IMG/VR virus record: IMGVR_UViG_3300025809_000025 | Location: 1-54,707 of that record | Length of the DNA stretch: 54,707 nt | Source of the DNA: a virus | Taxonomy: Duplodnaviria > Caudoviricetes | Reading direction: 5' to 3' (one strand) | Part shown: positions 1 to 54,707 of the stretch, piece after piece | Layout: every line of letters starts with the position of its first letter | Position numbering within the stretch: the first letter of the stretch is position 1 | Made by a program: the position numbers and the translations under genes | Notes under the pieces: model-generated | Told to the model about the DNA's origin: nothing | Database searches by the model: none | What the model saw: only the letters and a program-made list of their open reading frames with translations

Positions 1-1629
1 GTTAAGTCTTAGGCAAGAAGCCCCAGACTGCGTAGCCGATGCCTGTCCAGTGGGTGCAACCTCAAAACCTGCATTAGCGAGACCTTGCGTAGTTTTACCC
101 ACCAACAGGTTTCGTGAGGCATCAATTCGCATGGCTTCTACATTGTTTGTTCTAAACTGCATATCTCCGTTTTCACGGTTATTGATAAACGCAGTTACTC
201 CTGAATGACTAATATCAAAACCATCTGTATTGGCATTGCCTTGCGCGTCTGAGCTTAGTTTTAAAGTAGAGCCTGTAGAACCACTGACATGAAGTGTTGT
301 ATCAGCATAAGAAGTTGGCAAACTAGTACCAATACCTACGCTACCTGAGAACGTGGCGTTGCCTGATGAGTTTATAACAAAGCGGCTTACACCTTGCGTT
401 ACATCTCGTATTTCAAAGCCATTGTTGGATACACCTGATATTACGGGCGCTATTCTCCAATTTGTAACTGTAGTTCCCCATGTGTTTTGTAATTCAAGCC
501 TACCAGACCCATTAGCACCAGATAAATGTAACAGAGAAGCAGGATTCGTAACGCCCAACCCTAGCCGCGAGGTAGAACTATCCCAATAGAAATTTTGTGA
601 AGTCCCCGCAGAATCGTAGAAGCTGATGTCACCGCCAGTGGCTATGTCTAGCCTAAGCACTTCAGACCCAGAAGCCCCTGACCTAAACTGATAACGTCCG
701 TTATAAAAGTTATCAAATTTTACTATTTCGTCAGAATCAAGATTTATTGCGGCATCTATCGTCCCACTGCGATTCCATTGAATACCTCTCTTTTGAACTC
801 CGTTTCTATCAACAGTAAGCCCATCGGCTGTCACTGAGCCTGATACCAACACAGCGCCTGATGAAAATCTAGCAACCTCAGTAGAGCCGTTAAAAATTTC
901 TACCCTAGACCCTGAGTCAACACTATTAGCATCTGATGTAATTCTTAAATTGTCACTAGCAGACAAAATCGTGTGCGATAAATTTGTAACGCTTGAATCG
1001 TTAAAGGTAATAGTAGGATTTGTGTCACCTAGCGTAATATCTCCCGTGACCGAAATTCCGCTAGAGGTGGTGGCTACAGAAATATTTCCTGCGTGGCGTA
1101 AAGTTACAGCACCGCCTTGGAGGGCTTCCATATACAGCGTATTGTTTGCATCGCGTAGATTGAGGTGCGTTCCTTTGATAATTAAGTTGCCAGTGCCTAC
1201 ATCCGAAATGTAGCTATGGCTACCATCACCATAGATTTCTAACTGGCTGTTAAAGATTGCCTTATTGTTTGTACCAAGTGACAGGTTGCCTGTCATCGTA
1301 TCTCCAGTAATGGAGACAGATTCTGTGTCGGCTTGGGTGCTTAAATCATTTAGTGCAGCAGCAGTTACACGGAGTGAAAACTCCGCGCCAGAGGAATGGC
1401 TTATTGCAGTCGTGCCGTCCTGCCCCCTTACAACTGTAAAGGTCGTTCCCGAGATGGCTGTTACCTTGACAATCTCCGAGCCTGAACCCGTTCCGATTGT
1501 TGCATAGAAATAATCACTGCCTCCCAACGTAGGGAAGAGTGAAGCGCTGGTAACACTGAGAGACGTTGCTGTATCAGAAACGCCACTAGCCAGCGTAGTG
1601 CTAGCTAGGTTCGAGAACTTAATCGCCAT
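1..1629 (-). CDS. Tail fibre protein, N-terminal part (runs off the left end)
   Basis: Missing from the ORF track. ATG at 1629 after GGAG; the frame is open to position 1: MAIKFSNLASTTLASGVSDTATSLSV...EIVKVTAISGTTFTVVRGQDGT...GSVGIGTS...EAMRIDASRNLLVGKT, typical tail-fibre motifs. Confidence 0.85.
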   Translation of the reverse strand, partial: MAIKFSNLASTTLASGVSDTATSLSVTSASLFPTLGGSDYFYATIGTGSGSEIVKVTAISGTTFTVVRGQDGTTAISHSSGAEFSLRVTAAALNDLSTQADTESVSITGDTMTGNLSLGTNNKAIFNSQLEIYGDGSHSYISDVGTGNLIIKGTHLNLRDANNTLYMEALQGGAVTLRHAGNISVATTSSGISVTGDITLGDTNPTITFNDSSVTNLSHTILSASDNLRITSDANSVDSGSRVEIFNGSTEVARFSSGAVLVSGSVTADGLTVDRNGVQKRGIQWNRSGTIDAAINLDSDEIVKFDNFYNGRYQFRSGASGSEVLRLDIATGGDISFYDSAGTSQNFYWDSSTSRLGLGVTNPASLLHLSGANGSGRLELQNTWGTTVTNWRIAPVISGVSNNGFEIRDVTQGVSRFVINSSGNATFSGSVGIGTSLPTSYADTTLHVSGSTGSTLKLSSDAQGNANTDGFDISHSGVTAFINNRENGDMQFRTNNVEAMRIDASRNLLVGKTTQGLANAGFEVAPTGQASATQSGASCLRLN

Positions 1630-1638
1630 TTATGGCTC

Positions 1639-2085
1639 CTAGCTAGCTGTAATTGTCCACGTAATACTTAAACTGTCTGTACTTGCCTTGTTAATAATCG
1701 AAAAGACAGTTCTGCAAAGCATCGTACCGCTTGAAGATGCATTAAAGATTGCAGCCTCAACAACACCAGCCGAAGAGGAAGGAGTTCCTGCGGGGAACGT
1801 GGCGACATAAACAATGTCATTGTTTGTAGCTGTAGTGCTAGCAAGCGCGACTCGCGCAACTTCTGAGCCCAGTGTAGTATTACCTACAGCTGCTGCCGTA
1901 CTGGATGTACCGATAGCCATGTGCGACATAACGGTAGCTGACGTTCCAGCCATACGAGATGCAACAAAGGTCTTACCTGTAGTAACAACCAAGTTGGGAA
2001 TTTCTTGAGTTTCTTTTGTGGTGCCGTCTGCTGCTATTAAGTTAACAGTCAAGCGCCCTTTTAAATTTAGATCATCAACGATCAT
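1639..2085 (-). CDS. Phage tail-associated structural protein
   Basis: 148 aa, Thr/Ser/Ala-rich beta protein (NLVVTTGK...MSHMAIGT...EAAIFNASSSGTML) directly upstream of the fibre gene; GGAG RBS. Confidence 0.7.
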   Translation of the reverse strand: MIVDDLNLKGRLTVNLIAADGTTKETQEIPNLVVTTGKTFVASRMAGTSATVMSHMAIGTSSTAAAVGNTTLGSEVARVALASTTATNNDIVYVATFPAGTPSSSAGVVEAAIFNASSSGTMLCRTVFSIINKASTDSLSITWTITAS

Positions 2086-2259
2086 GGTAGGTCTCCGAAT
2101 TAATCAGCATTCAATATCTTACTGCCGTATATTTTTAAATAACGGCAATACTGAACTGTCGAACTTTCCTATCCATGAAGACAGCGTAACTGCGTCATGT
2201 AGCTAAGGTACTGATATGACAGACTCCGACGCAGGAAAAAGTCAGTGGTTTCACAATAC

Positions 2260-2288
2260 ATTATAGTGGTTGAAACAGTATTTGACAA
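2260..2288 (-). promoter_or_regulatory. Sigma70-type promoter for the tail-fibre genes
   Basis: Minus strand TTGTCA-17 nt-TATAAT in an intergenic gap. Confidence 0.7.
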
Positions 2289-2317
2289 AGCAAATAAATC
2301 CTGTTTACACCTAGAAG

Positions 2318-3277
2318 CTAGCCTGCGTTAAGAACCATGTTGCCGACTAACGTTCTGTTTAATAAAGCGTGCGTTACAATATGGTCAAACGCCAAGCTAT
2401 CAGACATACCAACCACGTTAGTTTTAACACCCTCAACATCTTTATCAATCTGAGCAAAATCATCTAACGTGTAGTAATCCTGAAGGGTGGTATTTATAAC
2501 AAAGGTAGGCGTTGCGTCTGAGAATGTTACGGTGTCATTAAGCTCACCCGTTACCGTTACTGCGCTACCGACCTGATTAAATACAAAGTTGTTTGGCTGT
2601 CTTGTTATGGTTAACTGGTCCAGTAAGATGGCTGGCTCTGATATACCTTTACCCACTACAAATGTTTGTGACTCTGTAAATGATTGAGCGTCAACAGCAC
2701 CTTTGTTGGGGTGGGTAGATATTTGATCCGCAAAATTATAATTATTAGATAGAGCCTTTCCGGCATGAGATGAAATGCTCTCAGCCATGACTACTGGGTT
2801 ATTGAAGGATCGTATGAAGGTTAAAAGCGTGTGGACATTTTCACTGAAAGCAAAAGAGTCAACAGAAGCCTTGCCTACAGTAACTGCATGAGACTCAGTT
2901 AAGGAGTAGGGGTCTGATACGTTCTTTCCCGCTTGTGTTCGTGCAAAGTCAGCAAAGTTAATATTATCAGATAAAACCTTTCCGACCGTAAACACAGGGT
3001 CAGGTGATAAGAATCCAAGCGTGTCGTTTATACCCTTATCTACGGCAAATACAGCAGAATCAGCTAATGAGTACTGATCATTAAACGTGTAAATTGTTCT
3101 TTCAGCATTGACATGTACGTCGTGGAGATAGAGGTTTTTCCAGTTTGCTACAGCAGTTAACTTAGAAAAAGATATCTGATTACCTAATTCAGGAACTAAC
3201 GACGCATCTAAGCTCAGCTTCCTGTGAGAAACTGTAGCTTGGATGGTTTTAAAGGATACTGTAGCCTTAATAGCCAT
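2318..3277 (-). CDS. Virion structural protein with short internal repeats
   Basis: 319 aa with recurring 'GK..SD...F.D/E' ~19-aa units; located in the tail module. Confidence 0.6.
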   Translation of the reverse strand: MAIKATVSFKTIQATVSHRKLSLDASLVPELGNQISFSKLTAVANWKNLYLHDVHVNAERTIYTFNDQYSLADSAVFAVDKGINDTLGFLSPDPVFTVGKVLSDNINFADFARTQAGKNVSDPYSLTESHAVTVGKASVDSFAFSENVHTLLTFIRSFNNPVVMAESISSHAGKALSNNYNFADQISTHPNKGAVDAQSFTESQTFVVGKGISEPAILLDQLTITRQPNNFVFNQVGSAVTVTGELNDTVTFSDATPTFVINTTLQDYYTLDDFAQIDKDVEGVKTNVVGMSDSLAFDHIVTHALLNRTLVGNMVLNAG

Positions 3278-3283
3278 AAGCTA

Positions 3284-3658
3284 TTAACCGAACTGTGATC
3301 GAACTTTAAACTTAATCAAATCCAAAACAGTCTGAGTTCTAGAAGCCGAGTCTGTAAATTCAATCTCACCCTCTAAAACACCACTACTATCTAAAGTGTC
3401 TGAGTCAAAAAGGAACGTTACCTTTCCTGCTTGAGGGTTGGTAATAGTACCAAGCAAGGTGTCCACTAAAGCAGTCTGACCAACAACACGAACTCTCATT
3501 CGAACAGATCCACCAGTCAAATCAAGAGCTGCAAACGTAGTGGGATCATCAACATCAAGTACAGCTCCAGCAACAGCAGTGTTGCTATCTTTTAAAGTGA
3601 TCTCAATCTCCGGCAGCTGGTCTCCCTGAACTAGATTGATAGTAGTTAAATATGCCAT
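3284..3658 (-). CDS. BppU-like (baseplate upper N-terminal) tail protein
   Basis: LVQGDQLP...LDLTG..V...GKVTF...G..EGEIEFT...QTV pattern of BppU_N-like domains. Confidence 0.6.
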   Translation of the reverse strand: MAYLTTINLVQGDQLPEIEITLKDSNTAVAGAVLDVDDPTTFAALDLTGGSVRMRVRVVGQTALVDTLLGTITNPQAGKVTFLFDSDTLDSSGVLEGEIEFTDSASRTQTVLDLIKFKVRSQFG

Positions 3659-4281
3659 CAGATAAATGCCCTCGGTTTACAGGTTAAAGAACCACCGCTA
3701 AATCCATACTTCACCTGACGTATTACTCGACCAACGCTTCTCTCAAACAGCTGCTTGTTATTACCAGCAGCGTTAGGGTTGGACCAAGGCTGACCTGACA
3801 TCATTTGTAGCCGATACAATGCACCGTGAGCAATAGCTTCTCTATGCTCCTTACCTACACTGTCAGGGATACTTGTGCTTGTTGATGTCGGTTTAACTGA
3901 ATACAAAACTCTGAATGAATCAGACTCAGCAGGAATTGGCGCTAAATAGAAGTCAGAGTTGTCACGCTGTGCATAATAAGCAGGCGTTCCTGTTGTGTTT
4001 TCATCGCCTAAACGAAGCAGTAATTGGCTGTAGCTAATAGGATTCAAAGCAGTCTTGTCATTAAAAACGTCAAGAATGTGATTTAACTCTGTGCCTGTAG
4101 GTAGAGATACAGCATATTCGTTCAGTCCAGCAATTACCGTAATGAACTCGGGCTCCGGTATGTAGATGTCAGTTCTAGCACAAAAGTCTATTGCCGAATC
4201 TCTTACCGATCTCTCAATAAGAAAGTCAGGAGCGCCCTGCGCCTCAGGTCGAACGTACAGAGAAAAATCAGAATACTTCAT
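3658..4281 (-). CDS. Putative head-tail adaptor / tail tubular protein
   Basis: 207 aa (AIDFCART..., AIAHGALYRL...PWSNP) in the post-capsid position typical of podovirus adaptors. Confidence 0.55.
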   Translation of the reverse strand: MKYSDFSLYVRPEAQGAPDFLIERSVRDSAIDFCARTDIYIPEPEFITVIAGLNEYAVSLPTGTELNHILDVFNDKTALNPISYSQLLLRLGDENTTGTPAYYAQRDNSDFYLAPIPAESDSFRVLYSVKPTSTSTSIPDSVGKEHREAIAHGALYRLQMMSGQPWSNPNAAGNNKQLFERSVGRVIRQVKYGFSGGSLTCKPRAFI

Positions 4282-4946
4282 TAGCCATTACCCATCATTG
4301 CAGGTACTGGCGTGGTTGCGCTATCCGCTTGGGTCTTAACGCCTAAGGCATTAGCAAAGCTTTGATAGTGCATCATTGCCCTTTGAGCGTTACCGGCAAA
4401 CTCTGAGTCTTTCTGATATGAGCGATACAATACATAATCTAATATACAATTTGAATAAACGTCATCCAAACTGATTACGGTCGTGTCTGTATCGAAGTTC
4501 GATATAGAAATTTCTGCCGGTGCAGAACTATACACAACTTCTAGGCTGTGAGTTCCACTAGCACCCTTAGGGTAAACGTAAAAATTCTTTGGGTCGGCGG
4601 GATCGTACACATAGTGCTCAATCTTATTTGTTCCCGCAGCTGTTTCATGCCAGTTAGGTAAAGTCTCATCAAGGATTCTTCTCTCTACTTGAGTCACTGC
4701 TCTACCGCCAACATTCCTAACCACCTCAATTAAACGCAAAGCTTGCGTCGGAAGTGTTTGTTTACTGCCTGCTGCACACGCAAACGTAGTGTTAACCATT
4801 GTTGCGTCTGGACGATGCAATACAACTTCTTTCTGTGCATCGTTAAAGAACTTTAAAAGCTCTGAGTTTGGAAACCGGACATTCGTATTATCCTGAAGAA
4901 TAATTGCAGCCCGATCTAAAATGTCTATTACCTTAGTTGTCGCCAT
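4281..4946 (-). CDS. Putative head-tail adaptor protein (DUF6682-like)
   Basis: RAAIILQD...RFP..ELL..FNDAQKEVV..RPDA and DYVLYRSYQKDSEFAGN motifs; position after MCP. Confidence 0.6.
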   Translation of the reverse strand: MATTKVIDILDRAAIILQDNTNVRFPNSELLKFFNDAQKEVVLHRPDATMVNTTFACAAGSKQTLPTQALRLIEVVRNVGGRAVTQVERRILDETLPNWHETAAGTNKIEHYVYDPADPKNFYVYPKGASGTHSLEVVYSSAPAEISISNFDTDTTVISLDDVYSNCILDYVLYRSYQKDSEFAGNAQRAMMHYQSFANALGVKTQADSATTPVPAMMGNG

Positions 4947-5211
4947 TATCGGTCTCCCATTCGATTACTTGTAAATCGGGGTTGTTTTTAAAAATCGGGT
5001 TGTAGTCAAACTCGTTACCAGTGATAACATTTTTGACCCGCTTCGGGATAAGCTCTTCAGTCTTTTTTGGAGGGTTAGCTTTATCTTTAGCTAATCTCTG
5101 CACCTGATCTTCTAGCTGCTCAAGGGTTAGCCTTCTGTCTAAATTAACGTTGAAGTCTTCCTTAGCCTGAATGAATATCTCGTCTTTTTTTGTCTTTGAT
5201 TTCTTGGTCAT
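4933..5211 (-). CDS. Hypothetical protein
   Basis: 92-aa ORF in operon with the adaptor genes. Confidence 0.6.
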   Translation of the reverse strand: MTKKSKTKKDEIFIQAKEDFNVNLDRRLTLEQLEDQVQRLAKDKANPPKKTEELIPKRVKNVITGNEFDYNPIFKNNPDLQVIEWETDNGDN

Positions 5212-5223
5212 AAGTGTCTCGCT

Positions 5224-5248
5224 AAAAAGGGGGAGGAAAACCTCCCCC
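5224..5248 (-). terminator. Rho-independent terminator after the major capsid gene
   Basis: Minus strand GGGGGAGG-TTTT-CCTCCCCC followed by TTTTT. Confidence 0.85.
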
Positions 5249-5263
5249 GATCATTAGTCGATC

Positions 5264-6121
5264 TTAGGTCCACTTACCAACGCAAAGTGCGTCAGGAGTA
5301 ACAACCTTAGAACCGTACACCTTCAAACCACGTACCTGATCGCCAAAAGTGCTTTCCATGCGAACAGTTTCAGTGTTAGTGAACTGTGAAGCGAAGGACA
5401 ACGCTTTTGGGTGACCGGCTAGAACGTGGGTGTAACCCGCGTCGGCACCAGAAGCAGGGGCGTAAACCATGTTGCTTTGGAATACCTTGAAACGGTCAAC
5501 CATTCCAACCAATCCGTTACGGAGAGGAGAAGTAGCATCGCCAGTCAAGTACGCTTGACGCAACTCAGACTGCTTGAGCATAGAGATGAACTCAGGAGAA
5601 AGAACGATGAATCGACCTTCTTCTGGAATGTTCAACTCATCAAGAGTCTTAGAAAGAACCAAGATGTTTTCCAAAATGTTGGAAGACGTGATAGTCGTCT
5701 GTGCACCGATAGTAGTGGCACCAGTGACAGCGCTAGACAATACGTCAGTCTCAACTGCAATACGCATACCTTCAGAAGCATCAGTAGATGCAGCTTCTAG
5801 CATGTTAATGTCAGCTTGAGCAGCCAACACATCATCAACTTTAAAGCTGTAGTACTTAGCTTTATCAACAAGCATTTCTACTTTAGCAGTAGTCAGCTCT
5901 TGAGTTGTGATAGTGCCAGCGTAGTCATTAATAGTTACAGCCGGAACTGTACGAATAACAACTTTGTCGCCTTGACCAGAGATCTCACCTTCATAGTCGG
6001 TGTTTGAAATTTCGGGTAAAATTGATTTGCTGTAGAACTTAGCCTGAAGGAGTTTGGAAAACACCTCTGGGATAAAGTTTACTTCAGATGTAGCACCCGT
6101 TGAAAATTGTGAAAAAGACAT
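5264..6121 (-). CDS. Major capsid protein (P22 coat-like, HK97 fold)
   Basis: FIPEVFS...NTDYEGEI...GDKVVI...VPEEGR-like...FGDQVRGLKVYG motifs; follows the scaffold gene and precedes a terminator. Confidence 0.9.
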   Translation of the reverse strand: MSFSQFSTGATSEVNFIPEVFSKLLQAKFYSKSILPEISNTDYEGEISGQGDKVVIRTVPAVTINDYAGTITTQELTTAKVEMLVDKAKYYSFKVDDVLAAQADINMLEAASTDASEGMRIAVETDVLSSAVTGATTIGAQTTITSSNILENILVLSKTLDELNIPEEGRFIVLSPEFISMLKQSELRQAYLTGDATSPLRNGLVGMVDRFKVFQSNMVYAPASGADAGYTHVLAGHPKALSFASQFTNTETVRMESTFGDQVRGLKVYGSKVVTPDALCVGKWT

Positions 6122-6140
6122 TTTATTACCTCACAAGAGA

Positions 6141-7061
6141 TTAGCGGCGTATCGATCCACTTTCCATCGCTTTGAGAATTTCTGTTTGATGCTTTTCAAA
6201 CACTTGGTTTGGCATCCTCATAATCTCATCGACAGTCCAGTATTTCTTATCGCCTTTAATTTGTGACTTTCGAGCTTTGGGCATTTTAGGTTCTGCAACC
6301 GTCTTTGCTCGCTCAAGAGCCTGCTCTTGCAGCGTGGGAGCTGGTACGCCCATATCCGCCTTAAACTTCGAAAGAACAGTGTTTACATCATTAGACGAAC
6401 CTTCTTGAATCCAAGTCTTCGTCTGAGCGTCCGCATCTTCTAACCAGTTCAACCAATCAGCAGAGTCCACAATGGAATCTACGTCAGGGTGTACAGATCG
6501 AATCCGCTCGAAGTGCTCAGCATGTGCCTGCGCCTCTAACGCCTGATATTTACTTTGTTCCTGCTCAGCTAAAGCTTCCTTAGCCTTACCAACTTCATCT
6601 TGCGTCCGCTTAAGTTCATCAAGCAAAGGTCCAGCTAGATCAGGATAATCTTCCCGAATCTGTGCCAGCTTGCTGTCATCCCTAGAAACTTCTACAAGTT
6701 GACTCTTCAACTCCGTAACACTTTTGATCAGGTCGGCATTTTGCCGCTTCAAGTCAGCAGTTTCTTGAGTTGCTTTCGTCATTCTCGCCTGTGCGCCCTT
6801 CATTGCTTTCTCGGCTTTTTCTAAAGCCAACTTCAGTTCCGAGTCCTCGCTGCGTTCTGACTCTTCTTCTGTGTCCTCATCCGCTTGAATTTCAACCTTG
6901 TCCGTGGGATCGGGGGCTTCTACTTGCAACGCCTCGGGTTCTTCTGGGGTATCCTCTTGAGGTTGATCTGCCTCTAGGGTCTCAGTCTTACCTTTAGTCA
7001 TTTGTTCGAACAATTCTTTCGCTTCAGCTTCCAGTCGCGCTGGGTCATTTCTCTTTGACAT
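6141..7061 (-). CDS. Capsid scaffolding protein
   Basis: Acidic coiled-coil 306-aa protein between portal and MCP, ending in ...EILKAMESGSIRR. Confidence 0.75.
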   Translation of the reverse strand: MSKRNDPARLEAEAKELFEQMTKGKTETLEADQPQEDTPEEPEALQVEAPDPTDKVEIQADEDTEEESERSEDSELKLALEKAEKAMKGAQARMTKATQETADLKRQNADLIKSVTELKSQLVEVSRDDSKLAQIREDYPDLAGPLLDELKRTQDEVGKAKEALAEQEQSKYQALEAQAHAEHFERIRSVHPDVDSIVDSADWLNWLEDADAQTKTWIQEGSSNDVNTVLSKFKADMGVPAPTLQEQALERAKTVAEPKMPKARKSQIKGDKKYWTVDEIMRMPNQVFEKHQTEILKAMESGSIRR

Positions 7062-7097
7062 TATTAATTTCCTTCGAGTCCCACAATGGGATATTCG

Positions 7098-7382
7098 TTA
7101 GTCTATTGCGGATATCCTTTTAGGGGTCCGCGCTTTGTCTAGAACGGCTTTTGCCGCGTCTTCAAGTTCAAGCATAAAACGCAGCTCTAATAGCCTGCCT
7201 TGCTCGAACCTAAAATTCGTCTCGTCTGCTCTTTCTAATGCTGATTGGGCACTATCAAATCGGGCTTTAATTAAGTCCCGAAGGAGATCCCATTCCGGCA
7301 TTGCCTTGAGCCGCAGGATCGCCTGCGATTGCTGCCTGTTGCATTTGAGCTTGGAGTAATTGTTGTTGTTGCTGCTGTTCAA
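7098..7382 (-). CDS. Small hypothetical protein downstream of portal (start uncertain: 7382 or 7301)
   Basis: FRFEQGRLLELRFML motif typical of the small post-portal protein; overlaps the portal 3' end. Confidence 0.6.
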   Translation of the reverse strand: MNSSNNNNYSKLKCNRQQSQAILRLKAMPEWDLLRDLIKARFDSAQSALERADETNFRFEQGRLLELRFMLELEDAAKAVLDKARTPKRISAID

Positions 7383-9252
7383 GAGCTACTTGCTCCTCAG
7401 TCTTAATAATTTCGTCGGGGTCAATATCCATGCTTTGAGCAATGTCTCGAAGAAGCTGTGTGCGCTTAACAACGCCACTTTGATCTTCCCCAACAATTGA
7501 CAAGAACTGAAGTAAACGCTGACTCTGTATCTCTTTCTGAACGAGAGAGGTACTGCCGCGTGCAACAATTCGCAAGTCACCCTTTGACTTCTCGTTAGTT
7601 CCAAACTCCATATTGAAGTGAAACAAAGCCTCAATCATTGGCTCAATCAAGAAGTCATCAATATTTTTAATTGTGCTTTTAAGTGCAATGTTTGCTGCAC
7701 CCATAAGCATAGACATACCTGTTGCTGTTTTATTTAGACCTTGTGTCTGCTCACCATGTGTATAGCTAGGTAGGCTAGTAGTCTCATCAGCAAATCTTCG
7801 GAATATCTCCACAATCTGGTTCAGTCCATTAGCGTTCGCTACTGGCTGATACCATCTAACAGCAGGCATAGAACCGTCTCCACCCTCACGCAAGAATACT
7901 CGCCAAGGGTGGATGTCTGTCGGGTCTTCTCCTGCTGCAAGCAAGTCTGTATTCACCTCGACCATAGGACCAGAAGACAAAGCCATGTTGTCTAGCCAGA
8001 TTCTTGTTGCGGTATTCATAGTTCCCTGAGAATCACGCATCATACGAGGCACGCCTGTACCCCAGAACTGATGGGGGCTGCGCTCATACGGGAAAATATG
8101 GTATGGAATTTTGTAACCAGTAATCGGGTTTAGCATTACTTTTAATACTTTCCCGTCACATACCCACACACAAGCAGAGTAATCATCAGAAAGATCTGCA
8201 TCTTCCTCCAACTCTATGCCGTGCTCTTCTAGCTCGTAACCATCTACAGTGCCCCAATACTCCATAACAACGAAGCGATTGGACTCAGAGTTCTCATGTA
8301 TACCAGCAATTCTGCGTCGTGTAGTCTCGTGATCTTCCTCTGTATGATTACCGTTACGGTGAATCTTAAGAAGATACTTAACCATGTCGCCATCAAACTG
8401 GGGTAGGTCAGCCAGATCACGCATTTGGCGGCGTGTTAAAACGTGACGACGGAACAATCCATCGCAGTCATCTAGCGTTGTGCAATAAGGGTCGGGATAT
8501 AGATCGAAGATGCTGACGCTTTCTACATCAGGAGCAACAGTTTCAACAACGCTGAGCGCATAACCCTGCTCACCGCTCTCTGGATCAAGCATCTTAGAGT
8601 AAGACTGCTTCTTATCTATCCGCACAGTACCAGCTTTTACGGCACCTGAACCAAAGATACATGCTTCTAACATGCTTTCTTTGAGCTTCATTTCTGCGTT
8701 GGTCTCTACAAGCTGGTCTTCAATGTCTACAGTCATAGACTCGGCAGCTTTTTTAGCCACCTCTATTTCTAATTCTAAAAACTCTTCCTCTAGCTCTGCC
8801 ATCCTTGCGGCTACCAAGTCCTGATTCATCATCGGATCTTGACCGCTTGCCATCATGATCTGCTCCATAGCCATCTGGCGCATTTGCATCGCCTTAAGAG
8901 GATCGATCTGAGGGACTGGGGTAGGGTCTACAGAAAAGAAAACATCGCCGTGCTGAAACAACAGGTCTATTATTCGACTGTAAGCAGCCATCACTTTTGT
9001 TCGTGTTAGCCCGACGAATACTTTTGATCGCGAACCAGACGCAGCATCTAGGCGTGCAAGTACATCAGGCTCATAAATGCCCTGATATTGGCGTAAGTCT
9101 TTTAGCCACTCGTTTTCTGTTTCTTTACGAGCGTCTTTATACTCTTGAAAAGTTCCGGCAAGACGAGAACCCAGACTCTGCATACTTTGCGCTTGCAAAC
9201 CATCTGGCTCTTTCTCTAGTTCTTCTTCACCTTCATACTCAGCATCATGCAT
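7267..9252 (-). CDS. Portal protein
   Basis: 661 aa between terL and scaffold; SIFDLYPDP, FWGTGVPRMMRD, KTATGMSMLM motifs; Gln-rich tail. Confidence 0.9.
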   Translation of the reverse strand: MHDAEYEGEEELEKEPDGLQAQSMQSLGSRLAGTFQEYKDARKETENEWLKDLRQYQGIYEPDVLARLDAASGSRSKVFVGLTRTKVMAAYSRIIDLLFQHGDVFFSVDPTPVPQIDPLKAMQMRQMAMEQIMMASGQDPMMNQDLVAARMAELEEEFLELEIEVAKKAAESMTVDIEDQLVETNAEMKLKESMLEACIFGSGAVKAGTVRIDKKQSYSKMLDPESGEQGYALSVVETVAPDVESVSIFDLYPDPYCTTLDDCDGLFRRHVLTRRQMRDLADLPQFDGDMVKYLLKIHRNGNHTEEDHETTRRRIAGIHENSESNRFVVMEYWGTVDGYELEEHGIELEEDADLSDDYSACVWVCDGKVLKVMLNPITGYKIPYHIFPYERSPHQFWGTGVPRMMRDSQGTMNTATRIWLDNMALSSGPMVEVNTDLLAAGEDPTDIHPWRVFLREGGDGSMPAVRWYQPVANANGLNQIVEIFRRFADETTSLPSYTHGEQTQGLNKTATGMSMLMGAANIALKSTIKNIDDFLIEPMIEALFHFNMEFGTNEKSKGDLRIVARGSTSLVQKEIQSQRLLQFLSIVGEDQSGVVKRTQLLRDIAQSMDIDPDEIIKTEEQVALEQQQQQQLLQAQMQQAAIAGDPAAQGNAGMGSPSGLN

Positions 9253-9255
9253 AGA

Positions 9256-10836
9256 TTAATAACCCGTCACAGGATCTAACGATTTAAAACGTTTTTGTAT
9301 AGTCCGGTGCCGAGGTCTCGGCATAGAAGCAAGTCCATGCAGGGCAATAGCATAAGCCATCACCCTGTCATCATAACATCCATTTTGGGAATTGTAACTC
9401 CCTTTATCATCAATGATGTAAGTTCGCAACTCATTTAATAATTCTATATCTGCAACACCGCTCTCTCCCTGCCTAAGCAGCGCCGCTAAATTGTCAACGA
9501 TTAATGGTTTTGTTTTGCTTGTCGTTAGAAAGCCTCCGCGTTTTGTCAAGCGATCTCCGTAGGCACCATCGACAGAACTCTCTACAAATAAATTTGAATA
9601 ACCTAAATCTTGCATTTTACGAAGCGTACCAAGACCGTGGTTGTTACGCTCAACTATTACATATGCAGTGTTATAGCGTTTTCCCAACATTGCTACTAGG
9701 GCGCCATAATCAAATGGATCTATGTGTCCGTGCCAACAGGCTACTTGATTGCCTAACGAGTCAAGTACTTGGGCGCAACTATAATCGCCATAGGCGAGAC
9801 CTTCCGCAACATCCACGCCAATGACGTAAGCTTCCTCTCTGGAGGGGGAATACCATTCTTGATAGTTGCCGTGTTCACGCTCAATTAAACTACCGTCAAT
9901 AATGTCGCCTTTAAAGTCTGCGGTGTAACAATTATTTTCACATTGAGATATCGCGGACTCTTCTACGAAACAACGACCGGAGGTTAAAAATGCTTCGAGC
10001 GGGGTACTAGGGTATTCCTGACGGAATAAATCTGTCCCACCTAACTCATCTAGTTTGGCGCGTCTAAATGAAAGTTGCTCATCGTCCAATCCATACTTTT
10101 GAGCCAGATCATATTCTTCTGGTGTAGCAACAAAGTAGGGCGATACTTTTTTTCTATACTCTGGCATCCAGTACCAAGGAATAAAGCAAGTAATCCACTC
10201 GGATTCGCCTCGAAGCGACTTCATTACCTGATCGTAGAACCATCCACCGGCACCATTGGCAGTACTCTCTAGAATTACCTCAGTGTTCTTACCACCGACA
10301 GTCTGTAATAGACCTGCGACTATGTCTGATCCTTGTGGGTAGAACGCCACTTCAGAGCCGTGGACAAATCGATTTGTTTGTCCTCGTCCCGTTTGGGTTG
10401 ATCTTGCTGTTCCGACCCTGTATCGCGAATTGATGTCATCAAAAACCAACGTTGACGCCGACTGACTAGCGAGCGGCGGCTTAAATGCCGGATGCGGGAC
10501 ATTGTCATAAAAGTATCTCACCATGTTAAAAATTGCGTTAGTAGATTCGGCAAGATGCGACAGTACGAATGCGTTAGCATTGCGATTCTGCGTGACTTTC
10601 CAGAAGTTTCTGCCCTGTGTGTACGTCGATATTCCGGTTTGGCGAGCTTTCAGGACCAATGCGCGGATATTTCCCTGATCTTTTAGCTGCTTTTCAAGCA
10701 TGGCATGGACATGTAACTGTGCAGCATTTAGGACAAAAGGCTTGGATTCACCCTCTTTTGTCACGATTTTCAGCATATTCTTACTATATAAAGGGAAGTT
10801 ACCCTTCAATTTGCGAGCTACCTCTTCAATTTCCAT
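9256..10836 (-). CDS. terL: Terminase large subunit
   Basis: Walker A variant LKARQTGIST, Walker B VHGSEVAF, ESTANG coupling motif, nuclease motifs IGVDVAEG and DDRVMA. Confidence 0.95.
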   Translation of the reverse strand: MEIEEVARKLKGNFPLYSKNMLKIVTKEGESKPFVLNAAQLHVHAMLEKQLKDQGNIRALVLKARQTGISTYTQGRNFWKVTQNRNANAFVLSHLAESTNAIFNMVRYFYDNVPHPAFKPPLASQSASTLVFDDINSRYRVGTARSTQTGRGQTNRFVHGSEVAFYPQGSDIVAGLLQTVGGKNTEVILESTANGAGGWFYDQVMKSLRGESEWITCFIPWYWMPEYRKKVSPYFVATPEEYDLAQKYGLDDEQLSFRRAKLDELGGTDLFRQEYPSTPLEAFLTSGRCFVEESAISQCENNCYTADFKGDIIDGSLIEREHGNYQEWYSPSREEAYVIGVDVAEGLAYGDYSCAQVLDSLGNQVACWHGHIDPFDYGALVAMLGKRYNTAYVIVERNNHGLGTLRKMQDLGYSNLFVESSVDGAYGDRLTKRGGFLTTSKTKPLIVDNLAALLRQGESGVADIELLNELRTYIIDDKGSYNSQNGCYDDRVMAYAIALHGLASMPRPRHRTIQKRFKSLDPVTGY

Positions 10837-11278
10837 GATTATTTACCACCGCCTTACACCACCAGACAAAGTCATGGTCATCCATATCGTTTCTCATTAA
10901 ATTTATTCGGGCGCAAACAAACCTAATATTGCCTTCGACGTAACCTTTATCCGTATCAATACGGTCTGGGCTCGCACATAAATCAGAATAATCAGTACTT
11001 GTGTGCATAGGTATGTTAGAGATGGCGCAAATGCCCCTTTGCTGCTCGTATAAGCTCATTAAGTACTCAAGTGATACTAGGGTGCCCGCATAATTCTTTT
11101 GCTTGTGACGTTGTTTAATGCTCGTTAATCGGGCTCCAAGAAAAAGCTCTACCGTCGAGTTCTGTCTATCTCTATTCCTTGATGTCCGGCACTTGTTACA
11201 AGCTCCACGATTTGCAGAAAAGTTACCTATTGATTTGGTAATCCCGCATATGTTGCACTCTTTACTTTCAGCCGCCAC
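10826..11278 (-). CDS. Putative HNH-like endonuclease with N-terminal Zn finger
   Basis: CNIC...CNKC, then QRGICAIS...SPDRID...GYVEGNIRFVC...NLM pattern. Confidence 0.65.
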   Translation of the reverse strand: MAAESKECNICGITKSIGNFSANRGACNKCRTSRNRDRQNSTVELFLGARLTSIKQRHKQKNYAGTLVSLEYLMSLYEQQRGICAISNIPMHTSTDYSDLCASPDRIDTDKGYVEGNIRFVCARINLMRNDMDDHDFVWWCKAVVNNHGN

Positions 11279-11637
11279 TCCATATTCCTCGTAATCTCCT
11301 CAAACCTTGCTACAGCTTTACGGCTATTACTCACAGCGACTCGATCTCCCATCAACCCAGTCCCTAGCCCTATACACCCTTGAACGTCTTTAGAAAAGTT
11401 GGCTGCGTGAATCAGTATGTATGTTCTATCCGCAACATCTTTGATATGCCATGTCTCACCAAACCGTGGGGAGTCTCTCCAGCCCGTGTCGTATGTCCCC
11501 TCAGGAATACACGAGACGTTTGGAGCGTTATCTAACCAAGGGCGCTCTATCGTATAAAAGCGCTCTCCGTTTAAATCTATAACACCTAGAGTTCCCTCAG
11601 GGTGATATGCAAATCTTTTAAGCTCTACCTCAACCAT
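11227..11637 (-). CDS. DUF5675-family protein (candidate endolysin / L,D-transpeptidase-like)
   Basis: TLG...YTIERPW..N....SCIPEGTY...RTYILIHAAN...DVQGCIGLG motifs. Start moved to ATG 11637 because the longer ORF overlaps another gene. Confidence 0.75.
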   Translation of the reverse strand: MVEVELKRFAYHPEGTLGVIDLNGERFYTIERPWLDNAPNVSCIPEGTYDTGWRDSPRFGETWHIKDVADRTYILIHAANFSKDVQGCIGLGTGLMGDRVAVSNSRKAVARFEEITRNMEWRLKVKSATYAGLPNQ

Positions 11638-11797
11638 TATTATCGGAACCTCTTTTTCGAGCCCGAACATCGTTTCGCTCTTTTCGGTTGAGCTTAGAAT
11701 CTCCAAAGATTCGATCGAAGTTTTCATTAAACTTTTTAGTATCTTCAGGGCGGCGGTTGTCGCCCTTGCTATAAAGTGTTTCACGAGAGTTCTTCAT
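11630..11797 (-). CDS. Small basic hypothetical protein (55 aa)
   Basis: MKNSRETLYSKGDNRRPEDTKKFNENFDRIFG...; ATGA overlap with the upstream gene. Confidence 0.65.
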   Translation of the reverse strand: MKNSRETLYSKGDNRRPEDTKKFNENFDRIFGDSKLNRKERNDVRARKRGSDNNG

Positions 11798-11925
11798 TTC
11801 TTTTTTGCCGTCCTAGCCGCACGCTTAAAATCCTTATTAGTCGGAGCGCCTTTGTCACCCGCATTCCGCATTTTTTTTCCAGCTTTTTTCTTGGCGTTGA
11901 TGTTTGCGTATAGACCGTTGCCCAT
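11794..11925 (-). CDS. Small Lys-rich protein (43 aa)
   Basis: MGNGLYANINAKKKAGKKMRNAGDKGAPTNKDFKRAARTAKKK; tightly coupled to its neighbours. Confidence 0.7.
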   Translation of the reverse strand: MGNGLYANINAKKKAGKKMRNAGDKGAPTNKDFKRAARTAKKK

Positions 11926-11927
11926 AA

Positions 11928-12050
11928 TCAGCTACCTTTCTTAGCTTTTGGTTTAGCTTTCGGTTTAACTGCGGCTTTCTTCGCCGCGATTTTTGCTTTT
12001 GCTACACCAGCTTTCGTATATGCAAACTTCTTACCGTTGACCATTGGCAT
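11928..12050 (-). CDS. Small Lys/Ala-rich, histone H1-like protein (40 aa)
   Basis: MPMVNGKKFAYTKAGVAKAKIAAKKAAVKPKAKPKAKKGS; starts 2 nt after the upstream stop. Confidence 0.7.
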   Translation of the reverse strand: MPMVNGKKFAYTKAGVAKAKIAAKKAAVKPKAKPKAKKGS

Positions 12051-12052
12051 AA

Positions 12053-12364
12053 TTAGCTTCCTTTTTTCCACTTAGTTGATGATGACTTGGTTTTGGAGGG
12101 CGCCCATTTAGTTTTTGCTGCCCAATAAGCTGCACTCATCTTGCCCTTGCTTATGTTCTTAGCATGACGACTCTCAAATGCTTTTCTTTGACCAACCGTC
12201 TGATTTGTTTTTACACCCTGCTGTCCAAATCTGATGGTCTTGACCTTGTCACCCTCTTTGGCAACAACAACATGAGACTTAGTAGGGTGGGATGGAGTCC
12301 GCTTAGGCTTGTTATAACCACTGACCCCCGCACTTTTTAGTCTAGAATCCTTCTTATCTGCCAT
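12053..12364 (-). CDS. Conserved highly basic phage protein
   Basis: MADKKDSRLKSAGVSGYNKPKRTPSHPTKSHVVVAKEGDKVKTIRFGQQG...SAAYWA; recognisable marine-phage family. Confidence 0.75.
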   Translation of the reverse strand: MADKKDSRLKSAGVSGYNKPKRTPSHPTKSHVVVAKEGDKVKTIRFGQQGVKTNQTVGQRKAFESRHAKNISKGKMSAAYWAAKTKWAPSKTKSSSTKWKKGS

Positions 12365-12365
12365 A

Positions 12366-12524
12366 TCAAACCTTCCGATCAATGAATCTGCTGTGTTTTT
12401 GATAACCCTTGCACTTGTTACACCACACCAAAGCTCTATAAGGCTCTACTTTGTAGATGCAGGTGCAAATCGCTGCCCTACTTCTTTCTATTTTTTGTAT
12501 TTGTGTAACGGTGGGTACTCTCAT
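12366..12524 (-). CDS. Small Cys-containing hypothetical protein (52 aa)
   Basis: MRVPTVTQIQKIERSRAAICTCIYK...WCNKCKGYQ...; stop lies 1 nt before the next ATG. Confidence 0.45.
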   Translation of the reverse strand: MRVPTVTQIQKIERSRAAICTCIYKVEPYRALVWCNKCKGYQKHSRFIDRKV

Positions 12525-12769
12525 AAGGACCGCCCCCCCTAATCAACTAGGTGCAAATGCACTTCATCATCCGAAGAAATCTCTATCAGCGTGTAAACAG
12601 CATCCTCAACCTGATCAGCTAAGTAATAAAGGCTCCCACCAAAGCGCAAAGAGGTAACATGAGGGACAATAAACGCCTCAAACGTCAATTCATCCATATC
12701 TAAGTATTCAAGTGCCGTAACACGACGCATTAATAGCTTTCTCATTTTTTGCCTCGGTACTCTCATAAG
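12514..12769. repeat. 14-bp direct repeat GGTACTCTCATAAG
   Basis: Identical copies at 12514-12527 and 12756-12769, each next to a C or G homopolymer run. Confidence 0.8.
12539..12766 (-). CDS. Putative excisionase-like / winged-HTH DNA-binding protein
   Basis: LLMRRVTALEYLDMDELTFE...FGGSLYYLADQVE resembles MerR/Xis-type HTH. Confidence 0.45.
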   Translation of the reverse strand: MRVPRQKMRKLLMRRVTALEYLDMDELTFEAFIVPHVTSLRFGGSLYYLADQVEDAVYTLIEISSDDEVHLHLVD

Positions 12770-12943
12770 ACCCGTGGGGGGTCAAAATACGGTGGTGGGG
12801 GCTGGCATGTCCCCCATGGAACCACACTCTCGATCGTCGTCAGAAGCCAGAAACTACCCCTCCCCCTACCTTCTATTACGCATGACCCGTGACGCCACAC
12901 ACCACCTTTAACAGACCATTTGCCCTATGAGCAGTTGGTCGAT

Positions 12944-13402
12944 CTAGTGTAAGTCCTTGATATCGTTAGGGTCTTTAACCTCTAACTCAACCAAATCTTC
13001 CTCATCCAAGTCTAAGTCAGCCAGAAAGGAGCCATTAAACTGCACAACTTCCTGTTTCTCTGGGGCAATCCATCCCTCAGCCTTGAATAATTGCTCAATA
13101 GCCCTGAGGCGGTCAGAATCCTTCTCTGCTAGCGTTCCCAGTTGCTCCAATGCATTGATCCACTGATCCCTTCTCTGCTCTGTATCCTGTGCCATATCGT
13201 CTCTAATCGCCTCTATTGCCGCCTTTACACTAATATTTCCCAACAACCGGAATGCTTGGTGATTTGCGTGTGCATACCCTGCGTGCTCTGCCGCTCTGGT
13301 CGCATTGCCTGAAGTAACGTAGTAATCCACAAACTTTTGCTGTCTTAGGTTTAATGGCTTTACTGTTTCGGTTGGCTTTGTTGTATCTCTCTCTATGTTC
13401 AT
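12944..13402 (-). CDS. terS: Terminase small subunit
   Basis: LNLRQQKFVDYYVTSGNATRAAEHAGY...RLL..V: Terminase_2 N-terminal HTH. Confidence 0.9.
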   Translation of the reverse strand: MNIERDTTKPTETVKPLNLRQQKFVDYYVTSGNATRAAEHAGYAHANHQAFRLLGNISVKAAIEAIRDDMAQDTEQRRDQWINALEQLGTLAEKDSDRLRAIEQLFKAEGWIAPEKQEVVQFNGSFLADLDLDEEDLVELEVKDPNDIKDLH

Positions 13403-13459
13403 CTGTATGTTCCCCTATAGGAGAAGTCGGAATTGGGGGGGTTTAGGTTTTTCCCCGCG

Positions 13460-13732
13460 CTATAAAAATTTCGCGATCGCCGTGATACATGCCGCGAATA
13501 TGATCCATGCCGCTCGTTCTGCAACCATGCCCTTACCTGCTGACTTGGCAATGTCTTGCTCAACCTGCCGGATGTTGCCCTCCAACTGGTTAAGGCGCCC
13601 TTCGTGTCTGTCCAGTCGCTTGTGACTACTAACCAGTCGCTCATCTATGCGAGCCAATACAGCAACGGTATCGCTTAATTGATCAAGTTTTTGCTCGATC
13701 CTGTCGAATCTCTTCTCAATACTCAATTCCAT
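13460..13732 (-). CDS. Coiled-coil protein with C-terminal TM helix (holin/XhlA-like)
   Basis: RFDRIEQKLDQLSDTVAVLARIDERL... ending AAWIIFAACITAIAKFL. Confidence 0.6.
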   Translation of the reverse strand: MELSIEKRFDRIEQKLDQLSDTVAVLARIDERLVSSHKRLDRHEGRLNQLEGNIRQVEQDIAKSAGKGMVAERAAWIIFAACITAIAKFL

Positions 13733-13825
13733 ACCTTTTGCCGCTTTGAATGTAGGTTAATAATCTGAACGTGTTACCAATTGTAACATTTTAACTGCTT
13801 GAGTAAATTATTTTATGCTGAAGTA

Positions 13826-13854
13826 TTGACAAGCGATTCTCTAGAGATTACGGT
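13826..13854 (+). promoter_or_regulatory. Early sigma70-type promoter
   Basis: TTGACA-17 nt-TACGGT with an AT-rich upstream tract, at the strand-switch point. Confidence 0.65.
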
Positions 13855-13957
13855 GCGAACCATGAAGTGTTGATTAGACACTGATTCCGACCCAGAGGTC
13901 ATGGGGGCGCTCGGAGAATCCAAGGATGGTTTCAATGAGTGAAGCGGCAAGACCCAC

Positions 13958-14013
13958 TAAGTGTCTGCATCTACCTGATGCACTGATGAGGGCAAGCAAG
14001 CCCGAAACACTTA
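13958..14013 (+). ncRNA. Hammerhead ribozyme, type III
   Basis: UAAGUG-UC^-UGCAUC[UACCU]GAUGCA-CUGAUGA-GGGC[AAGCAA]GCCC-GAAA-CACUUA: full catalytic core and three perfect stems; GUC cleavage after 13965. Confidence 0.95.
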
Positions 14014-14031
14014 CTGCCGAGGAGGCACAGC

Positions 14032-14208
14032 ATGACCATTCAAGTATTGATTAAAAACAATTACGGAACCCAAGCCGTCTACCCTACCTGCACTGTCGGT
14101 GAAACCTTTGCACAGATCGCAGGAACCAAGACTTTGACCGATGAGACCAGAGCGCTAATGAAGAGACTGGGCTATCAATTTGAAGCCAAGATGGAGGTGT
14201 CGCTGTGA
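14032..14208 (+). CDS. Early hypothetical protein (58 aa)
   Basis: MTIQVLIKNNYGTQAVYPTCTVGETFAQIAGTKTLT...LGY; GAGGAGG RBS. Confidence 0.75.
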   Translation: MTIQVLIKNNYGTQAVYPTCTVGETFAQIAGTKTLTDETRALMKRLGYQFEAKMEVSL

Positions 14209-14309
14209 AACTATTTAAAGCGTTTATCGAGACTAACCTAGCAATCTATCTAGTTGGCGCTTGGGTGACGGTTACCGTCATCTATATCGCCTTTAGCAAC
14301 CTAGCCTGA
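14205..14309 (+). CDS. Small membrane protein (34 aa)
   Basis: GTG start overlapping the upstream TGA, GGAGG RBS; MKLFKAFIETNLAIYLVGAWVTVTVIYIAFSNLA. Confidence 0.55.
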   Translation: MKLFKAFIETNLAIYLVGAWVTVTVIYIAFSNLA

Positions 14310-14320
14310 GGAGGCTCACC

Positions 14321-14587
14321 ATGTCCCAAACATCAAGAAAGATCACCTACTTTCAACACAGCAACGGTGTTGATTTCGCTTACGAGGCAAACAACCCTGC
14401 TGATAGTTGGCTACCAGTCGTCAACTATCCGCACAGAGTCTGGGTCAGTTGCAACCCAATTAATGACTCAGGTTGGCGATATGCCAACGTTAAAAAGACT
14501 GTCGCCTATATCGTTGTCGATGAGGACGACCACGGTCAGCCAGTGATCGAGAAGTGGTCAATTAAGAATCACCGTAACTTCCATTGA
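14321..14587 (+). CDS. Early hypothetical protein
   Basis: 88 aa, strong RBS; RYANVKKTVAYIVVDEDD.G.P..EKW.I motif. Confidence 0.75.
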   Translation: MSQTSRKITYFQHSNGVDFAYEANNPADSWLPVVNYPHRVWVSCNPINDSGWRYANVKKTVAYIVVDEDDHGQPVIEKWSIKNHRNFH

Positions 14588-14660
14588 GTAAGCACTGAGA
14601 GCGCCTTCGCTGAGGGCGTTCAACTGTATTTATTCAACTCAGCCTGAGGAGGCAACCATT

Positions 14661-15530
14661 ATGAAAAAATATGACGAACTATTTGAGAAAGTAACCAACC
14701 GAATTATCCAGAACCTAGAGAGCGCTGATCGATGGCAGAAGCCGTGGGCTTCAATCGCTGACGGATCAGTACCCCATAACGCCAGTACAGGCAGACCCTA
14801 TTCTGGGATCAACTTCTTTAACCTTGGGTTTGAGTCTGAAAAGTGGGGGAACACTGGATGGCTAACCTACAAACAAGCTACCGCTCTGGGTGGCACTGTA
14901 CCCAAGAACAGCGCAGAGAATGGCGGCTGTGAGTATGTCTGGTTTATGGCTAAGTCGATCTATAAAGATAAGCAGACTGGCGATGACAAGATGGGATTTA
15001 TCAACAAGTGCTTCCCAGTATGGAATGTTGCCCAGATCGAAGGGCTAGAGGGTGGCAAGCAATACACCCCACCATCAGCGGGTACAGGTGCAGTCAACAG
15101 ACTGGCTGATAGCCTCAACATCAATCTTCAATATGGTGGTGATAAAGCTTGTTTCATCCCATCCATTGACACCATCAAGATGCCATCAGTTGATGCCTTT
15201 ACGACTGAGGCAAATCATGACGCAACCCTGCTTCATGAGATGGTCCATTGGACTGGTCACTCTGACCGACTAAAGCGCCAGATCAATAACAGCTTTGCAT
15301 CTGAAGGCTATGCCTTTGAAGAGTTAGTTGCTGAGTTAGGTGCGGCAATGGGTGGTGCTCTGTTAGGTATCCCCTACGAGGGACTGCAACACGAGTCCTA
15401 TATTAAGTCATGGCTTAAGTCTCTTAAGGATGACCCCAGACATATCGTTAAGGCGGCTAAGCAAGCGTCTAAGGCTGTTCAGTATCTAGATGAGAACGGT
15501 AGTACTGACCTATTGGAGCAGGCGGCATAA
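14661..15530 (+). CDS. ardC: ArdC-family antirestriction protein (ssDNA-binding domain + zincin metallopeptidase)
   Basis: W.KPW...P.N..TGRPYSGIN...WLTYKQA...WNVAQ N-domain; HEMVHWTGH..RLKR...YAFEELVAELG...HESYIKSWL. Confidence 0.9.
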   Translation: MKKYDELFEKVTNRIIQNLESADRWQKPWASIADGSVPHNASTGRPYSGINFFNLGFESEKWGNTGWLTYKQATALGGTVPKNSAENGGCEYVWFMAKSIYKDKQTGDDKMGFINKCFPVWNVAQIEGLEGGKQYTPPSAGTGAVNRLADSLNINLQYGGDKACFIPSIDTIKMPSVDAFTTEANHDATLLHEMVHWTGHSDRLKRQINNSFASEGYAFEELVAELGAAMGGALLGIPYEGLQHESYIKSWLKSLKDDPRHIVKAAKQASKAVQYLDENGSTDLLEQAA

Positions 15531-15564
15531 GGGTGAAAGATTTATTTTCCCCGACTCAAAAAAT

Positions 15565-15622
15565 TCTAGCTGATGAGCAACTGGATGGTGACCAGTCGAA
15601 ACGCCCAGTGGGGCGTCCTAGA
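15565..15622 (+). ncRNA. Hammerhead ribozyme, type I
   Basis: UCUAG-CUGAUGA-G(CA)ACUGG[AUGGUGA]CCAGUC-GAAA-CGCCC[AGUG]GGGCG-UC^-CUAGA: full core; GUC cleavage after 15617. Confidence 0.93.
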
Positions 15623-15650
15623 TAACCAACAATCCTGAGGAGGATTAAAT

Positions 15651-15956
15651 ATGCAAAAAGCACACTTGCACCTCATTAAATGGGGCTTAGAAAAAGGATA
15701 CACAATTGAGGTTGATATTGAAGGTCATCATGAGTATCGCGGTACTAGCTACAAGGAAGCAAAGGAAGCCAGTGAAGCCGGAGATATGGGCTGTATATAT
15801 CTTATCACTGGTCAAGCCGAAACAGACTACTCCTACTTTGGCTATATGCACGAGTGGAAGCAAAATCCTGATGAAATAATCTATGACTACGGTCTTGATG
15901 CTGTCTCTGAAGAATGGGCGCGTGATTACGATAAGCATTGCGAGGTTGCGGAATGA
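15651..15956 (+). CDS. Early hypothetical protein
   Basis: 101-aa acidic ORF with GAGGAGG RBS. Confidence 0.75.
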   Translation: MQKAHLHLIKWGLEKGYTIEVDIEGHHEYRGTSYKEAKEASEAGDMGCIYLITGQAETDYSYFGYMHEWKQNPDEIIYDYGLDAVSEEWARDYDKHCEVAE

Positions 15957-16222
15957 AGTCTACCACCAAGCGAATTGATGAAGCTAAAAGTCGTATCGAA
16001 CAAGCTAGCGATGAGATTGATCGAGCCAAAGAGGCAATAATATTGTTCGTCCTCGTAAATCGAAACCGAAAACGAGTTGCTGAATTGTCAGGCGTACACC
16101 TAAACACAGTGTCTGATTTTGTCAGCGGTCGGAGAGGCGGCATACGTCTAGACACCTTGATCAAGATCGAAAAAGCTTGCCACGTCATCAAAGAGAGTCC
16201 GTTTTTTATGCCGAAGAGTTAG
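15953..16222 (+). CDS. XRE/Cro-type HTH protein
   Basis: KRVAELSGVHLNTVSDFVSGR....RLDTLIKIEKA; ATGA overlap start at 15953. Confidence 0.75.
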   Translation: MKSTTKRIDEAKSRIEQASDEIDRAKEAIILFVLVNRNRKRVAELSGVHLNTVSDFVSGRRGGIRLDTLIKIEKACHVIKESPFFMPKS

Positions 16223-16307
16223 TCGGAGTAAACAGCAGGGAGCTACCTGAATGGTAGTTTCTTAGTGTTAATTCCAACACTACAACTAATCCTGAGGAGG
16301 ATTAATC

Positions 16308-16475
16308 ATGGAAACAATTGATGCAACGCCAACATGGCAAGAAACAGCAGTAATGCTTACGCAGATACTGGAATCGGGCAGTGACAAGTCTTGGGCACGC
16401 GATGAGATTATTCGAATGGGCAAGATCATTGATCAACAGCAGGCATTCATTAAGCAGTCAAAGGAGGTGGCGTGA
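16308..16475 (+). CDS. Early hypothetical protein (55 aa)
   Basis: METIDATPTWQETAVMLTQILESG...EIIRMGKIID; GAGGAGG RBS. Confidence 0.7.
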   Translation: METIDATPTWQETAVMLTQILESGSDKSWARDEIIRMGKIIDQQQAFIKQSKEVA

Positions 16476-16765
16476 TGGAAGTTTCAAAGAAGCGTCATCA
16501 AGAAATAATTAACCTAGCTAACACGCTATCAAACGATGATTTATGTACTTTGATTAATGCGGTTAGTAGTAGGTTAGAAGTTTACTTAGGCACAATCGGC
16601 TTAGTGTGTATTTCAACTGAGGTTGAATACGCTCACATGAACGGTATGACAGTACAAGTCAATACCACAATGGCTCAGCTGGATGATATGCGTGAAGACG
16701 ATCAGATCCAACATGCAATGAAAATGTATGAGCTGCGTAATCCAGAAAAGGAGGTGGCGCGATGA
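16472..16765 (+). CDS. Early hypothetical protein
   Basis: 97 aa, AGGAGGT RBS, coupled to both neighbours. Confidence 0.7.
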   Translation: MMEVSKKRHQEIINLANTLSNDDLCTLINAVSSRLEVYLGTIGLVCISTEVEYAHMNGMTVQVNTTMAQLDDMREDDQIQHAMKMYELRNPEKEVAR

Positions 16766-17142
16766 GAGATTCAACTTATATGATCGACCTTAACGTCGTT
16801 ACCTTCGATGCATTCTGCAAGCTAGATGCGCTAGACGAAACCTTTATAGGCACCCCCGATTATATGGGGGTTGCTTACTTTTGGGGTCATGGAGTGAAGC
16901 ATTACCTTCGAGAAGCTTCTCAAGCACAGAGACGTAGAATCCATAAAAAATGGCTTGAACAAGGACTTGATCTGTACGACGACAGTGACGACCACTTTAG
17001 AGTTATAGGTGAAGTGATGCCGCGCTATCGTCAAGAGATACAGAACAGTCTGAAGGTCAACGGCTTTGAAAAGCACCGTGTACCCGAATGGAACAGGGTC
17101 AAGTTTGGAAACAATCCACCAGTGACAGCGGAGGTAGCGTAA
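16762..17142 (+). CDS. Early hypothetical protein
   Basis: 126 aa, AGGAGGT RBS, ATGA overlap. Confidence 0.7.
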   Translation: MRDSTYMIDLNVVTFDAFCKLDALDETFIGTPDYMGVAYFWGHGVKHYLREASQAQRRRIHKKWLEQGLDLYDDSDDHFRVIGEVMPRYRQEIQNSLKVNGFEKHRVPEWNRVKFGNNPPVTAEVA

Positions 17143-17321
17143 TGAACAAATTTAAATGTGAGCAATGCGACTTCTTTGGCAATGATGATGAAATTGTCAT
17201 TGTTAAAGAGGTTGATATGGAACCATACGGAGACAGAAAGGTTGAAAGGGCAAGCTACTACTATCACTGCCCAGACTGCAACTCTGACGACCTCACAGAA
17301 TACGCTGAGGTGAATTGGTAA
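17142..17321 (+). CDS. Small Zn-ribbon protein
   Basis: MNKFKCEQC...CPDCNSDDL; TAATG overlap, GGAGGT RBS. Confidence 0.7.
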   Translation: MNKFKCEQCDFFGNDDEIVIVKEVDMEPYGDRKVERASYYYHCPDCNSDDLTEYAEVNW

Positions 17322-17418
17322 ACCCCGAAATTGCGCTAAGGATGGCGCTCTTTTTCGTTAGTTTTTCAGGTGCAACCCGAGGGTTGTATCTAATGAACTA
17401 ATCAAAGAGGAAAGCAAC

Positions 17419-17757
17419 ATGTTTTTATTTAAAGAAACGCTAGAACACGCAGGCATGGCAGACACCAGAACACAGAAGCTTGCCGAAGCACTCAACTTAC
17501 TGCACTCAGCTATATCGCAGTGCGATCTAGGCAACAGAAAAATCTTTGCGGACAACTTCCCTTACGCTGTTAGGTCTGCCGTCGAGTACGCAAAGATAGA
17601 GGAGCTAAATCAAGACTTGTGGGGGATTAGCGCACTGGATCGATACCGACAAGACACTGAGCTTGCAGAGTGGATCTCTGAATACTCAGAGTATGAAGAC
17701 AGCATCCAGACTCATCCAATTAGAGATAATGTATTCGATATGGGAGACTACCGATGA
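17419..17757 (+). CDS. Hypothetical protein
   Basis: 112 aa, GAGG RBS downstream of a long hairpin. Confidence 0.65.
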   Translation: MFLFKETLEHAGMADTRTQKLAEALNLLHSAISQCDLGNRKIFADNFPYAVRSAVEYAKIEELNQDLWGISALDRYRQDTELAEWISEYSEYEDSIQTHPIRDNVFDMGDYR

Positions 17758-17885
17758 TTATTGAAATCATTTTTACAATTGTATTTTTTTCCGCAATGGC
17801 TGTGCTTTTAAGTGGAGCTTTTCTAATCGTTCAGGACAAAGAAAGACAATACCAAGAGAGAAGGAATCAACGTGACAACAAATGA
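17754..17885 (+). CDS. Small membrane protein (43 aa)
   Basis: MIIEIIFTIVFFSAMAVLLSGAFLIVQDKERQYQERR...; ATGA overlap, GGAG RBS. Confidence 0.6.
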   Translation: MIIEIIFTIVFFSAMAVLLSGAFLIVQDKERQYQERRNQRDNK

Positions 17886-18063
17886 AGAACTGCAACACCT
17901 TATGCGAAAGCACAATCTGTCTCAGACTGATGTTTCAAAAATGCTAGAGATTCCCTTGGACACTGTAAAAAACTACAGCCGAACCGCTAACCGTAGTAGA
18001 GTGCCCAAGGTAGTCATAATAGCTTTGCGTTTGAGTATTCAACTAAGAGACAAAACGGAATGA
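17872..18063 (+). CDS. XRE-family HTH protein
   Basis: LMRKHNLSQTDVSKMLEIPLDTVKNY....VP. Confidence 0.7.
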   Translation: MTTNEELQHLMRKHNLSQTDVSKMLEIPLDTVKNYSRTANRSRVPKVVIIALRLSIQLRDKTE

Positions 18064-18439
18064 GAAAGACCCACTTTGGATGCCGGTCCTGAGGACCATG
18101 AATTTGGACCGGCTCCATCCCTTCAAGCAAGATACATTCAAGTATCCCCTCCCTGCTAAACCAATACTCCCCCTTACCTGTATCAATCACCCAGAAATCA
18201 GCTAGCGACACGCTGAATGCAGACGGCTTGTTGTGGTAGTACTCGACCACAATGTTGCCTGTCTTTTGCGACATCGGATCGTACTTAACCTCAACAGTTT
18301 TACCTATCTCAGGAATCTCAATATCCCAGTCGGGATGATACCCCTCAGCCTTCCTAGCTTGAGGGAATACCAATCTCAACCGATCAAGTAAGTTACGCTC
18401 AATCGCCTCGCCTCGAATGAGGTCTTTAGCGAATCCCAT
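18014..18439 (-). CDS. PD-(D/E)XK nuclease-like protein
   Basis: GEAIE...WDIE......VEVKYD...TGNIVVEY motifs. Confidence 0.65.
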   Translation of the reverse strand: MGFAKDLIRGEAIERNLLDRLRLVFPQARKAEGYHPDWDIEIPEIGKTVEVKYDPMSQKTGNIVVEYYHNKPSAFSVSLADFWVIDTGKGEYWFSREGILECILLEGMEPVQIHGPQDRHPKWVFLIPFCLLVEYSNAKLL

Positions 18440-18716
18440 TTGCTCTGTCTTTTTTCCACAGCATCTCAACGCCAATCTTTACTAAGTCTTTACTGTGACT
18501 GGGCGTTGCATTATCTGGAATGCTGTCTATTGCCGCTCGCCTTTCATCCTTGCTTGGCAGTTCCAGTATGTTGCTTGGAAGGTAATAGGGTAGGGTTGCT
18601 TTTGCTAGATCATGAAAGTCTGGATCTAGGTTGTCCTCTATATACTGGAGGCACTGGGGGTAGTATGTTTTTTTCGCGGCTAATTTTATTTCAGCATTGA
18701 ACTTTGCAGGCTTCAT
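18426..18716 (-). CDS. Hypothetical protein
   Basis: 96-aa ORF overlapping its neighbours in the operon. Confidence 0.65.
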   Translation of the reverse strand: MKPAKFNAEIKLAAKKTYYPQCLQYIEDNLDPDFHDLAKATLPYYLPSNILELPSKDERRAAIDSIPDNATPSHSKDLVKIGVEMLWKKDRANGIR

Positions 18717-19107
18717 TGGGAACCTCTAGTAATTCTCTCATTAACAAGATGCCTGTCTCCCAATCCACCGTGACTGTTTCGACAGGTTTAAATGAGTATT
18801 CCTTGAATGTCCGTAACGGAAATACCATGCGTATCGGTTGGCGGTCGTACTTGTATATCAGCACCGGAATATAATCATCCCCTGCTGAAGTCTTTGCTTG
18901 CTCCCACCACTCCGGCTTGTACCAGTGACCAGTCGCGTATCGTTTGGCTTCGATCATTAAGTTGTGAAACTCAATGTCAGCCTTGCCGCAAGTCTGGTAT
19001 TGATCTAGGTTTCGCTTTAGGTGATTAGCGCAGGAGCCGAACTCATCTTGAAATTTCTTGATGAGCTCACGCTCAAACGCATGACCCTTAGCGCGACCGT
19101 TTATCAA
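18691..19107 (-). CDS. Holliday-junction resolvase-like PD-(D/E)XK protein
   Basis: NGRAKGHAFEREL...ADI.....IEAKR...WWEQA...PVLIYK; probable TTG start at 19107. Confidence 0.75.
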   Translation of the reverse strand: MINGRAKGHAFERELIKKFQDEFGSCANHLKRNLDQYQTCGKADIEFHNLMIEAKRYATGHWYKPEWWEQAKTSAGDDYIPVLIYKYDRQPIRMVFPLRTFKEYSFKPVETVTVDWETGILLMRELLEVPNEACKVQC

Positions 19108-19349
19108 CTCTCTTCCTCTTCTAACCACTGCAAGTAAACTCTTGCCTTTTGCAATGACTGGACCTTTCCGTTTGGATGATTTTCATATCGCCAAACATAC
19201 TTCTGAACATTACCTTTGAGGTAACCTTTGAACTGCTCAGATGTCATAGAGGATTTGATAGCTTCGATGCACTCAATCGCATCGTCTGATTTCTTATAGT
19301 GTTTGGGCTGATTTACAGCGTCCCACTCTTGAGGTGTTGCATTAACCAT
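19104..19349 (-). CDS. DUF3310 (SaV / T7 gp1.7 nucleotide kinase-like) protein
   Basis: DAVNQPKHY....IECIEAI...GYLKGNVQKYVWR...L.KA..YL. Confidence 0.85.
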   Translation of the reverse strand: MVNATPQEWDAVNQPKHYKKSDDAIECIEAIKSSMTSEQFKGYLKGNVQKYVWRYENHPNGKVQSLQKARVYLQWLEEEES

Positions 19350-19653
19350 TATTTTTCTCCGTTATCTTTTGTTTGGTCCAGTCGAGCAGTTCCATTTGTG
19401 TTCCGTAACGCTCTTCGAACCTCCGTTTAAAAGGGTGGCGACTTGTGTAACTAACATTGTCTTCACCGCCACGATGATGCTTGTAACAAAGGGGTATCGA
19501 CTTAAGGTGCGCCCCTTCTTTAGTTTTTCCGTCGATGTGATGCACCTCAGCAGGCGTGAATACGTTGAACTGACGGTGACATACACAACATCCAAACTGA
19601 GTGATGTCATCCATCCATTTCTTATCAACTGCATTCGCACCACGTCCTTTCAT
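19342..19653 (-). CDS. Ref-family (recombination enhancement) HNH nuclease
   Basis: GCCVC...PAEVHH...IPLCYKHHR...FEERYGTQ.ELL. Confidence 0.8.
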   Translation of the reverse strand: MKGRGANAVDKKWMDDITQFGCCVCHRQFNVFTPAEVHHIDGKTKEGAHLKSIPLCYKHHRGGEDNVSYTSRHPFKRRFEERYGTQMELLDWTKQKITEKNNG

Positions 19654-19982
19654 GTACCGTAAACTCTCCGCTCAGCTCTCTCACTGGCTAGCATTGACTG
19701 CCAGACTTTGAACTCAACTTCAGCTGCCAACATCTCTGACTTTGCCGCCGCTAACATTCCCTTAGCCTTGCCTCTAGCAAGACGGGCTTCATACACATTG
19801 GCGTCTTCATCAGAAGCTCTTAATTGAGCGGCATTAGTCTTAGCTCCTTTTGCTTCAGCCATGACCATCGTTTGTGCGACAATTCTTTTCTCATCTGCAT
19901 CAGATTTCGATAGCTGATACTCAGCCTTACCAACCGCTGTGCCTGCTTCTCGAATCTTCATTGCGAAGTCTTCTTGATCCAT
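19650..19982 (-). CDS. Hypothetical coiled-coil protein
   Basis: 110-aa helical ORF coupled to the primase-helicase. Confidence 0.65.
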   Translation of the reverse strand: MDQEDFAMKIREAGTAVGKAEYQLSKSDADEKRIVAQTMVMAEAKGAKTNAAQLRASDEDANVYEARLARGKAKGMLAAAKSEMLAAEVEFKVWQSMLASERAERRVYGT

Positions 19983-21818
19983 CTAGTTCTCCTTTGAATA
20001 GTTAATGTAATAACGAGCCTTGCCGTTCTTTCTGTCTCTGTACTGACAGCACTTATTGTCGAACTCAAAGCCAACTTTGCCTTCGTACATACCATTACGA
20101 TTCTTTAAAACCTCTAGGTACATATCCCATTGCCTTGTGTACTGCTCATCAGGCTCTTCACCTAACATTTCAGCCTGCTCAATCTGCTCTGTCTTGCGCT
20201 TGTTTTTCCACACGGATATGAATCCATCAGCAAGGTCTGTAATTGACCCCGAACCCTTAACGTCATACTTGTTTGGTGCTGAGTACTCTGACTCACCCTT
20301 TCGGACGTGGGTCACAATGAATATCGTGACTGGAAATGACAGCTTGAAGTTGACAAGCTTTTCTATGAATCTCTGCTGACCCTCATAGTCATCTTGCCTA
20401 ACCATATTGGTTAAAGAATCGACAACGAATGTGGTAATGCCGTAACGTCGATATGCATATTCAAAGCAGGACATTAGGTCTTCAGGTTTCGGAGTTAACT
20501 TATCAACAAACAGCCACAGGTTTGGGCACATCCACTCAAGCAGTTTCTTTCTATAGGGTTGGGGTGGTTGCTCTGATCCTGCCGCCTGACGAACCATTCG
20601 ACCCATCGTTGCTTTAGGTGTCATCTCCATCGAAGCGATTAGTACTTTCTGTTGCTGTTCAACAGCGTTGAGTGCAAGTTGATTTAGCCACATTGATTTA
20701 CCGTGACCATTGATGCCGCACACACCCCAGAGTTCATTGGGTCTGAACTTGATGTCTTCTTCGTCTAACTTCGCCCAACCAGAGCCAAAGCCCTGAGTGT
20801 CATCAGCCTTGTTTTCAAAGTAGTCATCTATCTCTGACTCAAAATCTAAGACAGATCTAAGAGTCTCAGGATCTTTCCACCGAGCCTCTTCATATGCACA
20901 CTTGAGCATCCATTGAGCCTGCTCATAACCTTCCTTCTGCAAGAGCTCATTAATGTCTTTGGTAGGCAGGTTGACTCGATAGCATCGATCACCAAGTCGC
21001 TGCATTATTTCTGCGGCGGCAAGCTCCCCCTGCTCATCCATATCAGTAGCGATAAGGATCTCTTCGAAGCGTGCTAGGTTCTCGTATTCATGAGCTATCC
21101 ACTTAGTCTGCTTTGCACCTTTACCTCCACCCATTGGTACAGATAGAGCAGGGAAACCTAACTCACCACAAGCAATAGCATCCCACTCACCCTCTGTAAT
21201 CCAGATCTTCCTAACAGTGTCAGGGATTGCCTGCCAACCAAACAGGATTGGCTTTAGATCTTTCTGGGTAGATGGGTTGCCATCATGATTGATCGGCTTA
21301 GTCTTTATGAATGTCTCTTTGCCGTCTGTATCAAAGAAAGGAAACACTACATCCTGACCGCCTCTAGCATCTGTCTCATAGATCTTGTATCGGAAGCACA
21401 CCTCTCCTACATCTTTGAATCCTCTCTTCTCCATGTATTCATGAAGGTGTTGATGCTCATTCCTTTCGGGAGGTTTAGGTAGGGTGTAATTTTTCTTTTC
21501 CGCCGGAGCAACTTTTTTTGCAGGCGTGTTGTCCCTGATACCATATCTTTTCTTTGCCCAGTCCATAGCATTGACTAAAGAAAGACCTTGGCTGTACATA
21601 ATCAAGTCAAGAAGGTCACCACCTTCTCCGGTGCTGAAATCCATCCACTTACCGCACTGATCACCGTTGAGATAGACAGACATACTTCTACCTCTTTCAC
21701 CCTGTATCGATCCTATCTTGTAGCATCCAGACTCGACTCGACCGTCAGGATATAACTCGTTGCAAATGCCTGCGGCATGAGGTGCTAGGTTCTGCGCTAG
21801 CGTTTTAACATCCATCAT
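19983..21818 (-). CDS. DNA primase-helicase (Toprim + SF4/DnaB-like helicase)
   Basis: Toprim ITEGEWDA and DMDEQG; Walker A GINGHGKS; SMEM; VDSL; VTHVRK; DVKGSGSITDLAD; KNRNG. Confidence 0.92.
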   Translation of the reverse strand: MMDVKTLAQNLAPHAAGICNELYPDGRVESGCYKIGSIQGERGRSMSVYLNGDQCGKWMDFSTGEGGDLLDLIMYSQGLSLVNAMDWAKKRYGIRDNTPAKKVAPAEKKNYTLPKPPERNEHQHLHEYMEKRGFKDVGEVCFRYKIYETDARGGQDVVFPFFDTDGKETFIKTKPINHDGNPSTQKDLKPILFGWQAIPDTVRKIWITEGEWDAIACGELGFPALSVPMGGGKGAKQTKWIAHEYENLARFEEILIATDMDEQGELAAAEIMQRLGDRCYRVNLPTKDINELLQKEGYEQAQWMLKCAYEEARWKDPETLRSVLDFESEIDDYFENKADDTQGFGSGWAKLDEEDIKFRPNELWGVCGINGHGKSMWLNQLALNAVEQQQKVLIASMEMTPKATMGRMVRQAAGSEQPPQPYRKKLLEWMCPNLWLFVDKLTPKPEDLMSCFEYAYRRYGITTFVVDSLTNMVRQDDYEGQQRFIEKLVNFKLSFPVTIFIVTHVRKGESEYSAPNKYDVKGSGSITDLADGFISVWKNKRKTEQIEQAEMLGEEPDEQYTRQWDMYLEVLKNRNGMYEGKVGFEFDNKCCQYRDRKNGKARYYINYSKEN

Positions 21819-22537
21819 TTGACAGCCCCCAACAGATCATTCTTTCTGTCGTGACCTCTAAATGACTTAAGAGCATCCCAGTCAGGCTTACCAACAGACT
21901 TCCACTCCCTGCTGATTGCAAAATCCACAACACCTGACAAGTCAAAGCCTTGCTTTTTAAGAACAAGAAAGTCCTGAGAAATGACCGTAATCATTTTCTT
22001 GGCAGGCTTCCTACCTTTACGATCATCAAGCTTGTACTCCCACCACTTAACCCAAGCGGCTTTCGTTACACCTTCTGGTGGAGCGTTAAGGAGAGAAGAA
22101 CGCCAACATATTTGTTCTTTCTTATCTTCGTTAGTAATAATGTTTGTTCTTTGGGTTTGATTTACTTGATCTGGGTTTACTTGATCTGGGTTTTGATGAT
22201 CTGGTGGAAAGCGACCGCGAACATCTGTAACTAGCCAGTCCCATCGGACAACATGACCACTTTCGTTTCGGACAATTTCTCTACGGATATACCCTGCGTT
22301 CTCTAGCTCATCAGTAATGCGAGTCATCTTCACATTGCCGACACCAAAGACTGTACAGAGTTGGTTGTTAGTTATTTGCCAGTCATCGACATGGCTTAAA
22401 AGGTAGACAAGAACACCGAGGGATTCGGGGCTAAGTCCATCGCCTCTATACTCGCTGGCGGAAAATCCACCTCGAAGGAGTAAGTTGGGGATTCGGGTAT
22501 AATAATCTTGCTTAAGATTGGCAGGACGAAAAATCAT
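21815..22537 (-). CDS. Replication initiator protein (HTH, lambda O / DnaD-like architecture)
   Basis: YTRIPN...LSPESLGVLVYLLS..DDW...ELENAGYI winged-HTH; repeat linker; C-terminal W..W.EYK...AISREW domain. Confidence 0.75.
   Translation of the reverse strand: MIFRPANLKQDYYTRIPNLLLRGGFSASEYRGDGLSPESLGVLVYLLSHVDDWQITNNQLCTVFGVGNVKMTRITDELENAGYIRREIVRNESGHVVRWDWLVTDVRGRFPPDHQNPDQVNPDQVNQTQRTNIITNEDKKEQICWRSSLLNAPPEGVTKAAWVKWWEYKLDDRKGRKPAKKMITVISQDFLVLKKQGFDLSGVVDFAISREWKSVGKPDWDALKSFRGHDRKNDLLGAVK
22151..22205. repeat. Iteron-like tandem repeats (putative origin of replication)
   Basis: TTTACTTGATCTGGG x2 (22161-22190), a degenerate copy TTTTGATGATCTGGT and a partial copy, next to an AT-rich tract inside the initiator gene. 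Confidence 0.65.
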
Positions 22538-22575
22538 TAATCAGACAGCTCCATGTAATATTCATTTGAGCAGGG

Positions 22576-22604
22576 ATAATAATCTGCATGTATTAATTTG
22601 GCAA
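22576..22604 (-). promoter_or_regulatory. Leftward promoter for the replication operon
   Basis: Minus strand TTGCCA-17 nt-TATTAT; an operator-like motif lies in the spacer. Confidence 0.65.
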
Positions 22605-22671
22605 ATTTATTTATCTGAAGGTCTTGTTAAATGATCTTAAATATGGAAGATCCTGACTCAGGGAGAAATAC

Positions 22672-23085
22672 ATGGACGATAAAACTAAAAAAGAAAAACG
22701 TGCGGAAATATTTAAAGACGCTTTAGATCAAGCGGGAGTGCCGGAATGGGGCAGGGGCGCAGCGATTGTAAAGCAGACCGGCTGTAGCCCAGCTTCAGCG
22801 CAGGCTTGGATTCGAGGAAGCCTGCCATCGGACGGGGAGCGTATAGTAGAGTTATGTGATCTTTATCACATTGACTTATACCTATGGATAACCTTGGCGT
22901 CGCGAGGTGATTCGCTGATAGCAGATTCGATGACTGAAGCTATCATTTACGTTAAGCATTTTGAGGAAAAAACAGCTTTCACCCTTACACCAGAGCAGTT
23001 TTCTCTTATGTGTCTAATGTATACAGATGCTCGAAAGCGCGATGGGATAGCAGGCATGATGAAAGTTTTGACTGCAAAAGGTTAA
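22672..23085 (+). CDS. Putative prophage repressor (HTH)
   Basis: F..AL...G.P..GRGAAIVKQTGCSPASAQAWIRGSLP....IVELC; divergent from the replication operon; no C-terminal peptidase domain visible. Confidence 0.75.
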   Translation: MDDKTKKEKRAEIFKDALDQAGVPEWGRGAAIVKQTGCSPASAQAWIRGSLPSDGERIVELCDLYHIDLYLWITLASRGDSLIADSMTEAIIYVKHFEEKTAFTLTPEQFSLMCLMYTDARKRDGIAGMMKVLTAKG

Positions 23086-23147
23086 TCAAATATTTATATT
23101 TGAAAGATAATTTTTAAAGAAATAATTACATTAAATGGACGTTTTAT

Positions 23148-23339
23148 ATGGCAAGAGTTACACCGGAAGATAGATTAAGCTGTAATCAGTTGCTTAAATT
23201 TTTAAGAGGCAATGATGGTATTCGTAGTGAATTTTATATAGGGAGGCGAAACTTTTGGAAACACTATGAGACAGTTAAAATGATTGAGACAGGTTTAGAA
23301 AATAAAATAAAAAATTTAGATGACGATTTAACAATCTGA
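23148..23339 (+). CDS. Hypothetical protein in AT-rich patch
   Basis: 63-aa ORF, weak RBS. Confidence 0.4.
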   Translation: MARVTPEDRLSCNQLLKFLRGNDGIRSEFYIGRRNFWKHYETVKMIETGLENKIKNLDDDLTI

Positions 23340-23344
23340 AAGTG

Positions 23345-23373
23345 TTGAAATAAATCTGCATGGTGTGTAATAT
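23345..23373 (+). promoter_or_regulatory. Promoter for the recombination operon
   Basis: TTGAAA-17 nt-TAATAT overlapped by two operator-like motifs. Confidence 0.65.
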
Positions 23374-23399
23374 GTCTGTTGAATTAACGGAGATATTAC

Positions 23400-24053
23400 A
23401 TGGATATGCTTACCCGAGCCCAAATCTGGGCGACACTGTCTAATATAGATGTAACAGAATTTTGTACCGAAACAGAGATACTCGACAATAAAACGTTGAC
23501 CTATCTGCCTTGGATGAAAGCCCATGAAATCATGATGGGCGAGTTTCCTGAATACTCTTGGGAGTTCACCGAAGACCCTTCTTCTCGTGAATGTCACTAT
23601 TTTGATGATGGTTCTGCCGAAGTTAGGTGCCGAATGACTATCGGTGGGCAGACCAACATCACCTACTTACCTGTCCACTCCTCTGGCAAAGCAGTCAGTT
23701 CACCCTCAGCAACCGATATCAACCAAGCTAAACAGCGGTGTCGTGTTAAGGCAATGGGTGAGTTTGGTCTGGGCTACCGGATGTGGATTAGCTCTCAAAT
23801 TAAAGATATTGAGTCTAAAAGTGCTTCTCAAGATGTACAAAGTACACCTCCAGAAACAGATGATGCAGATGCAGAACTTCAAAAGGTTATTGCGATCTGG
23901 GATCACCTGAAGTTTGGTGACGCCAAGACCCTGAGTGAAGCCACAAAGCTGTACGACAAGTTTAAACGTGGTCTAACTAATAGAGGCTTAACAGATACCA
24001 CTGGTAACTGGGAAAAGCTCTGTAAGGAGAATGGTTGGAGGGCTAAGAAATGA
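23400..24053 (+). CDS. Sak/Rad52-like single-strand annealing protein (DUF1071)
   Basis: W.TLS.IDV...LTYLPW..A...LPV...DIN.A.QRC.VKA...FGLG. Confidence 0.85.
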   Translation: MDMLTRAQIWATLSNIDVTEFCTETEILDNKTLTYLPWMKAHEIMMGEFPEYSWEFTEDPSSRECHYFDDGSAEVRCRMTIGGQTNITYLPVHSSGKAVSSPSATDINQAKQRCRVKAMGEFGLGYRMWISSQIKDIESKSASQDVQSTPPETDDADAELQKVIAIWDHLKFGDAKTLSEATKLYDKFKRGLTNRGLTDTTGNWEKLCKENGWRAKK

Positions 24054-25078
24054 GTTTAGCTGTCCAAGGATCACCCGAATGGCACGCGGCAAGAGCTGGA
24101 AAGATCAAAGCATCTGTCTGCGCCGCGCTAGAGGGTAAGCACCCATACATGAAACCTGCTGACTTAGTTCGCCAAGAAGTACGAGCGCTGGCAGGGGCTG
24201 AATCAGAATTCAAGATGGTTCCGGCAGTTGCTCACGGGCAAATGATGGAAGACCATGCAAGGATCTTTCTTGAGAACTTGCAGGACTACACTGTCGAAGA
24301 GACTGGTCTAGTTGTACATCCTAAGTATGACTTTATTGCAGCATCTCCAGACGGACTTGTCGGACTTGACGGTTGCGTTGAGATTAAGTGTCCGTTCCCC
24401 CAATACACTAAGACCCCTTACTCTATCTTTGCTCCCAAGAGAAGCATGTACCTAATGCAGGTCTATATGCAGATGGAAGTGCTTGATGCAGAGTGGTGTG
24501 ATTTTATTTGCTACCTCGCAAAAAATGAAACGGCGGAACCCCAGTACACGTTGGAGAGAGTTCACCGCAAGGAAGACTTTCTAACTGAACTGTTAAGCCG
24601 CAAGTACCTGCCTCAGCCTGAGAAGGGAACTATCTCTCGCCTTGATCTATATAGATGTTGGCACAACTGGATTCAAGAACAGTATAGAGACGAAGTAACC
24701 CGAGCTGAACACGTAAAAACAATTGAGGTCAACGCTCCTGAGGTCATTAAGACCGATGAGGAACTGAACCGACTAACTGCAATGCAGAACAGGATTGCAG
24801 ACATTAAGTCACGAATCAGTGACGACTTAGAAACCTTGGACGTACTGGGAAAGACCAGTGACTCCCTGAAAAAAGATATCGCCGAACGTTACAAGAGTTC
24901 TGTCAGCAATGGCAAGACTACTGTGAAGGTGATTATGAAGAACCCACCAATAGACTATAGAAAAGCGTTCGAGTTCTTGGGTGGTGAAGATGAAGTATTA
25001 AATAAAGACGAGTCCCTAGATTCTTTTCGAAGATCGACGGGAGCAATGCAGGTACAAATTCAACACGGAGAAGTGTAA
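24050..25078 (+). CDS. YqaJ / lambda-exonuclease family protein
   Basis: QGSPEWHAARAG.I.AS...HG...E..AR...ASPDGLV....VEIKCP...Y.MQV..QM. Confidence 0.9.
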   Translation: MSLAVQGSPEWHAARAGKIKASVCAALEGKHPYMKPADLVRQEVRALAGAESEFKMVPAVAHGQMMEDHARIFLENLQDYTVEETGLVVHPKYDFIAASPDGLVGLDGCVEIKCPFPQYTKTPYSIFAPKRSMYLMQVYMQMEVLDAEWCDFICYLAKNETAEPQYTLERVHRKEDFLTELLSRKYLPQPEKGTISRLDLYRCWHNWIQEQYRDEVTRAEHVKTIEVNAPEVIKTDEELNRLTAMQNRIADIKSRISDDLETLDVLGKTSDSLKKDIAERYKSSVSNGKTTVKVIMKNPPIDYRKAFEFLGGEDEVLNKDESLDSFRRSTGAMQVQIQHGEV

Positions 25079-25452
25079 TGCAAAAACCAACAGCATTTGA
25101 ATCATTAAAAGCCGGCAAGGGTAGATTATACCCAATGCCAAAAGAGAAGCGCGTCGAAGAGTGGAACCGCCTTAAGCAATACGACTGGGCAACCAAAGCA
25201 CATGTGCCAAAGTTCGATGGCTTTATTAAAGTTAGTCGCGAGTTAGTCGCTGACCTACAGGCTGCTCTTGACGTACATGGCGGTAACGACTTCCGCTACA
25301 ACATAAAAGTCTGCGAGCAGATGGGTGACGATGGGAACTTACAGCAGTTAAATGTTGATTACTGGATTCCTAAGCCAAACCCTAATACGCAATCTTCAGC
25401 GCCAGCAGCTGCGCCTGCTGACGACTTTTTAGACGACGACCTACCTTTCTAA
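25078..25452 (+). CDS. Putative single-stranded DNA-binding protein
   Basis: Acidic SSB-type tail DDFLDDDLPF; follows the Sak and exonuclease genes. Confidence 0.65.
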   Translation: MQKPTAFESLKAGKGRLYPMPKEKRVEEWNRLKQYDWATKAHVPKFDGFIKVSRELVADLQAALDVHGGNDFRYNIKVCEQMGDDGNLQQLNVDYWIPKPNPNTQSSAPAAAPADDFLDDDLPF

Positions 25453-25463
25453 GGACTTACTAA

Positions 25464-25865
25464 ATGCCTCTAAGAATTACCCGAAGAGCTAACTCCGTCT
25501 TTTATGGCGGAGAAAGCCTTGACCCCGACGACCTCGAAGGCACTTTCGATCATCGAGTTTGGGTTCGCGGTGTAGTGGACTTGGACGGCAGACATGAGGC
25601 GATCCTTAACGTGCATACCAAACGTAAAGGGCATCAGGACCATGTATTAACTGCTGGGGATGAAGGTCTTCAGCTTACTGATTCTGTGTTTGTCGAGATG
25701 ACAGGTGTACAGCCGTATTTTGTAAAACCCCAAGTAACGTGCCCTGAATGCGGACGATCTGATGGAGTAGGGGCTAAGCCCTTTATGTTGCCATCAGCGA
25801 AGCTGCTAGTAGGAGCACCCCGAAACTACCAAATAGTGCGTGATGACGCGAGGAAAAAGAAATGA
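25464..25865 (+). CDS. CsrA/RsmA-like RNA-binding protein (extended, possible tandem repeat)
   Basis: N-terminal LRITRR....F.GG matches CsrA LILTRR.GE...IG; C-terminal AKLLVGAPRNYQIVRDD matches VRIGVNAPKEVSVHREE; about twice CsrA length. Confidence 0.6.
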   Translation: MPLRITRRANSVFYGGESLDPDDLEGTFDHRVWVRGVVDLDGRHEAILNVHTKRKGHQDHVLTAGDEGLQLTDSVFVEMTGVQPYFVKPQVTCPECGRSDGVGAKPFMLPSAKLLVGAPRNYQIVRDDARKKK

Positions 25866-26122
25866 GTGAACAACCACAAATTATCTCTATCGATAATACC
25901 CCTTACTTAATTGATGACCTAAGTGATCTGTGTAAAGAGCAACTTAACCTAGCACAGGCAGGCAGCCAAGCCCTTGGGCAAAAGCAAGCTGAAGCTAAGC
26001 TCTTACAGATGGGTCTTGACGTTGCGCTTAGTGAAGCTAAGAAATTGTTGCCTGAACCTTATCAAGCTGAAGCTGCTGAAGAAGCAGACGAAGATGTTGA
26101 AGTGGTAGATAACCGCCACTAA
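25862..26122 (+). CDS. Acidic hypothetical protein
   Basis: IISIDNTPYLIDDLSD..KEQL motif; ATGA overlap. Confidence 0.7.
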   Translation: MSEQPQIISIDNTPYLIDDLSDLCKEQLNLAQAGSQALGQKQAEAKLLQMGLDVALSEAKKLLPEPYQAEAAEEADEDVEVVDNRH

Positions 26123-26243
26123 GGCTCCCCTAGAGGGTTAGGGCGTTCCCTCCTCACGTCCTTTTATAGCAGGCTTGGTCTACCTGTCCCTCGAGAACAG
26201 ACCTTTTTATTAGGGCATACGAGTGTTAATCTAACATTGCGGT

Positions 26244-27185
26244 ATGTCTCTGTTCATGGAGACGAATATGAAGCTAACATTTAAAGAAATAACTGATCGC
26301 TATCTTCTGCAACCAACAGATCATAACGATGAGAAGCAGAGAACCACGGTCATAGTGGCTAATAACCTTGTTAAGGTGTTTGGCTCTAAGCCGATAAAGT
26401 CTTTCGAGAAGATCGCTCTAATCGATAACTTTATAGAGAATCTGCGAGTACAACCATCTAGGAGGAATATAGGTCACAGAGTCAGCAACAGCTGGGTAAA
26501 CAAGCACATCATAACTGTGCGTGCCATTCTTAACTATGCTTATAGCAAAGAGCATATCCAAAGAGTGCCGAAGTTGTCGGTGTATCCTGAAAAGAAAAGC
26601 AAAGTTTTCCTAAAGCCAGAGCAGGTTCTAAAACTTATAGATAGCTTAGATGACTTAAGAGCAAGCATGGTTAGGTTTGGTGTAGCAACTGGGCTACGCA
26701 AATCAAACATAAGGCTTCTGAAGTGGGATCAAATAGAGCCAGATTTTTCAGCTCTACTTGTTGACGGTGATGATGCCAAGATGGGTGAAGAGATTCGCAT
26801 ACCTCTGAACAGTGATGCTCAGAAAGTTTTGCGGGAAAGGAAAGCCATCAACGATTCTTTAATTAAGAAACATAAGTACCTTAACAACGGAATCGATTAT
26901 GTGTTTGTGCAACAAGTAGGTGGAGGTACTAAGGTGGGCAAAGTTCTGGGTGAGATCACTAATCGCACTTGGAGAAATGCTTGTAACAAAGCAGGAATGC
27001 CAGCCAAGACAACCTTCCATACTATGCGTCACACATTCGCCAGCTGGCACATTGAGAACGGGACGAGCGAGATGATTCTTATGGAGTTAGGGGGGTGGAA
27101 AGATCGTACTTCATTGCAACGATATGCCCATTTAAACCAAGCCCAAAGACAGGTCGCATCGTCAAATATTGAAGGAATAATTTAA
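26244..27185 (+). CDS. int: Tyrosine integrase (start may be 26268)
   Basis: ATGLRKSNI..LKW, FHTMRHTFASW, ELGGW, RYAH catalytic motifs; adjacent to a tRNA fragment. Confidence 0.92.
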   Translation: MSLFMETNMKLTFKEITDRYLLQPTDHNDEKQRTTVIVANNLVKVFGSKPIKSFEKIALIDNFIENLRVQPSRRNIGHRVSNSWVNKHIITVRAILNYAYSKEHIQRVPKLSVYPEKKSKVFLKPEQVLKLIDSLDDLRASMVRFGVATGLRKSNIRLLKWDQIEPDFSALLVDGDDAKMGEEIRIPLNSDAQKVLRERKAINDSLIKKHKYLNNGIDYVFVQQVGGGTKVGKVLGEITNRTWRNACNKAGMPAKTTFHTMRHTFASWHIENGTSEMILMELGGWKDRTSLQRYAHLNQAQRQVASSNIEGII

Positions 27186-27208
27186 TCATAAACATAATCT
27201 ATCAGCTG

Positions 27209-27322
27209 TAACCTATTGATAAATAAAGAAATGGTGCCGGAAAGAGGACTTGAACCTCCGACCAATTGCTTACGAAGCAACTGCTTTATACTATTTTTTT
27301 ATTCAATTAAATCAATAACTTA
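27209..27322. mobile_element. attP: 3' half of tRNA-Thr(CGT) (27232-27285, minus strand) flanked by IHF sites
   Basis: Minus strand GTTGC-TTCGTAA-GCAAT anticodon arm, GGAGG-TTCAAGT-CCTCT T-arm, TTCCGGC-A-CCA end; no D-arm or 5' acceptor strand. IHF consensus WATCAANNNNTTR at 27209-27221 (minus) and 27310-27322 (plus). Confidence 0.88.
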
Positions 27323-27368
27323 CAGATTCATGCCGCAAGGTTATAGCTGGTAATATTGAGGGAAAACA

Positions 27369-27557
27369 ATGGATATAAAGAAAGCAATTAGAGACGCCAA
27401 CGACTTCGCTGATGAAGCAATAGCTGACACTTGTGGAGACTTAAAGAGTATCGAAGCCACCACAAAGAGATGGATGAACGCAGGAACATACAACCTACAG
27501 AACAAGCATTTGTTTGGGTGGTTTGTTGTTACTGTAGCTCTCTGTTTAGTGTTTTGA
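27369..27557 (+). CDS. Small protein with C-terminal TM helix
   Basis: 62 aa, GAGGG RBS, hydrophobic end LFGWFVVTVALCLVF. Confidence 0.55.
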   Translation: MDIKKAIRDANDFADEAIADTCGDLKSIEATTKRWMNAGTYNLQNKHLFGWFVVTVALCLVF

Positions 27558-27660
27558 TATACCAAAAAAACATGGAGCAGATTGCAAATATTCATTAGCC
27601 GTTAAGCTAAAACAACACTACAATGCGCCCTCACTTTAATTGAGAGTAAGGATTTTTGTA

Positions 27661-27735
27661 ATGGTTGTTATGTGTGCTTGTGTTCTAGCTGGTCTTTGTC
27701 TTATCGCTTACAACGATCTAACCGATTCACTTTAA
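27661..27735 (+). CDS. Possible 24-aa hydrophobic peptide
   Basis: MVVMCACVLAGLCLIAYNDLTDSL with TAAGGA RBS and an upstream TACAAT. Confidence 0.35.
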   Translation: MVVMCACVLAGLCLIAYNDLTDSL

Positions 27736-28203
27736 TGGATTAGAGACGTAGTCAAGCGCCTCCCAAACAGAATCTAAATCCCTTCCGATTGCCTGAATCC
27801 TCTTGTCAATATCTTCGCTCTTAGCTGTAATTAGTTCAGCCTGCTTGACCGTGGACTTCATGGTCTCAATGTCTTTCTCAAGATCGGTGACCTTTGTCTT
27901 GATGTCTAGTAGACCAGACTGCTGATCCTTAATGGTCACGAGGTTTACGCCCAGCTCTGCCAGCTTACCTTGCAGCTGACTTACATCATTTGCTTTAAGC
28001 TCTTGCTCAACTAGCAGGACCTTTTCTTCTAGTGGGGCGATGTCTGGAATCTTCTTTGATTCGACTGCCTCTAATCGGCTATACAATGAGCTTGCCGTCC
28101 AGACACCACCGCCAAGAGTGGTTGCAAGGCTTAGCAGTATGGCGATGTAGACGCCCTTAAAAGACGTTCCGCCTATCGTTAATTCAGTTTCAGCTAAACT
28201 CAT
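27727..28203 (-). CDS. Membrane-anchored coiled-coil protein
   Basis: N-terminal TM (YIAILLSLATTLGGGVW) followed by a long heptad region. Confidence 0.7.
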   Translation of the reverse strand: MSLAETELTIGGTSFKGVYIAILLSLATTLGGGVWTASSLYSRLEAVESKKIPDIAPLEEKVLLVEQELKANDVSQLQGKLAELGVNLVTIKDQQSGLLDIKTKVTDLEKDIETMKSTVKQAELITAKSEDIDKRIQAIGRDLDSVWEALDYVSNPLK

Positions 28204-29084
28204 TACCCACCTGACTCTGTAGATTCATCGCATTCGTTACCATAAACAAAGCACTGGTAACCCAAGTTTGTCGGACCAGTGATATAAAGCTCTGACTCTT
28301 GACCCGCCAAAAGAACGTCGGAACCAGAGAGGTACAGGTTTAGACCGAATTGATCTGTGCCATTTAAGAACACGCTGCTCTGCTCAAGCATTCTTGTATT
28401 AGTCTGCCACGTAAGCGTGACCGCCTGACTGCCAGAGCTATAAGCTAGATTGCTTTCTTCTACTCGTAGGTTTCTGTCCGCAGCTTCACCCTCAAGAAAC
28501 GCAACCGCTTCTGGGCTTGCCGCAACACCTAAGAACGCACCAGCATTGTTGGCATGAGTTTCGATGTCGTCGAGGCTTTGGTTGTACGTATCTGCATCGT
28601 CCTGATCAATGGTCAGGGACTCAATATTGTCTGCAACAAATTGTTGGACTTCAGCTTCATCGTCAGGGGTTGCTGCTGTCTCTGCTATTTCCGCGACATT
28701 CTGAACAGCAATCATCGCCACAACAACATCAGTGAATGCACCTATTGCCGCATCCATCAGCTCTAGCTCAGCCGCTGCCTGCTCTTCAAGATAGTCCACG
28801 GCACTACCGTAAGGCTGATAGCTTTGCATGCCCGACAGTGCGGCGTTATACGCCTGTACTTGCTCTGAGCTGATATGAGCAGTCCCAGCTAGAGAGCCAT
28901 CAGAAATACCAGCCCCAGTGTAAGCATAGCCTTGTGCTGCACCAGCAAGCATGATTCCTTTGTCCATCTGATCAACAATGGCAGATGATGCCGATATCAA
29001 ATTATCTAGCTCACTGCCGTTTGCGCCGGAACTTATCGCTAACAGACTCGCTAGAGCCGCTGTCTGTAATTTCCTCTGCTTCAT
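28203..29084 (-). CDS. Signal-peptide-bearing acidic helical protein
   Basis: MKQRKLQTAALASLLAISSGANG signal peptide; 293 aa. Confidence 0.7.
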   Translation of the reverse strand: MKQRKLQTAALASLLAISSGANGSELDNLISASSAIVDQMDKGIMLAGAAQGYAYTGAGISDGSLAGTAHISSEQVQAYNAALSGMQSYQPYGSAVDYLEEQAAAELELMDAAIGAFTDVVVAMIAVQNVAEIAETAATPDDEAEVQQFVADNIESLTIDQDDADTYNQSLDDIETHANNAGAFLGVAASPEAVAFLEGEAADRNLRVEESNLAYSSGSQAVTLTWQTNTRMLEQSSVFLNGTDQFGLNLYLSGSDVLLAGQESELYITGPTNLGYQCFVYGNECDESTESGG

Positions 29085-29721
29085 TTTCTGCTCCTATACC
29101 TAATATTGAGTTGTACCACTTCTGGGTATCGCTGTATTTGTTGACTGGTGGCTTCTTACTAAAGGTTGCGTGCCTATAAACCTTGACCTCTCCGTAATCT
29201 GGAATATAGAGAGACGGCTGCATCTTCATTAATAAAAATGCGCGGCGACCAACAACCAACCTACCACCCTTGATTACAGGGCACGGAGTTCCAGAAACAA
29301 ACATCGCTCTAAACACCGCCTCGTCTGCACACATGACGGAGATTGCTGCGACCTTCATACCGAGGTCACTGAGCACCTTGGCATTCCTACGCCTATTACA
29401 GTACTCATCTACCTTGTAATTGCCCGATGTGTATCCGACTATGCCTGTCTGAATACTGCTGCCAGTACCCTGCAAGCACGTCTCAAGCCCGTTAGACATA
29501 TAGCTAGGTGCTATAGCGCTGCCAACTGGCATGTCAGATGAGCTTCCTGCGCCGTTGTAAGTGTTGCTGGTACTGTGATCCGTGCTGTTGTTATTGCTGC
29601 TCACCGTAGAGTCGACGGTATTCGTATTTAACGAACCATCCTGATTGTTCTCGCTATTAGTTGACTCTTCGCCAAAAGCAATTGACGTGAGTAACAGTGC
29701 TGCTGCACCTAAAGCTCTCAC
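29011..29721 (-). CDS. Signal-peptide-bearing Cys-containing protein
   Basis: Probable GTG start at 29721 (MRALGAAALLLTSIAFG); Asn/Ser-rich linker; SAIAPS...CLQG...C.RR..AK.L..LGMKVAA...C...GTPCP. Confidence 0.7.
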   Translation of the reverse strand: MRALGAAALLLTSIAFGEESTNSENNQDGSLNTNTVDSTVSSNNNSTDHSTSNTYNGAGSSSDMPVGSAIAPSYMSNGLETCLQGTGSSIQTGIVGYTSGNYKVDEYCNRRRNAKVLSDLGMKVAAISVMCADEAVFRAMFVSGTPCPVIKGGRLVVGRRAFLLMKMQPSLYIPDYGEVKVYRHATFSKKPPVNKYSDTQKWYNSILGIGAENEAEEITDSGSSESVSDKFRRKRQ

Positions 29722-29722
29722 G

Positions 29723-32700
29723 TTAGTCCCTAATTCCCTTCTCTGCCTTTCGATACATCTTGTTGTACAGGTCAAATATCTTGTTCTCATTCTCGAGCAG
29801 CTTGTCCAATAGTTCTCTGCGACGCTCCTCTGGAATATCCTGACGCTCTACCAACTTACGAGTCTTGGAGATATTTCTTAAATCTCGGTTAGACATCTTG
29901 TATAGGCTGTTACGTCCTCCCTCAATTACGGGTATGAACGATTGATACTTATTTCTAAGCTGAACTAACTCGCCTTGATCTCCAGCCTCAACAGCATCTT
30001 TTAGTTTTGCCTCTATCTTTCTAGATTCATCCCAGTTGGCATAGAACTCAAATCGATCTTCGTACTCCGAAGGGCTTTCAAAGAATGTTCCGACAATAGG
30101 TAGGTCTTGCTTTCTAAAATCTTCGTCAGCCATCATTCTTGCCGAAACATCTGAAGACTGACTTACAAAGCGACCTACGCCCCCAAGGAAGTACTCATAT
30201 ACATACTCCATCTTGTCTGGGTTCATAGATACAAACCCGTCGGTGTACTTATCCCCGCCTGTAGCATCGTTAAGGAACTCAGCAGCGGCAGTGAATGCTT
30301 TATCTGTAGATCTTCTAGAGTTGTAAGCGTTAGATCGCTCAACAATAAACGGATTCTGCTCAATGTATATGTCGCTGCCAAAGAAGTTCTTGTTAGCCAG
30401 CATGTCTAAGTGAACCTCTAGAAGGTCAGGATAGAATCCTCGCATCTGTTCTTCCCAGCTATCGCCACTGGACGGTGCAACAGGAACAAAGTTTAGAAGT
30501 AAGTTTTCCCATAAGTACAATGCGGACTCCTCTGGAGTGTTGACCCCAAAAGACATTTCGACACCCAGTCTGCCTATGTTGGTAAAGAAGTTGTAACCAT
30601 ATGAAGCAGGCAAAGCGAAGCCTTCGTCACTGTTATACATAAACAATAATGAACGGTTCTTCGCATGCTCAGGCAAATCTGCATAAACCTTCTCATCATC
30701 ATCATCATCATCAGACATAAGAATATTAATGGCGGCTAATGTACCGCCCAAAGCAATCAGACCAGCAGCAGTTTTTTGTGCCGTTGTGGCTTTTCCTGTA
30801 TCACTACTTAGAGCTTGAGCTATGTTTACGTTACCCTGTACCGCAGCATTGAAGAACAAGAATCCTGCATTGACTACTGCGGTGTTCTCACCCTTACGAT
30901 TAAAGTTTACTGTAAGATCTTTTGCTAAAGTTGCAGCTGTTTCTCTGTCAGTTCCAGCTTTTCTTGCCTCAACATATGCAGATAAACGTACAGAGTTTTC
31001 CATTGTGGTATTGAAATCTTCGACCCACTTACCGATAGCTCTCAACGCTTCTCTCGTATAACCTTTCTTTAATTTACTTTTAAGAATTCTTAGCTGTTCG
31101 TCTTGGTCACGAACTAGCATCATGCCTGTGGATGCACCGTCTTCCATAAACTCTGATGCGTACTGATCTAATGTATTTTCTCGAACAGGCTTACCGCGCA
31201 TTACGCGATACATAGATCTCATAGAGGGAAGATAACTCGCAGCCATCTTGCCGATCAGGTTCTCACCCTGAACTCTACTGCCGAGCTTGTCCTTAGATGA
31301 CAGGGCATACATAAGACCAGTCTGAACATCTCGCAACGGGTTAACTAGTCCCCATGAGGGGTTATAGTTTATTAGCATGTTACGTCTAAATGTCTGGAAC
31401 CTAGTTGCTAGGGTTAGCACTTTGCTTACGTCATCGTTAGCTCTGCTTAGCATAGGCACACTCATGTTCTGTAGTGCGTGATTTAAGCTGTCGCTTCTGA
31501 ACTCAATAAAGAATGTCTGACCACCCTTCTTCACCTCTACGTACTTAGGATCGCCATTAGGTCTGATATCCCTAGACATCTGATCAAGATCTTGCATGGT
31601 CAGTTCATCGCTAGGCTTAGGTGGTCTAAACTTATTGTTGTATATCGTGTATGAGTCGCTGTTACCTAGATTGCTTAGAAGGTCTAACAAGGTTTGGGCG
31701 GTTTCATTTTTTCTCGCTCGAATAATTTTTCTCTGCACATCTTCAATGGCGGTAAACAGCGGGTTTACAGGCAATGTCTTTCTGCCTTTAGCCTTCATGC
31801 TCTCGCTACCTACAATAGAGAACCCTCTTGAAGACGAGCTGCGAACGTACTTATCTCCATCTTCCTCAGCGGCAAAACCTTTTAAAGGAACGTAAAACTC
31901 ATAAGTGTCCTCCCAGTCAGCTTTTGATTCACCATCAAGCAAACCGGATTCAACCATGCGATCTCTCTGGAACTGAAGCATTTCGTATACTTTGCCGGCA
32001 ATACGATCCATGTCGGCTTTAGTGCCTTCTCTCTCAGCTAAATTTAAAACGCTTTCAGCTTCAGCATATGTCATGCCAGAACCAGTATCTTGAAATTGAA
32101 GTGGCAAGGTTTTGTATGACTGCAATTTTTCTTGCAGGTTAGCTATCTGAACGGTGTGATCTACCTCAACATCCTCTTGCAGTTTTTCTATCTGGCGCTC
32201 AGTTCGTAAAATGTTGCGCTCTCGTTGAGCTTTTACTTTCTCAGCAATCACGTCATTACGCTCTGCCGCGTGTTTAGCGATAAGGTATATGCCGACAGAA
32301 TCTGGATCGACTTTTAGCTCAGCTATAAGGTCGCCCAAAGGGTCAACGTAATTTTCATGGAAGGCATCAAGATCATTTTGAATCTTGCCATGCGACAAGT
32401 TTTCTTGATCTCTAGCTGATAAGCCAGCCGGAAGTCTACCCTTATCAAGAAAGTCTGCCGCTTGGTTTTCGAAATCTTCTAGGGGAGCGTAACGATCTAC
32501 TAACGACCTATATATCTTCTTGCCTTTAAGTCTTCTAGCAAGATCGGACTGTCCGTCTATTTCGTCGTTGTAGCTAAATCGATTTGTTGAGGGGGTGCCA
32601 TCGTCAAGAGTATTATTCTTGGCGTTGTTAATCTTCTTCTTTACGAAGGAAACTTCTTCTGGGGGTGAGTCTAACTCTTGTCTGGAGACATCGGTGTCGG

Positions 32701-35700
32701 GCTGACTTTGAAGAGTTCCTTCAAAAGCATATTCCCTTTGAGTCGCTTTTCTTCCAGCGTTTTCTTTGAGGATTTCGTCAAGTCTTTCTCTGTTGACTCC
32801 TTCTGCTTCATACCACGGGAATCCTTTGTCATATGTACTTACCTTAAAGTTTTTAGGTAAAACCCCTGCTTTTGGTTTTTTTATCTCATTCAAAAAATTT
32901 CTAAATTCATCGCGAGACAAGCGATAGGGTTCGCCCTTAGAATCATTATATATGAAATAAGGCTCTCCCGCCTCATCTCTTGCGTAGATGGCTCCATAAG
33001 CAAACGTGTTTTGCTTTCCCTCTGGAGCACCCATAAAGGCATATGGGTCGGCATTACCCTCCATGTCTTTTACAATTCCTTGCATGGTTGGGTGAGCTAC
33101 TACCTGTCCTGAGTTTAATACCCAGCTCTCCCAATGATAGCGTCCGACAGAAGCGTCTTCCGGTCTACCAATAGCTTCGTACAACTGACCGACTTTTAAT
33201 GCTAGCGACTTCTCCATAACTTCATATCTAGCAACACCGTGAAGCCCATTAAACTCGTCAGCTATATCATCATAAATAAGCTTTCCGTAACGACCAGAAT
33301 CCCACATTGTGTTTAGCTGTATTCTATCCAAGATAACTACATCATCACGACCAGTCATCAGCATAAGAAATGAAAACACTTTGTTATCAATTCCTGCGTT
33401 CTCAAGCATACCCTGAAATTGTCGGCGCACTTCACTGGTTGGTGTGGATCTATCTTCAATAAGATTGTGCAGCTTTTGAAGCTTGGACACACCCTGCTCA
33501 TCAACCTCTGAAAGCTTTATCATTAGCGAGCCAAATGCATTTGCGTTAGAAGTTCCTCCCTTACCAAAAGATCCTTGAGGTATTAGGTTTGGTACTTTGT
33601 TGCGCCATTCTGCCAGATCATCCTGCGTCACGTTTCCTTGCAAAGCTTTTTCTGAAAGCTCTGACACAGCATTGTTTTTGGTTAATAAGTCTACAAAGGC
33701 GGCTTCTTGCGAACTTGCCGTTAACATGCGAGATAACATTCCCCAAAGCATTAGCTTAGAGGTATGTTCCGGCAAAGCGTTTCCGCTACCGTAAAGCTCT
33801 CCCATCTTATATGCTGTTTGTAGCCCTCTGTCTGCTGCCTCTATTTGCTCTTTAGTTAATCTAGAGTGCGTCTTAGCCCAGAGATCTATGTCGTTATATA
33901 AAGCTATTAACCCGTGCGGCGGTCTAAGAGTTTCATTGCTGCCGGTCAAATCTCGTTCAAATGCCAGCCAACTATCGACTGAGCCTAAAGCATCTGGGTG
34001 TCGATCAACTAACTCTTTTAATAATGGCAGCTGAGCATCAGCATTCTTGGGACTAATTACTTTTGTGATCGCAGAGTTTGGCTTTCCCTTTGCAGATTTT
34101 TCCCTAACATCACCCTCAGAAGTCTGTAGTAAATACTCTGCACCCTTCTTAATAAAGTTAAGGTCGTCAAGATCTGCCGCAGTATCGTCTAGCTGCTTCT
34201 CCTGAACATATTCATAAGAAAGGTAATTGCCGTCTTCGAGTACTACTACATCTTCTGCATCATCTTTTTCAGACAAGATTGACTGCTTAAGGTTTTCAAA
34301 CTGGTTGTCTTCGAGAGATTTAAACTTTGTACGTAACTGCTTTTCAGTTACCGCACCCTTGTCCTGAATAAAGTCCCACGCTTTAAACTCTGTATCTCTC
34401 CCCACATTTGGATCTAAAGGGGTGTTAAAGGAATTTTTTCCCTCCGCAAATAATTTTTCGCGGTGATCAATGATTGTCTGAAGAGCCTCTTTTTTTGTCG
34501 TGCCAAGATAATCATCAAAAATCTTTCCGTCAATAGACTGATAATAAACGCCTTCGCCACCAGAGTTTCTGTCATTAGGCAATGCACCAAACTCTGCATC
34601 AGCCGCATCCTCGTCAAAGTAGACTTGATAGCGATCACCATCAGAAAAAGTGACAGTAAGCGTTCCAGTGTCTTCCCAGTTCTCAGCCTTCTTAAATGCA
34701 GGTTTTTTGGCAGATAAATTTATCGTTACAGGGGTATCTTCAGTAGACTTTATATTGATCAGTTTTGAGACATCGGTTTCTTTACGAAGATCTATGCTTC
34801 CAGACAGGTAACCCCCGCTATATATTCCTCCACGAGAATCACTGTTATCGTCTAGCTTGTAGCTTAAACCGTTTTTATTCTGGTAGCCGTCTCTATAACC
34901 CGCAACATAGTTCTTGCGGTTTCTTTCTGTGTAGTAGCCGTTTTTAGTGCCGAGATCGCCCTGAGCCGCAGTGTAAAGGCGATTACCTCGTTCCGTTTGC
35001 TCAGAAACGGTGAGTCCTTTTACGCTAGGCTTTTGTACATCTGATCGTTCACGTTGCCCAGCTTCTTCTTGGACCTGTCCCGCCACTGAGGTATCGGCTC
35101 TCCCGTCTCCAGTGCTTGCTTCGCCATCTCGTCCAGCTGATTCAGGCTGTACGACCTCGACGCTTCTGGACTCTGGCGGTGCCCGAACTTCTCCTGATAT
35201 GCCTTCAGGTTGGGAGGTGTCTGGGGTGCTGATACTAGTCGGCGCTTCATCGTTTACCTCTACTGCTTGTGCAGTCTGTAAGTTATTGTCTCTTATTTCT
35301 TTTATATAATTATACGCCTGCGGTGCAAGCTCTTGTAGTTCTTTTGGGTTAGAGTGAAACAGCGCTCCTAGCTGAGCGAACACTTCCTCTCTCATTGTTG
35401 AATTTACTTTGGCGTTATCCTTTTCAGGATCTAATATGTGAGCCTGAAGATCGTTAAATGGGTAATCAAATCGCTTACCTAATGCAGACCCTTGCTCCCA
35501 GTTGTCGTAGATCTCCTCCATGATGTCACCCATAACCACTGTAGGCTCATCAATAGATTCGTCAATCTGTATACCAAACCGGCTATCTTTATCACTAAGC
35601 CCCATGGAGAAGTCAGCAGCATGATAGATCTCGTGAGTCATCGTCCAAGCCAACTCACCTAACACGTCTTGATCTGTCATAGATCCGTTAATTAAATCTT

Positions 35701-37654
35701 CATTGACAGATATGCCTCTAGTCTGTTTTCCTGTAAGAGCTGGCGCATCTATCTCAGCTTCCTTATGGACGTAAACGCCTGACACCTGATCCATAAACGA
35801 TGTAGGAACACCGTTCGCAGACAGGTCAGCCATAACACCAGCTAGGGTATTTGTCGCATCTTCCGCACGATCACCATAAGCCTCGTCTATAGTAGGAAGA
35901 CTTTTTCCTTTAGGCTTTTGCGTAGTTGGAATTTGAATTGAGTCGTTGCGATCAAAGATTCTATCAATGTCATCTTGATCTATAGCCTCTACAATAACAT
36001 CGGTATTGTTAGGGTCTAATGCTTCTGGGCTATTAGCCTTTACTGATAAATCTAATAACTGTTCTTGTACTGGTTTTTGAGCTGGAGATATTTCTGCATC
36101 CCACCTATGGTCAGATCCAAACTCTCTCTTACCTTGGGGTACAGCTCTTCCTCCAAACATGGGAGATGAGGGGAAGTCTGTGACTATATCTGCCTGAGGA
36201 GCTTGAGGGGATGGGGGTAATGTGTTTTCCCCGAACTCTTTATTTTCTTGATCAACCGCAACTTTAGTAACCTGAAGCGGGTCAGCTTTAGCGTCAACCT
36301 CAGGAACTTCAATCTGAGTCCCGTCATAATCTGTCAGCTCAGATAGCCCAGCTTCTCTACGCTCTGCGTTTGATAAAGGAGGGTTGTCATCAAGGAATGA
36401 GGTGTCACCAACATCTATAGTAGTTCGACCATTTCTTGCATTATTTTCTGCTTCAGAAAACATCTCTTTTATTCGAAGAGCAAACTCAGGGTCATTTACT
36501 GACCTTGTTCGAACCTCTTTAGCGTCGTCGCCTAACTTAACATCTTGACTATAACCGCCGGTCGCACCCTTAAAAGCACCACCTACTGAACCAGTAACGC
36601 CACCAAATAAAAACCCAGCTGCTGCGGATTCTATTAAGGCTCCGCGCTTTCTTTCATTACTTAAATAATCAAAGTATTCTCTTTGTTCATTATCGCTGTA
36701 GTTGTTGTTGACATAAGATATTATCTCTTCCTCAACAATTAACTGTAACGCTTCGGTGCCACCCTCTACTCCCATCTGAGTTGTTGCGTCTTTTACAAAC
36801 TGACCAACCCATGCAGGTTTATCATTGACAGCTCCTGAAATAAACTCACCAACCTCATCCGCTTTTCCTTTAGGCAAAAACTTATTGAGTGCTGTAAAAG
36901 CAGGGATCGCATTTAAAGCACCTATTGTTAAACCAGAAACAGCAGCTGCGACTGGCGCTTCTTCGCCTGTCTCTTCTAGCGTTCTGGAGAACGTGCTAGA
37001 CGCTCCCTGCTGTGTTCCATAAAGAACTGCCCCAGCAGTTGCGCCTCTAGTCGTTAACTTTGCAACTTTATCTGCTGCAAATTTATCCGCCATGTTTCTT
37101 GCAATCTTATCTGCCGCTTGTTTTTCGAGACCTTCCTTAAGTAAACGGTCTGAAGCTTGTTGAGCCAGCGTGTCCGCCATCTCTCCAACGCCCTTCTTTA
37201 CAGCCTGCTTTGTTACTAATCCACCAACTCCACCTGTAGCCGCCATTCCGGCTAAATCCGGAACAACTGAACCCAAGGTATAGGCAGCCCATGCACCAAA
37301 GTCTGTAGCGCTGTCTATATCTTGAAAGGTTACGTCAGGGGCGTACTGCTCTGCTTCTTTGGTTTGCTCTTGGTAGTATTCAATACCTTCAGTAACCATC
37401 TCCTCATCGCCAATTACAGATCCAGTCAAAGCCTTTAGCCCTCCGCCGAGAGCCTGCATGTTATCGACACCACCTTTTAGACCGCGAACGAAATTACCGT
37501 CAACCTCTGGAGCTGCGGCTAAAGTTGGATCGAGTTCTGGAGATGAATCAGGCTGACCCTCAGCAGGCTGAAGGTTGTTGTCTTCTTCTAGTAAAGCATC
37601 TCGGGCTGCGTAGTACTCGCTCTTAGAGAACTGAGTTACAGACTTTAACGGCAT
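29723..37654 (-). CDS. Giant internal virion / DNA-ejection protein (large polyvalent protein with LPD38-like C-terminus)
   Basis: 2643 aa; Gly/Ala-rich N-terminal ejection region (EGGTEALQ); HEIYH zincin motif; C-terminal N.LRD.QT...EN..RLSAY...AKDLTVNFNRKG...FLFFNAAVQG...NKNFFG..I pattern. Confidence 0.8.
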   Translation of the reverse strand: MPLKSVTQFSKSEYYAARDALLEEDNNLQPAEGQPDSSPELDPTLAAAPEVDGNFVRGLKGGVDNMQALGGGLKALTGSVIGDEEMVTEGIEYYQEQTKEAEQYAPDVTFQDIDSATDFGAWAAYTLGSVVPDLAGMAATGGVGGLVTKQAVKKGVGEMADTLAQQASDRLLKEGLEKQAADKIARNMADKFAADKVAKLTTRGATAGAVLYGTQQGASSTFSRTLEETGEEAPVAAAVSGLTIGALNAIPAFTALNKFLPKGKADEVGEFISGAVNDKPAWVGQFVKDATTQMGVEGGTEALQLIVEEEIISYVNNNYSDNEQREYFDYLSNERKRGALIESAAAGFLFGGVTGSVGGAFKGATGGYSQDVKLGDDAKEVRTRSVNDPEFALRIKEMFSEAENNARNGRTTIDVGDTSFLDDNPPLSNAERREAGLSELTDYDGTQIEVPEVDAKADPLQVTKVAVDQENKEFGENTLPPSPQAPQADIVTDFPSSPMFGGRAVPQGKREFGSDHRWDAEISPAQKPVQEQLLDLSVKANSPEALDPNNTDVIVEAIDQDDIDRIFDRNDSIQIPTTQKPKGKSLPTIDEAYGDRAEDATNTLAGVMADLSANGVPTSFMDQVSGVYVHKEAEIDAPALTGKQTRGISVNEDLINGSMTDQDVLGELAWTMTHEIYHAADFSMGLSDKDSRFGIQIDESIDEPTVVMGDIMEEIYDNWEQGSALGKRFDYPFNDLQAHILDPEKDNAKVNSTMREEVFAQLGALFHSNPKELQELAPQAYNYIKEIRDNNLQTAQAVEVNDEAPTSISTPDTSQPEGISGEVRAPPESRSVEVVQPESAGRDGEASTGDGRADTSVAGQVQEEAGQRERSDVQKPSVKGLTVSEQTERGNRLYTAAQGDLGTKNGYYTERNRKNYVAGYRDGYQNKNGLSYKLDDNSDSRGGIYSGGYLSGSIDLRKETDVSKLINIKSTEDTPVTINLSAKKPAFKKAENWEDTGTLTVTFSDGDRYQVYFDEDAADAEFGALPNDRNSGGEGVYYQSIDGKIFDDYLGTTKKEALQTIIDHREKLFAEGKNSFNTPLDPNVGRDTEFKAWDFIQDKGAVTEKQLRTKFKSLEDNQFENLKQSILSEKDDAEDVVVLEDGNYLSYEYVQEKQLDDTAADLDDLNFIKKGAEYLLQTSEGDVREKSAKGKPNSAITKVISPKNADAQLPLLKELVDRHPDALGSVDSWLAFERDLTGSNETLRPPHGLIALYNDIDLWAKTHSRLTKEQIEAADRGLQTAYKMGELYGSGNALPEHTSKLMLWGMLSRMLTASSQEAAFVDLLTKNNAVSELSEKALQGNVTQDDLAEWRNKVPNLIPQGSFGKGGTSNANAFGSLMIKLSEVDEQGVSKLQKLHNLIEDRSTPTSEVRRQFQGMLENAGIDNKVFSFLMLMTGRDDVVILDRIQLNTMWDSGRYGKLIYDDIADEFNGLHGVARYEVMEKSLALKVGQLYEAIGRPEDASVGRYHWESWVLNSGQVVAHPTMQGIVKDMEGNADPYAFMGAPEGKQNTFAYGAIYARDEAGEPYFIYNDSKGEPYRLSRDEFRNFLNEIKKPKAGVLPKNFKVSTYDKGFPWYEAEGVNRERLDEILKENAGRKATQREYAFEGTLQSQPDTDVSRQELDSPPEEVSFVKKKINNAKNNTLDDGTPSTNRFSYNDEIDGQSDLARRLKGKKIYRSLVDRYAPLEDFENQAADFLDKGRLPAGLSARDQENLSHGKIQNDLDAFHENYVDPLGDLIAELKVDPDSVGIYLIAKHAAERNDVIAEKVKAQRERNILRTERQIEKLQEDVEVDHTVQIANLQEKLQSYKTLPLQFQDTGSGMTYAEAESVLNLAEREGTKADMDRIAGKVYEMLQFQRDRMVESGLLDGESKADWEDTYEFYVPLKGFAAEEDGDKYVRSSSSRGFSIVGSESMKAKGRKTLPVNPLFTAIEDVQRKIIRARKNETAQTLLDLLSNLGNSDSYTIYNNKFRPPKPSDELTMQDLDQMSRDIRPNGDPKYVEVKKGGQTFFIEFRSDSLNHALQNMSVPMLSRANDDVSKVLTLATRFQTFRRNMLINYNPSWGLVNPLRDVQTGLMYALSSKDKLGSRVQGENLIGKMAASYLPSMRSMYRVMRGKPVRENTLDQYASEFMEDGASTGMMLVRDQDEQLRILKSKLKKGYTREALRAIGKWVEDFNTTMENSVRLSAYVEARKAGTDRETAATLAKDLTVNFNRKGENTAVVNAGFLFFNAAVQGNVNIAQALSSDTGKATTAQKTAAGLIALGGTLAAINILMSDDDDDDEKVYADLPEHAKNRSLLFMYNSDEGFALPASYGYNFFTNIGRLGVEMSFGVNTPEESALYLWENLLLNFVPVAPSSGDSWEEQMRGFYPDLLEVHLDMLANKNFFGSDIYIEQNPFIVERSNAYNSRRSTDKAFTAAAEFLNDATGGDKYTDGFVSMNPDKMEYVYEYFLGGVGRFVSQSSDVSARMMADEDFRKQDLPIVGTFFESPSEYEDRFEFYANWDESRKIEAKLKDAVEAGDQGELVQLRNKYQSFIPVIEGGRNSLYKMSNRDLRNISKTRKLVERQDIPEERRRELLDKLLENENKIFDLYNKMYRKAEKGIRD

Positions 37655-37668
37655 AAATTCTCACCAAG

Positions 37669-39141
37669 TTATTTCAGTAAATTTAACTTCTCAAGCTGAT
37701 CTAAAAGCCCAGCCGCATCTTCGATCTCACCGTCTTCGTTGTAGTACCCTTGAAGAATTGACGCGTTCTGATAGTTGAACGATGCGTTGCTTCTAGACAT
37801 GAGCTCTCCAAGGTTTGCCGCCTTAATTCCTTTGGGTAGTGGGGCTGATGCAAGAGCTGAACTGGTGGACTCAAACCACTCCTGAATCTTAAATTGCTCA
37901 GAGGTGTCGTCTGTCGGTCCAAACAGCATCTCGTGTTCAATTTCTCGGCGATATTTATCTGTCTTCGTCATGCTTAACTTCTCAGACACGGACGCACTTG
38001 CCATCGCAGGCTGCTGGAAAAGCATGCTTTCCTTAGGGCTCGCACCGCTTTGAATGCCCTTTCTAACCGTCTCCAGTTTAGCGTTAACAGCTGCATCAAA
38101 ATCCTTGTTACCACCGTACATAGTGTGAATCTTTGCGGCTCTTACATCCCTGCTGATCTTTGGACCAATCTGCTGGATCATGTGAGCCGTTCCCGCCATT
38201 GCTTGAGCCATTTCTCCAAATTCAAGCTCTAACGGCTGATTGTCAGCAAAGTTTCTTTTTGATGTTAAAGGTGGGAAGTAGGGGTATGCATTACCTTCCT
38301 TATCTTCCGCCAGAACATAAAGACTTCCGCTTAGCTTGTTTCCATCAACAGACCCTACTTCATGAAGACCTTGCGATTTAATTCTCAACCCCTTTGACTT
38401 CATCCAATCAGGCGCGTTTGTAAATGATTCGTCTATCTGCCTCCCAATTGCAGCTGATTTATTTAGCCCCAATGCGCCGCCGAACGCCGCCCTTAATTCT
38501 GGAGTCATTTCTGCGTTTGCTCCTGATGCAATATCCCCCATAAAAGTCTGCACCGCTGACATGCTACGGGCTGTTTGAGGAGATGTAAGATACCCAAGAT
38601 TAAAGGACGACTGACTGCCATTTTCGTCTATAAGCTCTGATATGCGCTCGTAGTCATCAGGTCCGAGACCGTTAGCTTGGGAAGCTTTAGAATAATTGTA
38701 GATTTCCTGTACGTTTATAGCTCCTTTCTCACGGCTTACCTTTTGCTGCCTTTCATCTGCTTGAGACTGGTAATTGCTTTCCTGAGCTTTGTTCTCAGCT
38801 ATCTCGGACAGACCTTTTTTGTAATCAATAGATTCAGGGTTTGTTGCATTCTTTGCTTTAATATTTGATGTTTGTGCATTTAACAAGGCAGCCTGACCAG
38901 AGAGTCCGGCGTTCTCTGCTTGTATCCGAGCTGTATTGGCACGTAAGCCTGCAAGAAGCGAATCGCTTTCTTGACCGGCTCTTTTTATTTTTAGGTCTTC
39001 TTCTCTGTACCCTCTAAGGTCACTTGCCTGCTGTCTTTTGTATTCCTGATCAGCTTCTATCTGATCACGCTTTAGCTCACGATCCTTAACGTCACTTATT
39101 AGCCCGAAGCCACTTCTAAAACCGTCTGCAAAACCTGCCAT
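37669..39141 (-). CDS. Internal virion (ejection) protein
   Basis: MAGFADGFRSGFGL N-terminus and coiled coil; directly upstream of the giant protein. Confidence 0.65.
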   Translation of the reverse strand: MAGFADGFRSGFGLISDVKDRELKRDQIEADQEYKRQQASDLRGYREEDLKIKRAGQESDSLLAGLRANTARIQAENAGLSGQAALLNAQTSNIKAKNATNPESIDYKKGLSEIAENKAQESNYQSQADERQQKVSREKGAINVQEIYNYSKASQANGLGPDDYERISELIDENGSQSSFNLGYLTSPQTARSMSAVQTFMGDIASGANAEMTPELRAAFGGALGLNKSAAIGRQIDESFTNAPDWMKSKGLRIKSQGLHEVGSVDGNKLSGSLYVLAEDKEGNAYPYFPPLTSKRNFADNQPLELEFGEMAQAMAGTAHMIQQIGPKISRDVRAAKIHTMYGGNKDFDAAVNAKLETVRKGIQSGASPKESMLFQQPAMASASVSEKLSMTKTDKYRREIEHEMLFGPTDDTSEQFKIQEWFESTSSALASAPLPKGIKAANLGELMSRSNASFNYQNASILQGYYNEDGEIEDAAGLLDQLEKLNLLK

Positions 39142-39150
39142 GATAAATAC

Positions 39151-39789
39151 CTAGTCGAATAATTTGTTAAGTAAGAACGCCACGCCTAAGCCAATAGCTA
39201 TTGGTGCTGCTAGCGTAGATAGGGCTGCCATAGGTCCAGTGGATGCTGCTGCCGCAGTTGCTGTACTGGCGGCTCCAGTGGCTGCACCTGTAGCTCCGGC
39301 TGCTGCACCTGTAGTTCCCGCTGCCGCACCTGTGGCTCCCGCTGCTGCGCCTGTGGCTCCGGCTGCTGCACCTGTAGTTCCCGCTGCTGCGCCTGTGCCA
39401 GTAGCGCTTAGCGCGGCTCCAGCGTCAGCCATGCCAGCTGCGCTCTCGATAGCCATACTTGCCGCTTCCCCAGTAAGAGTCTCTGCCCCAGCAACGGCAG
39501 GCGTAAAGGTTAAACCTCCACCCGAAGTTCCAGCCGTTCCCAAACCTTGTATAGAATTATTCAAAGCGCCTACAGCTTCAGTCGCGGTTCTTCCAGCTTC
39601 TGCCATTTTGGTCGCGCCAACCATTCCGCCAATACCAGCGCCAGTTCCTAACGTCGAAGATTCGGCTGCGTCCTCTCTAGCTTTCTGCGCCATCCTTTGC
39701 TGAGCTAGGACACTATCAGCTCTAGCTACCTCTGCCATCCCTCTGTTTGCAAGACCTCTAAGACCTTGTCCTACCGCAATCATTGTCAT
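39151..39789 (-). CDS. Internal virion protein, Gly/Ala/Thr-rich
   Basis: GAAAG(A/T)T heptapeptide repeats and a C-terminal hydrophobic helix. Confidence 0.65.
   Translation of the reverse strand: MTMIAVGQGLRGLANRGMAEVARADSVLAQQRMAQKAREDAAESSTLGTGAGIGGMVGATKMAEAGRTATEAVGALNNSIQGLGTAGTSGGGLTFTPAVAGAETLTGEAASMAIESAAGMADAGAALSATGTGAAAGTTGAAAGATGAAAGATGAAAGTTGAAAGATGAATGAASTATAAAASTGPMAALSTLAAPIAIGLGVAFLLNKLFD
39270..39400. repeat. ~21-bp tandem repeat encoding GAAAG(A/T)T
   Basis: About six degenerate copies of GCTGC(A/G)CCTGT(A/G)G(C/T)TCC(G/C)GC(T/C). Confidence 0.75.
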
Positions 39790-40298
39790 TGTCCTGTACT
39801 CCTTGCCTTCTGCGAGATTCCTGATAGAGAGCCTGAAAGGATTGACTGGCGACGATCTGCATCTCTTAGTCTTGTATCGTTAAGTCCACCAACTAAGCCA
39901 CCCACAGCGGTTGTGCTGTTAGATATGTTGCTTCTGTTTTGCAAACCCATTCGAGCCATGTTGCGGTCTTGTTGACCCTGAACATTGGTTACTGCACTTC
40001 CCATATTTGAGCGGGTACGTTCCAGATCTGCACCCAAGGACTTAGTCCCTGTTGCGGTTATTTGCCCTGCCAGAAAATCTTCCATCGGGGCAAATCGCGT
40101 ATTATAGTCTTGAGTCTGAGCCCTAATTAAATCGGCATATAACTGGTCTCCGGGATTGTCTTCGGGACTCATGCCAGAATATCTGTAAGGGTTAATGTTT
40201 GAATAAGGATTACTGCCACCCGAGAAGTTGTAAAAGTTACCAACAGCTCCTGCTACTTCTGGGTTTAACATACCCATATAGCCTCTAAAGTCCATCAT
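39786..40298 (-). CDS. Putative internal virion protein
   Basis: 170 aa (YADLIRAQ..DY..RF.P.E) in the ejection-protein cluster. Confidence 0.6.
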   Translation of the reverse strand: MMDFRGYMGMLNPEVAGAVGNFYNFSGGSNPYSNINPYRYSGMSPEDNPGDQLYADLIRAQTQDYNTRFAPMEDFLAGQITATGTKSLGADLERTRSNMGSAVTNVQGQQDRNMARMGLQNRSNISNSTTAVGGLVGGLNDTRLRDADRRQSILSGSLSGISQKARSTGQ

Positions 40299-40864
40299 TA
40301 GCCTCCACCTCCTAAGCCATATCCTGCCGCCATGCCGGCACCAGTACCTGCAATAGATGCGAGACTTTGTGATCTAGAAAAGTCTGCTTTCGCTGCGGCA
40401 CCGGCTCTATCTAAACTGTTCTGCATACGATCAATGTTTCCAGTCATTGCTTGAGTTTGAAGACCCTGACCCATTGCTATTACATTACCCAAACCTTGGT
40501 AGGCAGCATCTGTATAACCAAGACCTGCATCTGCACCAGCAAGACCCATACCTCTAGCCTGAGCCTGTCTTAATGCTGATGACTCACCCTGAGCACGACC
40601 AGACATGGGGTCTAATCCCATATTGAATTGAGCGCCTTGCATATCTCCAAAGCCTTGCTCATAGATAGCAGAGGTCTGATTTTGTGCAGACGCCATTGCA
40701 GCATCAGAAGCACCATCAGCAAACATTGCTTTAGTGTCATCAATAAACATGTTCTCTAAAGGGACAAACACATCACCGTAACGTCGCAATGCATTAGCTG
40801 CCTGCTGAGCTAGCGCCTCTTTACTCTCTAATTCCTTTGGATCGCTTCCGCCACCACCGCCCAT
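40298..40864 (-). CDS. Putative internal virion protein
   Basis: MGGGGGS N-terminus, Gly/Ala/Gln-rich; follows the acetyltransferase-like gene as in many podoviruses. Confidence 0.65.
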   Translation of the reverse strand: MGGGGGSDPKELESKEALAQQAANALRRYGDVFVPLENMFIDDTKAMFADGASDAAMASAQNQTSAIYEQGFGDMQGAQFNMGLDPMSGRAQGESSALRQAQARGMGLAGADAGLGYTDAAYQGLGNVIAMGQGLQTQAMTGNIDRMQNSLDRAGAAAKADFSRSQSLASIAGTGAGMAAGYGLGGGG

Positions 40865-40871
40865 AAATCAC

Positions 40872-41276
40872 CTATAGCTCTTTGTTTAAAACTGCCCATT
40901 GAAGTTGATAACCGCTGGCTTGAGCCAACGACCAAAGCCCCTTGTGAGGGGACAAAAATTCGATTTGTTTATGCCCTGTGTTTCGGGCAAGGGTTTCTAG
41001 CTCTTCGCAGTAGGTAGCCAGACTATTTTCAACTGGGTCATAAGCTATCCAGATGAGTAGTTTTGCGGCTTGCTGGAATGGAATCCTAACCGACTGAAGA
41101 ATTATAAAACCCGTAGTCGTCCGTGCAGGGTCCATAAGGATGTGAGCCTCTCCACGTACACATTCAGCGTATACATCTTCGAGTCTCCAGTCGGCAGAGG
41201 TATCTTTAGATACGTGTTCTAGACCGACCTTTACGGTGTCCCAGACTTCTCTTATATTGACAAAATCTAACGACAC
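40872..41276 (-). CDS. GNAT-fold-like podovirus morphogenesis protein
   Basis: W..V..GL...W..EDVY..C..G...GFIIL...LLIWIAY...LAR..G...I.F.S...GW-like pattern. Confidence 0.6.
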   Translation of the reverse strand: MSLDFVNIREVWDTVKVGLEHVSKDTSADWRLEDVYAECVRGEAHILMDPARTTTGFIILQSVRIPFQQAAKLLIWIAYDPVENSLATYCEELETLARNTGHKQIEFLSPHKGLWSLAQASGYQLQWAVLNKEL

Positions 41277-41329
41277 TCGTTACTCCTATCATACTTTAAA
41301 ATCAAGTAAATTACTAAAAAAAGTAATTA

Positions 41330-41677
41330 TTACGCTTTGGGGTAGGAGTCTTTTACTTCTTTTATTGCTGTAAAGAACTCACCTGTTTCATTAAGTGTGC
41401 CGTTGTCTATATCGTGAAACAGTTTGTCTAACTGATTTGCAATGCTTGGGTAAGTTAATGCCCTAGACTCTGCGTATGTAGGCTCTGGAGCTGTTGCCGT
41501 AACATACTGAATTACTGTTCCAAACTCGTCATCAACAACATAATCTACTTCATCTCTTGGCAACCTATCCGGAGCTGGTGCATACGCATACCATCCTGAC
41601 TGGTCCTTCATGCCTGCTTGTGGACCTGCCGTTATGCGTCCCTCACCTGTATCAAATTGAACATAAAGTTGTGTCAT
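41330..41677 (-). CDS. Tail-fibre-associated protein
   Basis: Y...R...YPSI..QLD.L.HDI..G.....G.F...IK.VK..YPK C-terminal motif. Confidence 0.65.
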   Translation of the reverse strand: MTQLYVQFDTGEGRITAGPQAGMKDQSGWYAYAPAPDRLPRDEVDYVVDDEFGTVIQYVTATAPEPTYAESRALTYPSIANQLDKLFHDIDNGTLNETGEFFTAIKEVKDSYPKA

Positions 41678-44600
41678 TATCGTAGGCTCATAGCTATGCC
41701 TTCTAAGGCGTAAATTTTATCCATCACCCAATTTTTGTATGGCTGGCTGCTTGGAACGTAGTACTTGTTCGCGTTGTAAACTCCAATCCTAATTTCAAAA
41801 TCAACAGCTGAGCTTGTCTTGGTGCCAAGACCGCCACTAATAGAGAACTGATATGGGTGGTAGTCAGACGCAGACCTGAAGAAAAAGTCATTAACCATAG
41901 TGTACTGATTGGTCAGGATCTGTCCGAACACAGACATGTTTGTGGTGATTGTTGATGTTGACGCTCTTGTGTAATAAATTCGAGTTCTATCTGTTGATGA
42001 CGTATAGCCGCTGGATGATGTGTTGCCGTAGGTGTAGCCCATTACCAGTAATGCAGATCCCGAAGAGACAAGGGATGTTACATCTCCAGCCACTTCAAAC
42101 CAGTAGATAATATAACCAAAGCCGTAATTTTGAGATCCGTGATTGGTTACAGTCCCTAGAGAAGGAGTAGAACTTGATGTGTCGTTTGTTTTCATCCATA
42201 GCTCTAATCTGTAGGCGTCGTCATTCTCAAACACACCCCAACCTTCCGCACTGATGTAAGCTCTTTTCTCTACACCGTCCGCCTGAGCAGGAATTTGACC
42301 TGTGAATATGACTTGCTCTGCTCCGTTAGGTGCATCAATTGCTACCGCCGAAGATAGAGAGAACGGAATCAGATCATTGATATCACCAGTTATTTGGTCA
42401 GCTCTTAGGTTCTCTACTGTTATGTTGGCAGCGTTTATTGTTCCTGAGGTTATCTTGTTAGCTGATATGTCACCTAAGGTTAGTGTGGGAACACCATTAA
42501 CAACCTGCGACGTAAGGAATACACCGTCAATGTTAAGGAGGGAGGTTGATATTTTTCCGCCCGAAATTCTATTTGCGTTTAACTGACCCGTAATGTTTGC
42601 AGTATCAATTGTAGCGTTGCCAATCTGTGCTGTAGTAATCGTACCGTTCTTAATGAACGCACCATCCATATAAACACCGGCAGGGACAATAACATTACCG
42701 TTCTCATCTTCTATATCCTCACCTTCAACCGTGAACGGAACTAAAACCTGAGTGTCATTTATGGGCTCGTTTGAAACTTGAGTCGAAGTCGTCTGAGGAT
42801 TTACGATGGCGAACCGATCAGCCCTAACAATAAATGCAGAGGTTGGTGTTCCGTCATCATTGCTCGTGTTAGACAACCCGAATCCGGCTATATGTCCTTG
42901 GTTGTCTACTTTTACGGAGTACTGTGATGAAAGTCCTGTCTCAGAATCTCCAACAATTTCCTGAGTAGTTTCAATAGCGGCTTTAATTCCGCTTGTTCCA
43001 TCTTCACCATTAACAACTACCTGAAGCGTGTCAATTTTACTTGCGCCAGTCTGGTCTGTCTCAGACCCAAATACCTCTAGATTTATTTTTGACGCAAAGT
43101 CAGCTCCAGCTAATAAGACAGCGTTATCTGGATTACCTTGATCCCAAAGTGCTGCTGATAACTGCGAAACTCTAGATGCATTACTATCACCATTCGGAAA
43201 CACTTCGGTCTGTACTTTGTCAAAAGCCTCGGACGTAGCCAGCTTTAATGTCCCTGACGTATCACTATTAACAAACATAGATGACGCTATGTTATCGACC
43301 TTATCAACCAACGCTCCACTGTTGTTTACCGTCGCATTAAGAGTCCCAAATTGAGCGGCTGTTGCCAAAGCTAGCTGCTCGTTACCATTAGAATCTGTGT
43401 CATAAAGAACCGCTCTTAAACCATCGATTCTAGAAGCTGAAACATTTCCATCGGGACCAAAAACCTCTGTTTGTAATGTTGAAAATGCGTCAGCATCCGC
43501 AAGCTTCACATTATTATTTTCATCAAATACGGCTGAACTGAGAGCGTCTATTTTAGAAGCTCCTGCCTGAGGGGTTACACCCTCACCGTACACGCTAGTG
43601 TTTAATACGGACACAGCACCGGAGGTTGCGGTAAGACCTGTTGTTGGATTTGTTATTGTCGCATCTAACGTGTCTATTCGAGATGAAGTCGCACCAGAAG
43701 GCGTTACTCCATTGCCCCAAACCTCAGTTTCTAACAGAGATAAGGCTCCGGCGCCTGCTAACTTAACATTGCCCCCAGAATCAAACATCGCATTATTTAA
43801 ATCAACCACATCCGACTGAACCGACGTAACAAGACCTGAAGGGGGATCAGTAGAGTCATCGTAAATAGCTGTTACTTTGTTGCTAAGAGCACCTAGAGCG
43901 CTGCCTGTAGCAAGTCTTGAGGTATCGTTAGCATTAAATACCTCAGCATCTAGGCTGGTTACTTTTTCCTGTATGGCGCTAATTTGAGTAACCGCGTCTG
44001 GGTCATTGGGGTTGTATATTGCAGTTACGTTATTAGTTAACCCGTCTAGCGCATCTACTGTAGCTAACTTAACCTGATTGCCATTAAATACCGCACCTTC
44101 CAATGCTGTAGATCTACCTTGTAGCGACTTAACCGCAGACGCTTCATTAGGGTTATCTGGATTATAGATAGCCTCAATGCTAGTTGTTAAACCATCAATG
44201 GAATTTTGCGTTGCTAATTGAACAACTCCTTCAGAATCAAAGACTGCTGACTCAAGATCAGTTACATCGCTTTGAATTGTTTTAACAAGTGATACTGCGT
44301 CTGGATCGTCAGGGTTATAGATAGCTTCAACAGATGTAGTAAGACCGGACAATGCAGAAGTAGTAGCAAGTAAAACATTTCCGCTAGAATCAAAAACGGA
44401 GTTATTTAAATCAGTTATGTCATCCTGAACAGACTTAACAACACTAGCATTTCCGCCATCATAGATTGCAGTAACACTATTGGACACTGTATTTAAAGCA
44501 GAACCTGTAGCTAATCTTGCAGACCCATCTGAATTAAATACTTCTCCTTCTAATGAAGTAATATCAGACTGAATTGTTTTTACAACAGACACTTCACTAG

Positions 44601-47600
44601 GGTTTTCAGGGTTGTAAATAGCTTCCACTTCTGATGAAAGCGCAGATATCGCCGCAGATGTTGCTATTGCTACAGTTCCATCAGCATTAAAAACTGCACC
44701 ATTTAAAGTTGAAACGTCGTCCTGCACTGACTTAACAACACTGGCATTTGTGCCGTCATAGATTGCAGTTACTGAATTACTTACCCCAGTTAAAGCTGAA
44801 CCCGTTGCAAGTCTAGCCGAGCCATCCGAATTAAAGACTTCACCTTCAAGAGCAGTTACATCTGTCTGCACAGTCTTAACTACACTAGCATTCGTTCCGT
44901 CGTAGATAGCTGTTACGCTGTTGGTAAGTCCAGATAAAGCCGACCCCGTGGCAAGTCTAGCCGAACCATCCGAATTAAATACTTCGCCTTCTAGCGCACT
45001 TACATCGGTTTGCACGGACTTAACGACACTGGCGTTAGTACCATCATAAATTGCCGTAACTGAGTTGCTGACTCCAGTTAACGCCGCACCTGTAGCCAAA
45101 CGAGCAGAGCCATCGGAACTAAAAACCTCACCCTCAAGAGATGTAATATCAGACTGAATTGTCTTGATTAAGCTTGGGCTAGTCCCATCGTATATTGCCT
45201 CTACATCTGAGTTCAATGCGCTAATAGCCGCAGACGTGGCAATAGCTACAGTTCCATCTGAGTTAAATACAGCACCATTCAGCGAACTTACATCCGCTTG
45301 AACAGACTTTAATAAGCTGGCATTTGCTCCGTCATAGATAGCAGTAACGTCAGACGAAAGAGAACTAAGAGCCGAACCTGTAGCTAAACGCGACGTGCCA
45401 TCCGAGTTAAACACTTCCCCCTCTAGACTCGTCACATCATCCTGAACGCTTTTTACCACACTAGCATTTGTACCGTCATAAATTGCACTGACTGTACTAG
45501 TAAGCCCCGAAAGAGCCGAACCTGTAGCAAGTCTGGCTGTACCATCTGAGTTAAAGACTTCTCCCTCTAATGCAGTCACATCTGTTTGAATAGTCTTAAC
45601 AAGGCTTGCGTTAGCCCCGTCGTAGATAGCCGATACGCTGTTTGTTAGACCTGTTAACGCAGAACCCGTAGCTAATCTTGCCGAACCGTCGGAATTGAAA
45701 ACTTCACCTTCTAGAGCACTTACATCAGTTTGCACTGTCTTAACTACACTAGCGTTAGTGCCATCATAGATAGCTGTGACCGAGTTAGTTAGACCCGACA
45801 AGGCTGATCCTGTAGCTAGTCTAGAAGACCCGTCAGAATTAAACACCTCTCCTTCTAGGTCGGTAATGTCTGTTTGTACGCTTTTAACGACACTGGCATT
45901 TGTACCGTCGTAAATGGCAGTGACACTATTAGTCAGACCTGACAAGGCAGTTCCGGTCGCTAACCTTGCAGAACCATCGGAGTTAAATACTTCACCTTCT
46001 AAAGCGGTGACATCATCTTGTACGCTTTTAACAACACTTGCGTTGGTCCCGTCATAGATTGCCGTTACGGAATTAGTTACTCCGGTAAGAGCAGATCCTG
46101 TAGCTAATCTTGCAGAGCCATCTGAGTTAAATACTTCCCCTTCGAGTGCTGTAACGTCTGTCTGTATTGAGGTGATTGTTCCGGATTGAGTACTAACTGT
46201 ATTCGTAAGACCTGTTAACGCAGTTCCAGTAGCCAAACGAGCTGAACCATCTGAATTAAATACCTCGCCCTCGAGATCGGTAATATCCGTTTGGGCGCTA
46301 GATATGTTATTTCCTTGAGTGGTTACCGTATTTGTCAGGCTTGTTACAGCTGCTCCAGTAGCTAATCTAGCGGAACCGTCAGAGTTAAATACCTCTCCTT
46401 CCAAACTTGTCACGTCCGAAGCTATAGAGGTTACCGTTCCGTTAAGATTTACAACAGTTGTATCAAGCGTGCTTAAAGCTGAAGATGTGGCTAGTCGAGA
46501 CGTTCCATCCGAGTTAAAAACCTCAGCGTTCAGTGAGGTCACATCACTTTCATTTGCAGCGATTCGCGGATCTTGAAGACTTACCCATTCATTGTCGCCA
46601 TCACCATCACCGTCAATGTATGCGTAAGGTTTCATGTTATCGTCGGTATCGTACCAACGACTGAACTGAGATATGGTTCCAGTGGGAGCAGATGACTGTA
46701 CGTATACAGCACTGGTGCCAGAAGTAATATCTGCTATTGAACTTTGAATGCTCGATACTGAAGAGTTTAGTGTACTTAAGCTGCTGTCTACCGATGTATT
46801 TCTTGTGCTAATTGACGTCTGAAGACTGGTGACCGTGGAGGTTACAGATGACGCGCTAGATGACGCACTGTCAGCTGTTGATTGAGCATTACTTGCAGCC
46901 GTTGCCGCTGCCGATGCTGCTGAGCTTGCTGAGTTAGCTGTCGATTGAGCACTGCTTGCAGCAGATGATGCCGCATTGGCTGAAGATTGCGCTGCGGAAG
47001 CTGCGGAGGCAGCTGTACTCGCAGCTGTATTTGCAGAGGTAGCTGAAGTTTCGGTTAACCCAAGCCGAGCTAAAATGCTACTCCCACTATATGTAGACGT
47101 GTATCCAGTGAATGAGTCTAAATCATCAATTCTTCCGTCAAGTGTTGGTATGGTAGCGATTGGTGTAGATAGGGTAGAGGCTAGCTCTGAGCTTGTTATC
47201 TGGTCCTCAAGAATATCAAGCAAGACTGCTACATCTGTCTGTGTTTGACCCTGCGTTCCAGTAGATGAGTTAAATGGTCCCGCAACACCGTTCTGGTTTA
47301 CTGCTCTTACCCAATAGAAATAAGTCTGCCCTCCACCAACAGCGTCTGAAAATATGCCGTTGAATCCTGATACCTGACCCGCAAGAGTCGCATCAGCAAC
47401 AGAGTCTGAGGTATACCGAAACACCTCGGTGTACGCATGACCCGTGTAAATCTCGAGATTCCACGTAAGCAATATATTTTGAAAGGCACCACTTGCAGAC
47501 AGAGACGTAGGAGCTGGAGGAGTCGCGTAAGTCGTTGCGGTTGTTGTTGGCGCTAAACCTGACGATCCACCAGAGAACGTACTCGACCCTGCCGCTAACT

Positions 47601-47763
47601 TTACAATACCACTATCAAGAAGGTCTCTAGCAGTCAAAGCCCTATCTAGAGGGTCACCTGTATAGCCGCACAACACATCAAGATTGTTCTTGATAGTTTC
47701 GCCAAATCTTTTATCTTGCCCCGCCCATTTTGGCGGTACTGGCATATTGCCTTTTCTAGCCAC
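41677..47763 (-). CDS. Long tail fibre / host-specificity protein with ~20 internal repeats and DUF1983/GpJ-like region
   Basis: 2028 aa; FN3-like N-domain (YFYWVRAVN..G..GPFN); repeats LEGEVFNSDGSARLATG; YSVKVD..G.IAGFGL...FIVRADRFAI...VYMD.AFIKNGTI. Confidence 0.85.
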   Translation of the reverse strand: MARKGNMPVPPKWAGQDKRFGETIKNNLDVLCGYTGDPLDRALTARDLLDSGIVKLAAGSSTFSGGSSGLAPTTTATTYATPPAPTSLSASGAFQNILLTWNLEIYTGHAYTEVFRYTSDSVADATLAGQVSGFNGIFSDAVGGGQTYFYWVRAVNQNGVAGPFNSSTGTQGQTQTDVAVLLDILEDQITSSELASTLSTPIATIPTLDGRIDDLDSFTGYTSTYSGSSILARLGLTETSATSANTAASTAASAASAAQSSANAASSAASSAQSTANSASSAASAAATAASNAQSTADSASSSASSVTSTVTSLQTSISTRNTSVDSSLSTLNSSVSSIQSSIADITSGTSAVYVQSSAPTGTISQFSRWYDTDDNMKPYAYIDGDGDGDNEWVSLQDPRIAANESDVTSLNAEVFNSDGTSRLATSSALSTLDTTVVNLNGTVTSIASDVTSLEGEVFNSDGSARLATGAAVTSLTNTVTTQGNNISSAQTDITDLEGEVFNSDGSARLATGTALTGLTNTVSTQSGTITSIQTDVTALEGEVFNSDGSARLATGSALTGVTNSVTAIYDGTNASVVKSVQDDVTALEGEVFNSDGSARLATGTALSGLTNSVTAIYDGTNASVVKSVQTDITDLEGEVFNSDGSSRLATGSALSGLTNSVTAIYDGTNASVVKTVQTDVSALEGEVFNSDGSARLATGSALTGLTNSVSAIYDGANASLVKTIQTDVTALEGEVFNSDGTARLATGSALSGLTSTVSAIYDGTNASVVKSVQDDVTSLEGEVFNSDGTSRLATGSALSSLSSDVTAIYDGANASLLKSVQADVSSLNGAVFNSDGTVAIATSAAISALNSDVEAIYDGTSPSLIKTIQSDITSLEGEVFSSDGSARLATGAALTGVSNSVTAIYDGTNASVVKSVQTDVSALEGEVFNSDGSARLATGSALSGLTNSVTAIYDGTNASVVKTVQTDVTALEGEVFNSDGSARLATGSALTGVSNSVTAIYDGTNASVVKSVQDDVSTLNGAVFNADGTVAIATSAAISALSSEVEAIYNPENPSEVSVVKTIQSDITSLEGEVFNSDGSARLATGSALNTVSNSVTAIYDGGNASVVKSVQDDITDLNNSVFDSSGNVLLATTSALSGLTTSVEAIYNPDDPDAVSLVKTIQSDVTDLESAVFDSEGVVQLATQNSIDGLTTSIEAIYNPDNPNEASAVKSLQGRSTALEGAVFNGNQVKLATVDALDGLTNNVTAIYNPNDPDAVTQISAIQEKVTSLDAEVFNANDTSRLATGSALGALSNKVTAIYDDSTDPPSGLVTSVQSDVVDLNNAMFDSGGNVKLAGAGALSLLETEVWGNGVTPSGATSSRIDTLDATITNPTTGLTATSGAVSVLNTSVYGEGVTPQAGASKIDALSSAVFDENNNVKLADADAFSTLQTEVFGPDGNVSASRIDGLRAVLYDTDSNGNEQLALATAAQFGTLNATVNNSGALVDKVDNIASSMFVNSDTSGTLKLATSEAFDKVQTEVFPNGDSNASRVSQLSAALWDQGNPDNAVLLAGADFASKINLEVFGSETDQTGASKIDTLQVVVNGEDGTSGIKAAIETTQEIVGDSETGLSSQYSVKVDNQGHIAGFGLSNTSNDDGTPTSAFIVRADRFAIVNPQTTSTQVSNEPINDTQVLVPFTVEGEDIEDENGNVIVPAGVYMDGAFIKNGTITTAQIGNATIDTANITGQLNANRISGGKISTSLLNIDGVFLTSQVVNGVPTLTLGDISANKITSGTINAANITVENLRADQITGDINDLIPFSLSSAVAIDAPNGAEQVIFTGQIPAQADGVEKRAYISAEGWGVFENDDAYRLELWMKTNDTSSSTPSLGTVTNHGSQNYGFGYIIYWFEVAGDVTSLVSSGSALLVMGYTYGNTSSSGYTSSTDRTRIYYTRASTSTITTNMSVFGQILTNQYTMVNDFFFRSASDYHPYQFSISGGLGTKTSSAVDFEIRIGVYNANKYYVPSSQPYKNWVMDKIYALEGIAMSLR

Positions 47764-49396
47764 CTATTTCCTCCGGACTCTCATATACACATACTTCATT
47801 AATAGGTACTGAGCCTGCTAGTTCTATCTCGAACTCGTTAGCTTTGTAACCTGATGGCAATCTAAAGGTGTTACTATTTGTAACACTTTGGGTATGTTTG
47901 AGAACACCGTCTGCATATAGCTTCATGGTAGGATTAGGGCTGTAGCTATCACACTGTACTTTAGCTACTGCTGGGTTGATTGGTCTGGGGGTGTAAAATT
48001 TCTTTCCCCGCCAAACAAAATTTGAGTCTGCACTTCCTTCAGCAAACTTTACAACGCTACCCCCAACCACTAAATAAAGCTGATCATTCTCTAAATCGTT
48101 AAATCCAGCCGTTGCATGGAAGTCTAGTTTTACAAAAGAATTCTTTCCTCCCCTTGGGTCGAATATAAATCCTTTGCTTTCTGAGCTGTTAGTGTAGAAG
48201 GCTATGTAATGACCCTCCCACTGAAACGCTACAATTGAGCTGGGCGTGTATTCCTGCCACTGATCTCTAGTTAGCGACTGCTCTGTAATAAGGCTTAGTC
48301 CGTTATCGTTAGCCATAACAATACCGTCAGGCGATGCGTACATAACAAACTCACCCATATCGACAACAGATCTTTTAGCGACACATGACAAAGAACTGTC
48401 TACCTCCATCATGCTCATGGAGGAGGGGTCTAGACCCTGAATGATTGCTGGCTTTTCTTTTGTAAGAACCAACAAGCCTGTATTAAGGGGCGCTAGTGCA
48501 ACGATGTCAGACTTAACTGTTAGCTTGTACTCATCAGGAAAAGCATGAGGCTGAAACGCCTCACTAAATGAAACTGTTTGACCAGAGAAACCTGCAAGGA
48601 TTCCGTTAGGCATAGACACTAGACCAAGCAAGGGACCATCTTTATGATCTGCCGCGTCATCATCTGGTGGAGCATCAAACGTCGAGGTCGGAATCTCTTC
48701 ACCCAAATTCACCTCAGTCACAGTATCAGCGAATGTATCTGTCGCTATAGGAACGTCCTGAACAAACCTATACGTTCCCCCTGCGTCCGTTCTGTAAACC
48801 CGCTTAAGAGTCAGGTTGTAATTACCAGAAGGGTTGGGTGGGAAATCTAAGGTGACAGTTTGGTCTGTGTGAACATCTACTACTTGAGCAGCTTCCGCAT
48901 CACAGTTGACACCTTCCTCACCGTACGCAGAAACGTACGTAAAAATGTACGATCTTGACTGCGGAACTTCTGTATCAACATTGGCTGATGTTGTTGGGGA
49001 CAGTGTTACGGACGTTAGGTCTGCTGGCTTTGGGATGCCTAAGCGATAGTACTGACTGGCTCCCACTATAGAAGCGGTGGTCATTTGAGGATAAGTAAAA
49101 CCGCTAATATAAATTCTTTCGTGCGGATCTTCTGCAACAGGAGACCTTACGATGTTTATATCATAGTTGCTGCCCATCCATATCGAGCTGCTATATCTAA
49201 ACAAGGTTTTTGTTTGAGAAGATATTGTGTATGACCCGACAACAGAAATGGAAGCCGATGCATTGGTTTTCCAAGGCTCTAACCTGCCAGAATCAAGTCG
49301 GCAGTTAGTAGCAATCTGTGCCATATCATCCGGCAGTAAGCGAGCATACACCTTAGGTGCCTGTCCGCTAAATGTTTGCAGCTTAAAACCTGCCAT
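47756..49396 (-). CDS. Tail nozzle / stabilisation protein (tail tubular B-like)
   Basis: F.G..P....RLLP...AQ.A.NC; RSYIFTYV...GEEG; GLVSMPNGILAGF...FSE...PHAFP; YASPDG. Confidence 0.7.
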   Translation of the reverse strand: MAGFKLQTFSGQAPKVYARLLPDDMAQIATNCRLDSGRLEPWKTNASASISVVGSYTISSQTKTLFRYSSSIWMGSNYDINIVRSPVAEDPHERIYISGFTYPQMTTASIVGASQYYRLGIPKPADLTSVTLSPTTSANVDTEVPQSRSYIFTYVSAYGEEGVNCDAEAAQVVDVHTDQTVTLDFPPNPSGNYNLTLKRVYRTDAGGTYRFVQDVPIATDTFADTVTEVNLGEEIPTSTFDAPPDDDAADHKDGPLLGLVSMPNGILAGFSGQTVSFSEAFQPHAFPDEYKLTVKSDIVALAPLNTGLLVLTKEKPAIIQGLDPSSMSMMEVDSSLSCVAKRSVVDMGEFVMYASPDGIVMANDNGLSLITEQSLTRDQWQEYTPSSIVAFQWEGHYIAFYTNSSESKGFIFDPRGGKNSFVKLDFHATAGFNDLENDQLYLVVGGSVVKFAEGSADSNFVWRGKKFYTPRPINPAVAKVQCDSYSPNPTMKLYADGVLKHTQSVTNSNTFRLPSGYKANEFEIELAGSVPINEVCVYESPEEIGG

Positions 49397-49758
49397 TACT
49401 TTTTATCCTTCTTGTTCATGACACCTTCAAAGGCGCCACCACCAAAATAGAAACCCACAATCGTTAACATGATCCAGTCAATCTTAAATGCGCTGATTAA
49501 TTCCTGAACAGGACCAATGTCCTTATCCATAAAGAACAAAGCTAAAACCATTAAGTATGAAGCAACGAACGTAAACCCAAATATTAAAGCCAAGTACCGT
49601 TGAGCAATTTTAAACGGTGCGTAACTGCTTAAGAGATCAGTCTTCGCCTTAGTTTTTGCTTCGATAGCTTCTGTTTCGGACGTATGAAAGCTATCAATAA
49701 GATCTAAGCCCTTACTGACTACATCACCACTGCCTAATATCTGACTTAATATGCCCAT
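49396..49758 (-). CDS. Putative holin (3TM / GTA-holin-like)
   Basis: LIDSFHTS..E...K N-terminus, two TM segments and a GFYFGG motif. Confidence 0.7.
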   Translation of the reverse strand: MGILSQILGSGDVVSKGLDLIDSFHTSETEAIEAKTKAKTDLLSSYAPFKIAQRYLALIFGFTFVASYLMVLALFFMDKDIGPVQELISAFKIDWIMLTIVGFYFGGGAFEGVMNKKDKK

Positions 49759-49761
49759 TGA

Positions 49762-50091
49762 TTACCAAGGCACTTCTGCAACGACCGAAGGAGCCTTAGA
49801 CTCTGCAATCTGATTTGCAATAGATGCTTCAAGAGAAGTTACTTGATCTTCTCCCATAGAATCTTTACACCATTGGATAGCCATTTCTTCAGTAATATCT
49901 GCAAATGCTACCCACGATTCGCTTTCTGGGTCTGGGCTAAAGGAAGAAGTGCCGTAGGATGATCCGTAATGGCTGACTGCGTCATCACCTGATCCTGATT
50001 CTTCTGAGTCTGACGCTCGCCAATGGGCAACGATTACACCATCGTCACTTGCATTGCGCTCTAATTGTACTACTGTGTAAGTTACTGCCAT
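49762..50091 (-). CDS. Tail-fibre-associated hypothetical protein
   Basis: LER...DDGV...HWR...FADITEE....W...........PW; common next to marine phage fibre genes. Confidence 0.65.
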   Translation of the reverse strand: MAVTYTVVQLERNASDDGVIVAHWRASDSEESGSGDDAVSHYGSSYGTSSFSPDPESESWVAFADITEEMAIQWCKDSMGEDQVTSLEASIANQIAESKAPSVVAEVPW

Positions 50092-50092
50092 T

Positions 50093-50635
50093 TTATTGTT
50101 CCTCTACATAAGTTTTAACGGGGGTTGGGGTGCTGTCTATAACAGCCTGTGCTTCGGCGCGTTCTGCGTCGTCCGCTACAATTAAGGGGTTGGGTATTGT
50201 CTCTACAGTAGGCTCTGCTTCTGGGTCATCACCGTGTACAGTGACTTCCACAGTAGCTTCCAGAGGCTCGATAGCAGTCTGAGTGACAAAATCAGCCATC
50301 ACATCTTCCATCTCGAAAGTTTCTTCGCTGTATACTTGCTCGCCTGTGGGTAGGCTTTCTACAACTTCTTCACGACCTACGGATAGCTGGTATTGAGCTA
50401 TGCGAGCCGTTGCTGACACATAGGCGCTTACTTGCTGTGCAAATTGCTTTGTATCTGCGGCAGTTTGTAGGTCAGTAGGTATGTCGCCTTCAAAGCAGTC
50501 AGCGCCTTGTTCGATAATATCGTTGAGTACTCTTTGGTAGTCCGAGTTTGCTGGGTCTAGGGGAGTAAACTTTTCTGTAGAAGAACAGTACAAACTAGTT
50601 TCGCCCATATCCGATGTAATAAATGAATAACTCAT
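50093..50635 (-). CDS. Tail-fibre-associated acidic protein
   Basis: PLDPANSDYQ motif; 180 aa. Confidence 0.65.
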   Translation of the reverse strand: MSYSFITSDMGETSLYCSSTEKFTPLDPANSDYQRVLNDIIEQGADCFEGDIPTDLQTAADTKQFAQQVSAYVSATARIAQYQLSVGREEVVESLPTGEQVYSEETFEMEDVMADFVTQTAIEPLEATVEVTVHGDDPEAEPTVETIPNPLIVADDAERAEAQAVIDSTPTPVKTYVEEQ

Positions 50636-51633
50636 AATTCTGCATCCCCTGCTATGCTGGCACCGTGTGCATACACCATTTGATTAGCAGAAATACTAAC
50701 GGAGGAATTTACTTGGCATCCGTCTTTGCTTATTCCTGCGTATGATAAAGCGCCGCTATACCCTGTGTTTGTATTCCAAGTACCGACAGTAGACATTGTT
50801 GGAGCGGCTCTCATATAAACTGGATGATTCCACCAAGCCAGTCCAGACCCTGTATTATTATTATAACGACCGAGATTTAAGTATCGGATTATGTCTGTCT
50901 TGTAATAATACCGCTGACACAACGCCAGTTCTTCGCCGTATGAACGATGCTCGAATGGGGTGGCTACTTTGCCTAGTTCAAACTGGCACTGGGCTATAAA
51001 CATTGCCCCCATAGAAGAGCCATTATCCATTTGGATTTGAAGCTCTACATGGTCTGTATTGACAGTTTCGGATGTCTGAAAGGTAAACGAGTGATACTCC
51101 CACTCATTACTACCACTTTCCCAATACTGGGCTGGAGTTAAATGTGTATACGGGGACGCGGTAATGCGGAATCTAACAAACCCAGAGCGCAATACTGTCT
51201 TTTCATTTTTTAACCAGAAACTTACTGTTACAGGCTTTCCTTTAACAAGATACTTAGCATTTTCTATCGGTTGCTGTATACAGTTTCCTGCGTTCGTATT
51301 GGAGGTATCCGCAGTTGTCCTGTTCCACTTTAAAACATTACCAAACGTACTATCTGTCTCTTTAGATACGGTAAATGCCCCGCCCGTATATGTATTAAAC
51401 GCCCATCTATCGACACTTCTGTACCCGCTGTTGGTTGTGTTGCTAGAAGCTCTTTGCCAGACATCAAAACCGCCATTAATCAACAAATTCCTACGACCAG
51501 CACCGATCAGATTAAACTGTTCTTGCGGTGTCTCAGCACGGAGCATAGCCTCACCAGCTACACCCGTAGGTTTCTTGAGTTCGTTTAGTTGCTCGCGAAC
51601 ATTGATCTCTGGTTTTGTAATTTTTACTGTCAT
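50632..51633 (-). CDS. Tail fibre / carbohydrate-binding module protein
   Basis: RRNLLINGGFDVWQR...DRW...QFELG.VATPFEHRSYGEELALCQRYY motifs. Confidence 0.8.
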   Translation of the reverse strand: MTVKITKPEINVREQLNELKKPTGVAGEAMLRAETPQEQFNLIGAGRRNLLINGGFDVWQRASSNTTNSGYRSVDRWAFNTYTGGAFTVSKETDSTFGNVLKWNRTTADTSNTNAGNCIQQPIENAKYLVKGKPVTVSFWLKNEKTVLRSGFVRFRITASPYTHLTPAQYWESGSNEWEYHSFTFQTSETVNTDHVELQIQMDNGSSMGAMFIAQCQFELGKVATPFEHRSYGEELALCQRYYYKTDIIRYLNLGRYNNNTGSGLAWWNHPVYMRAAPTMSTVGTWNTNTGYSGALSYAGISKDGCQVNSSVSISANQMVYAHGASIAGDAEL

Positions 51634-51636
51634 TTC

Positions 51637-54600
51637 TTAATCCTCCGCCACTAGACCGTTACTGGCACTGATTGCCGAGCCTACAGCGTCTGTTGTATTT
51701 TCAACTCGTCGGAGTCCTTGGAATACGCTACGTCCCGCGCTTGTACCCGCGTGGAGTAGTTCAGTATCGTCATCGTATGCGAGTGCTGTGACAGCATCTG
51801 AAGTGCCGTACAGGGTAGCTTTAGCATTCTCTTGGAAGAGGTGCTTCTCATCGTTGTAGATTTTGGCGATTTGTTCAGCGGTTGGGATTGTCGCCGATAA
51901 TCGCTGAAGGGCGTGGTTCCCTATAAATACATTACTTATAGACCCGCCAGCACTTTTCCAAACACCTGATCTAAACTGCGAATCTGAAGTAGTCGTATAC
52001 GATGAAACCTGAATAGTTGAATCCAATACCCCGTCCACATAGATAGTCCTAGAGGTGGGATGATTAATAAAAGTAACAAAATGCCAAGAACCATCATTGA
52101 TTACTTTTGTGAAGACATCCTGACCATTAGTAGGGTCCCATGTATACAACTTCCCATCACCTGCATTAACTGCCAAGCCCCTAGCATCTGCACTGCCTCC
52201 TAAAGAAAATAAATATCCATGAGTACTCGATTGAGTTGTGTTAATCCAGCCCATAAAGCTAAAAGAAGTTAAGGAAGTTATATTGGAATTCGTTGGCTGT
52301 TCTAAGTAGTTACTCGCAGACCAACCACTATATCCCACAAGGTCAGCACCCGTTGCTACAGCCGTCTTAGTGACTGTGCCGAATACTTGGAGACCGTTGC
52401 CGTTAACACTGCGGTCTTCTTCTGCTAGGCGTACTGAGATGTTGTCTACAGAATCAGAATTTCCTGCTTTAGTCTGTATCACTACATAATGTGTTGTTTG
52501 TGTTGCTATAAATGTTGAACTGTAAGTGCCAACAACATCTTCGTGAACGTAAGCATCACCTCTTGCCCGACCTGACGGTGTATCGCCAATTCCTATATAA
52601 GTATCCGCACCCCCGATAGCAGTAATATCAAGAGAGAAAGTGTAAGTCTTGCCGACTACACAAGTAATCGGAGCCGATAAATAATTACTAAATCCCGTTG
52701 CACCCGTGCCTTGCAGTACGCCTGATGTTACTGCCCACGTTCCTTGAGTAGACCCGCTTTGAGACCACCCAGTAGTATTACTAGCAAACGTACCATTAGT
52801 AACCAACTCAGACCCAGTAATATTTGTATCATCAGTATCCGAAAGGGTAGCTAACTTGATGTCACCGTTCATCCAACCTGTGTTGTATTCTGAGTTGATA
52901 TAAGCTACTGCACCATTGGTCGGGGCTGTTGTGTTTTCGTCTAGTAGTGTTAGTCCTAAGTTACTGCTAATAACACCATCTAAAACATGTTTTTTACTTG
53001 TAGAGTTTTCTCCCAAGATGTATAGATCAGGAGAGCTACCTATGGCATAGCCTTTATAGAAACGCTTAGATGTACCCCTTTCGTACCAATTAGTTCCTAT
53101 ATTTTCGTCAGAAGAAGGTATACTATGAACCCTCATAACCCGTCCGCCGGTACTAGTATCCATACCAAAGATAATCTCATCTGTACCTATGAAGTCAATC
53201 GTATAGGAAGCTTGGTAGGCTGAATCCGTGGTGTTTATAATATCAACAACAGTCCCATCATCCTTAATAACACTCACACCACTATTAGTAGCAACCGCTA
53301 TGGTTGGCACAGGTAGTCCAGTGTCAGCGTCGATTGGTGCGTTGGGTAGGACGGTCATGGCTACGTCGTTGACGTAATTGTTGACTATAGTATAACTGCC
53401 GGCAGTGCCATAAAATGCATTGTCTCTATTTACGATGCCCGTAGCATTCTCTTTTGTATATCCAGCTGTCTTTAGATACGCATAATCACTAATAAAGTTT
53501 ATTACAGATACACCACCATGATTATATCCAGAGGTAGATATTACGACTAGGCTACCATCTTTCATGATAGCACCGGTGATTCCATTATGAGTATTTGAAA
53601 GCATAGAGTAATCTGATCCATCAAATACCATCCACATCGGCATATCAGGGTCATCACCATCGTAGATTGTAAGCTGATTACTTTCTACAACAATCACAGC
53701 AACGCTTGGAAACTTCTTAGTTGCACCACGAGTGCTAGTGTTTAACGTCTCGTTGTACCAGCTAGTGTTTTGTGTGCGGTGTCTCCATGCACCACCGTCA
53801 GAGTCCTTGCTAGTGTCATAGACGAATACGTCTACGGCAGTGTCAGACTTGGATTCTGCTATGGCTTGGAGGTCTAGGGAGTTTGTGCTGACTGCTTCGG
53901 TGTTCACAGTCCCCGAAAAATGAGCGTCTTTGAATTTAGCCCCACTAGTTCCTAAATCAATAGCTTCGGACCTACTTGCTCCACCAGCATTGGCAGGAAG
54001 AATTGCATCTACTCCAGCATGAAATCTAATATTTGTATCACCAGAGCCAGTATAAATATACCCACCATTAACACCAATACTACCTACGGTTGCGCCGTCT
54101 TTGCGGAACTCTGAAATAGAGCCATCAGAGCCGATACGATTAACAAAATGCCCTGCACCAGAGTGTCCTATAAACACGCGACCATCAACCCTAAACTCTT
54201 GTCCTGAAGTAGCGCCAAAGTCCAAACTAGCCTTACCCACCAACAGGTTGCCAAAAGGGTCTACTCGATAGGCTTCACTTCCGTCTGTTGTTACTGCAAA
54301 AGTGTTAGCGGCTGGGAAGAAAATACCGCAGTTAATATCGTTATTAGGTCTAATCGCGGCGGCGGCGGCTGTACCTGTTGTACTTAAAATAGAACCATCT
54401 GCAATGACAGAGCCTGACAGGTAGAGGTCTTTAAACTTAGCGTTACCATCTCCTAAATCAATCCCACCATTTGAATAAGCGCCACTAGCATTGTTCCACG
54501 GTAGAATCTCACCGTTTCTAAAGATTAAGCCACCGTTTGTATTTCCACCTACTGTTGTATAACCAGTGAAAGTACCAATGCTACCTACGGATGAGCCGTC

Positions 54601-54705
54601 TTTGCGGAACTCTTGAATAGCTCCGTCTGTGCTTGTTCTATTAAAATAAGCAACCGTTCCGCCATATCTAGCTACATTTAAATAACCGCCTGAGCCTATG
54701 TTGTA
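51637..54705 (-). CDS. Tail fibre protein, C-terminal part (5' end beyond window) with CBM-like and LamG-like domains
   Basis: The frame stays open from 54705, not only from 54243; repeated NR...DG.I.EFRKDG..VGSIG modules; ELVTNGTF....TGW and INDGSWHFV...IYVDGVL (LamG). Confidence 0.85.
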   Translation of the reverse strand, partial: YNIGSGGYLNVARYGGTVAYFNRTSTDGAIQEFRKDGSSVGSIGTFTGYTTVGGNTNGGLIFRNGEILPWNNASGAYSNGGIDLGDGNAKFKDLYLSGSVIADGSILSTTGTAAAAAIRPNNDINCGIFFPAANTFAVTTDGSEAYRVDPFGNLLVGKASLDFGATSGQEFRVDGRVFIGHSGAGHFVNRIGSDGSISEFRKDGATVGSIGVNGGYIYTGSGDTNIRFHAGVDAILPANAGGASRSEAIDLGTSGAKFKDAHFSGTVNTEAVSTNSLDLQAIAESKSDTAVDVFVYDTSKDSDGGAWRHRTQNTSWYNETLNTSTRGATKKFPSVAVIVVESNQLTIYDGDDPDMPMWMVFDGSDYSMLSNTHNGITGAIMKDGSLVVISTSGYNHGGVSVINFISDYAYLKTAGYTKENATGIVNRDNAFYGTAGSYTIVNNYVNDVAMTVLPNAPIDADTGLPVPTIAVATNSGVSVIKDDGTVVDIINTTDSAYQASYTIDFIGTDEIIFGMDTSTGGRVMRVHSIPSSDENIGTNWYERGTSKRFYKGYAIGSSPDLYILGENSTSKKHVLDGVISSNLGLTLLDENTTAPTNGAVAYINSEYNTGWMNGDIKLATLSDTDDTNITGSELVTNGTFASNTTGWSQSGSTQGTWAVTSGVLQGTGATGFSNYLSAPITCVVGKTYTFSLDITAIGGADTYIGIGDTPSGRARGDAYVHEDVVGTYSSTFIATQTTHYVVIQTKAGNSDSVDNISVRLAEEDRSVNGNGLQVFGTVTKTAVATGADLVGYSGWSASNYLEQPTNSNITSLTSFSFMGWINTTQSSTHGYLFSLGGSADARGLAVNAGDGKLYTWDPTNGQDVFTKVINDGSWHFVTFINHPTSRTIYVDGVLDSTIQVSSYTTTSDSQFRSGVWKSAGGSISNVFIGNHALQRLSATIPTAEQIAKIYNDEKHLFQENAKATLYGTSDAVTALAYDDDTELLHAGTSAGRSVFQGLRRVENTTDAVGSAISASNGLVAED

Positions 54706-54707
54706 AG

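What the first reader, a model, noticed from the sequence alone, without database searches (positions are those of the whole stretch)
13958..15622. Two hammerhead ribozymes bracket the ArdC early cassette and could excise a circularisable 1.65-kb RNA
Seen: a type III hammerhead (13958-14013) about 100 nt after the early promoter and a type I hammerhead (15565-15622) just after ardC. Both are on the coding strand, with intact CUGAUGA/GAAA/GUC cores and perfect stems. Known: hammerheads leave 5'-OH and 2',3'-cyclic phosphate ends, which RtcB ligases join. Inference: double cleavage releases a 1652-nt RNA (13966-15617) carrying three small ORFs plus ardC. It would be a 5'-OH, RNase E-resistant mRNA, or possibly a circular mRNA that stabilises antirestriction expression.
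Basis: partly seen in the sequence, partly recalled or inferred. Interest (0 to 1): 0.9.

Follow-up and report, generated by a model that had tools for sequence, protein, structure and literature searches.

The report
Two hammerhead ribozymes flanking phage ardC
Two genuine self-cutting hammerhead RNAs bracket an anti-restriction gene block in an uncultured marine phage, an arrangement known in phages since 2011, and nothing supports the proposed circular RNA.

Summary
The type III one is at 13958-14013 and cuts after C13965. The type I one is at 15565-15622 and cuts after C15617. Neither reaches Rfam's curated score. HH-A still scores E about 1e-9 against RF00008. HH-B scores 73.3 bits (E 3.7e-19) against a model built only from relatives.

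Fifteen of 21 related viral contigs carry 1-6 type I hammerheads of this kind. All are on the ardC strand, all in gaps between ORFs, and they show strong compensatory change. Seven contigs also have the leader type III hammerhead.

The most likely function is self-processing of the ardC-block transcript into RNAs with defined ends. Perreault et al. (2011, PMC3088659) described this layout, including hammerheads flanking the anti-restriction gene ardA. They looked for circular products and found none. This scan has noted hammerhead arrays in phage operons on other DNA many times.

The circular-RNA idea has no support. The two ribozymes cannot re-form a hammerhead across the junction, the ends are not complementary, the phage encodes no RtcB, and the block between the ribozymes is not conserved. 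This is a new member of a known kind. Cleavage itself is untested.

The parts
13826..13854 (+). Promoter-like site: -35 TTGACA (13826-13831), 17-nt spacer, weak -10 TACGGT (13849-13854). Inferred only.
   Evidence: Sequence. Conserved in the window and L001-L004 of 7 aligned sequences. Not reported by the promoter scan.
13861..13957 (+). Conserved structured leader that HH-A cleavage would detach (about 105 nt up to C13965). The 5' end is inferred.
   Evidence: Alignment. RNAalifold gives 19 pairs, 4 of them with compensatory change, in 6 sequences. No Rfam family.
13958..14013 (+). HH-A, type III hammerhead. Cleavage between C13965 and U13966.
   Evidence: Covariation in 6 distinct sequences: 93.1% of cells paired against 21-40% when slid, and 4 pairs with change on both sides.
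14032..14587 (+). Three small ORFs: 14032-14208 (58 aa), 14205-14309 (34 aa), 14321-14587 (88 aa, phrog_23785).
   Evidence: Homologues of the 58-aa and 88-aa ORFs in relatives; no tblastn hit for the 34-aa ORF.
14585..14636 (+). Long intergenic hairpin before ardC. It contains the terminator-like stem 14599-14621.
   Evidence: 10 pairs, 6 G-C, tail AACTGTATTT. (-28.3 kcal/mol, z -3.29).
14661..15530 (+). ardC (289 aa): ArdC N-terminal domain plus zincin-like metallopeptidase.
   Evidence: PF08401 1.5e-20; PF18818 3.5e-40. (phrog_7245 5.8e-60).
15531..15552 (+). Weak hairpin after the ardC stop, followed by an A-rich linker. Relatives have a much stronger G+C hairpin here.
   Evidence: -6.4 kcal/mol. 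(relatives' flanks). RAGATH-1 model alignment.
15565..15628 (+). HH-B, type I hammerhead (15565-15622), cleavage between C15617 and C15618. Loop II 15586-15589 pairs with 15625-15628 as a pseudoknot.
   Evidence: Pseudoknot helix: 87.5% of cells paired and 4 of 5 pairs with compensatory change in 32 sequences.
15651..15956 (+). First ORF after HH-B (101 aa, no family). Its start is 33 nt after the cut site.
   Evidence: Its homologues in L007-L010 also directly follow a type I hammerhead.

Best explanation
These are two active cis-cleaving hammerhead ribozymes that punctuate the ardC-block transcript of a temperate marine phage.

HH-A (type III) sits about 105 nt after a likely promoter. It cuts near its own 5' end, so it removes the triphosphate-bearing leader. 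The message then starts with a 5'-OH and the folded ribozyme body, 18 nt ahead of the first start codon.

HH-B (type I, stabilised by a loop II pseudoknot) cuts near its own 3' end. The ardC-containing RNA therefore ends in the folded ribozyme with a 2',3'-cyclic phosphate. The next cistron starts with a short 33-nt leader carrying its ribosome-binding site.

The net effect is host-independent processing of one long transcript into units with fixed, structured ends. This would set stability and translation independently of promoter context and neighbouring genes.

Shown here: the motifs, their covariation, their placement between ORFs on one strand, and their clustering. Inferred: cleavage itself, the end chemistry, and the effect on stability or translation.
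For: Identity.
- HH-A scores E 1.1e-9 against RF00008.
- HH-B scores 73.3 bits, E 3.7e-19, against a model built without the window.

Covariation of type I.
- In 28 sequences, 14 of 17 pairs have compensatory change and 96.2% of cells pair, against 31-41% when slid.
- Stems I and III were selection criteria of my script. Stem II was not: 5 of 6 pairs compensatory, 91% paired.
- The pseudoknot was not a criterion either: 4 of 5 pairs compensatory, 87.5% paired.

Covariation of type III: 4 pairs compensatory and 93.1% paired in 6 distinct sequences.

Distribution.
- Model R1 gave 53 hits at E <= 1, all on the ardC strand, in 15 of 21 ArdC loci.
- In whole records, every hit lies in one 1-4.5-kb block. 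Examples: 5 hits within 37272-40440 of a 53.7-kb record, and 7 within 43077-47552 of a 49.5-kb record.
- All hammerheads lie between or at the edges of ORFs called by my simple script (requiring a Shine-Dalgarno-like motif before the start). Type I hammerheads mostly end about 24-28 nt before the next start.

Precedent. Perreault et al. 2011 showed that clustered prophage hammerheads cleave in vitro. The ardA-flanking triple also cleaved in vivo in E. coli. They proposed processing into single-gene or operon-length mRNAs (passages read). A 2019 review repeats this proposal (passages read).
Against: - No cleavage was measured here.
- All three Rfam hammerhead matches fall below the curated gathering scores.
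- The window has only two hammerheads. Its other gaps in this block hold long plain stems instead, so hammerheads are not required at every gap.
- One close relative, L016, has no hammerhead in the 3 kb after ardC.
- A terminator-like hairpin at 14599-14621 may end many transcripts before ardC.
- The benefit of ribozyme processing has not been demonstrated for any phage (review passage).
Confidence: 0.65

Rival explanations
1. Circular mRNA. After double cleavage, a host RtcB-type ligase joins C15617>p to 5'-OH U13966. This makes a 1652-nt exonuclease-proof circle that sustains ArdC synthesis.
For: Hammerhead products carry the right end chemistry for RtcB (established knowledge). Hammerhead-flanked RNAs circularise in viroids and retrozymes; for PMC7229834 only the search listing and abstract start were seen.
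Against: - The excised 5' end (UGCAU) cannot pair with the HH-B stem I strand (UCUAG).
- The excised 3' end fits the HH-A stem III strand poorly, so no hammerhead re-forms at the junction.
- Duplex energy between the two ends is -27.9 kcal/mol against a shuffle mean of -31.3. In 390 of 500 shuffles the energy was at least as good.
- The phage has no RtcB or RNA ligase gene. The host is unknown.
- The block between the ribozymes varies from 1 to 7 ORFs among relatives.
- Perreault et al. 2011 sought circular products and detected none.
Confidence: 0.04
2. Module-boundary elements. The hammerheads and the repeated ribosome-binding-site boxes persist mainly as conserved linkers. Homologous recombination at these linkers shuffles small genes among related phages, and cleavage is secondary.
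For: - Gene content and order between conserved hammerheads differ among close relatives. L001 (ArdC 99% identical) lacks the three small ORFs. The 58-aa ORF lies after ardC in L003 and L004.
- Metagenome DNA contigs break or diverge at 13887-13950, 14455-14548 and 14579-14655.
Against: - Compensatory changes in all stems and in the pseudoknot, together with a near-invariant catalytic core, show selection on the RNA fold. Selection is not just on DNA identity.
- The window/L001 difference appears to map to the repeated ribosome-binding-site box, not to a ribozyme.
Confidence: 0.12
3. Leader release. The main job of HH-A is to detach the conserved structured leader of about 105 nt. That would free a small RNA, or uncouple the mRNA from a regulator that binds the leader.
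For: - The leader is conserved with a multi-hairpin fold: 19 pairs, 4 compensatory, in 6 sequences.
- It matches no Rfam family.
- A GGA-containing hairpin loop lies at 13921-13928. Its resemblance to a CsrA site is recalled knowledge and comes from no call.
Against: - The GGA loop is absent in L002, L005 and L014.
- The supposed phage CsrA-like protein at 25464-25865 matches no Pfam family at E <= 0.001.
- Relatives L007-L012 have no type III leader hammerhead.
Confidence: 0.1
4. Inactive or conditionally active relics. One or both motifs no longer cleave at cellular Mg2+, or cleave only under particular conditions.
For: - Scores are below the Rfam gathering scores.
- HH-B has a 2-nt bulge in stem II.
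- In the window's minimum-energy fold, the leader hairpin arms compete with HH-A stem III.
Against: - All core positions are intact.
- The stem II bulge is shared by many relatives.
- The pseudoknot that supports fast cleavage is kept.
- The competing fold is not significant (z -1.19) and is not conserved in L003-L005.
Confidence: 0.07

Closest known systems
Clustered cis hammerheads flanking genes in phages and prophages (Perreault et al. 2011, PMC3088659; passages read)
   Same: - Several hammerheads of mixed types on one strand, in intergenic gaps, flank single genes or short gene blocks.
- An anti-restriction gene is among the flanked genes.
- Pseudoknot-stabilised hammerheads occur in both.
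- The U3-A8 core covariation is also seen here, in L002:3039 and L005:3904.
- Processing into shorter mRNAs was proposed there too.
   Different: - The flanked gene is ardC, not ardA.
- A type III hammerhead sits in the first leader, right after the likely promoter.
- The carrier is an uncultured marine temperate phage clade.
- Rfam's curated thresholds detect only 1 of the 37 hammerheads in 8 relatives.
Rfam Hammerhead_3 (RF00008), Hammerhead_1 (RF00163) and RAGATH-1-hammerhead (RF03152)
   Same: Full core, three stems and a GUC cut site. HH-B has an upstream hairpin and an A-rich linker, as in the RAGATH-1 model.
   Different: All three scores are below gathering: 42.8 against 48.5, 20.8 against 34, and 27.1 against 56.3. 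The upstream hairpin is weak in the window.
RNase III processing of the phage T7 early transcript (recalled knowledge, not read here)
   Same: A long phage transcript beginning with an anti-restriction gene is cut at intergenic structures into discrete mRNAs with structured ends.
   Different: T7 relies on a host enzyme. Here the RNA would cut itself. The window's other gaps do hold long plain stems.
RiboJ-type synthetic 5'-UTR ribozyme insulators (recalled; only search listings seen)
   Same: A hammerhead in the 5' leader removes promoter-derived sequence. It leaves a 5'-OH, structured start just ahead of the ribosome-binding site.
   Different: RiboJ is engineered. HH-A is natural and conserved in 7 related contigs.
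Hammerhead-bounded circular RNAs of viroids, satellites and retrozymes (for PMC7229834 only the search listing and abstract start were seen)
   Same: Two hammerhead cuts release an RNA with 5'-OH and 2',3'-cyclic phosphate ends.
   Different: Those use like hammerheads in tandem, so the joined ends rebuild a hammerhead. Here the two are of unlike type with unrelated arms, and no junction evidence exists.

Membership tests
Hammerhead ribozyme, type III (RF00008): HH-A | Conserved core CUGANGA ... GAAA, with the A15.1-U16.1 pair | tested here: met
   Read and aligned to the model. Core invariant in 7 sequences.
Hammerhead ribozyme, type III (RF00008): HH-A | Three helices around the core, stems I and II closed by loops, stem III open | tested here: met
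   Stems of 6, 4 and 7 bp. 93.1% of cells paired and 4 pairs with change on both sides.
Hammerhead ribozyme, type III (RF00008): HH-A | N-U-H cleavage triplet | tested here: met
   GUC at 13963-13965.
Hammerhead ribozyme, type III (RF00008): HH-A | Rfam gathering score | tested here: not met
   42.8 bits against 48.5. E is still 9.6e-9 and 1.1e-9.
Hammerhead ribozyme, type I (RF00163): HH-B | Core, three helices with stem I open, GUC triplet | tested here: met
   Independent clade model gives 73.3 bits. 14 of 17 pairs compensatory.
Hammerhead ribozyme, type I (RF00163): HH-B | Rfam gathering score | tested here: not met
   20.8 bits against 34.
Hammerhead ribozyme, type I (RF00163): HH-B | Tertiary contact that aligns stems I and II (here a pseudoknot between loop II and the 3' flank) | tested here: met
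   15586-15589 pairs with 15625-15628. Helix 87.5% paired, 4 of 5 pairs compensatory in 32 sequences.
Hammerhead ribozymes (both) | Mg2+-dependent self-cleavage giving 5'-OH and 2',3'-cyclic phosphate ends | not testable with these tools
   The RNA runs available were contigs only and show no ends.
RAGATH-1 hammerhead (RF03152) | Upstream hairpin plus A/U-rich linker joined to a type I hammerhead, at the gathering score | tested here: inconclusive
   The architecture aligns end to end (model positions 1-77), but scores only 27.1 bits against 56.3. The hairpin is weak in the window and strong in relatives.
Clustered gene-flanking phage hammerheads (Perreault et al. 2011) | Two or more hammerheads on one strand, in intergenic gaps, flanking genes of a phage | tested here: met
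   Phage nature from terminase, primase/helicase and integrase.
Hammerhead-derived circular RNA (viroid or retrozyme type) | The joined ends rebuild a hammerhead, or are held together by pairing | tested here: not met
   Arms are unrelated. The duplex is no better than shuffles, with 390 of 500 at least as good.
Hammerhead-derived circular RNA (viroid or retrozyme type) | Head-to-tail junction present in RNA | not testable with these tools
   Only a few low-depth RNA contigs cover the region and none shows a joint. Contigs cannot exclude one.

The most novel reading that the evidence does not exclude
Hammerhead-bounded phage messages are circularised in the host, by RtcB or by hammerhead self-ligation, to give exonuclease-proof circular mRNAs for anti-restriction and other small genes.

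The window's own pair is poorly suited to this. In relatives L010-L012, however, neighbouring type I hammerheads share the same stem I and the same pseudoknot partner. A segment excised between two of them could dock its 5' end into its own 3' ribozyme and rebuild a nicked hammerhead.
Probability: 0.04. Interest if true: 0.8.

Novelty: new member of a known kind. Interest (0 to 1): 0.3.

Why it matters
It adds a clean natural example to a long-known but functionally unsolved arrangement. Here one leader ribozyme and one intergenic ribozyme would give the anti-restriction message two ribozyme-capped ends.

The relatives form a compact comparative series with 1 to 6 type I hammerheads per locus, and a seventh, weak hit in one whole record, in one block of up to 4.5 kb. 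They could be used to test whether self-processing changes mRNA stability or translation.

It also shows that Rfam's curated thresholds miss almost this whole clade: 1 of 37 detected in 8 loci. Routine annotation therefore under-counts phage ribozymes. It does not open a new kind of system.

Tried and rejected
- Whole-window Rfam gathering scan: 0 matches. This was a filter and threshold effect, not absence.
- blastn of 13700-15800 against cultured phage records: no match. TerL is at best 35.6% identical to a cultured phage, so no named relative or host was found.
- ArdC in bacterial genomes: only relatives of 36% identity or less. Neither Rfam at gathering nor model R2 found a hammerhead there. 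No host or prophage was identified, so whether the host has RtcB could not be assessed.
- Sequencing runs. Two RNA runs held 0.06 of the sampled words. When laid, they gave only a few short low-depth contigs, for example 14063-14213 and 14447-14621. No joints appeared, and contigs cannot show ends. This says nothing for or against cleavage, expression level or circles.
- More hammerheads in the window: none found with R1 or R2 with filters off. The three other core-pattern matches (8149, 22276 and 38622, all minus strand) do not fold as hammerheads.
- Split or trans hammerhead with remote substrate sites, a lead from earlier scan notes. The HH-B substrate-like motif occurs 16 times at up to 3 mismatches, against 12.2 expected. 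No copy lies in the ardC block except HH-B itself. Rejected.
- The idea that HH-B travels with its downstream gene. HH-B is about equally similar (0.79-0.81) to the post-ardC hammerheads of relatives and to the one before the 101-aa ORF homologue in L007. No conclusion.
- CsrA link for the leader. The ORF at 25464-25865 has no Pfam family at E <= 0.001. Not pursued.
- Literature. 'hammerhead' + 'ArdC' gave 3 papers, none with a title or abstract about phages (listing only). 'self-cleaving ribozyme' + 'phage' + 'anti-restriction' gave only Perreault 2011.
- Supplements are closed. Perreault's Dataset S1 (all hammerhead alignments) may already contain these marine sequences, and I could not check.
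- The RAGATH paper (Weinberg et al. 2017), RiboJ (Lou et al. 2012), T7 RNase III processing and the resistance of 5'-OH RNA to RNase E are recalled, not read.
Full report
**What the window is.** The window is a whole viral record of 54,707 nt, rated 100% complete.
- A minus-strand block (1639-13732) holds the small and large terminase subunits.
- Further on are a primase/helicase, a Sak/YqaJ recombination pair and an integrase. The phage is therefore probably temperate.
- The best cultured relative of its large terminase is only 35.6% identical.
- DNA runs labelled marine metagenome from several studies hold the region.
- The finding lies at the start of a plus-strand block of small genes (14032 to about 17885). 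This block diverges from the terminase block.

**The observation.** HH-A (13958-14013) reads as a textbook type III hammerhead:
- a 7-bp stem III;
- GUC with the cut after C13965;
- a 6-bp stem I hairpin;
- the CUGAUGA core;
- a 4-bp stem II hairpin;
- GAAA.

Rfam Hammerhead_3 aligns over its full length at 42.8 bits. That is under the gathering score of 48.5, but E is 9.6e-9 and 1.1e-9, with 0 of 14 control genomes giving a hit. The whole-window gathering scan and a 2-kb E-value scan both missed it.

HH-B (15565-15622) is a type I hammerhead that cuts after C15617. Its stem II is a G-C pair, a CA bulge and then 5 bp, so 'perfect stems' is slightly generous. Rfam gives only 20.8 bits for Hammerhead_1 and 27.1 bits for the RAGATH-1 hammerhead. 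A covariance model built from 31 relatives without the window scores it at 73.3 bits, E 3.7e-19. Nothing else in the window scores above 13.6 bits.

The window therefore holds exactly two hammerheads of these types. The excised length of 1652 nt is correct.

**Relatives.** I searched with ArdC (confirmed by Pfam and PHROGs) in viral contigs and obtained 21 loci.
- A model of the type I hammerhead found 53 copies, all on the ardC strand, in 15 of the 21 loci (L001-L014, L018).
- It found none in L016, a close relative with 3 kb of sequence after ardC. It found none in the five loci with ArdC identity of 43% or less.
- Seven loci (L001-L006, L014) also carry the type III hammerhead, at the head of the block.
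- In five whole records, every type I hit lies in one block of 1-4.5 kb.
- Using ORFs called by my own simple script, every hammerhead lies between ORFs or overlaps a stop by a few bases. Type I hammerheads mostly end about 24-28 nt before the next start.

**Covariation.**
- For type I, 14 of 17 pairs show change on both sides. 96.2% of cells pair, against 31-41% when the partner is slid.
- My script selected sequences on stems I and III, so pairing there is partly by construction.
- Stem II was not selected on. Five of its 6 pairs are compensatory.
- A pseudoknot between loop II and the bases just 3' of stem I was not selected on either. It is 87.5% paired with 4 of 5 pairs compensatory, in three covarying sequence classes. 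In the window it is 15586-15589 with 15625-15628.
- The type III set is small, with 6 distinct sequences. It shows 4 compensatory pairs and 93.1% pairing, against 21-40% when slid.
- Two relatives carry the U3-A8 core covariation that Perreault et al. describe.

These are selected RNA folds, not chance motifs.

**What is not conserved.** The content between the flanking hammerheads varies:
- ardC alone in L001 and L004;
- four ORFs in the window;
- six or seven ORFs in L002 and L005.

The 58-aa ORF lies after ardC in L003 and L004. The pair is therefore one instance of general punctuation and not a dedicated ArdC capsule.

In the window, the other gaps of the block hold long plain stems instead of ribozymes (z -3.3, -5.3 and -4.5). 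One of these, just before ardC, looks like a terminator.

**Mechanism.**
- A type III hammerhead cuts near its 5' end. HH-A would shed a conserved, structured leader of about 105 nt (no Rfam family). The message would then begin with a 5'-OH and the folded ribozyme, 18 nt before the first start codon.
- A type I hammerhead cuts near its 3' end. HH-B would stay on the ardC RNA as a structured end with a 2',3'-cyclic phosphate. The next cistron would receive a 33-nt leader with its ribosome-binding site.
- The end chemistry follows from hammerhead chemistry.
- The consequences are inference, supported by the proposals in Perreault et al. 2011 and a 2019 review. These consequences are resistance to 5'-end-dependent decay, 3' protection and insulation from context.
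- From recalled knowledge, T7 early mRNA processing by host RNase III and the synthetic RiboJ insulator are the nearest functional analogues.

**Circularisation.** I found nothing in its favour.
- The excised 5' end cannot pair with the free stem I strand of HH-B.
- The excised 3' end fits the free stem III strand of HH-A poorly.
- Pairing between the two ends is no better than in shuffles, with 390 of 500 at least as good.
- The phage encodes no RtcB or RNA ligase. The host is unknown.
- The available RNA data were contigs without joints and cannot decide the question.
- Perreault et al. state that they looked for spliced or circular products of clustered phage hammerheads and detected neither.

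One point stays open. In L010-L012, adjacent type I hammerheads share stem I and the pseudoknot partner. Segments between them could rebuild a nicked hammerhead. That is the only place where self-ligation is structurally plausible.

**Comparison and novelty.** The arrangement was published in 2011, including hammerheads flanking the anti-restriction gene ardA, with in vitro and in vivo cleavage. This scan's notebook lists 371 notes on hammerheads in phage operons on other DNA.

Searches for 'hammerhead' with 'ArdC', and for self-cleaving ribozymes with anti-restriction, found no paper on ardC specifically. The supplementary alignments of the 2011 paper could not be opened.

What is new here is modest:
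- ardC is the flanked gene;
- a type III hammerhead sits in the first leader;
- a marine phage clade carries 1-6 type I pseudoknotted hammerheads per locus;
- Rfam's curated thresholds detect only 1 of the 37 hammerheads in eight loci (33 type I, 4 type III).

**Verdict.** This is a new member of a known kind, and interest is low to moderate.

Noticed in passing
window 13861-13957: The leader upstream of HH-A is conserved among 6 relatives and folds into several hairpins (19 pairs, 4 compensatory). It matches no Rfam family. HH-A cleavage would release it as a separate RNA of about 105 nt.
   Followed up: partly
window 13865-13882 and 13958-14012: In the window and L001, the arms of the first leader hairpin repeat the arms of HH-A stem III. 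The minimum-energy fold therefore swaps partners. This is not significant (z -1.19) and is not conserved in L003-L005.
   Followed up: partly
window 13921-13928: A CAAGGAUG motif sits with its GGA in a 4-nt hairpin loop, which resembles a CsrA site (recalled consensus). It is absent in L002, L005 and L014.
   Followed up: partly
window 14585-14636, 16220-16283, 17333-17410: The other gaps of the plus-strand small-gene block form long stable stems (z -3.3, -5.3, -4.5). Relatives have hammerheads in many gaps of the equivalent block. These stems could be RNase III-type sites, stabilisers or terminators.
   Followed up: partly
L002:3039-3097 and L005:3904-3960: These hammerheads have the core changed at C3 and G8 together to U3 and A8, a known natural covariation. 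L013:1374-1429 has U3 with G8. L005:6344-6403 has C at position 4.
   Followed up: no
L007:5218-5273 (also in L008, L009, L010): A conserved type I variant has a GUA cut site and a U-U mismatch at the pair next to the core in stem II. It may be slow or inactive, yet it is kept in four loci.
   Followed up: no
L002:4074-4192 and L004:2651-2769: A type I hammerhead with an insertion of about 60 nt in stem III (119 nt in all).
   Followed up: no
L002, L003, L004, L005, L007, L010, L011, L012: The Rfam gathering scan detects only 1 of the 37 hammerheads that the clade model and my script find in these eight loci (L012:5376-5435, 36.7 bits).
   Followed up: yes
L010:3922-4312, and similar positions in L011 and L012: Neighbouring type I hammerheads share the same stem I and pseudoknot partner. 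The RNA excised between them could rebuild a nicked hammerhead across its own ends.
   Followed up: no
window 13887-13950, 14455-14548, 14579-14655: Metagenome DNA contigs end or diverge at these places, which suggests population-level mosaic boundaries around the small ORFs.
   Followed up: no
window 23400-27185: Sak single-strand annealing protein, YqaJ-like exonuclease and a tyrosine integrase are present, so the phage is probably temperate.
   Followed up: partly

Follow-up and report, generated by a model that had tools for sequence, protein, structure and literature searches.

Conserved, covarying Shine-Dalgarno hairpins and candidate hammerhead ribozymes in one operon of a marine phage

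Why do five genes of one phage carry, just before their start codons, a hairpin whose flanks change while its pairing is kept? The original prediction for this DNA, virus record IMGVR_UViG_3300025809_000025, placed five such hairpins around Shine-Dalgarno (SD) sequences and interpreted them as a translational operator for the co-ordinated shut-off of early genes. The window analyzed here was the whole stretch of 54,707 nt. All five hairpins were verified (14015-16304), each upstream of an ATG (14032, 14321, 14661, 15651, and 16308), with 3-7 nt between the 3' end of the hairpin and the start codon. The hairpins and the surrounding genes and terminator-like structures were as follows:

14015..14027, + strand: SD hairpin 1, variant class (4-bp stem, loop GAGGA; -5.6 kcal/mol)
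14032..14208, + strand: gene for a 58-aa protein (no PHROGs/Pfam family found)
14303..14316, + strand: SD hairpin 2 (5-bp stem, loop GAGG; -6.8 kcal/mol)
14321..14587, + strand: gene for an 88-aa protein (phrog_23785, unknown function)
14599..14621, + strand: terminator-like hairpin, GC-rich with a T-rich tail, 20 nt 5' of hairpin 3
14642..14653, + strand: SD hairpin 3 (4-bp stem, loop GAGG; -6.2 kcal/mol)
14661..15530, + strand: ArdC-like anti-restriction/zincin metallopeptidase gene, 289 aa (phrog_7245, E 5.8e-60; Pfam ArdcN and MPTase-PolyVal)
15631..15646, + strand: SD hairpin 4 (6-bp stem, loop GAGG; -6.0 kcal/mol)
15651..15956, + strand: gene for a 101-aa protein (no PHROGs/Pfam family found)
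16237..16263, + strand: terminator-like hairpin upstream of hairpin 5
16287..16304, + strand: SD hairpin 5 (7-bp stem, loop GAGG; -7.5 kcal/mol)
16308..16475, + strand: gene for a 55-aa protein (weak phrog_22670 match)

The HTH gene at 15953-16222, which overlaps the end of the 101-aa gene, was without a hairpin of its own. A further hairpin was found at about 16263-16282, between the terminator-like hairpin and hairpin 5. The promoter scan listed no sigma-70-like promoter on the + strand at 13400-18300. A hairpin promoter of the N4 type was rejected: the 2643-aa protein contained only an LPD38 polyvalent-protein domain and no polymerase, and the fixed spacing between SD and ATG agrees with a ribosome site. 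The phage is temperate (integrase) and encodes HTH proteins.

The minimum-energy fold prediction was the hairpin itself at all five sites, with energies ranging from -5.6 to -7.5 kcal/mol. GAGG lies in the loop and the 3' AGG is paired, which bears out, at the level of the sense-strand RNA, the claim that the hairpin both presents and sequesters the SD. The motif, written as NCCTGAGGAGGN', is confined to a small part of the genome. The sequence CCTGAGGAGG had four matches against 0.10 expected, a number reached in none of 100 shuffles, and all four were on the + strand within 14305-16300; since the window is the whole (complete) 54.7-kb virus record, this count is genome-wide. GAGGAGG by itself was not enriched (7 found versus 5.46 expected), and five of the seven occurrences were the hairpin sites. 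Among 59 gene starts scanned, SD-containing hairpins at -4.5 kcal/mol or better preceded only two further genes (12944-13402 and 25862-26122), and their hairpin sequences differed from the five. On the two structural arms, 28 starts were scanned and no SD-containing hairpin at or below -4.5 kcal/mol was present. Both here and in the complete relatives, the hairpins were restricted to a single operon beside the divergent promoter region. The genome-wide scan proposed with the original prediction places the motif in one operon, which is probably early. Across IMG/VR, a search for GCCTGAGGAGGC followed by ATG gave mostly single copies in unrelated contigs among the matches listed, which is the chance level for a collection of that size, and it was set aside.

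Conservation was evident in related marine phage contigs. The pair flanking CCU/AGG (the fourth pair) was formed at 78 of 79 unique sites, 74 of them Watson-Crick and four G:U, although these counts overstate independence because the sites share descent. G:C (29), A:U (26), U:A (15), and C:G (4) all occurred among the 79 sites, and A:C did not. Even at the orthologous ArdC site alone (the position of hairpin 3), the fourth pair was G:C, U:A, or A:U among relatives. In a replication with 91 further unique sites, it was formed in 73 of 79 sites with a start codon versus 3 of 12 without. Judged from these alignments, the pairing of the hairpin stem is under selection, and the tolerance of G:U together with the absence of A:C in required pairs points to sense RNA as the selected form. 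Within the window itself, the compensatory variation described in the original prediction came down to a single clear double change, from G:C to U:A or the reverse at the fourth pair, the remaining differences being stem extensions; the strong covariation came from the relatives.

The motif was also closely tied to its position. CCU stood 5' of the SD in 77 of 97 GA-GGAGG SDs versus 0 of 86 other GGAGG SDs, 73 of 79 sites had a spacing of 5-8 nt from motif to start, and all copies in the relatives were on the coding strand. The 10-nt core was invariant among phages whose ArdC proteins are just 67-99% identical. Loop position 1 was always G and never A, though 16S rRNA would be better matched by A. 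The variant class of hairpin 1 (loop GAGGA) was also found repeatedly in relatives. The complete relatives contained 11 and 11 hairpins and 6 and 7 hammerheads, all within one region of about 6 kb on one strand.

The hairpins also coincided with mosaic junctions. Homology-block ends fell inside the 3.7% of the region around hairpins in 22 of 72 cases, and contigs of another metagenome changed neighbours at 15624/15645. As far as sequence comparison can tell, the hairpin junctions are points of cassette exchange between related phages. Such junctions, the neighbour switches at the motif in contigs from other samples, and the temperate nature of a phage with an integrase and HTH proteins would all suit an element acting in the DNA, where the inverted repeat serves as a recombination joint or as a repressor operator (cf. 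the stoperators of Cluster A mycobacteriophages) and the RNA hairpin is incidental. However, the flanks covary through four pair types with no recognisable half-site kept, G:U is accepted and A:C is not, the start-codon spacing is narrow, every copy is on the coding strand, and the conserved core is the SD itself. A DNA-level role is very improbable in our estimate.

The stability of the hairpins varied less than that of controls, with a mean dG of -5.76 (sd 0.83) versus -3.72 (sd 1.71) when the 3' flanks were permuted. G:C-closed stems ended at 4 bp in 65 of 72 sites, whereas 57 of 63 A:U-closed stems were extended by a fifth pair (Fisher p 4e-23). For the A:U class, within-class permutation gave 35.8 fifth pairs expected against the 57 observed, and 0 of 5000 permutations reached 57. 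For the G:C class, 7 fifth pairs were observed versus 7.09 expected by permutation from the A-rich flanks, and therefore the "upper bound" on stability rests on a composition that may just have been inherited. Stem length offsets composition, so that predicted stability stays near -6 kcal/mol. These statistics point to selection acting on hairpin stability. The predicted SD:anti-SD duplex was -12.1 kcal/mol, compared with -6.0 to -8.7 kcal/mol for two ordinary SDs of the phage.

Binding sites of CsrA/RsmA proteins are short hairpins with a looped GGA, and a target usually has two or more of them. The hairpins of the phage resemble these sites in being short, containing GGA, and overlapping the SD. 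They differ in that GGA is only partly looped in the main class, since its A is paired in the four CCU-GAGG-AGG sites. Only GG is therefore in the loop at four of five sites, with one site per gene; site 1 has a looped GGA. No CsrA-family or RegB-like protein was found among the 74 predicted phage products with PHROGs or Pfam. The protein encoded at 25464-25865, suggested in the original prediction as a possible binder, had no PHROGs/Pfam family, no sequence match in the PDB, and close homologues only. Its AlphaFold models (pLDDT 30 and 46) were too poor for a fold search, and its Atlas scores were at noise level, including the 0.78 row for a PemK-like cluster.

A translational operator, at which a host CsrA/RsmA-type protein or a phage protein would bind the GGA hairpin and shut the hairpin genes off together, would account for the invariance of the 10-nt core despite ArdC divergence, for the loop G that is never replaced by the better-pairing A, and for the limitation of the motif to a single operon. 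The hairpin moreover includes AGGA, and GGA is fully in the loop in the variant class. Nevertheless, CsrA, RegA-like, and other RNA-binding families were absent from the PHROGs/Pfam scans of the 74 predicted products, each gene has a single site, and the A of GGA is paired in the main class. That the stem varies from 4 to 7 bp at constant dG is also easier to reconcile with a hairpin that has to melt than with a fixed shape recognised by a protein. We regard the operator as unlikely, and the claim of co-ordinated shut-off found no support.

GGAG-containing SDs of early genes are also known as targets of the T4 endoribonuclease RegB, which cleaves GG/AG in them (PMC3014915). The strong RegB consensus is GGAG followed by an A-rich RAYARAA, and in the favoured substrate GGA is unpaired while the G that follows is constrained (PMC3014915). 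A RegB-like or host endoribonuclease might thus cut GGAG at the loop-stem junction and inactivate early mRNAs, and the variant hairpin, with loop GAGGA and the next G paired, has exactly the RegB geometry. The SDs here share GGAG and a probable early timing with the T4 targets; they differ in lying within a stable stem, which takes the place of the A-rich 3' context, and no RegB-like family was found in the PHROGs/Pfam scans. Secondary structure, furthermore, protects against RegB (PMC3014915). A nuclease target is accordingly a highly improbable reading.

The original prediction made no mention of what lies upstream of hairpins 1 and 4. Hammerhead ribozymes follow a consensus of CUGANGA, GAAA, and a UH cleavage triplet, in that order, and sequence analysis placed hammerhead candidates, for which cleavage is predicted, at both positions:

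13959..14012, + strand: type III hammerhead candidate, operon leader (canonical parse, predicted cleavage after C13965)
13966-13982, + strand: type III stem I
13983-13989, + strand: type III core CUGAUGA
13990-14003, + strand: type III stem II
14004-14006, + strand: type III GAA
14007-14012, + strand: type III stem III, 3' strand
15562..15631, + strand: type I hammerhead candidate (own covariance model 78.3 bits, E 4.5e-18)
15565-15569/15618-15622, + strand: type I stem I
15570-15576, + strand: type I core
15577-15597, + strand: type I stem II
15598-15601, + strand: type I GAAA
15601-15616, + strand: type I stem III (predicted cleavage after C15617)
about 15624-15627, + strand: type I pseudoknot partner

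One RNA-library contig crosses the predicted cleavage site; the RNA evidence consists of contigs from two RNA-labelled runs covering small parts of the stretch, from which ends and strand are not readable. In nine aligned versions of the type III candidate, the core was invariant and stems I and II had compensatory changes; no Rfam model matched 13959-14012, even at E up to 10. The core order of the type I candidate was canonical, every conserved letter being present in the RF03152 alignment, in columns invariant in 14 of 14 seeds. Its stems were paired in 98.3% of cells, with double changes in 16 of 21 pairs, while slid controls were 26-39% paired. The 100% pairing of the seed is partly by construction, as its 13 relatives were chosen for perfect stems I-III. 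The pseudoknot, which was not a seed selection criterion, was 91% paired with compensatory changes in 3 of 4 pairs. At gathering threshold, Rfam gave no hit in the whole window; the type I copy reached 27.1 bits with RF03152, for which the gathering score is 56.3. A homologous copy in a relative scored 36.7 versus 34 bits with RF00163, the sole hit in 14 loci.

Our own type I model gave 85 hits, every one on the gene strand. A hairpin followed 47 of 56 unique type I copies, at a distance of 11-21 nt in 45 of the 47, and all nine type III copies. Conversely, a hammerhead preceded 54 of 90 hairpins in the relatives, and three of the five hairpins of this phage were without one. Hairpin 1 lies 2 nt 3' of the type III candidate, and its ATG (14032) is 4 nt further on. 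Hairpin 4 begins 13 nt past the predicted cleavage site and was retained in the computed fold of the 3' product that this cleavage would leave. Of 84 other hammerheads sampled from phages, 48 had an SD and a start codon after them, but only 2 of these 48 SDs were in a hairpin, none with the motif; hammerheads thus do not require such a hairpin. CUGAGGA in the hairpin was rejected as a second hammerhead core, with no in-register stem II or GAAA and with closing pairs that covary across the loop.

Most hairpin sites were preceded by non-coding ribozymes or terminator-like hairpins. This bears on an RNA thermometer, in which the hairpin of about -6 kcal/mol would be gated by temperature, and on coupling, in which it would be opened by ribosomes terminating just upstream. 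The narrow stability band is compatible with both, and at site 2 the motif TGA (14307-14309) closes an upstream frame of 34 codons starting at GTG 14205. Against coupling, a frame of at least 30 codons ends at the motif TGA in only 15 of 78 sites, and on the same count the TGA was rejected as a general stop of the upstream gene. We consider either mechanism extremely improbable. Together with the hammerheads and terminator-like hairpins upstream, the narrow stability band fits a cis-acting role better than a protein-bound operator.

We give about an even chance to the reading that the hairpin works in cis as a ribosome-binding module of tuned thermodynamic stability, serving gene cassettes in a ribozyme-processed operon; it would be a natural counterpart of RiboJ-type parts. 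Each separately initiated cassette in one, probably early, operon would have the hairpin as its ribosome-binding module. The upstream CCU would pair with the final AGG of the unusually long SD (UGAGGAGG) and leave GAGG as the loop. The closing pair, which is free to covary, and extra A:U pairs as needed would bring stability to roughly -5 to -7 kcal/mol. Because the SD:anti-SD duplex is worth about -12 kcal/mol, ribosomes could melt the hairpin, with the SD reduced to the net strength of a moderate site. Local folding would also keep surrounding sequence from pairing with the purine run. If the ribozymes cleave in vivo, as we infer, the type III hammerhead would trim the leader and stay attached to the first mRNA as its 5' end, and the type I hammerheads would cut 11-21 nt 5' of the downstream hairpins. 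By these predicted cuts, a processed cassette would begin at a defined 5' end and then present a standardised ribosome site, with a presumed effect on translation. The invariant loop G falls outside a purely thermodynamic model and could mark recognition by a factor.

RiboJ-type synthetic insulators combine a hammerhead with a 3' hairpin ahead of the ribosome-binding site, according to the available text of PMC7536230. The same order of hammerhead, hairpin, and gene is present here, with a putative insulating role. As in that description, a hammerhead removes or separates upstream RNA, here by predicted cleavage, and the hairpin comes immediately 3' of it, before the ribosome site; the predicted leader likewise consists of a type III hammerhead that would remain part of the mRNA, then the hairpin, then the start codon. 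The arrangement of the phage differs in being natural and repeated within the operon, and in that the hairpin holds the SD instead of preceding it. The intergenic copies are of type I, so the ribozyme body would stay with the upstream fragment. For the phage, the function is inferred.

We know of no demonstrated function for prophage hammerhead arrays, which have been known since 2011. In our literature search, no description of a natural hammerhead plus SD hairpin was found, a point on which paper supplements may bear. It is possible, with a probability that we put somewhat short of even, that hammerhead and tuned SD hairpin together form a natural mobile "plug-and-play" expression joint, which provides a defined mRNA end, a context-independent ribosome site of fixed effective strength, and a point of recombination between phages. 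If so, evolution in marine phages would have arrived at the design principle of synthetic ribozyme insulators, and the long-unexplained phage hammerhead arrays would gain a concrete function. The combination yields a testable hypothesis, namely ribozyme processing plus standardised initiation for shuffled early or anti-defence genes, and such joints may supply ready-made natural insulator parts.

Prophage hammerheads have been described, in the available text of Perreault et al. (2011; PMC3088659), as clustering around single genes or short blocks, with pseudoknot contacts and a proposed processing of long transcripts; one lies just upstream of ardA in Legionella, and another 13 nt before an early gene start in haloviruses HF1/HF2. 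The candidates here similarly flank single genes or short blocks, with a pseudoknot in the type I copy and an anti-restriction gene nearby. The conserved downstream SD hairpin, a feature of the phages here, is not mentioned in that portion of the paper.

SD hairpins also recall the Start-Associated Sequences (SAS) of Cluster K mycobacteriophages, an SD-core sequence that stands 3-7 bp before starts in 11-19 copies per genome and one orientation (available text of Pope et al., 2011; PMC3203893). According to the same text, SAS occur only in the non-structural arm, before unrelated gene families; their function is unknown, with a role in translation initiation suspected, and the 13-bp consensus 5'-GGGATAGGAGCCC, from which a copy may deviate at up to two positions, has complementary outer bases GGG...CCC (PMC3203893). 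The motif here likewise contains an SD and precedes starts in one orientation in the non-structural region. It departs from the consensus 5'-GGGATAGGAGCCC, the likeness being one of position and distribution only. It has its own sequence and host phylum, and its flanks covary, whereas those of SAS, as described there, are fixed. Stability tuning and a ribozyme neighbour, both features of the hairpins here, are not mentioned in that text (PMC3203893).

In T4-type phages, PeSL cassettes have promoter/stem-loop motifs bordering small early genes, which mark joints of modular shuffling (available text of PMC2839356 and PMC4122927). Both systems place a conserved short regulatory motif at cassette borders. 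As described there, however, PeSL is a promoter-terminator DNA motif, and the motif here is an RNA hairpin at the ribosome site, often accompanied by a ribozyme.

A megablast search with 13000-20000 found no match among cultured phages, whose closest terminases were <40% identical. In 18 DNA runs from 13 studies, half or more of the words sampled from the stretch were present, and the marine phage group carrying these hairpins and hammerheads is widespread.

The record is a complete IMG/VR virus record (54,707 bases; estimated completeness 100%), and its genes are arranged in the following blocks.

Gene blocks of the phage genome
1-13732 and 27341-54707, minus strand: head/packaging and tail genes (terminase, portal, major head protein, tail fibres, 2643-aa LPD38 polyvalent protein)
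14032 to ~18063, plus strand: first plus-strand block
Minus strand: replication block, including primase/helicase
Plus strand: second plus-strand block, with RecE-like exonuclease and integrase

The five hairpin genes, among which an ArdC-like anti-restriction protein is encoded, form the start of the 14032-18063 block and adjoin the divergent intergenic region 13733-14031; operon position and gene content suggest that they are early genes. No close cultured relative of the phage was found. At least half of the window's sampled words recurred in each of 18 DNA runs; these belong to 13 studies, and the majority carry the label marine metagenome.

All five predicted hairpin strings were found on the plus strand (14015-14027, 14303-14316, 14642-14653, 15631-15646, and 16287-16304; hereafter sites 1-5). 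CCTGAGGAGG occurred four times, always on the plus strand (14305-16300; 0.10 expected; 0 of 100 shuffles reached four), and the site at 14015 is a variant with a GAGGA loop flanked by CC and GG. GAGGAGG by itself was not enriched (7 observed, 5.46 expected); the unusual feature is the complement upstream of it. Folding predicted each hairpin whether its sequence was taken alone or within the mRNA context (-5.6 to -7.5 kcal/mol). Among 59 gene starts, only two other hairpins containing the Shine-Dalgarno (SD) sequence reached -4.5 kcal/mol or better, and none of the 28 structural-arm starts had one, so that in this genome such hairpins were not equally common before late genes, the outcome that would have counted against the original prediction of an early-gene operator. 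At site 2, the hairpin includes the TGA that closes a 34-codon frame (14205-14309, plus strand). This frame opens at a GTG that is preceded by GGAGG and overlaps the previous gene's stop; its predicted product contains a hydrophobic stretch, and the frame may code for a small membrane protein.

Protein-seeded searches yielded 64 related loci. At the orthologous ArdC site, the pair flanking CCU/AGG (fourth pair) was G:C, U:A, or A:U depending on the phage. Over 79 unique sites, all four pair types were used, with 74 Watson-Crick pairs, four G:U, and no A:C, and the start codon lay 5-8 nt from the SD end in 73 of the 79. The GAGG loop and the 5' arm always occurred together, since CCU preceded 77 of 97 GA-GGAGG SDs and 0 of 86 other GGAGG SDs. 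Contigs retrieved by DNA pattern supplied a further 91 unique sites that agreed with the first set, the fourth pair being formed in 73/79 sites with a start codon versus 3/12 without. Copies within any contig were on one strand only, and those of complete relatives clustered in a single region of about 6 kb (11 sites within 36831-42665 of a 53.7-kb record and 11 within 42127-47992 of a 49.5-kb record).

Stem length varied with the fourth pair. The stem ended there in 65 of 72 sites with G:C or C:G, whereas a fifth pair was present in 57 of 63 sites with A:U or U:A (Fisher p 4e-23, a value that overstates independence because the sites share descent). The 57 fifth pairs of the A:U class compared with 35.8 expected by within-class permutation (0 of 5000 permutations reached 57). 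Those on G:C stems (7 versus 7.09) matched the expectation from A-rich flanks, and therefore the upper stability bound is less secure than the lower one. Mean dG of 67 unique hairpins was -5.76 (sd 0.83), compared with -3.72 (sd 1.71) with permuted 3' flanks. The predicted duplex of the hairpin SDs with the canonical 16S tail was about -12 kcal/mol; for comparison, two ordinary SDs of the same phage gave -6.0 and -8.7. Effective SD strength is thus predicted to be moderate once hairpin opening is paid for.

We give about even chances to a model in which the hairpin would act in cis as a stability-tuned ribosome-binding module, one per independently initiated cassette, with ribozyme processing working alongside it. 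The sequence statistics favor the ribosome-module half; ribozyme cleavage, early timing, and any influence on translation we infer. A trans-acting factor on the hairpin is unlikely, even with the strict conservation of the 10-mer and the otherwise unexplained invariant loop G on its side. For CsrA, the factor originally proposed, nothing specific was found: no CsrA-like family was detected in the phage, and GGA lies only partly in the loop. The other proposed binder (25464-25865, plus strand) has no recognisable family and no reliable fold. It is a conserved 133-aa protein, apparently all-beta with an invariant CxxC. The homologues found were all close ones from marine data, and a PemK-like mRNA interferase cluster named in an Atlas row at noise level (0.78) is no more than a lead. 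We rank three further readings lower still: a nuclease target, an element acting at the DNA level, and a thermometer or coupling device.

The original prediction had placed the hairpins correctly and missed candidate hammerhead ribozymes upstream of two of them; the hammerhead core was exposed by listing the upstream context.

Candidate ribozymes and leaders
15562-15631, plus strand: candidate type I hammerhead with full core, three helices, and loop II-3' tail pseudoknot; predicted cut after C15617
13959-14012, plus strand: candidate type III hammerhead in the operon leader; predicted cut after C13965; ends 2 nt before hairpin 1
L011 ~3410-3470, L014 ~1740-1800, L015 ~1425-1485, L016 ~2800-2860, and L026 ~3210-3272 (contigs of relatives): subclade leader

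Hairpin 4 begins 13 nt downstream of the predicted cleavage at C15617. The type I candidate scored 27.1 bits against Rfam RAGATH-1-hammerhead (gathering score 56.3), and one relative's copy scored 36.7 bits against Hammerhead_1 (threshold 34). Our own covariance model, built from 14 copies (the window copy and 13 from relatives), found 85 type I copies, every one on the gene strand. Compensatory changes occurred in 16 of 21 pairs of the seed alignment, in which the 13 relative seeds had been picked for perfect stems; for this reason the pseudoknot is the only unbiased test, and it was 91% paired, with compensatory changes in three of four pairs. The type III candidate matched no Rfam model; across nine aligned versions the core was kept and stems I and II changed in a compensatory way. 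A 30-codon frame coinciding with the type I hammerhead (15533-15625, plus strand) is probably not a gene. In a subclade, the operon's first hairpin follows a leader of another kind, which is also conserved and forms a long-range helix (GUUGAUUUG ... CAAAAUCAA); the L026 leader contains CUGAUGAG ... CGAAAUCAA and may represent a further hammerhead variant or some other structured RNA.

The hammerhead core follows the pattern CUGANGA, which the CUGAGGA in the hairpin core also fits (14306-14312, 14644-14650, 15635-15641, and 16292-16298). This was treated as coincidence because neither a stem II nor a GAAA comes after it in register; CUGAGGA could supply microhomology between ribozymes and hairpins.

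A hairpin followed 47 of 56 unique type I copies, beginning 11-21 nt past the cut in 45 of the 47. Upstream of 90 unique start-codon hairpin sites were type I hammerheads (45), type III hammerheads (9), terminator-like hairpins (14), and other elements (22); in the window, hammerheads precede sites 1 and 4 and terminator-like hairpins precede sites 3 and 5. In whole relatives, the type I copies (six and seven) shared both region and strand with the hairpins. For comparison, other IMG/VR hammerheads were sampled from unrelated phage contigs (L132-L249; 84 type I matches). An SD and start codon lay within 45 nt after 48 of the 84, and therefore phage hammerheads in general seem placed to cut shortly before a gene start; only two of these 48 SDs were in a hairpin and none had the CCTGAGGAGG-type motif. 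These counts point to a hammerhead-hairpin coupling specific to this clade and to the tuned hairpin as a separate invention of this phage group.

Hammerhead arrays in prophages, and hammerheads beside gene starts, were noted earlier by Perreault et al. (2011; PMC3088659). The composite most resembles a synthetic device, RiboJ, in which a hairpin comes after a hammerhead (PMC7536230). Among natural elements, the hairpin is closest to the Start-Associated Sequence known from Cluster K mycobacteriophages, which shares position, distribution, and unknown function but differs in sequence and is presented there without covariation (PMC3203893). Hammerhead arrays coupled to a conserved SD hairpin of tuned stability were not found described in the literature searched, paper supplements excepted.

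When 13600-18200 was compared with relatives by blastn, 72 distinct block ends were obtained, 22 of them no more than 10 nt from one of the five hairpins (3.7% of the region). This enrichment is expected in part because the motif is the only sequence common to different cassettes. The gene at 14032-14208 was found downstream of ArdC in other phages, L005 (a relative's contig) carried a 99%-identical ArdC gene directly after the leader, and in contigs of another metagenome the neighbours switched at 15624 and 15645. A 982-nt contig from an RNA-labelled marine run (depth 198) had only 14586-14653 in common, that is, the terminator-like hairpin and hairpin 3, and genes on both sides differed; this intergenic module is thus common to phages with different flanking genes.

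In the structural arm, the 2643-aa protein (29723-37654, minus strand) carries its LPD38 ('large polyvalent protein') domain close to the C-terminus and matched giant phage proteins of unknown function. Two minus-strand frames leave the left and right ends of the record (1-1629 and 51637-54705), with tail-fibre-like N-terminal matches or no match; the record is probably circularly permuted, with a single long tail gene cut in two by the arbitrary start.

Follow-up and report, generated by a model that had tools for sequence, protein, structure and literature searches.

The window, the whole stretch of 54,707 b that was analysed, is a complete virus record (CheckV 100%) and encodes a terminase, a portal/adaptor, a major head protein, an internal virion protein and tail fibre proteins, together with a primase-helicase, a RecE-like exonuclease, a Sak-like annealing protein and an integrase. 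Two giant ORFs were also found on the minus strand, one of 2643 aa (29723-37654) matching only PHROGs of unknown function and one of 2028 aa (41677-47763) matching tail fibre families. A tRNA-Thr(CGU)-like 3' fragment ending in CCA (27241-27295, minus strand; anticodon read by eye) adjoins the integrase gene (26244-27185, plus strand) and is probably the attachment site; the integrase and this fragment mark the phage as temperate. A 38-nt stretch of the fragment is identical in 23 contigs, all of them from metagenome-assembled genomes, with the labels Pseudomonadales, Azotimanducaceae, Gammaproteobacteria and, for one, Proteobacteria. The 24 sequencing runs listed for the DNA are marine metagenomes, with small shares in RNA libraries. 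The phage is therefore probably temperate, with marine Pseudomonadales as its hosts. A blastn search of 14600-16300 against deposited phage genomes gave no match.

A rightward early operon, from about 13958 to at least 16475, is probably transcribed as one RNA. No sigma-70-like promoter was found on the plus strand of 13300-18300, and the missing promoter-like sites lend weak support to co-transcription; both the operon structure and the 'early' timing are deduced solely from gene content and from this absence. The features of the region are as follows.

13958..14013, plus strand: type III hammerhead, leader of the operon's first gene; predicted cut between 13965 and 13966
14017-14028, 14306-14317, 14644-14655, 15631-15646 and 16287-16304, plus strand: SD hairpins
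14586..14645, plus strand: element C, copy 1, from the stop of ORF 14321-14587 to the SD hairpin of ardC
14661..15530, plus strand: ardC gene, 289 aa (Pfam MPTase-PolyVal 3.5e-40, ArdcN 1.5e-20)
15531..15552, plus strand: post-stop hairpin GGG-U-GAAAG / UUUUC-CCC, directly after the ardC stop (RNAfold)
15553..15564: A-rich linker between the post-stop hairpin and the ribozyme
15565..15628, plus strand: type I hammerhead
15631..15646, plus strand: SD hairpin of the 101-aa gene, AAUCC-UGAGGA-GGAUU (sequence, RNAfold)
15651..15956, plus strand: downstream ORF, 101 aa, with homologues in 39 viral loci
16227..16273 (about), plus strand: element C, copy 2, a second sequence variant between an HTH gene and ORF 16308-16475 (read by eye)

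The 101-aa ORF belongs to no Pfam or PHROG family. The SD hairpins have the form N-CC-(U)GAGGA-GG-N', with GAGGA in the loop, and within the window this form occurs only at five genes of the hammerhead-bearing operon (13958-16475). The first flanking pair is formed at 93% of 67 distinct sites; with shuffled partners the mean falls to 43% and the highest value is 58%. All four Watson-Crick pair types were seen at this pair. It should also be noted that a possible 34-codon hydrophobic ORF, read by eye only, may lie at about 14205-14309 on the plus strand; its GTG overlaps the stop of ORF 14032-14208 and its TGA lies inside the next SD motif.

The type I hammerhead behind ardC

A complete type I hammerhead can be read directly from the plus strand at 15565-15622. 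The end given in the earlier note was too short, since loop II (15586-89) pairs with ACCA at 15625-28 in a pseudoknot and the ribozyme therefore extends 6 nt further, to 15628. Its parts are listed below.

15565..15569, plus strand: stem I, 5' strand UCUAG, pairing with CUAGA 15618-22
15570..15576, plus strand: catalytic core C3-A9, CUGAUGA
15577..15597, plus strand: stem II and loop II AUGGUGA (15585-91), with G10.1-C11.1, a 2-nt CA bulge and 5 bp
15598..15601, plus strand: core G12 A13 A14 (15598-600) and A15.1 (15601)
15602..15615, plus strand: stem III hairpin, CGCCC 15602-06 / GGGCG 15611-15, loop AGUG
15616..15617, plus strand: U16.1 and C17, with the predicted cut between 15617 and 15618 from the hammerhead consensus
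15618..15622, plus strand: stem I, 3' strand CUAGA, the predicted 5' end of the downstream RNA once cut
15625..15628, plus strand: ACCA, 3' strand of the pseudoknot, partner of UGGU 15586-15589 in loop II

Within stem II, G15577 pairs with C15597 and ACUGG (15580-84) with CCAGU (15592-96), leaving C15578 and A15579 bulged. The core is canonical throughout (C3-A9, G12-A14, A15.1-U16.1, C17 and G10.1-C11.1), with A15.1 at 15601 paired to U16.1 at 15616. Also present are the three helices, of which stems II and III are closed by loops and stem I is open, a residue other than G at position 17, a paired 10.1-11.1 and, in the pseudoknot, a tertiary contact between stem I and the stem II region. As C17 is 15617, cleavage is predicted between 15617 and 15618, and the earlier note had correctly placed this cut 33 nt upstream of ATG 15651 and 13 nt upstream of the SD hairpin at 15631-46. 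The note's placing of a type I hammerhead in the gap from ardC to the following gene is borne out by the sequence, by the covariation described below and by the Pfam match of ArdC.

A descriptor scan of both strands found 15565-15622 to be the sole type I site in the window, and 300 dinucleotide-preserving shuffles of the window gave no type I match. An Rfam search of the whole window returned nothing at the gathering thresholds and only the tRNA-like fragment at E <= 0.5. When the full models were aligned in a local E-value search, the window copy scored 20.8 bits with RF00163 (Hammerhead_1; cut-off 34), and over 15530-15622 it scored 27.1 bits with RF03152 (RAGATH-1 hammerhead; cut-off 56.3); with scores under the cut-offs, standard annotation would miss it. 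In 12 related loci one hammerhead passes RF00163 (L014:4876-4935 at 36.7 bits; related loci are given here by L numbers), five others reach 29.3-33.5 bits, under the cut-off of 34, and no relative is listed for RF03152 at E <= 0.01. The sub-threshold RF00163 score is a matter of fit to the model and not of missing hammerhead features, and at the Rfam cut-offs most copies of this hammerhead subfamily, which is widespread in marine phages, go undetected. The type III ribozyme gave only a partial weak match to HH9, and its relatives score 36-37 bits with Hammerhead_3 against a cut-off of 48.5.

Folding of the window copy as a single sequence was unexceptional (z = -1.53), a value that is not informative. 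In a 130-nt context (15531-15660, RNAfold) the minimum-energy fold is 1.5 kcal/mol more stable than the hammerhead fold, with the pseudoknot uncounted. The four RNA-library runs compared (X18-X21) consist of contigs, which cannot show RNA ends. One contig of X19 covers 15615-15823; it is ~99% identical downstream and has 13 extra letters upstream that make a different stem III. Its start lies within the ribozyme, 16 nt upstream of the cut, and the contig so says nothing for or against cleavage.

Related copies and their surroundings

Viral contigs were searched twice for related loci, which gave 21 that encode an ArdC relative and 39 that encode a relative of the 101-aa protein. The descriptor scan detected many type I hammerheads in these loci, on the coding strand only, and 32 distinct copies were aligned (alignment A1). 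The proportion of paired cells in A1 is 94.2%, against 30-42% in controls with slid partners, and double changes occur in 18 of the 22 pairs. All five pairs of stem I covary and four of the six pairs of stem III are compensated; the descriptor itself forces pairing in these two stems, so the independent evidence comes from stem II, the pseudoknot and RNAalifold. Stem II, which was not used for selection, has 90.5% of cells paired and five of six pairs compensated, the pseudoknot, likewise not used, has 87.5% of cells paired and double changes in four of five pairs, and RNAalifold predicts the three-way junction without structure input. The core columns C3-A9 are invariant except N7, as are G12-A14 and A15.1; A15.1-U16.1 is A-U in 32/32 copies and 10.1-11.1 is G-C in 29/32. 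Covariation in homologous regions, one of the checks proposed in the earlier note, is seen in all three stems and the pseudoknot.

A covariance model built from A1 (R1) found 54 full-length copies in 61 sources, 40 of them distinct (E <= 1.3e-13), as well as one copy in L003 that is cut by the contig end. All R1 matches lie on the plus (coding) strand of the oriented loci, and the window copy, at 77.8 bits, is the sole match in the window. A wider viral search, with a pattern in which only 'WAAC', the core, the stem I 3' strand and the pairs closing stems II and III were fixed, gave 118 further viral stretches with 102 distinct hammerheads. In 99 of these hammerheads all five positions of the 5' strand of stem I, which this pattern leaves unconstrained, are paired; in the other three, four of the five are. 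The variable pseudoknot pair was G-C in 43 copies, A-U in 34, G.U in 1 and A.C in 0, that is, Watson-Crick or wobble in 78/78 parsed copies; this count omits 24 of the 102, which the loop rule did not parse. The type I subfamily pattern had no match in 185,579 representative genomes, so that this route led to neither a prophage copy nor a host.

Whole related records carry 6, 7, 2, 7 and 3 type I copies, and in the three records with 6-7 copies these are clustered within about 4.1-4.5 kb on one strand. The window phage has one copy against up to seven in its relatives, which implies that the type I element is dispensable at most junctions. Near-identical paralogues within one genome (L014:3923 and L014:4249) suggest that the type I element spread by duplication or cassette exchange. 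Several copies depart from the consensus core: U3-A8 replaces C3-G8 in L004:3039 and L007:3404, an extra A follows A6 twice in L027, U10.1-U11.1 occurs with A17 in L009:4718, and L008:4931 has C at position 4. The bulge in stem II beside the core pair is 0-2 nt long in the relatives and 2 nt in the window. An insertion of ~60 nt in stem III was observed in L004:4074-4202 and L006:2651-2779, and the family model still gives 60 bits.

A GGAGG-type SD and a start codon follow the cut at 23-52 nt in 53 of the 54 copies, and at 23-38 nt in 50 of these 53, with a few of the distances off by some nucleotides because the start codon was assigned by a simple rule. Upstream, 35/54 copies start -9 to +19 nt from the nearest upstream ORF end (ORFs >= 40 aa), in some cases with the stop codon TAG inside stem I, and 12/54, the window's among them, begin 33-48 nt past the ORF end, behind a G-rich hairpin. 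Of the remaining copies, six lie about 200 nt from an ORF end and one has no ORF call. The cassette boundaries reach the last codons before the stop, with GCGGCAUAG and the hairpin recurring behind different genes.

The post-stop hairpin of the window is weaker than the G-run/C-run hairpin at the same place in the relatives. In L009:3377-3420 and L013:2891-2940 a post-stop G-rich hairpin was observed without a hammerhead, with a U-run behind it and the SD hairpin immediately after that. Its occurrence alone in these two loci indicates a separate, optional module, and the hairpin with its U-run looks like an intrinsic terminator or attenuator module. The G-rich hairpin was also considered as an anti-SD element, but no convincing complementarity to GAGGAGG was seen by eye.

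The type I hammerhead lies directly 3' of ardC in 8 of the 20 loci that hold the ardC 3' end (L003-L007, L014, L015 and L020). In five others (L009-L013) it lies about 210 nt beyond ardC, past an extra small ORF, and after ardC it is absent from L008, L018 and five distant ArdC loci. Six different genes follow the hammerhead (in the window, L004, L005/L006, L007, L014 and L015), and none of the 39 loci with a homologue of the 101-aa gene has an R1 match just upstream of that homologue, 14 of them having also been read by eye. As far as the compared loci go, the hammerhead tracks the ardC 3' end and not the downstream gene. The cassette that precedes ardC is type III in L003 and L006, type I in L009-L014 and L016, and element C in the window and L005; in L003 and L006 the type III hammerhead and the type I hammerhead enclose ardC and no other gene. 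A literature search found nothing linking hammerheads with ArdC, the co-mentions concerning human ribozymes or methods.

The window carries two intergenic hammerheads on the plus strand. The type III hammerhead is present in 7/21 ArdC loci (L003-L008 and L016), and an alignment of seven sequences (the window and six loci, L008 being left out as an exact duplicate of L007) gave the type III fold with RNAalifold and three compensated pairs. The descriptor scan and the alignment agree with the earlier note that this first ribozyme differs from the second in topology and sequence. The note had argued from this for independent recruitment instead of duplication; separate lineages are indeed indicated, but both ribozymes were inherited with the relatives and not recruited by this phage. 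Type I and type III form separate cassette families, both of them common to the relatives.

Probable processing of the early transcript

Taken together, 15565-15628 is probably a self-cleaving, pseudoknotted type I hammerhead that processes the early operon RNA of a temperate marine phage. The ribozyme would be transcribed with the operon and stabilised by its 4-bp pseudoknot, which pairs loop II with the bases just past stem I, and once folded it would cut the polycistronic RNA after C15617. The upstream RNA, carrying ardC, would then end in the post-stop hairpin and stems II and III with a 2',3'-cyclic phosphate, and a 5'-OH would begin the downstream RNA, whose 33-nt leader would hold the SD hairpin of the 101-aa gene. 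The new short-leader mRNA that the earlier note had predicted is plausible on this arrangement and fits the conserved cut-to-start distance. A 5'-OH gives RNase E poor access for 5'-end-dependent decay. The ribozyme is one copy of a multi-copy intergenic cassette family that separates many small early genes in the relatives, and its role is probably host-independent processing into single- or few-gene mRNAs, each with its own stability and translation rate.

It is possible, if rather doubtful, that the selected role of cleavage is to form and protect the 3' end of the ardC mRNA and not to make a new downstream leader. The hairpin and hammerhead stay with the last ardC codons while the downstream gene changes among six genes, the counts of 8/20 behind ardC and 0/39 before the 101-aa homologues point the same way, and the type I topology leaves the ribozyme body on the upstream product. 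Against this, the cut-to-start distance is kept as tightly as the distance to the upstream stop and the cassette always ends in an SD hairpin, although the two roles do not exclude each other. The recurrence of the same cassettes beside unrelated genes, with boundaries that include the last codons (GCGGCAUAG and the hairpin), the near-identical paralogues of L014 and the different stem III of the RNA-library contig that is ~99% identical downstream could also be read as signs that the cassettes are mainly conserved linkers, kept as recombination homology or by selfish spread, with cleavage of little consequence. This seems improbable, as the compensatory changes in all stems and the pseudoknot and the invariant core show selection on a folded, active RNA and not on DNA identity alone.

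The predicted cuts at 13965/13966 and 15617/15618 bracket ardC and three small ORFs, and the type III and type I hammerheads could in principle excise a 1652-nt RNA, ending in a 5'-OH and a 2',3'-cyclic phosphate, that a host RtcB-type ligase would ligate or circularise; in L003 and L006 ardC alone is enclosed in this way. Ligation or circular products were raised as a possibility by Perreault et al. (PMC3088659), where it is also stated, as data not shown, that no such product was detected; with no sign here of complementary ends or of a ligase, such an excision is highly improbable. Just as little credence is given to a chance match or an inactive relic: the Rfam scores below the cut-offs, the weakened post-stop hairpin and the core variants of some relatives are the points in its favour, and they are set against 0/300 shuffles with a match, a fully canonical core in the window and strong covariation.

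The preferred reading, a processing ribozyme, has close precedents, and the window ribozyme is an ordinary member of a class already known between phage genes. The account of Perreault et al. (2011; PMC3088659) describes clustered prophage hammerheads that flank single genes or short gene blocks and proposes that they process long phage transcripts, with cleavage shown in vitro for fragments of about 2 kb and in vivo for a cluster flanking ardA. It also puts the share of hammerheads with a pseudoknot between stems I and II at about 40%, and documents the natural variants U3-A8, A6a and U10.1-U11.1, of which U3-A8-type covariants are active and A6a has low activity (PMC3088659). Those clusters and the present system share several intergenic hammerheads on the coding strand, and the three core variants recur in the relatives of the window. 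They differ in that the neighbour is ardC here and ardA there and that the host here is probably a marine Pseudomonadales, and the present family has a fixed 5-bp stem I, a stem II bulge of 0-2 nt and a conserved SD hairpin right after the ribozyme. HHphage of the haloviruses HF1/HF2, for which a 5' end was mapped within 3 nt of the cut (PMC3088659), has core insertions and an archaeal high-salt context, whereas the core of the window ribozyme is canonical.

With RF00163 the window ribozyme shares the core and the open-stem-I topology, its score lying under the cut-off. In the Rfam alignment RF03152 has an upstream hairpin, an A-rich linker and behind them a type I hammerhead whose stem I is 5 bp long, with a consensus (ucuua / uaaga) that resembles UCUAG / CUAGA of the window; the upstream hairpin is aligned at the post-stop site of the window, where a linker follows. 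The window scores 27.1 bits against the cut-off of 56.3, and its family differs in the hairpin, which is of another kind and optional. The RAGATH-1 hammerhead was reportedly described by Weinberg et al. in 2015.

The purpose of bacterial and phage hammerheads was still listed as open in a 2019 NAR review (PMC6765202). The type I family does not change this picture, but it offers a clean natural system for asking what hammerheads do, being multi-copy and strongly covarying, with a simple pseudoknot and a fixed distance to a ribosome-binding hairpin, beside an anti-restriction gene.

Element C and the slots it shares with hammerheads

Element C is a two-tier hairpin without hammerhead features that extends from a stop codon (motif AGUAAGCAC) and stops short of an SD hairpin. 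Across 11 distinct examples the two-tier fold is kept and 6 of 16 predicted pairs are compensated; it corresponds to no family in Rfam. Besides the two copies of the window, it was located at the following positions in related loci.

L004:908-967 and L004:1649-1709: element C
L005:2420-2479: element C
L006:2202-2263: element C
L007:2058-2114: element C
L016:2016-2072: element C
L027:1368-1436 and L027:2426-2488: element C
L031:755-825 and L031:2026-2088: element C

At two slots, one in front of ardC and one in front of the 101-aa gene (the latter in L027 and L031), element C takes the place of a hammerhead. The slots alternate among type I, type III and a non-ribozyme hairpin, a natural swap design that could show whether the selected function is cleavage, 3'-end protection or leader formation, and it is these slot-sharing cassettes that merit bench work.

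Element C may be a nuclease processing site or a terminator-like stabiliser, and may, with less likelihood, be a new ribozyme. In phage T7 the early polycistronic mRNA is cut between genes by the host RNase III, which leaves hairpins at the 3' ends. The T7 sites are a functional analogue of the hammerheads, with the difference that T7 uses a host enzyme and the hammerhead needs none; by analogy, element C might be the enzyme-dependent counterpart. A broader reading, in which the early operon is built of interchangeable cassettes ending in SD hairpins (type I, type III and element C) and element C is possibly self-cleaving as well, is decidedly improbable. In a wide scan with a loose IUPAC pattern, 1 of the 116 stretches returned resembled a true copy of element C. 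An RNA-library contig of another phage shares just 68 nt with the window, and these are element C.

Follow-up and report, generated by a model that had tools for sequence, protein, structure and literature searches.

The window (the whole stretch of viral DNA that was analysed, 54,707 nt) carries at 25464..25865 on the + strand an open reading frame that begins with ATG and, stop codon included, encodes a protein of 133 aa resembling the bacterial RNA regulator CsrA; this reading is exactly the one quoted in the initial annotation, which had been made from the sequence alone. A putative Shine-Dalgarno (SD) sequence, AAGGA, which itself holds a GGA, can be read directly at 25451..25455 (+), 8 nt 5' of the start codon, and the stop codon overlaps the start codon of the ORF that follows (ATGA, 25862-25865). 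The gene order in the family is Sak, YqaJ exonuclease, orf124, the CsrA-like gene, orf86 and integrase. In the window, all on the + strand, these neighbours are a Sak annealing protein (23400-24053; Pfam and PHROGs; present in 69 of 72 loci), a YqaJ-type exonuclease (24050-25078; Pfam and PHROGs; all 72 loci), orf124 with an acidic tail ending in DDDLPF (25078-25452; searched against Pfam and PHROGs; syntenic in 65 of 72 loci), orf86, whose start overlaps the stop of the CsrA-like gene (25862-26122; 52 of 72 loci), and a tyrosine integrase (26244-27185; NCBIfam; 65 of 72 loci). A scan of positions 22000-27600 for promoters and terminators gave sites no commoner than in shuffled sequences, and ARAGORN found no tRNA in the DNA.

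Homologous loci were found on 72 viral contigs. The near relatives of the window protein number 19 in a set of 5.8 billion proteins, and an exhaustive search yielded 30 representatives at E ≤ 1e-3, nearly all of them 115-133 aa long. Substitutions among nine relatives of equal length fell 219, 177 and 546 times at codon positions 1, 2 and 3, respectively; ORF 25464-25865 is a real gene on which purifying selection acts. The source names, as far as shown, are all 'hypothetical protein', and the family is unannotated. Searching 50,697 phage records by tblastn with the window protein and with the relatives P0046 and P0044 gave no match, and no prophage copy was found in the contigs of species-representative genomes.

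To relate the protein to CsrA, direct searches and profile-profile comparison were used. The window protein matches no Pfam family at E ≤ 10, the CsrA family PF02599 included, and hence has no score at the Pfam gathering cut-off of 27 bits for that family; it has no match in NCBIfam or among PDB sequences, and a six-frame PF02599 search of the whole record was equally empty. Searches of PDB sequences with phmmer and with a 17-sequence profile returned zinc-finger-like CPECG noise and no CsrA. Sixteen of the 30 family members do match PF02599 at E ≤ 10, the best being P0046 (1.2e-6, 28.8 bits), which is the only one above the cut-off among the 10 members scored individually. The Pfam matches of P0020 and P0043 cover model positions 9-26 and 12-50, the latter aligned with residues 67-114 of P0043, and BLASTP of P0046 against Escherichia coli CsrA gave two collinear pieces (1-19 with 1-19, and 93-113 with 30-50).

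For the profile-profile comparison, 72 family sequences were aligned by hhalign with a 62-sequence CsrA alignment. The latter was required because E. coli CsrA on its own was too weak a partner (only residues 2-20 with CsrA 1-19, at 39%); a search for CsrA homologues at near lengths had given only sequences at least 88% identical, which were unfit for a profile. Residues 60-132 aligned with CsrA 2-50 at 92.8-93.9% (E 1.6e-7 to 4e-7; reversed controls 3.0% and 1.8%), which establishes the homology of the β1-β5 core at the profile level, and residues 2-25 aligned with CsrA 1-24 at 77% (E 2e-5; reversed controls 0.1%). Shorter slices behaved likewise, the reversed controls staying at or below 3% for the whole-half and N-terminal slices and at or below 10% for the sub-slices: slice 1-28 scored 77% (controls 0.1%), slice 105-133 aligned with CsrA 27-50 at 85% (0.4%), and slice 59-90 (HVLTAGDEGLQLTDSVFVEMTGV...) with CsrA 2-31 at 86% (10% and 4.5%). 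The proposal of the initial annotation that both ends are CsrA-like is thus confirmed, and in the comparison by halves that it had suggested, hhalign recovers CsrA for the second half and for residues 2-25 of the first, although Pfam does not for the window protein itself. Its second claim, of a second set of β strands in the middle, stands for residues 59-90, which resemble β1-β3 of CsrA, but not for residues 26-63 (DHRVWVRGV...EAILNV), a predicted hairpin whose hhalign score of 0.1% is no higher than the controls, so that any similarity to CsrA is undetectable. The N-terminal and C-terminal halves do not resemble each other (0.3%). By sequence, then, the first unit is detectable as β1-β2 only and two complete CsrA units are not present; because the hairpin is unlike CsrA and the halves are mutually unlike, a tandem duplication is not demonstrated. 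The comparisons support in silico, transitively via the relatives, that the protein is a highly diverged relative of CsrA.

Along the chain, six segments can be distinguished, all on the + strand. Residues 1-16 (25464..25511; MPLRITRR...YGG) are the CsrA-like β1-β2 recognised by hhalign, with strands at 2-8 and 11-16. They are followed by a 13-residue insert after β2 (residues 17-29; 25512..25550), in which AlphaFold (AF2) places a short helix at 24-27; the insert sits where that of RsmN is found, as judged from the RsmN topology in the available text of PMC3791407. Residues 30-52 (25551..25619) are predicted by AF2 to form a β-hairpin (30-40 and 43-52), which has no CsrA similarity and, as the model suggests, may replace β3-β4 of a partner CsrA chain. 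This N-terminal unit, made of β1-β2, the insert and the hairpin, is incomplete, with β5 and the helix absent. Residues 56-87 (25629..25724) comprise β1'-β2'-β3' of a complete CsrA unit (hhalign 59-90; Pfam matches of P0020 and P0043), and the basic residues of the β1' strand are gone. The CPEC-containing insert reported in the initial annotation is real and occupies the β3'-β4' loop as CxxCG(R) (residues 88-106, with C93 and C96; 25725..25781), where hhalign leaves a gap relative to CsrA. Among 38 sequences filtered at 80% identity (the nr80 set), 82% have C93 and 84% have C96; the insert, possibly a metal knuckle, is the least confident part of the model (pLDDT 69-74). It is missing in the most divergent members (P0043-46 and L151), indicating that it is not essential to the basic function. 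Finally, residues 107-133 (25782..25862) provide β4'-β5' and the helix (AKLLVGAPRNYQIVRDDARKKK; hhalign 105-133 and BLASTP of P0046).

With regard to structure, AF2 produced from 50 sequences a monomer model with a pLDDT of 87.0 and a pTM of 0.76 (the five models ranged from 80 to 87); with the 17 close sequences only, the pLDDT was 46.5, and this model was unusable and its Foldseek search gave noise. Strands are predicted at 2-8, 11-16, 30-40, 43-52, 56-63, 76-87, 107-117 and 123-126, with a helix at 127-131, and the order β1-β2-β3-β4-β5-helix appears in residues 56-131. The model is nine-stranded, compact and confident without a partner. How the strands pair, and that β1 lies next to β5', we infer from hairpin connectivity and alignment ranges and not from the model coordinates. 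VIA aligned RsmA (1vpz_A) with model residues 55..133 (Z 4.1, rmsd 2.8 Å, 53 of 57 residues, 26% identity) and RsmN (4kji_A) with residues 2..130 (Z 4.4, rmsd 2.4 Å, 53 of 64 residues, 24% identity), these CsrA-family matches ranking only 37 and 42 with Z values (4.1-4.4) in the tool's stated noise band; unrelated single-chain sandwiches score higher (CcsBA Z 9.6, CcmF 6.9, DUF1608 6.7). Among the predicted viral structures of BFVD, the highest-ranking match bears the name 'Carbon storage regulator' and is 114 aa long (E 1.9e-4, TM 0.57/0.66). Foldseek of the pLDDT-87 model against PDB chains gave nothing at E ≤ 1e-3, and the top score in the ESM Atlas, 0.81, is at chance level.

The conservation pattern is one-sided. 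In CsrA each RNA surface combines β1 of one monomer with the parallel β5 of the other, and L4 and R44 are critical, according to the available text of PMC7652899 and PMC7366521, and the sheet compositions are described in the part of PMC3791407 available. Only M1, L3, R7, G16, P119 and R126 reach at least 90% in the 38 nr80 sequences: L3, R7 and G16 each occur in 97%, and P119 and R126, the latter aligned with CsrA R44, are invariant (38 of 38). The I5 position is hydrophobic in 97%, and in strand 56-63 conserved basic residues are absent. The critical RNA contacts of CsrA (a hydrophobic residue at the L4 position, and R44) are therefore found in the phage family on one face only; the 133-aa chain does not have the two identical RNA surfaces of a chain of ~60-75 aa, since its second surface is without β5 and without conserved basic residues. 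As conservation peaks at the N-terminal β1 and the C-terminal β5, one RNA face appears intact and the second degenerate, and the asymmetry, as read from the aligned sequences, is real.

A lone CsrA chain is unable to close its β-sandwich. Our preferred reading, to which we give a probability of roughly 0.55, is that the gene product is an RNA-binding protein that has diverged far from its CsrA origin and whose single chain folds into a monomeric 'pseudo-dimer' with one RNA face. Residues 56-133 would form the complete CsrA unit (β1'-β5' and helix, with the CxxC insert in the β3'-β4' loop), and residues 1-52 would supply, as β1-β2, insert and hairpin, the strands otherwise given by a second chain, the hairpin passing into β1' via a 3-residue turn. 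The outcome would be a nine-stranded sandwich with a single CsrA-type RNA face, built from the N-terminal β1 (L3, I5, R7) and the C-terminal β5 (P119, R126, D127, D128), the symmetry-related face having lost its arginines and its β5 strand. The homology, the order of secondary-structure elements and the conservation pattern are in silico results; the monomeric state is suggested by the model, and the protein would presumably recognise a motif of the GGA type close to ribosome-binding sites and hence control the translation or the fate of mRNAs. Having a single site, it would be unable to bridge two sites as CsrA does, and multi-site decoy RNAs should grip it less tightly. The fused asymmetric dimer proposed in the initial annotation is in this way upheld by the CsrA homology, the confident monomer and the one-sided conservation, but must be qualified in that the N-terminal unit is incomplete and no duplication was detected.

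The likeliest targets would be the phage's own conserved SD hairpins. Four exact copies of CCTGAGGAGG lie on the + strand at 14305, 14643, 15634 and 16291 (within 14305..16300), each arranged as stem, GAGG loop and stem with an ATG 6-8 nt further, and the window holds nine matches at ≤1 mismatch, a number reached by none of 100 shuffles; the hairpins noted in the initial annotation are thus genuine. The ribozymes mentioned alongside them were not borne out, Rfam giving no ribozyme and no other RNA family at gathering or permissive thresholds. The exact hairpin 10-mer occurs in 10 of 15 records bearing the family, as against 1 of 20 control records with a canonical CsrA, and in all four family-bearing records that are at least 90% complete, where its 2-11 copies are clustered on a single strand. 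Of 31 sites, 29 have a complementary first flanking pair, with all four Watson-Crick types in use, which none of 2000 shuffles reached. The SD hairpins (CCU-GAGG-AGG) stand in front of a run of 4 to 11 genes in an operon that is putatively early and that includes an ArdC-like anti-restriction gene. The five family-bearing records that lack the exact motif are all 39-83% complete, and in two of them (G001 and G004) the region corresponding to the hairpin cluster of the window may lie off the contig end. The suggested co-occurrence of gene and hairpin is seen in most records but not in all; it falls within one phage lineage and is confounded by shared ancestry, and several records are near-duplicates. 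In a set of 153 loci the 10-mer had no matches, their flanks being too short to cover it. A 14-mer scan of all viral contigs gave mostly single matches, as chance predicts, and was discarded. It should be underlined that the GGA of the SD hairpin is split between loop and stem, unlike the canonical presentation in a loop. The conserved hairpin CCUGAGGAGG, co-occurring with the gene across the lineage, is a candidate target, and the protein might act later in infection as a repressor of early messages.

A bolder extension, which we advance tentatively and consider doubtful, is that a natural monovalent single-chain CsrA and lineage-wide SD-sequestering hairpins together make up a translational switch owned by the phage. 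The protein would be made from the recombination/integrase operon and would turn early genes off (or on) by one-to-one hairpin binding; its single site would let multi-site decoys of the host CsrB/CsrC type hold it only weakly, and the CxxC knuckle beside the intact face could extend or retune recognition.

Among the other explanations, the best survivor, which we nevertheless rate as unlikely, is that the CsrA-like scaffold serves a task other than mRNA regulation, such as binding ssDNA or a partner protein within the recombination module, or competing for host Csr targets or decoys. In 65-72 of 72 loci the gene is syntenic with Sak, YqaJ and orf124, whose acidic tail is SSB-like, and this would fit, as would Vibrio phage VvAW1, in which a canonical csrA adjoins an exonuclease and an SSB gene lies ~2.2 kb downstream. 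All 72 loci come from one phage lineage, however, so the synteny may merely mirror common descent, and conservation is highest at exactly those positions where CsrA contacts RNA. Slightly less probable still is that a protein with this CsrA-derived fold functions as a homo-oligomer that regains two RNA sites and bridges RNA, assembled either through the sheet edge left open where a strand is missing or through a metal ion shared by the CxxC of two chains. C93 and C96 are the only cysteines of each chain and make up half of the usual four-ligand site, and the model has nine strands, not ten, with the insert its least confident part; against this, the monomer model needs no partner to be compact and confident (pTM 0.76), and the most divergent members lack the insert. 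A two-copy homodimer prediction from the 50-row alignment scored 0.17 against a mark of 0.42 and counts neither way. Least credible by far is that the protein is an unrelated small β-sandwich, similar to CsrA only by convergence or chance: the window protein has no direct HMM match and its top structural Z values belong to non-CsrA sandwiches, but relatives provide transitive links, one above the Pfam curated cut-off, three separate segments are collinear with CsrA well over the reversed controls, identity to RsmA and RsmN is 24-26% across near-complete chains, and the best BFVD match bears the name carbon storage regulator.

On the preferred reading of a monomeric single-face protein, comparison with known systems is instructive. 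CsrA is a well-studied bacterial RNA regulator, defined by obligate, intertwined homodimerisation that creates two identical RNA faces, and much of its mechanism depends on two sites, both in bridging and in its capture by multi-site decoy RNAs. Phage T4 RegA, a translational repressor that silences many early messages by binding their ribosome-binding regions, has an unrelated fold and is an analogy to the hypothesised function only. With CsrA/RsmA/RsmE (PF02599) the phage protein shares the homologous β1-β5-helix core at residues 56-133 and likewise a CsrA-like N-terminal β1-β2, and L2, L4, R6 and the AP...R44-E-E motif of CsrA have conserved equivalents in the family. Unlike an ordinary CsrA of ~60 aa it is double-length and apparently self-sufficient as one chain, conserves a single RNA face where CsrA has two that are identical, and adds the 13-residue insert after β2 and the CxxC insert in the β3-β4 loop. 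Ordinary phage csrA is already known, from 88 INPHARED records and 364 IMG/VR stretches, and the available text of PMC7366521 gives it for 30 of 2517 phages. Most members of the present family, the window protein included, are in contrast invisible to the Pfam model and escape standard annotation; since the family is missed in this way and the three members searched have no match in cultured phages, phage Csr-type control is probably undercounted. Tandem, single-chain or monomeric CsrA was not found in the literature searched, although the supplementary tables of PMC7366521 might contain long forms.

RsmN/RsmF of Pseudomonas aeruginosa (PDB 4kji) shares with the phage protein a helix-bearing insert between β2 and β3, and each of its RNA faces is formed by β1 and β5 of one chain, as proposed for the phage protein; the subfamily is defined, in the available text of PMC3791407, by the order β1-β2-helix-β3-β4-β5 in a docked, not swapped, homodimer of ~71 aa. 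RsmN itself has 71 aa, two sites and no C-terminal helix. The phage protein does not belong to this subfamily, being 133 aa long and keeping a helix (127-131) after β5, even if the insert helix (24-27) is present, and in place of the second subunit it would have four additional strands. Natural fusions of two CsrA copies head to tail (P0170-P0173 and P0179; metagenomic singletons of 139-167 aa) also place two CsrA-like parts in one chain, as two complete near-canonical units with a linker and presumably two intact sites, whereas the phage family is asymmetric, with a truncated first part, and widespread. Each of these fusions was seen once, and read-through of adjacent genes is possible. A further parallel would be the engineered CsrA heterodimers in which one of the chains bears the R44A substitution (Mercante et al. 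2009, per the available text of PMC7652899, in which full repression of glgC needed both CsrA sites): they carry one live and one dead RNA surface per particle, as proposed here, but are two-chain laboratory constructs, whereas the phage protein would be natural, covalent and kept by selection. As judged by the model, the marine phage protein appears to fold alone into the shape that CsrA reaches only as a pair. If this is true, the family would be a product of evolution that matches the engineered single-site heterodimers, would show a route from a swapped dimer to a monomer, and would offer a small monovalent binder of GGA RNA for study or as a tool.

The window record is complete at 54.7 kb (CheckV 100%), and its ORF at 25464-25865 (+) encodes 133 residues; the protein quoted in the initial annotation is the translation of this frame. 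The ORF is preceded at 8 nt by an AAGGA ribosome-binding site, and its stop codon shares the ATGA at 25862-25865 (+) with the ATG of orf86, an overlap that suggests translational coupling. We found 19 close relatives of the window protein and 72 viral loci carrying the gene; an exhaustive HMMER search of 1.84 billion proteins returned 30 family representatives (E<=1e-3), almost all 115-133 aa long. Substitutions among nine relatives were distributed as 219, 177 and 546 over codon positions 1, 2 and 3. Taken together, the relatives, the loci and this codon-position split indicate, at the sequence level, a real gene under selection. All family members shown are named 'hypothetical protein' in their sources. 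The window protein and two relatives (P0046 and P0044) had no match among 50,697 deposited phage records, and the family had none in species-representative bacterial genomes. The leader of the gene (25450-25466, +) reads UAAGGACUUA and contains a GGA within its own Shine-Dalgarno (SD) sequence, which could be a site of self-regulation.

With regard to the origin of the window protein, direct searches of Pfam (E<=10), NCBIfam and PDB sequences returned nothing, and PHROGs returned only two insignificant matches (E 0.2 and 0.33, both of unknown function). The resemblance to CsrA, absent from these direct searches, emerges via the relatives. PF02599 was matched by 16 of the 30 aligned family members (31-80% identical to the window protein), with the best scores for the most divergent ones, P0043-P0046 (115-121 aa), which have a MLILTR-like start and lack the CxxC insert. 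P0046 scored 28.8 bits, exceeding the cut-off of 27. Residues 67-114 of P0043 corresponded to CsrA model positions 12-50, and residues 65-82 of another member, P0020, to positions 9-26. Compared by BLASTP with the E. coli CsrA of the K-12 record, P0046 matched in two collinear segments, residues 1-19 with CsrA 1-19 and residues 93-113 with CsrA 30-50.

We then aligned 72 non-identical family sequences with 62 CsrA sequences (E. coli and viral contigs) by hhalign, with reversed controls. Family residues 60-132 covered the whole core, CsrA 2-50, at 92.8-93.9% (E 1.6e-7; controls 3.0% and 1.8%), and in this alignment residues 84-109, with the CxxC, form an insertion at the short beta3-beta4 turn of CsrA. 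Residues 59-90 matched CsrA 2-31 at 86% (controls 10% and 4.5%), residues 105-133 matched CsrA 27-50 at 85% (0.4%) and residues 1-28 matched CsrA 1-24 at 77% (0.1%), while residues 26-63 gave no CsrA alignment (0.1%, at best equal to the controls). The CsrA match initially claimed for both ends is thus borne out by the family profiles, although not by the direct Pfam search, and of the second CsrA-like strand set proposed for the middle, residues 59-90 stand but residues 26-63 do not. We consider it well supported that the window protein is CsrA-derived (probability roughly 0.9).

AlphaFold with 17 close sequences gave an unusable model (pLDDT 46.5); with a wider set of 50, reaching down to 32% identity, it gave pLDDT 87.0 and pTM 0.76, and all five models scored 80-87. 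Strands were predicted at residues 2-8, 11-16, 30-40, 43-52, 56-63, (69-70), 76-87, 107-117 and 123-126, and helices at 24-27 and 127-131, the weakest region being the insert 91-110 (pLDDT 69-74). Foldseek found no significant match among PDB chains, which may be partly because a deposited CsrA chain is a single protomer of an interlocked dimer. An exhaustive structural aligner superposed 53 of the 57 residues of RsmA (1vpz_A) on model residues 55-133, at 26% identity and an rmsd of 2.8 A (Z 4.1), and 53 of the 64 residues of RsmN (4kji_A) on residues 2-130, at 24% identity and an rmsd of 2.4 A (Z 4.4). Both Z values, ranked 37 and 42, lie inside the aligner's noise band; the identities of 24-26% were the highest among the matches shown, and 83-93% of the short chain was covered. 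The whole model matched sandwiches formed by a single chain, namely the periplasmic domain of CcsBA (Z 9.6), CcmF (6.9) and DUF1608 (6.7), which we read as reflecting a common general arrangement. In a search of predicted viral structures, the best match was a 114-aa protein named 'Carbon storage regulator' from an uncultured phage (E 1.9e-4, TM 0.57/0.66).

The sheets of RsmA are described as beta5A-beta2B-beta3B-beta4B-beta1A plus the mirror (PMC3791407; PMC7652899). If residues 56-133 are taken as chain 'B', strand 43-52, linked through a 3-residue turn to strand 56-63 (beta1B), would have to sit at beta4A, with its hairpin partner 30-40 at beta3A, strand 11-16 at beta2A and strand 2-8 at beta1A, adjoining beta4B; one strand (beta5A) and one helix would be absent. 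This putative strand pairing would explain both alignment ranges, RsmA on C1-C5 and RsmN on N1, N2, C3, C4 and C5, and RsmN is reported to carry beta1 and beta5 on one chain (PMC3791407).

Each RNA surface of CsrA is formed by parallel beta1 and beta5 from opposing monomers, in which L4 and R44 are critical residues (PMC7652899); R44 is also termed essential (PMC7366521). Filtering at 80% identity left 38 family sequences, among which only M1, L3, R7, G16, P119 and R126 were at least 90% conserved, with I5 hydrophobic in 97% and D128 and A129 at 82-84%. The conserved positions all fall within the N-terminal beta1-beta2 and the C-terminal beta5, and R126 aligns with R44 of CsrA. The elements related to these by symmetry are degenerate: in strand 56-63 L62 is retained but no arginine is conserved, and the first-unit beta5 is absent. 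With the CsrA RNA-contact positions conserved on one face and the other face degenerate, the window protein looks like a natural equivalent of R44A single-site heterodimers, in which full repression of a two-site target was lost (PMC7652899). The initially proposed fused asymmetric dimer survives as a one-chain, one-face fold, which is reasonably supported. The N and C halves of the family do not resemble each other (0.3%). We infer RNA binding, and likewise RNA targets, for this protein.

As to such targets, the window contains four exact copies of CCTGAGGAGG (14305, 14643, 15634 and 16291, +), each 6-8 nt 5' of an ATG, and nine matches at one mismatch or fewer, a number reached in 0 of 100 shuffles, so that the SD hairpins noted initially are upheld; a search for Rfam families, including ribozymes, found none. 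The hairpins (N-CCU-GAGG-AGG-N' with covarying flanks; 14305-16300, +, and the related loci L172, L173, L174 and L175) precede four genes in the window and, in related phages, as many as 11 genes in a row. One of the four is an ArdC-like anti-restriction gene (14661-15530, +; ArdcN and zincin metallopeptidase domains; PHROG 7245, E 5.8e-60), and the others are small unknowns. All 31 sites surveyed in five records have the shape stem, GAGG loop, stem, and a start codon follows in 29. The first flanking pair was complementary in 29 of 31 (AT 10, TA 9, GC 7, CG 2, TG 1), compared with a mean of 12.6 in shuffles (0 of 2000 reached 29).

The exact 10-mer occurred in 10 of 15 family-bearing records, including all four that are at least 90% complete, in up to 11 copies, clustered on one strand. 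It is retained where the proteins are only ~38-46% identical, with six copies in a record at ~38%. The reversed pattern was absent from ten records searched exactly, and among 20 long viral records with canonical csrA one had the 10-mer, as a single copy. The five family-bearing records without the exact motif are 39-83% complete, and for two of these the contig may stop short of the region where the window has its hairpin cluster. The most divergent insert-less members (L151-L153 and G033; 114 aa, ~30% identity) lie in GC-rich phage contigs that hold one-mismatch SD variants only, e.g. CTTGAGGAGG twice, all on one strand. The association of hairpin and gene is clear at the lineage level. Shared ancestry confounds it, several records are near copies of one another, and the GGA straddles the boundary of loop and stem, half on either side, in contrast to the textbook CsrA site; for these reasons we treat the hairpins as a candidate target only, the leading one, albeit tentatively. 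As a regulatory element the hairpin set deserves separate study.

The CsrA-like gene occupied the same position in all 72 loci, within the series orf137 (60 of 72), Sak (69), YqaJ exonuclease (72), orf124 (65), the CsrA-like gene (72), orf86 (52) and integrase (65). Since these loci represent one phage lineage (YqaJ 29-100% identical), this constancy tells little about function. The product of orf124 (25078-25452, +), directly after Sak and YqaJ, ends in an acidic tail (...DDFLDDDLPF) which we take to resemble the SSB C-terminal tip; its NCBIfam SSB matches were weak and sub-threshold (E 0.03 and 0.14, residues 46-124 and 88-124), and this product may be a diverged SSB or a mimic of the SSB tail. 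Beyond the integrase gene, immediately on its downstream side, 27241-27295 (-) matched part of a tRNA model (positions 6-65) at 27.4 bits, below the threshold of 29, and ARAGORN predicted no tRNA; this stretch is probably an attP core that reproduces a portion of a host tRNA gene. Ordinary 60-aa csrA is common in phages (88 records; 364 viral stretches), and a published count gives 30 of 2517 phages (PMC7366521). In Vibrio phage VvAW1, csrA adjoins an exonuclease gene, and a gene for SSB lies ~2.2 kb downstream.

The papers searched contained no report of a tandem, single-chain or monomeric CsrA. Judged by homology, the window protein derives from CsrA; the CsrA Pfam model misses it. By architecture it is not canonical, CsrA being a short chain that forms a swapped homodimer with two identical faces. 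Five rare metagenomic proteins (P0170-P0173 and P0179; 139-167 aa, each a singleton cluster) comprise two complete CsrA units with a linker of 15-25 residues between them, and are either natural covalent CsrA dimers or adjacent-gene read-through. Their two intact units make a symmetric design, unlike that of the window protein. RsmN and the window protein both have an insert following beta2 and an RNA face built from one chain (predicted for the latter), whereas the window protein differs from RsmN in its length, its retained C-terminal helix and its extra strands.
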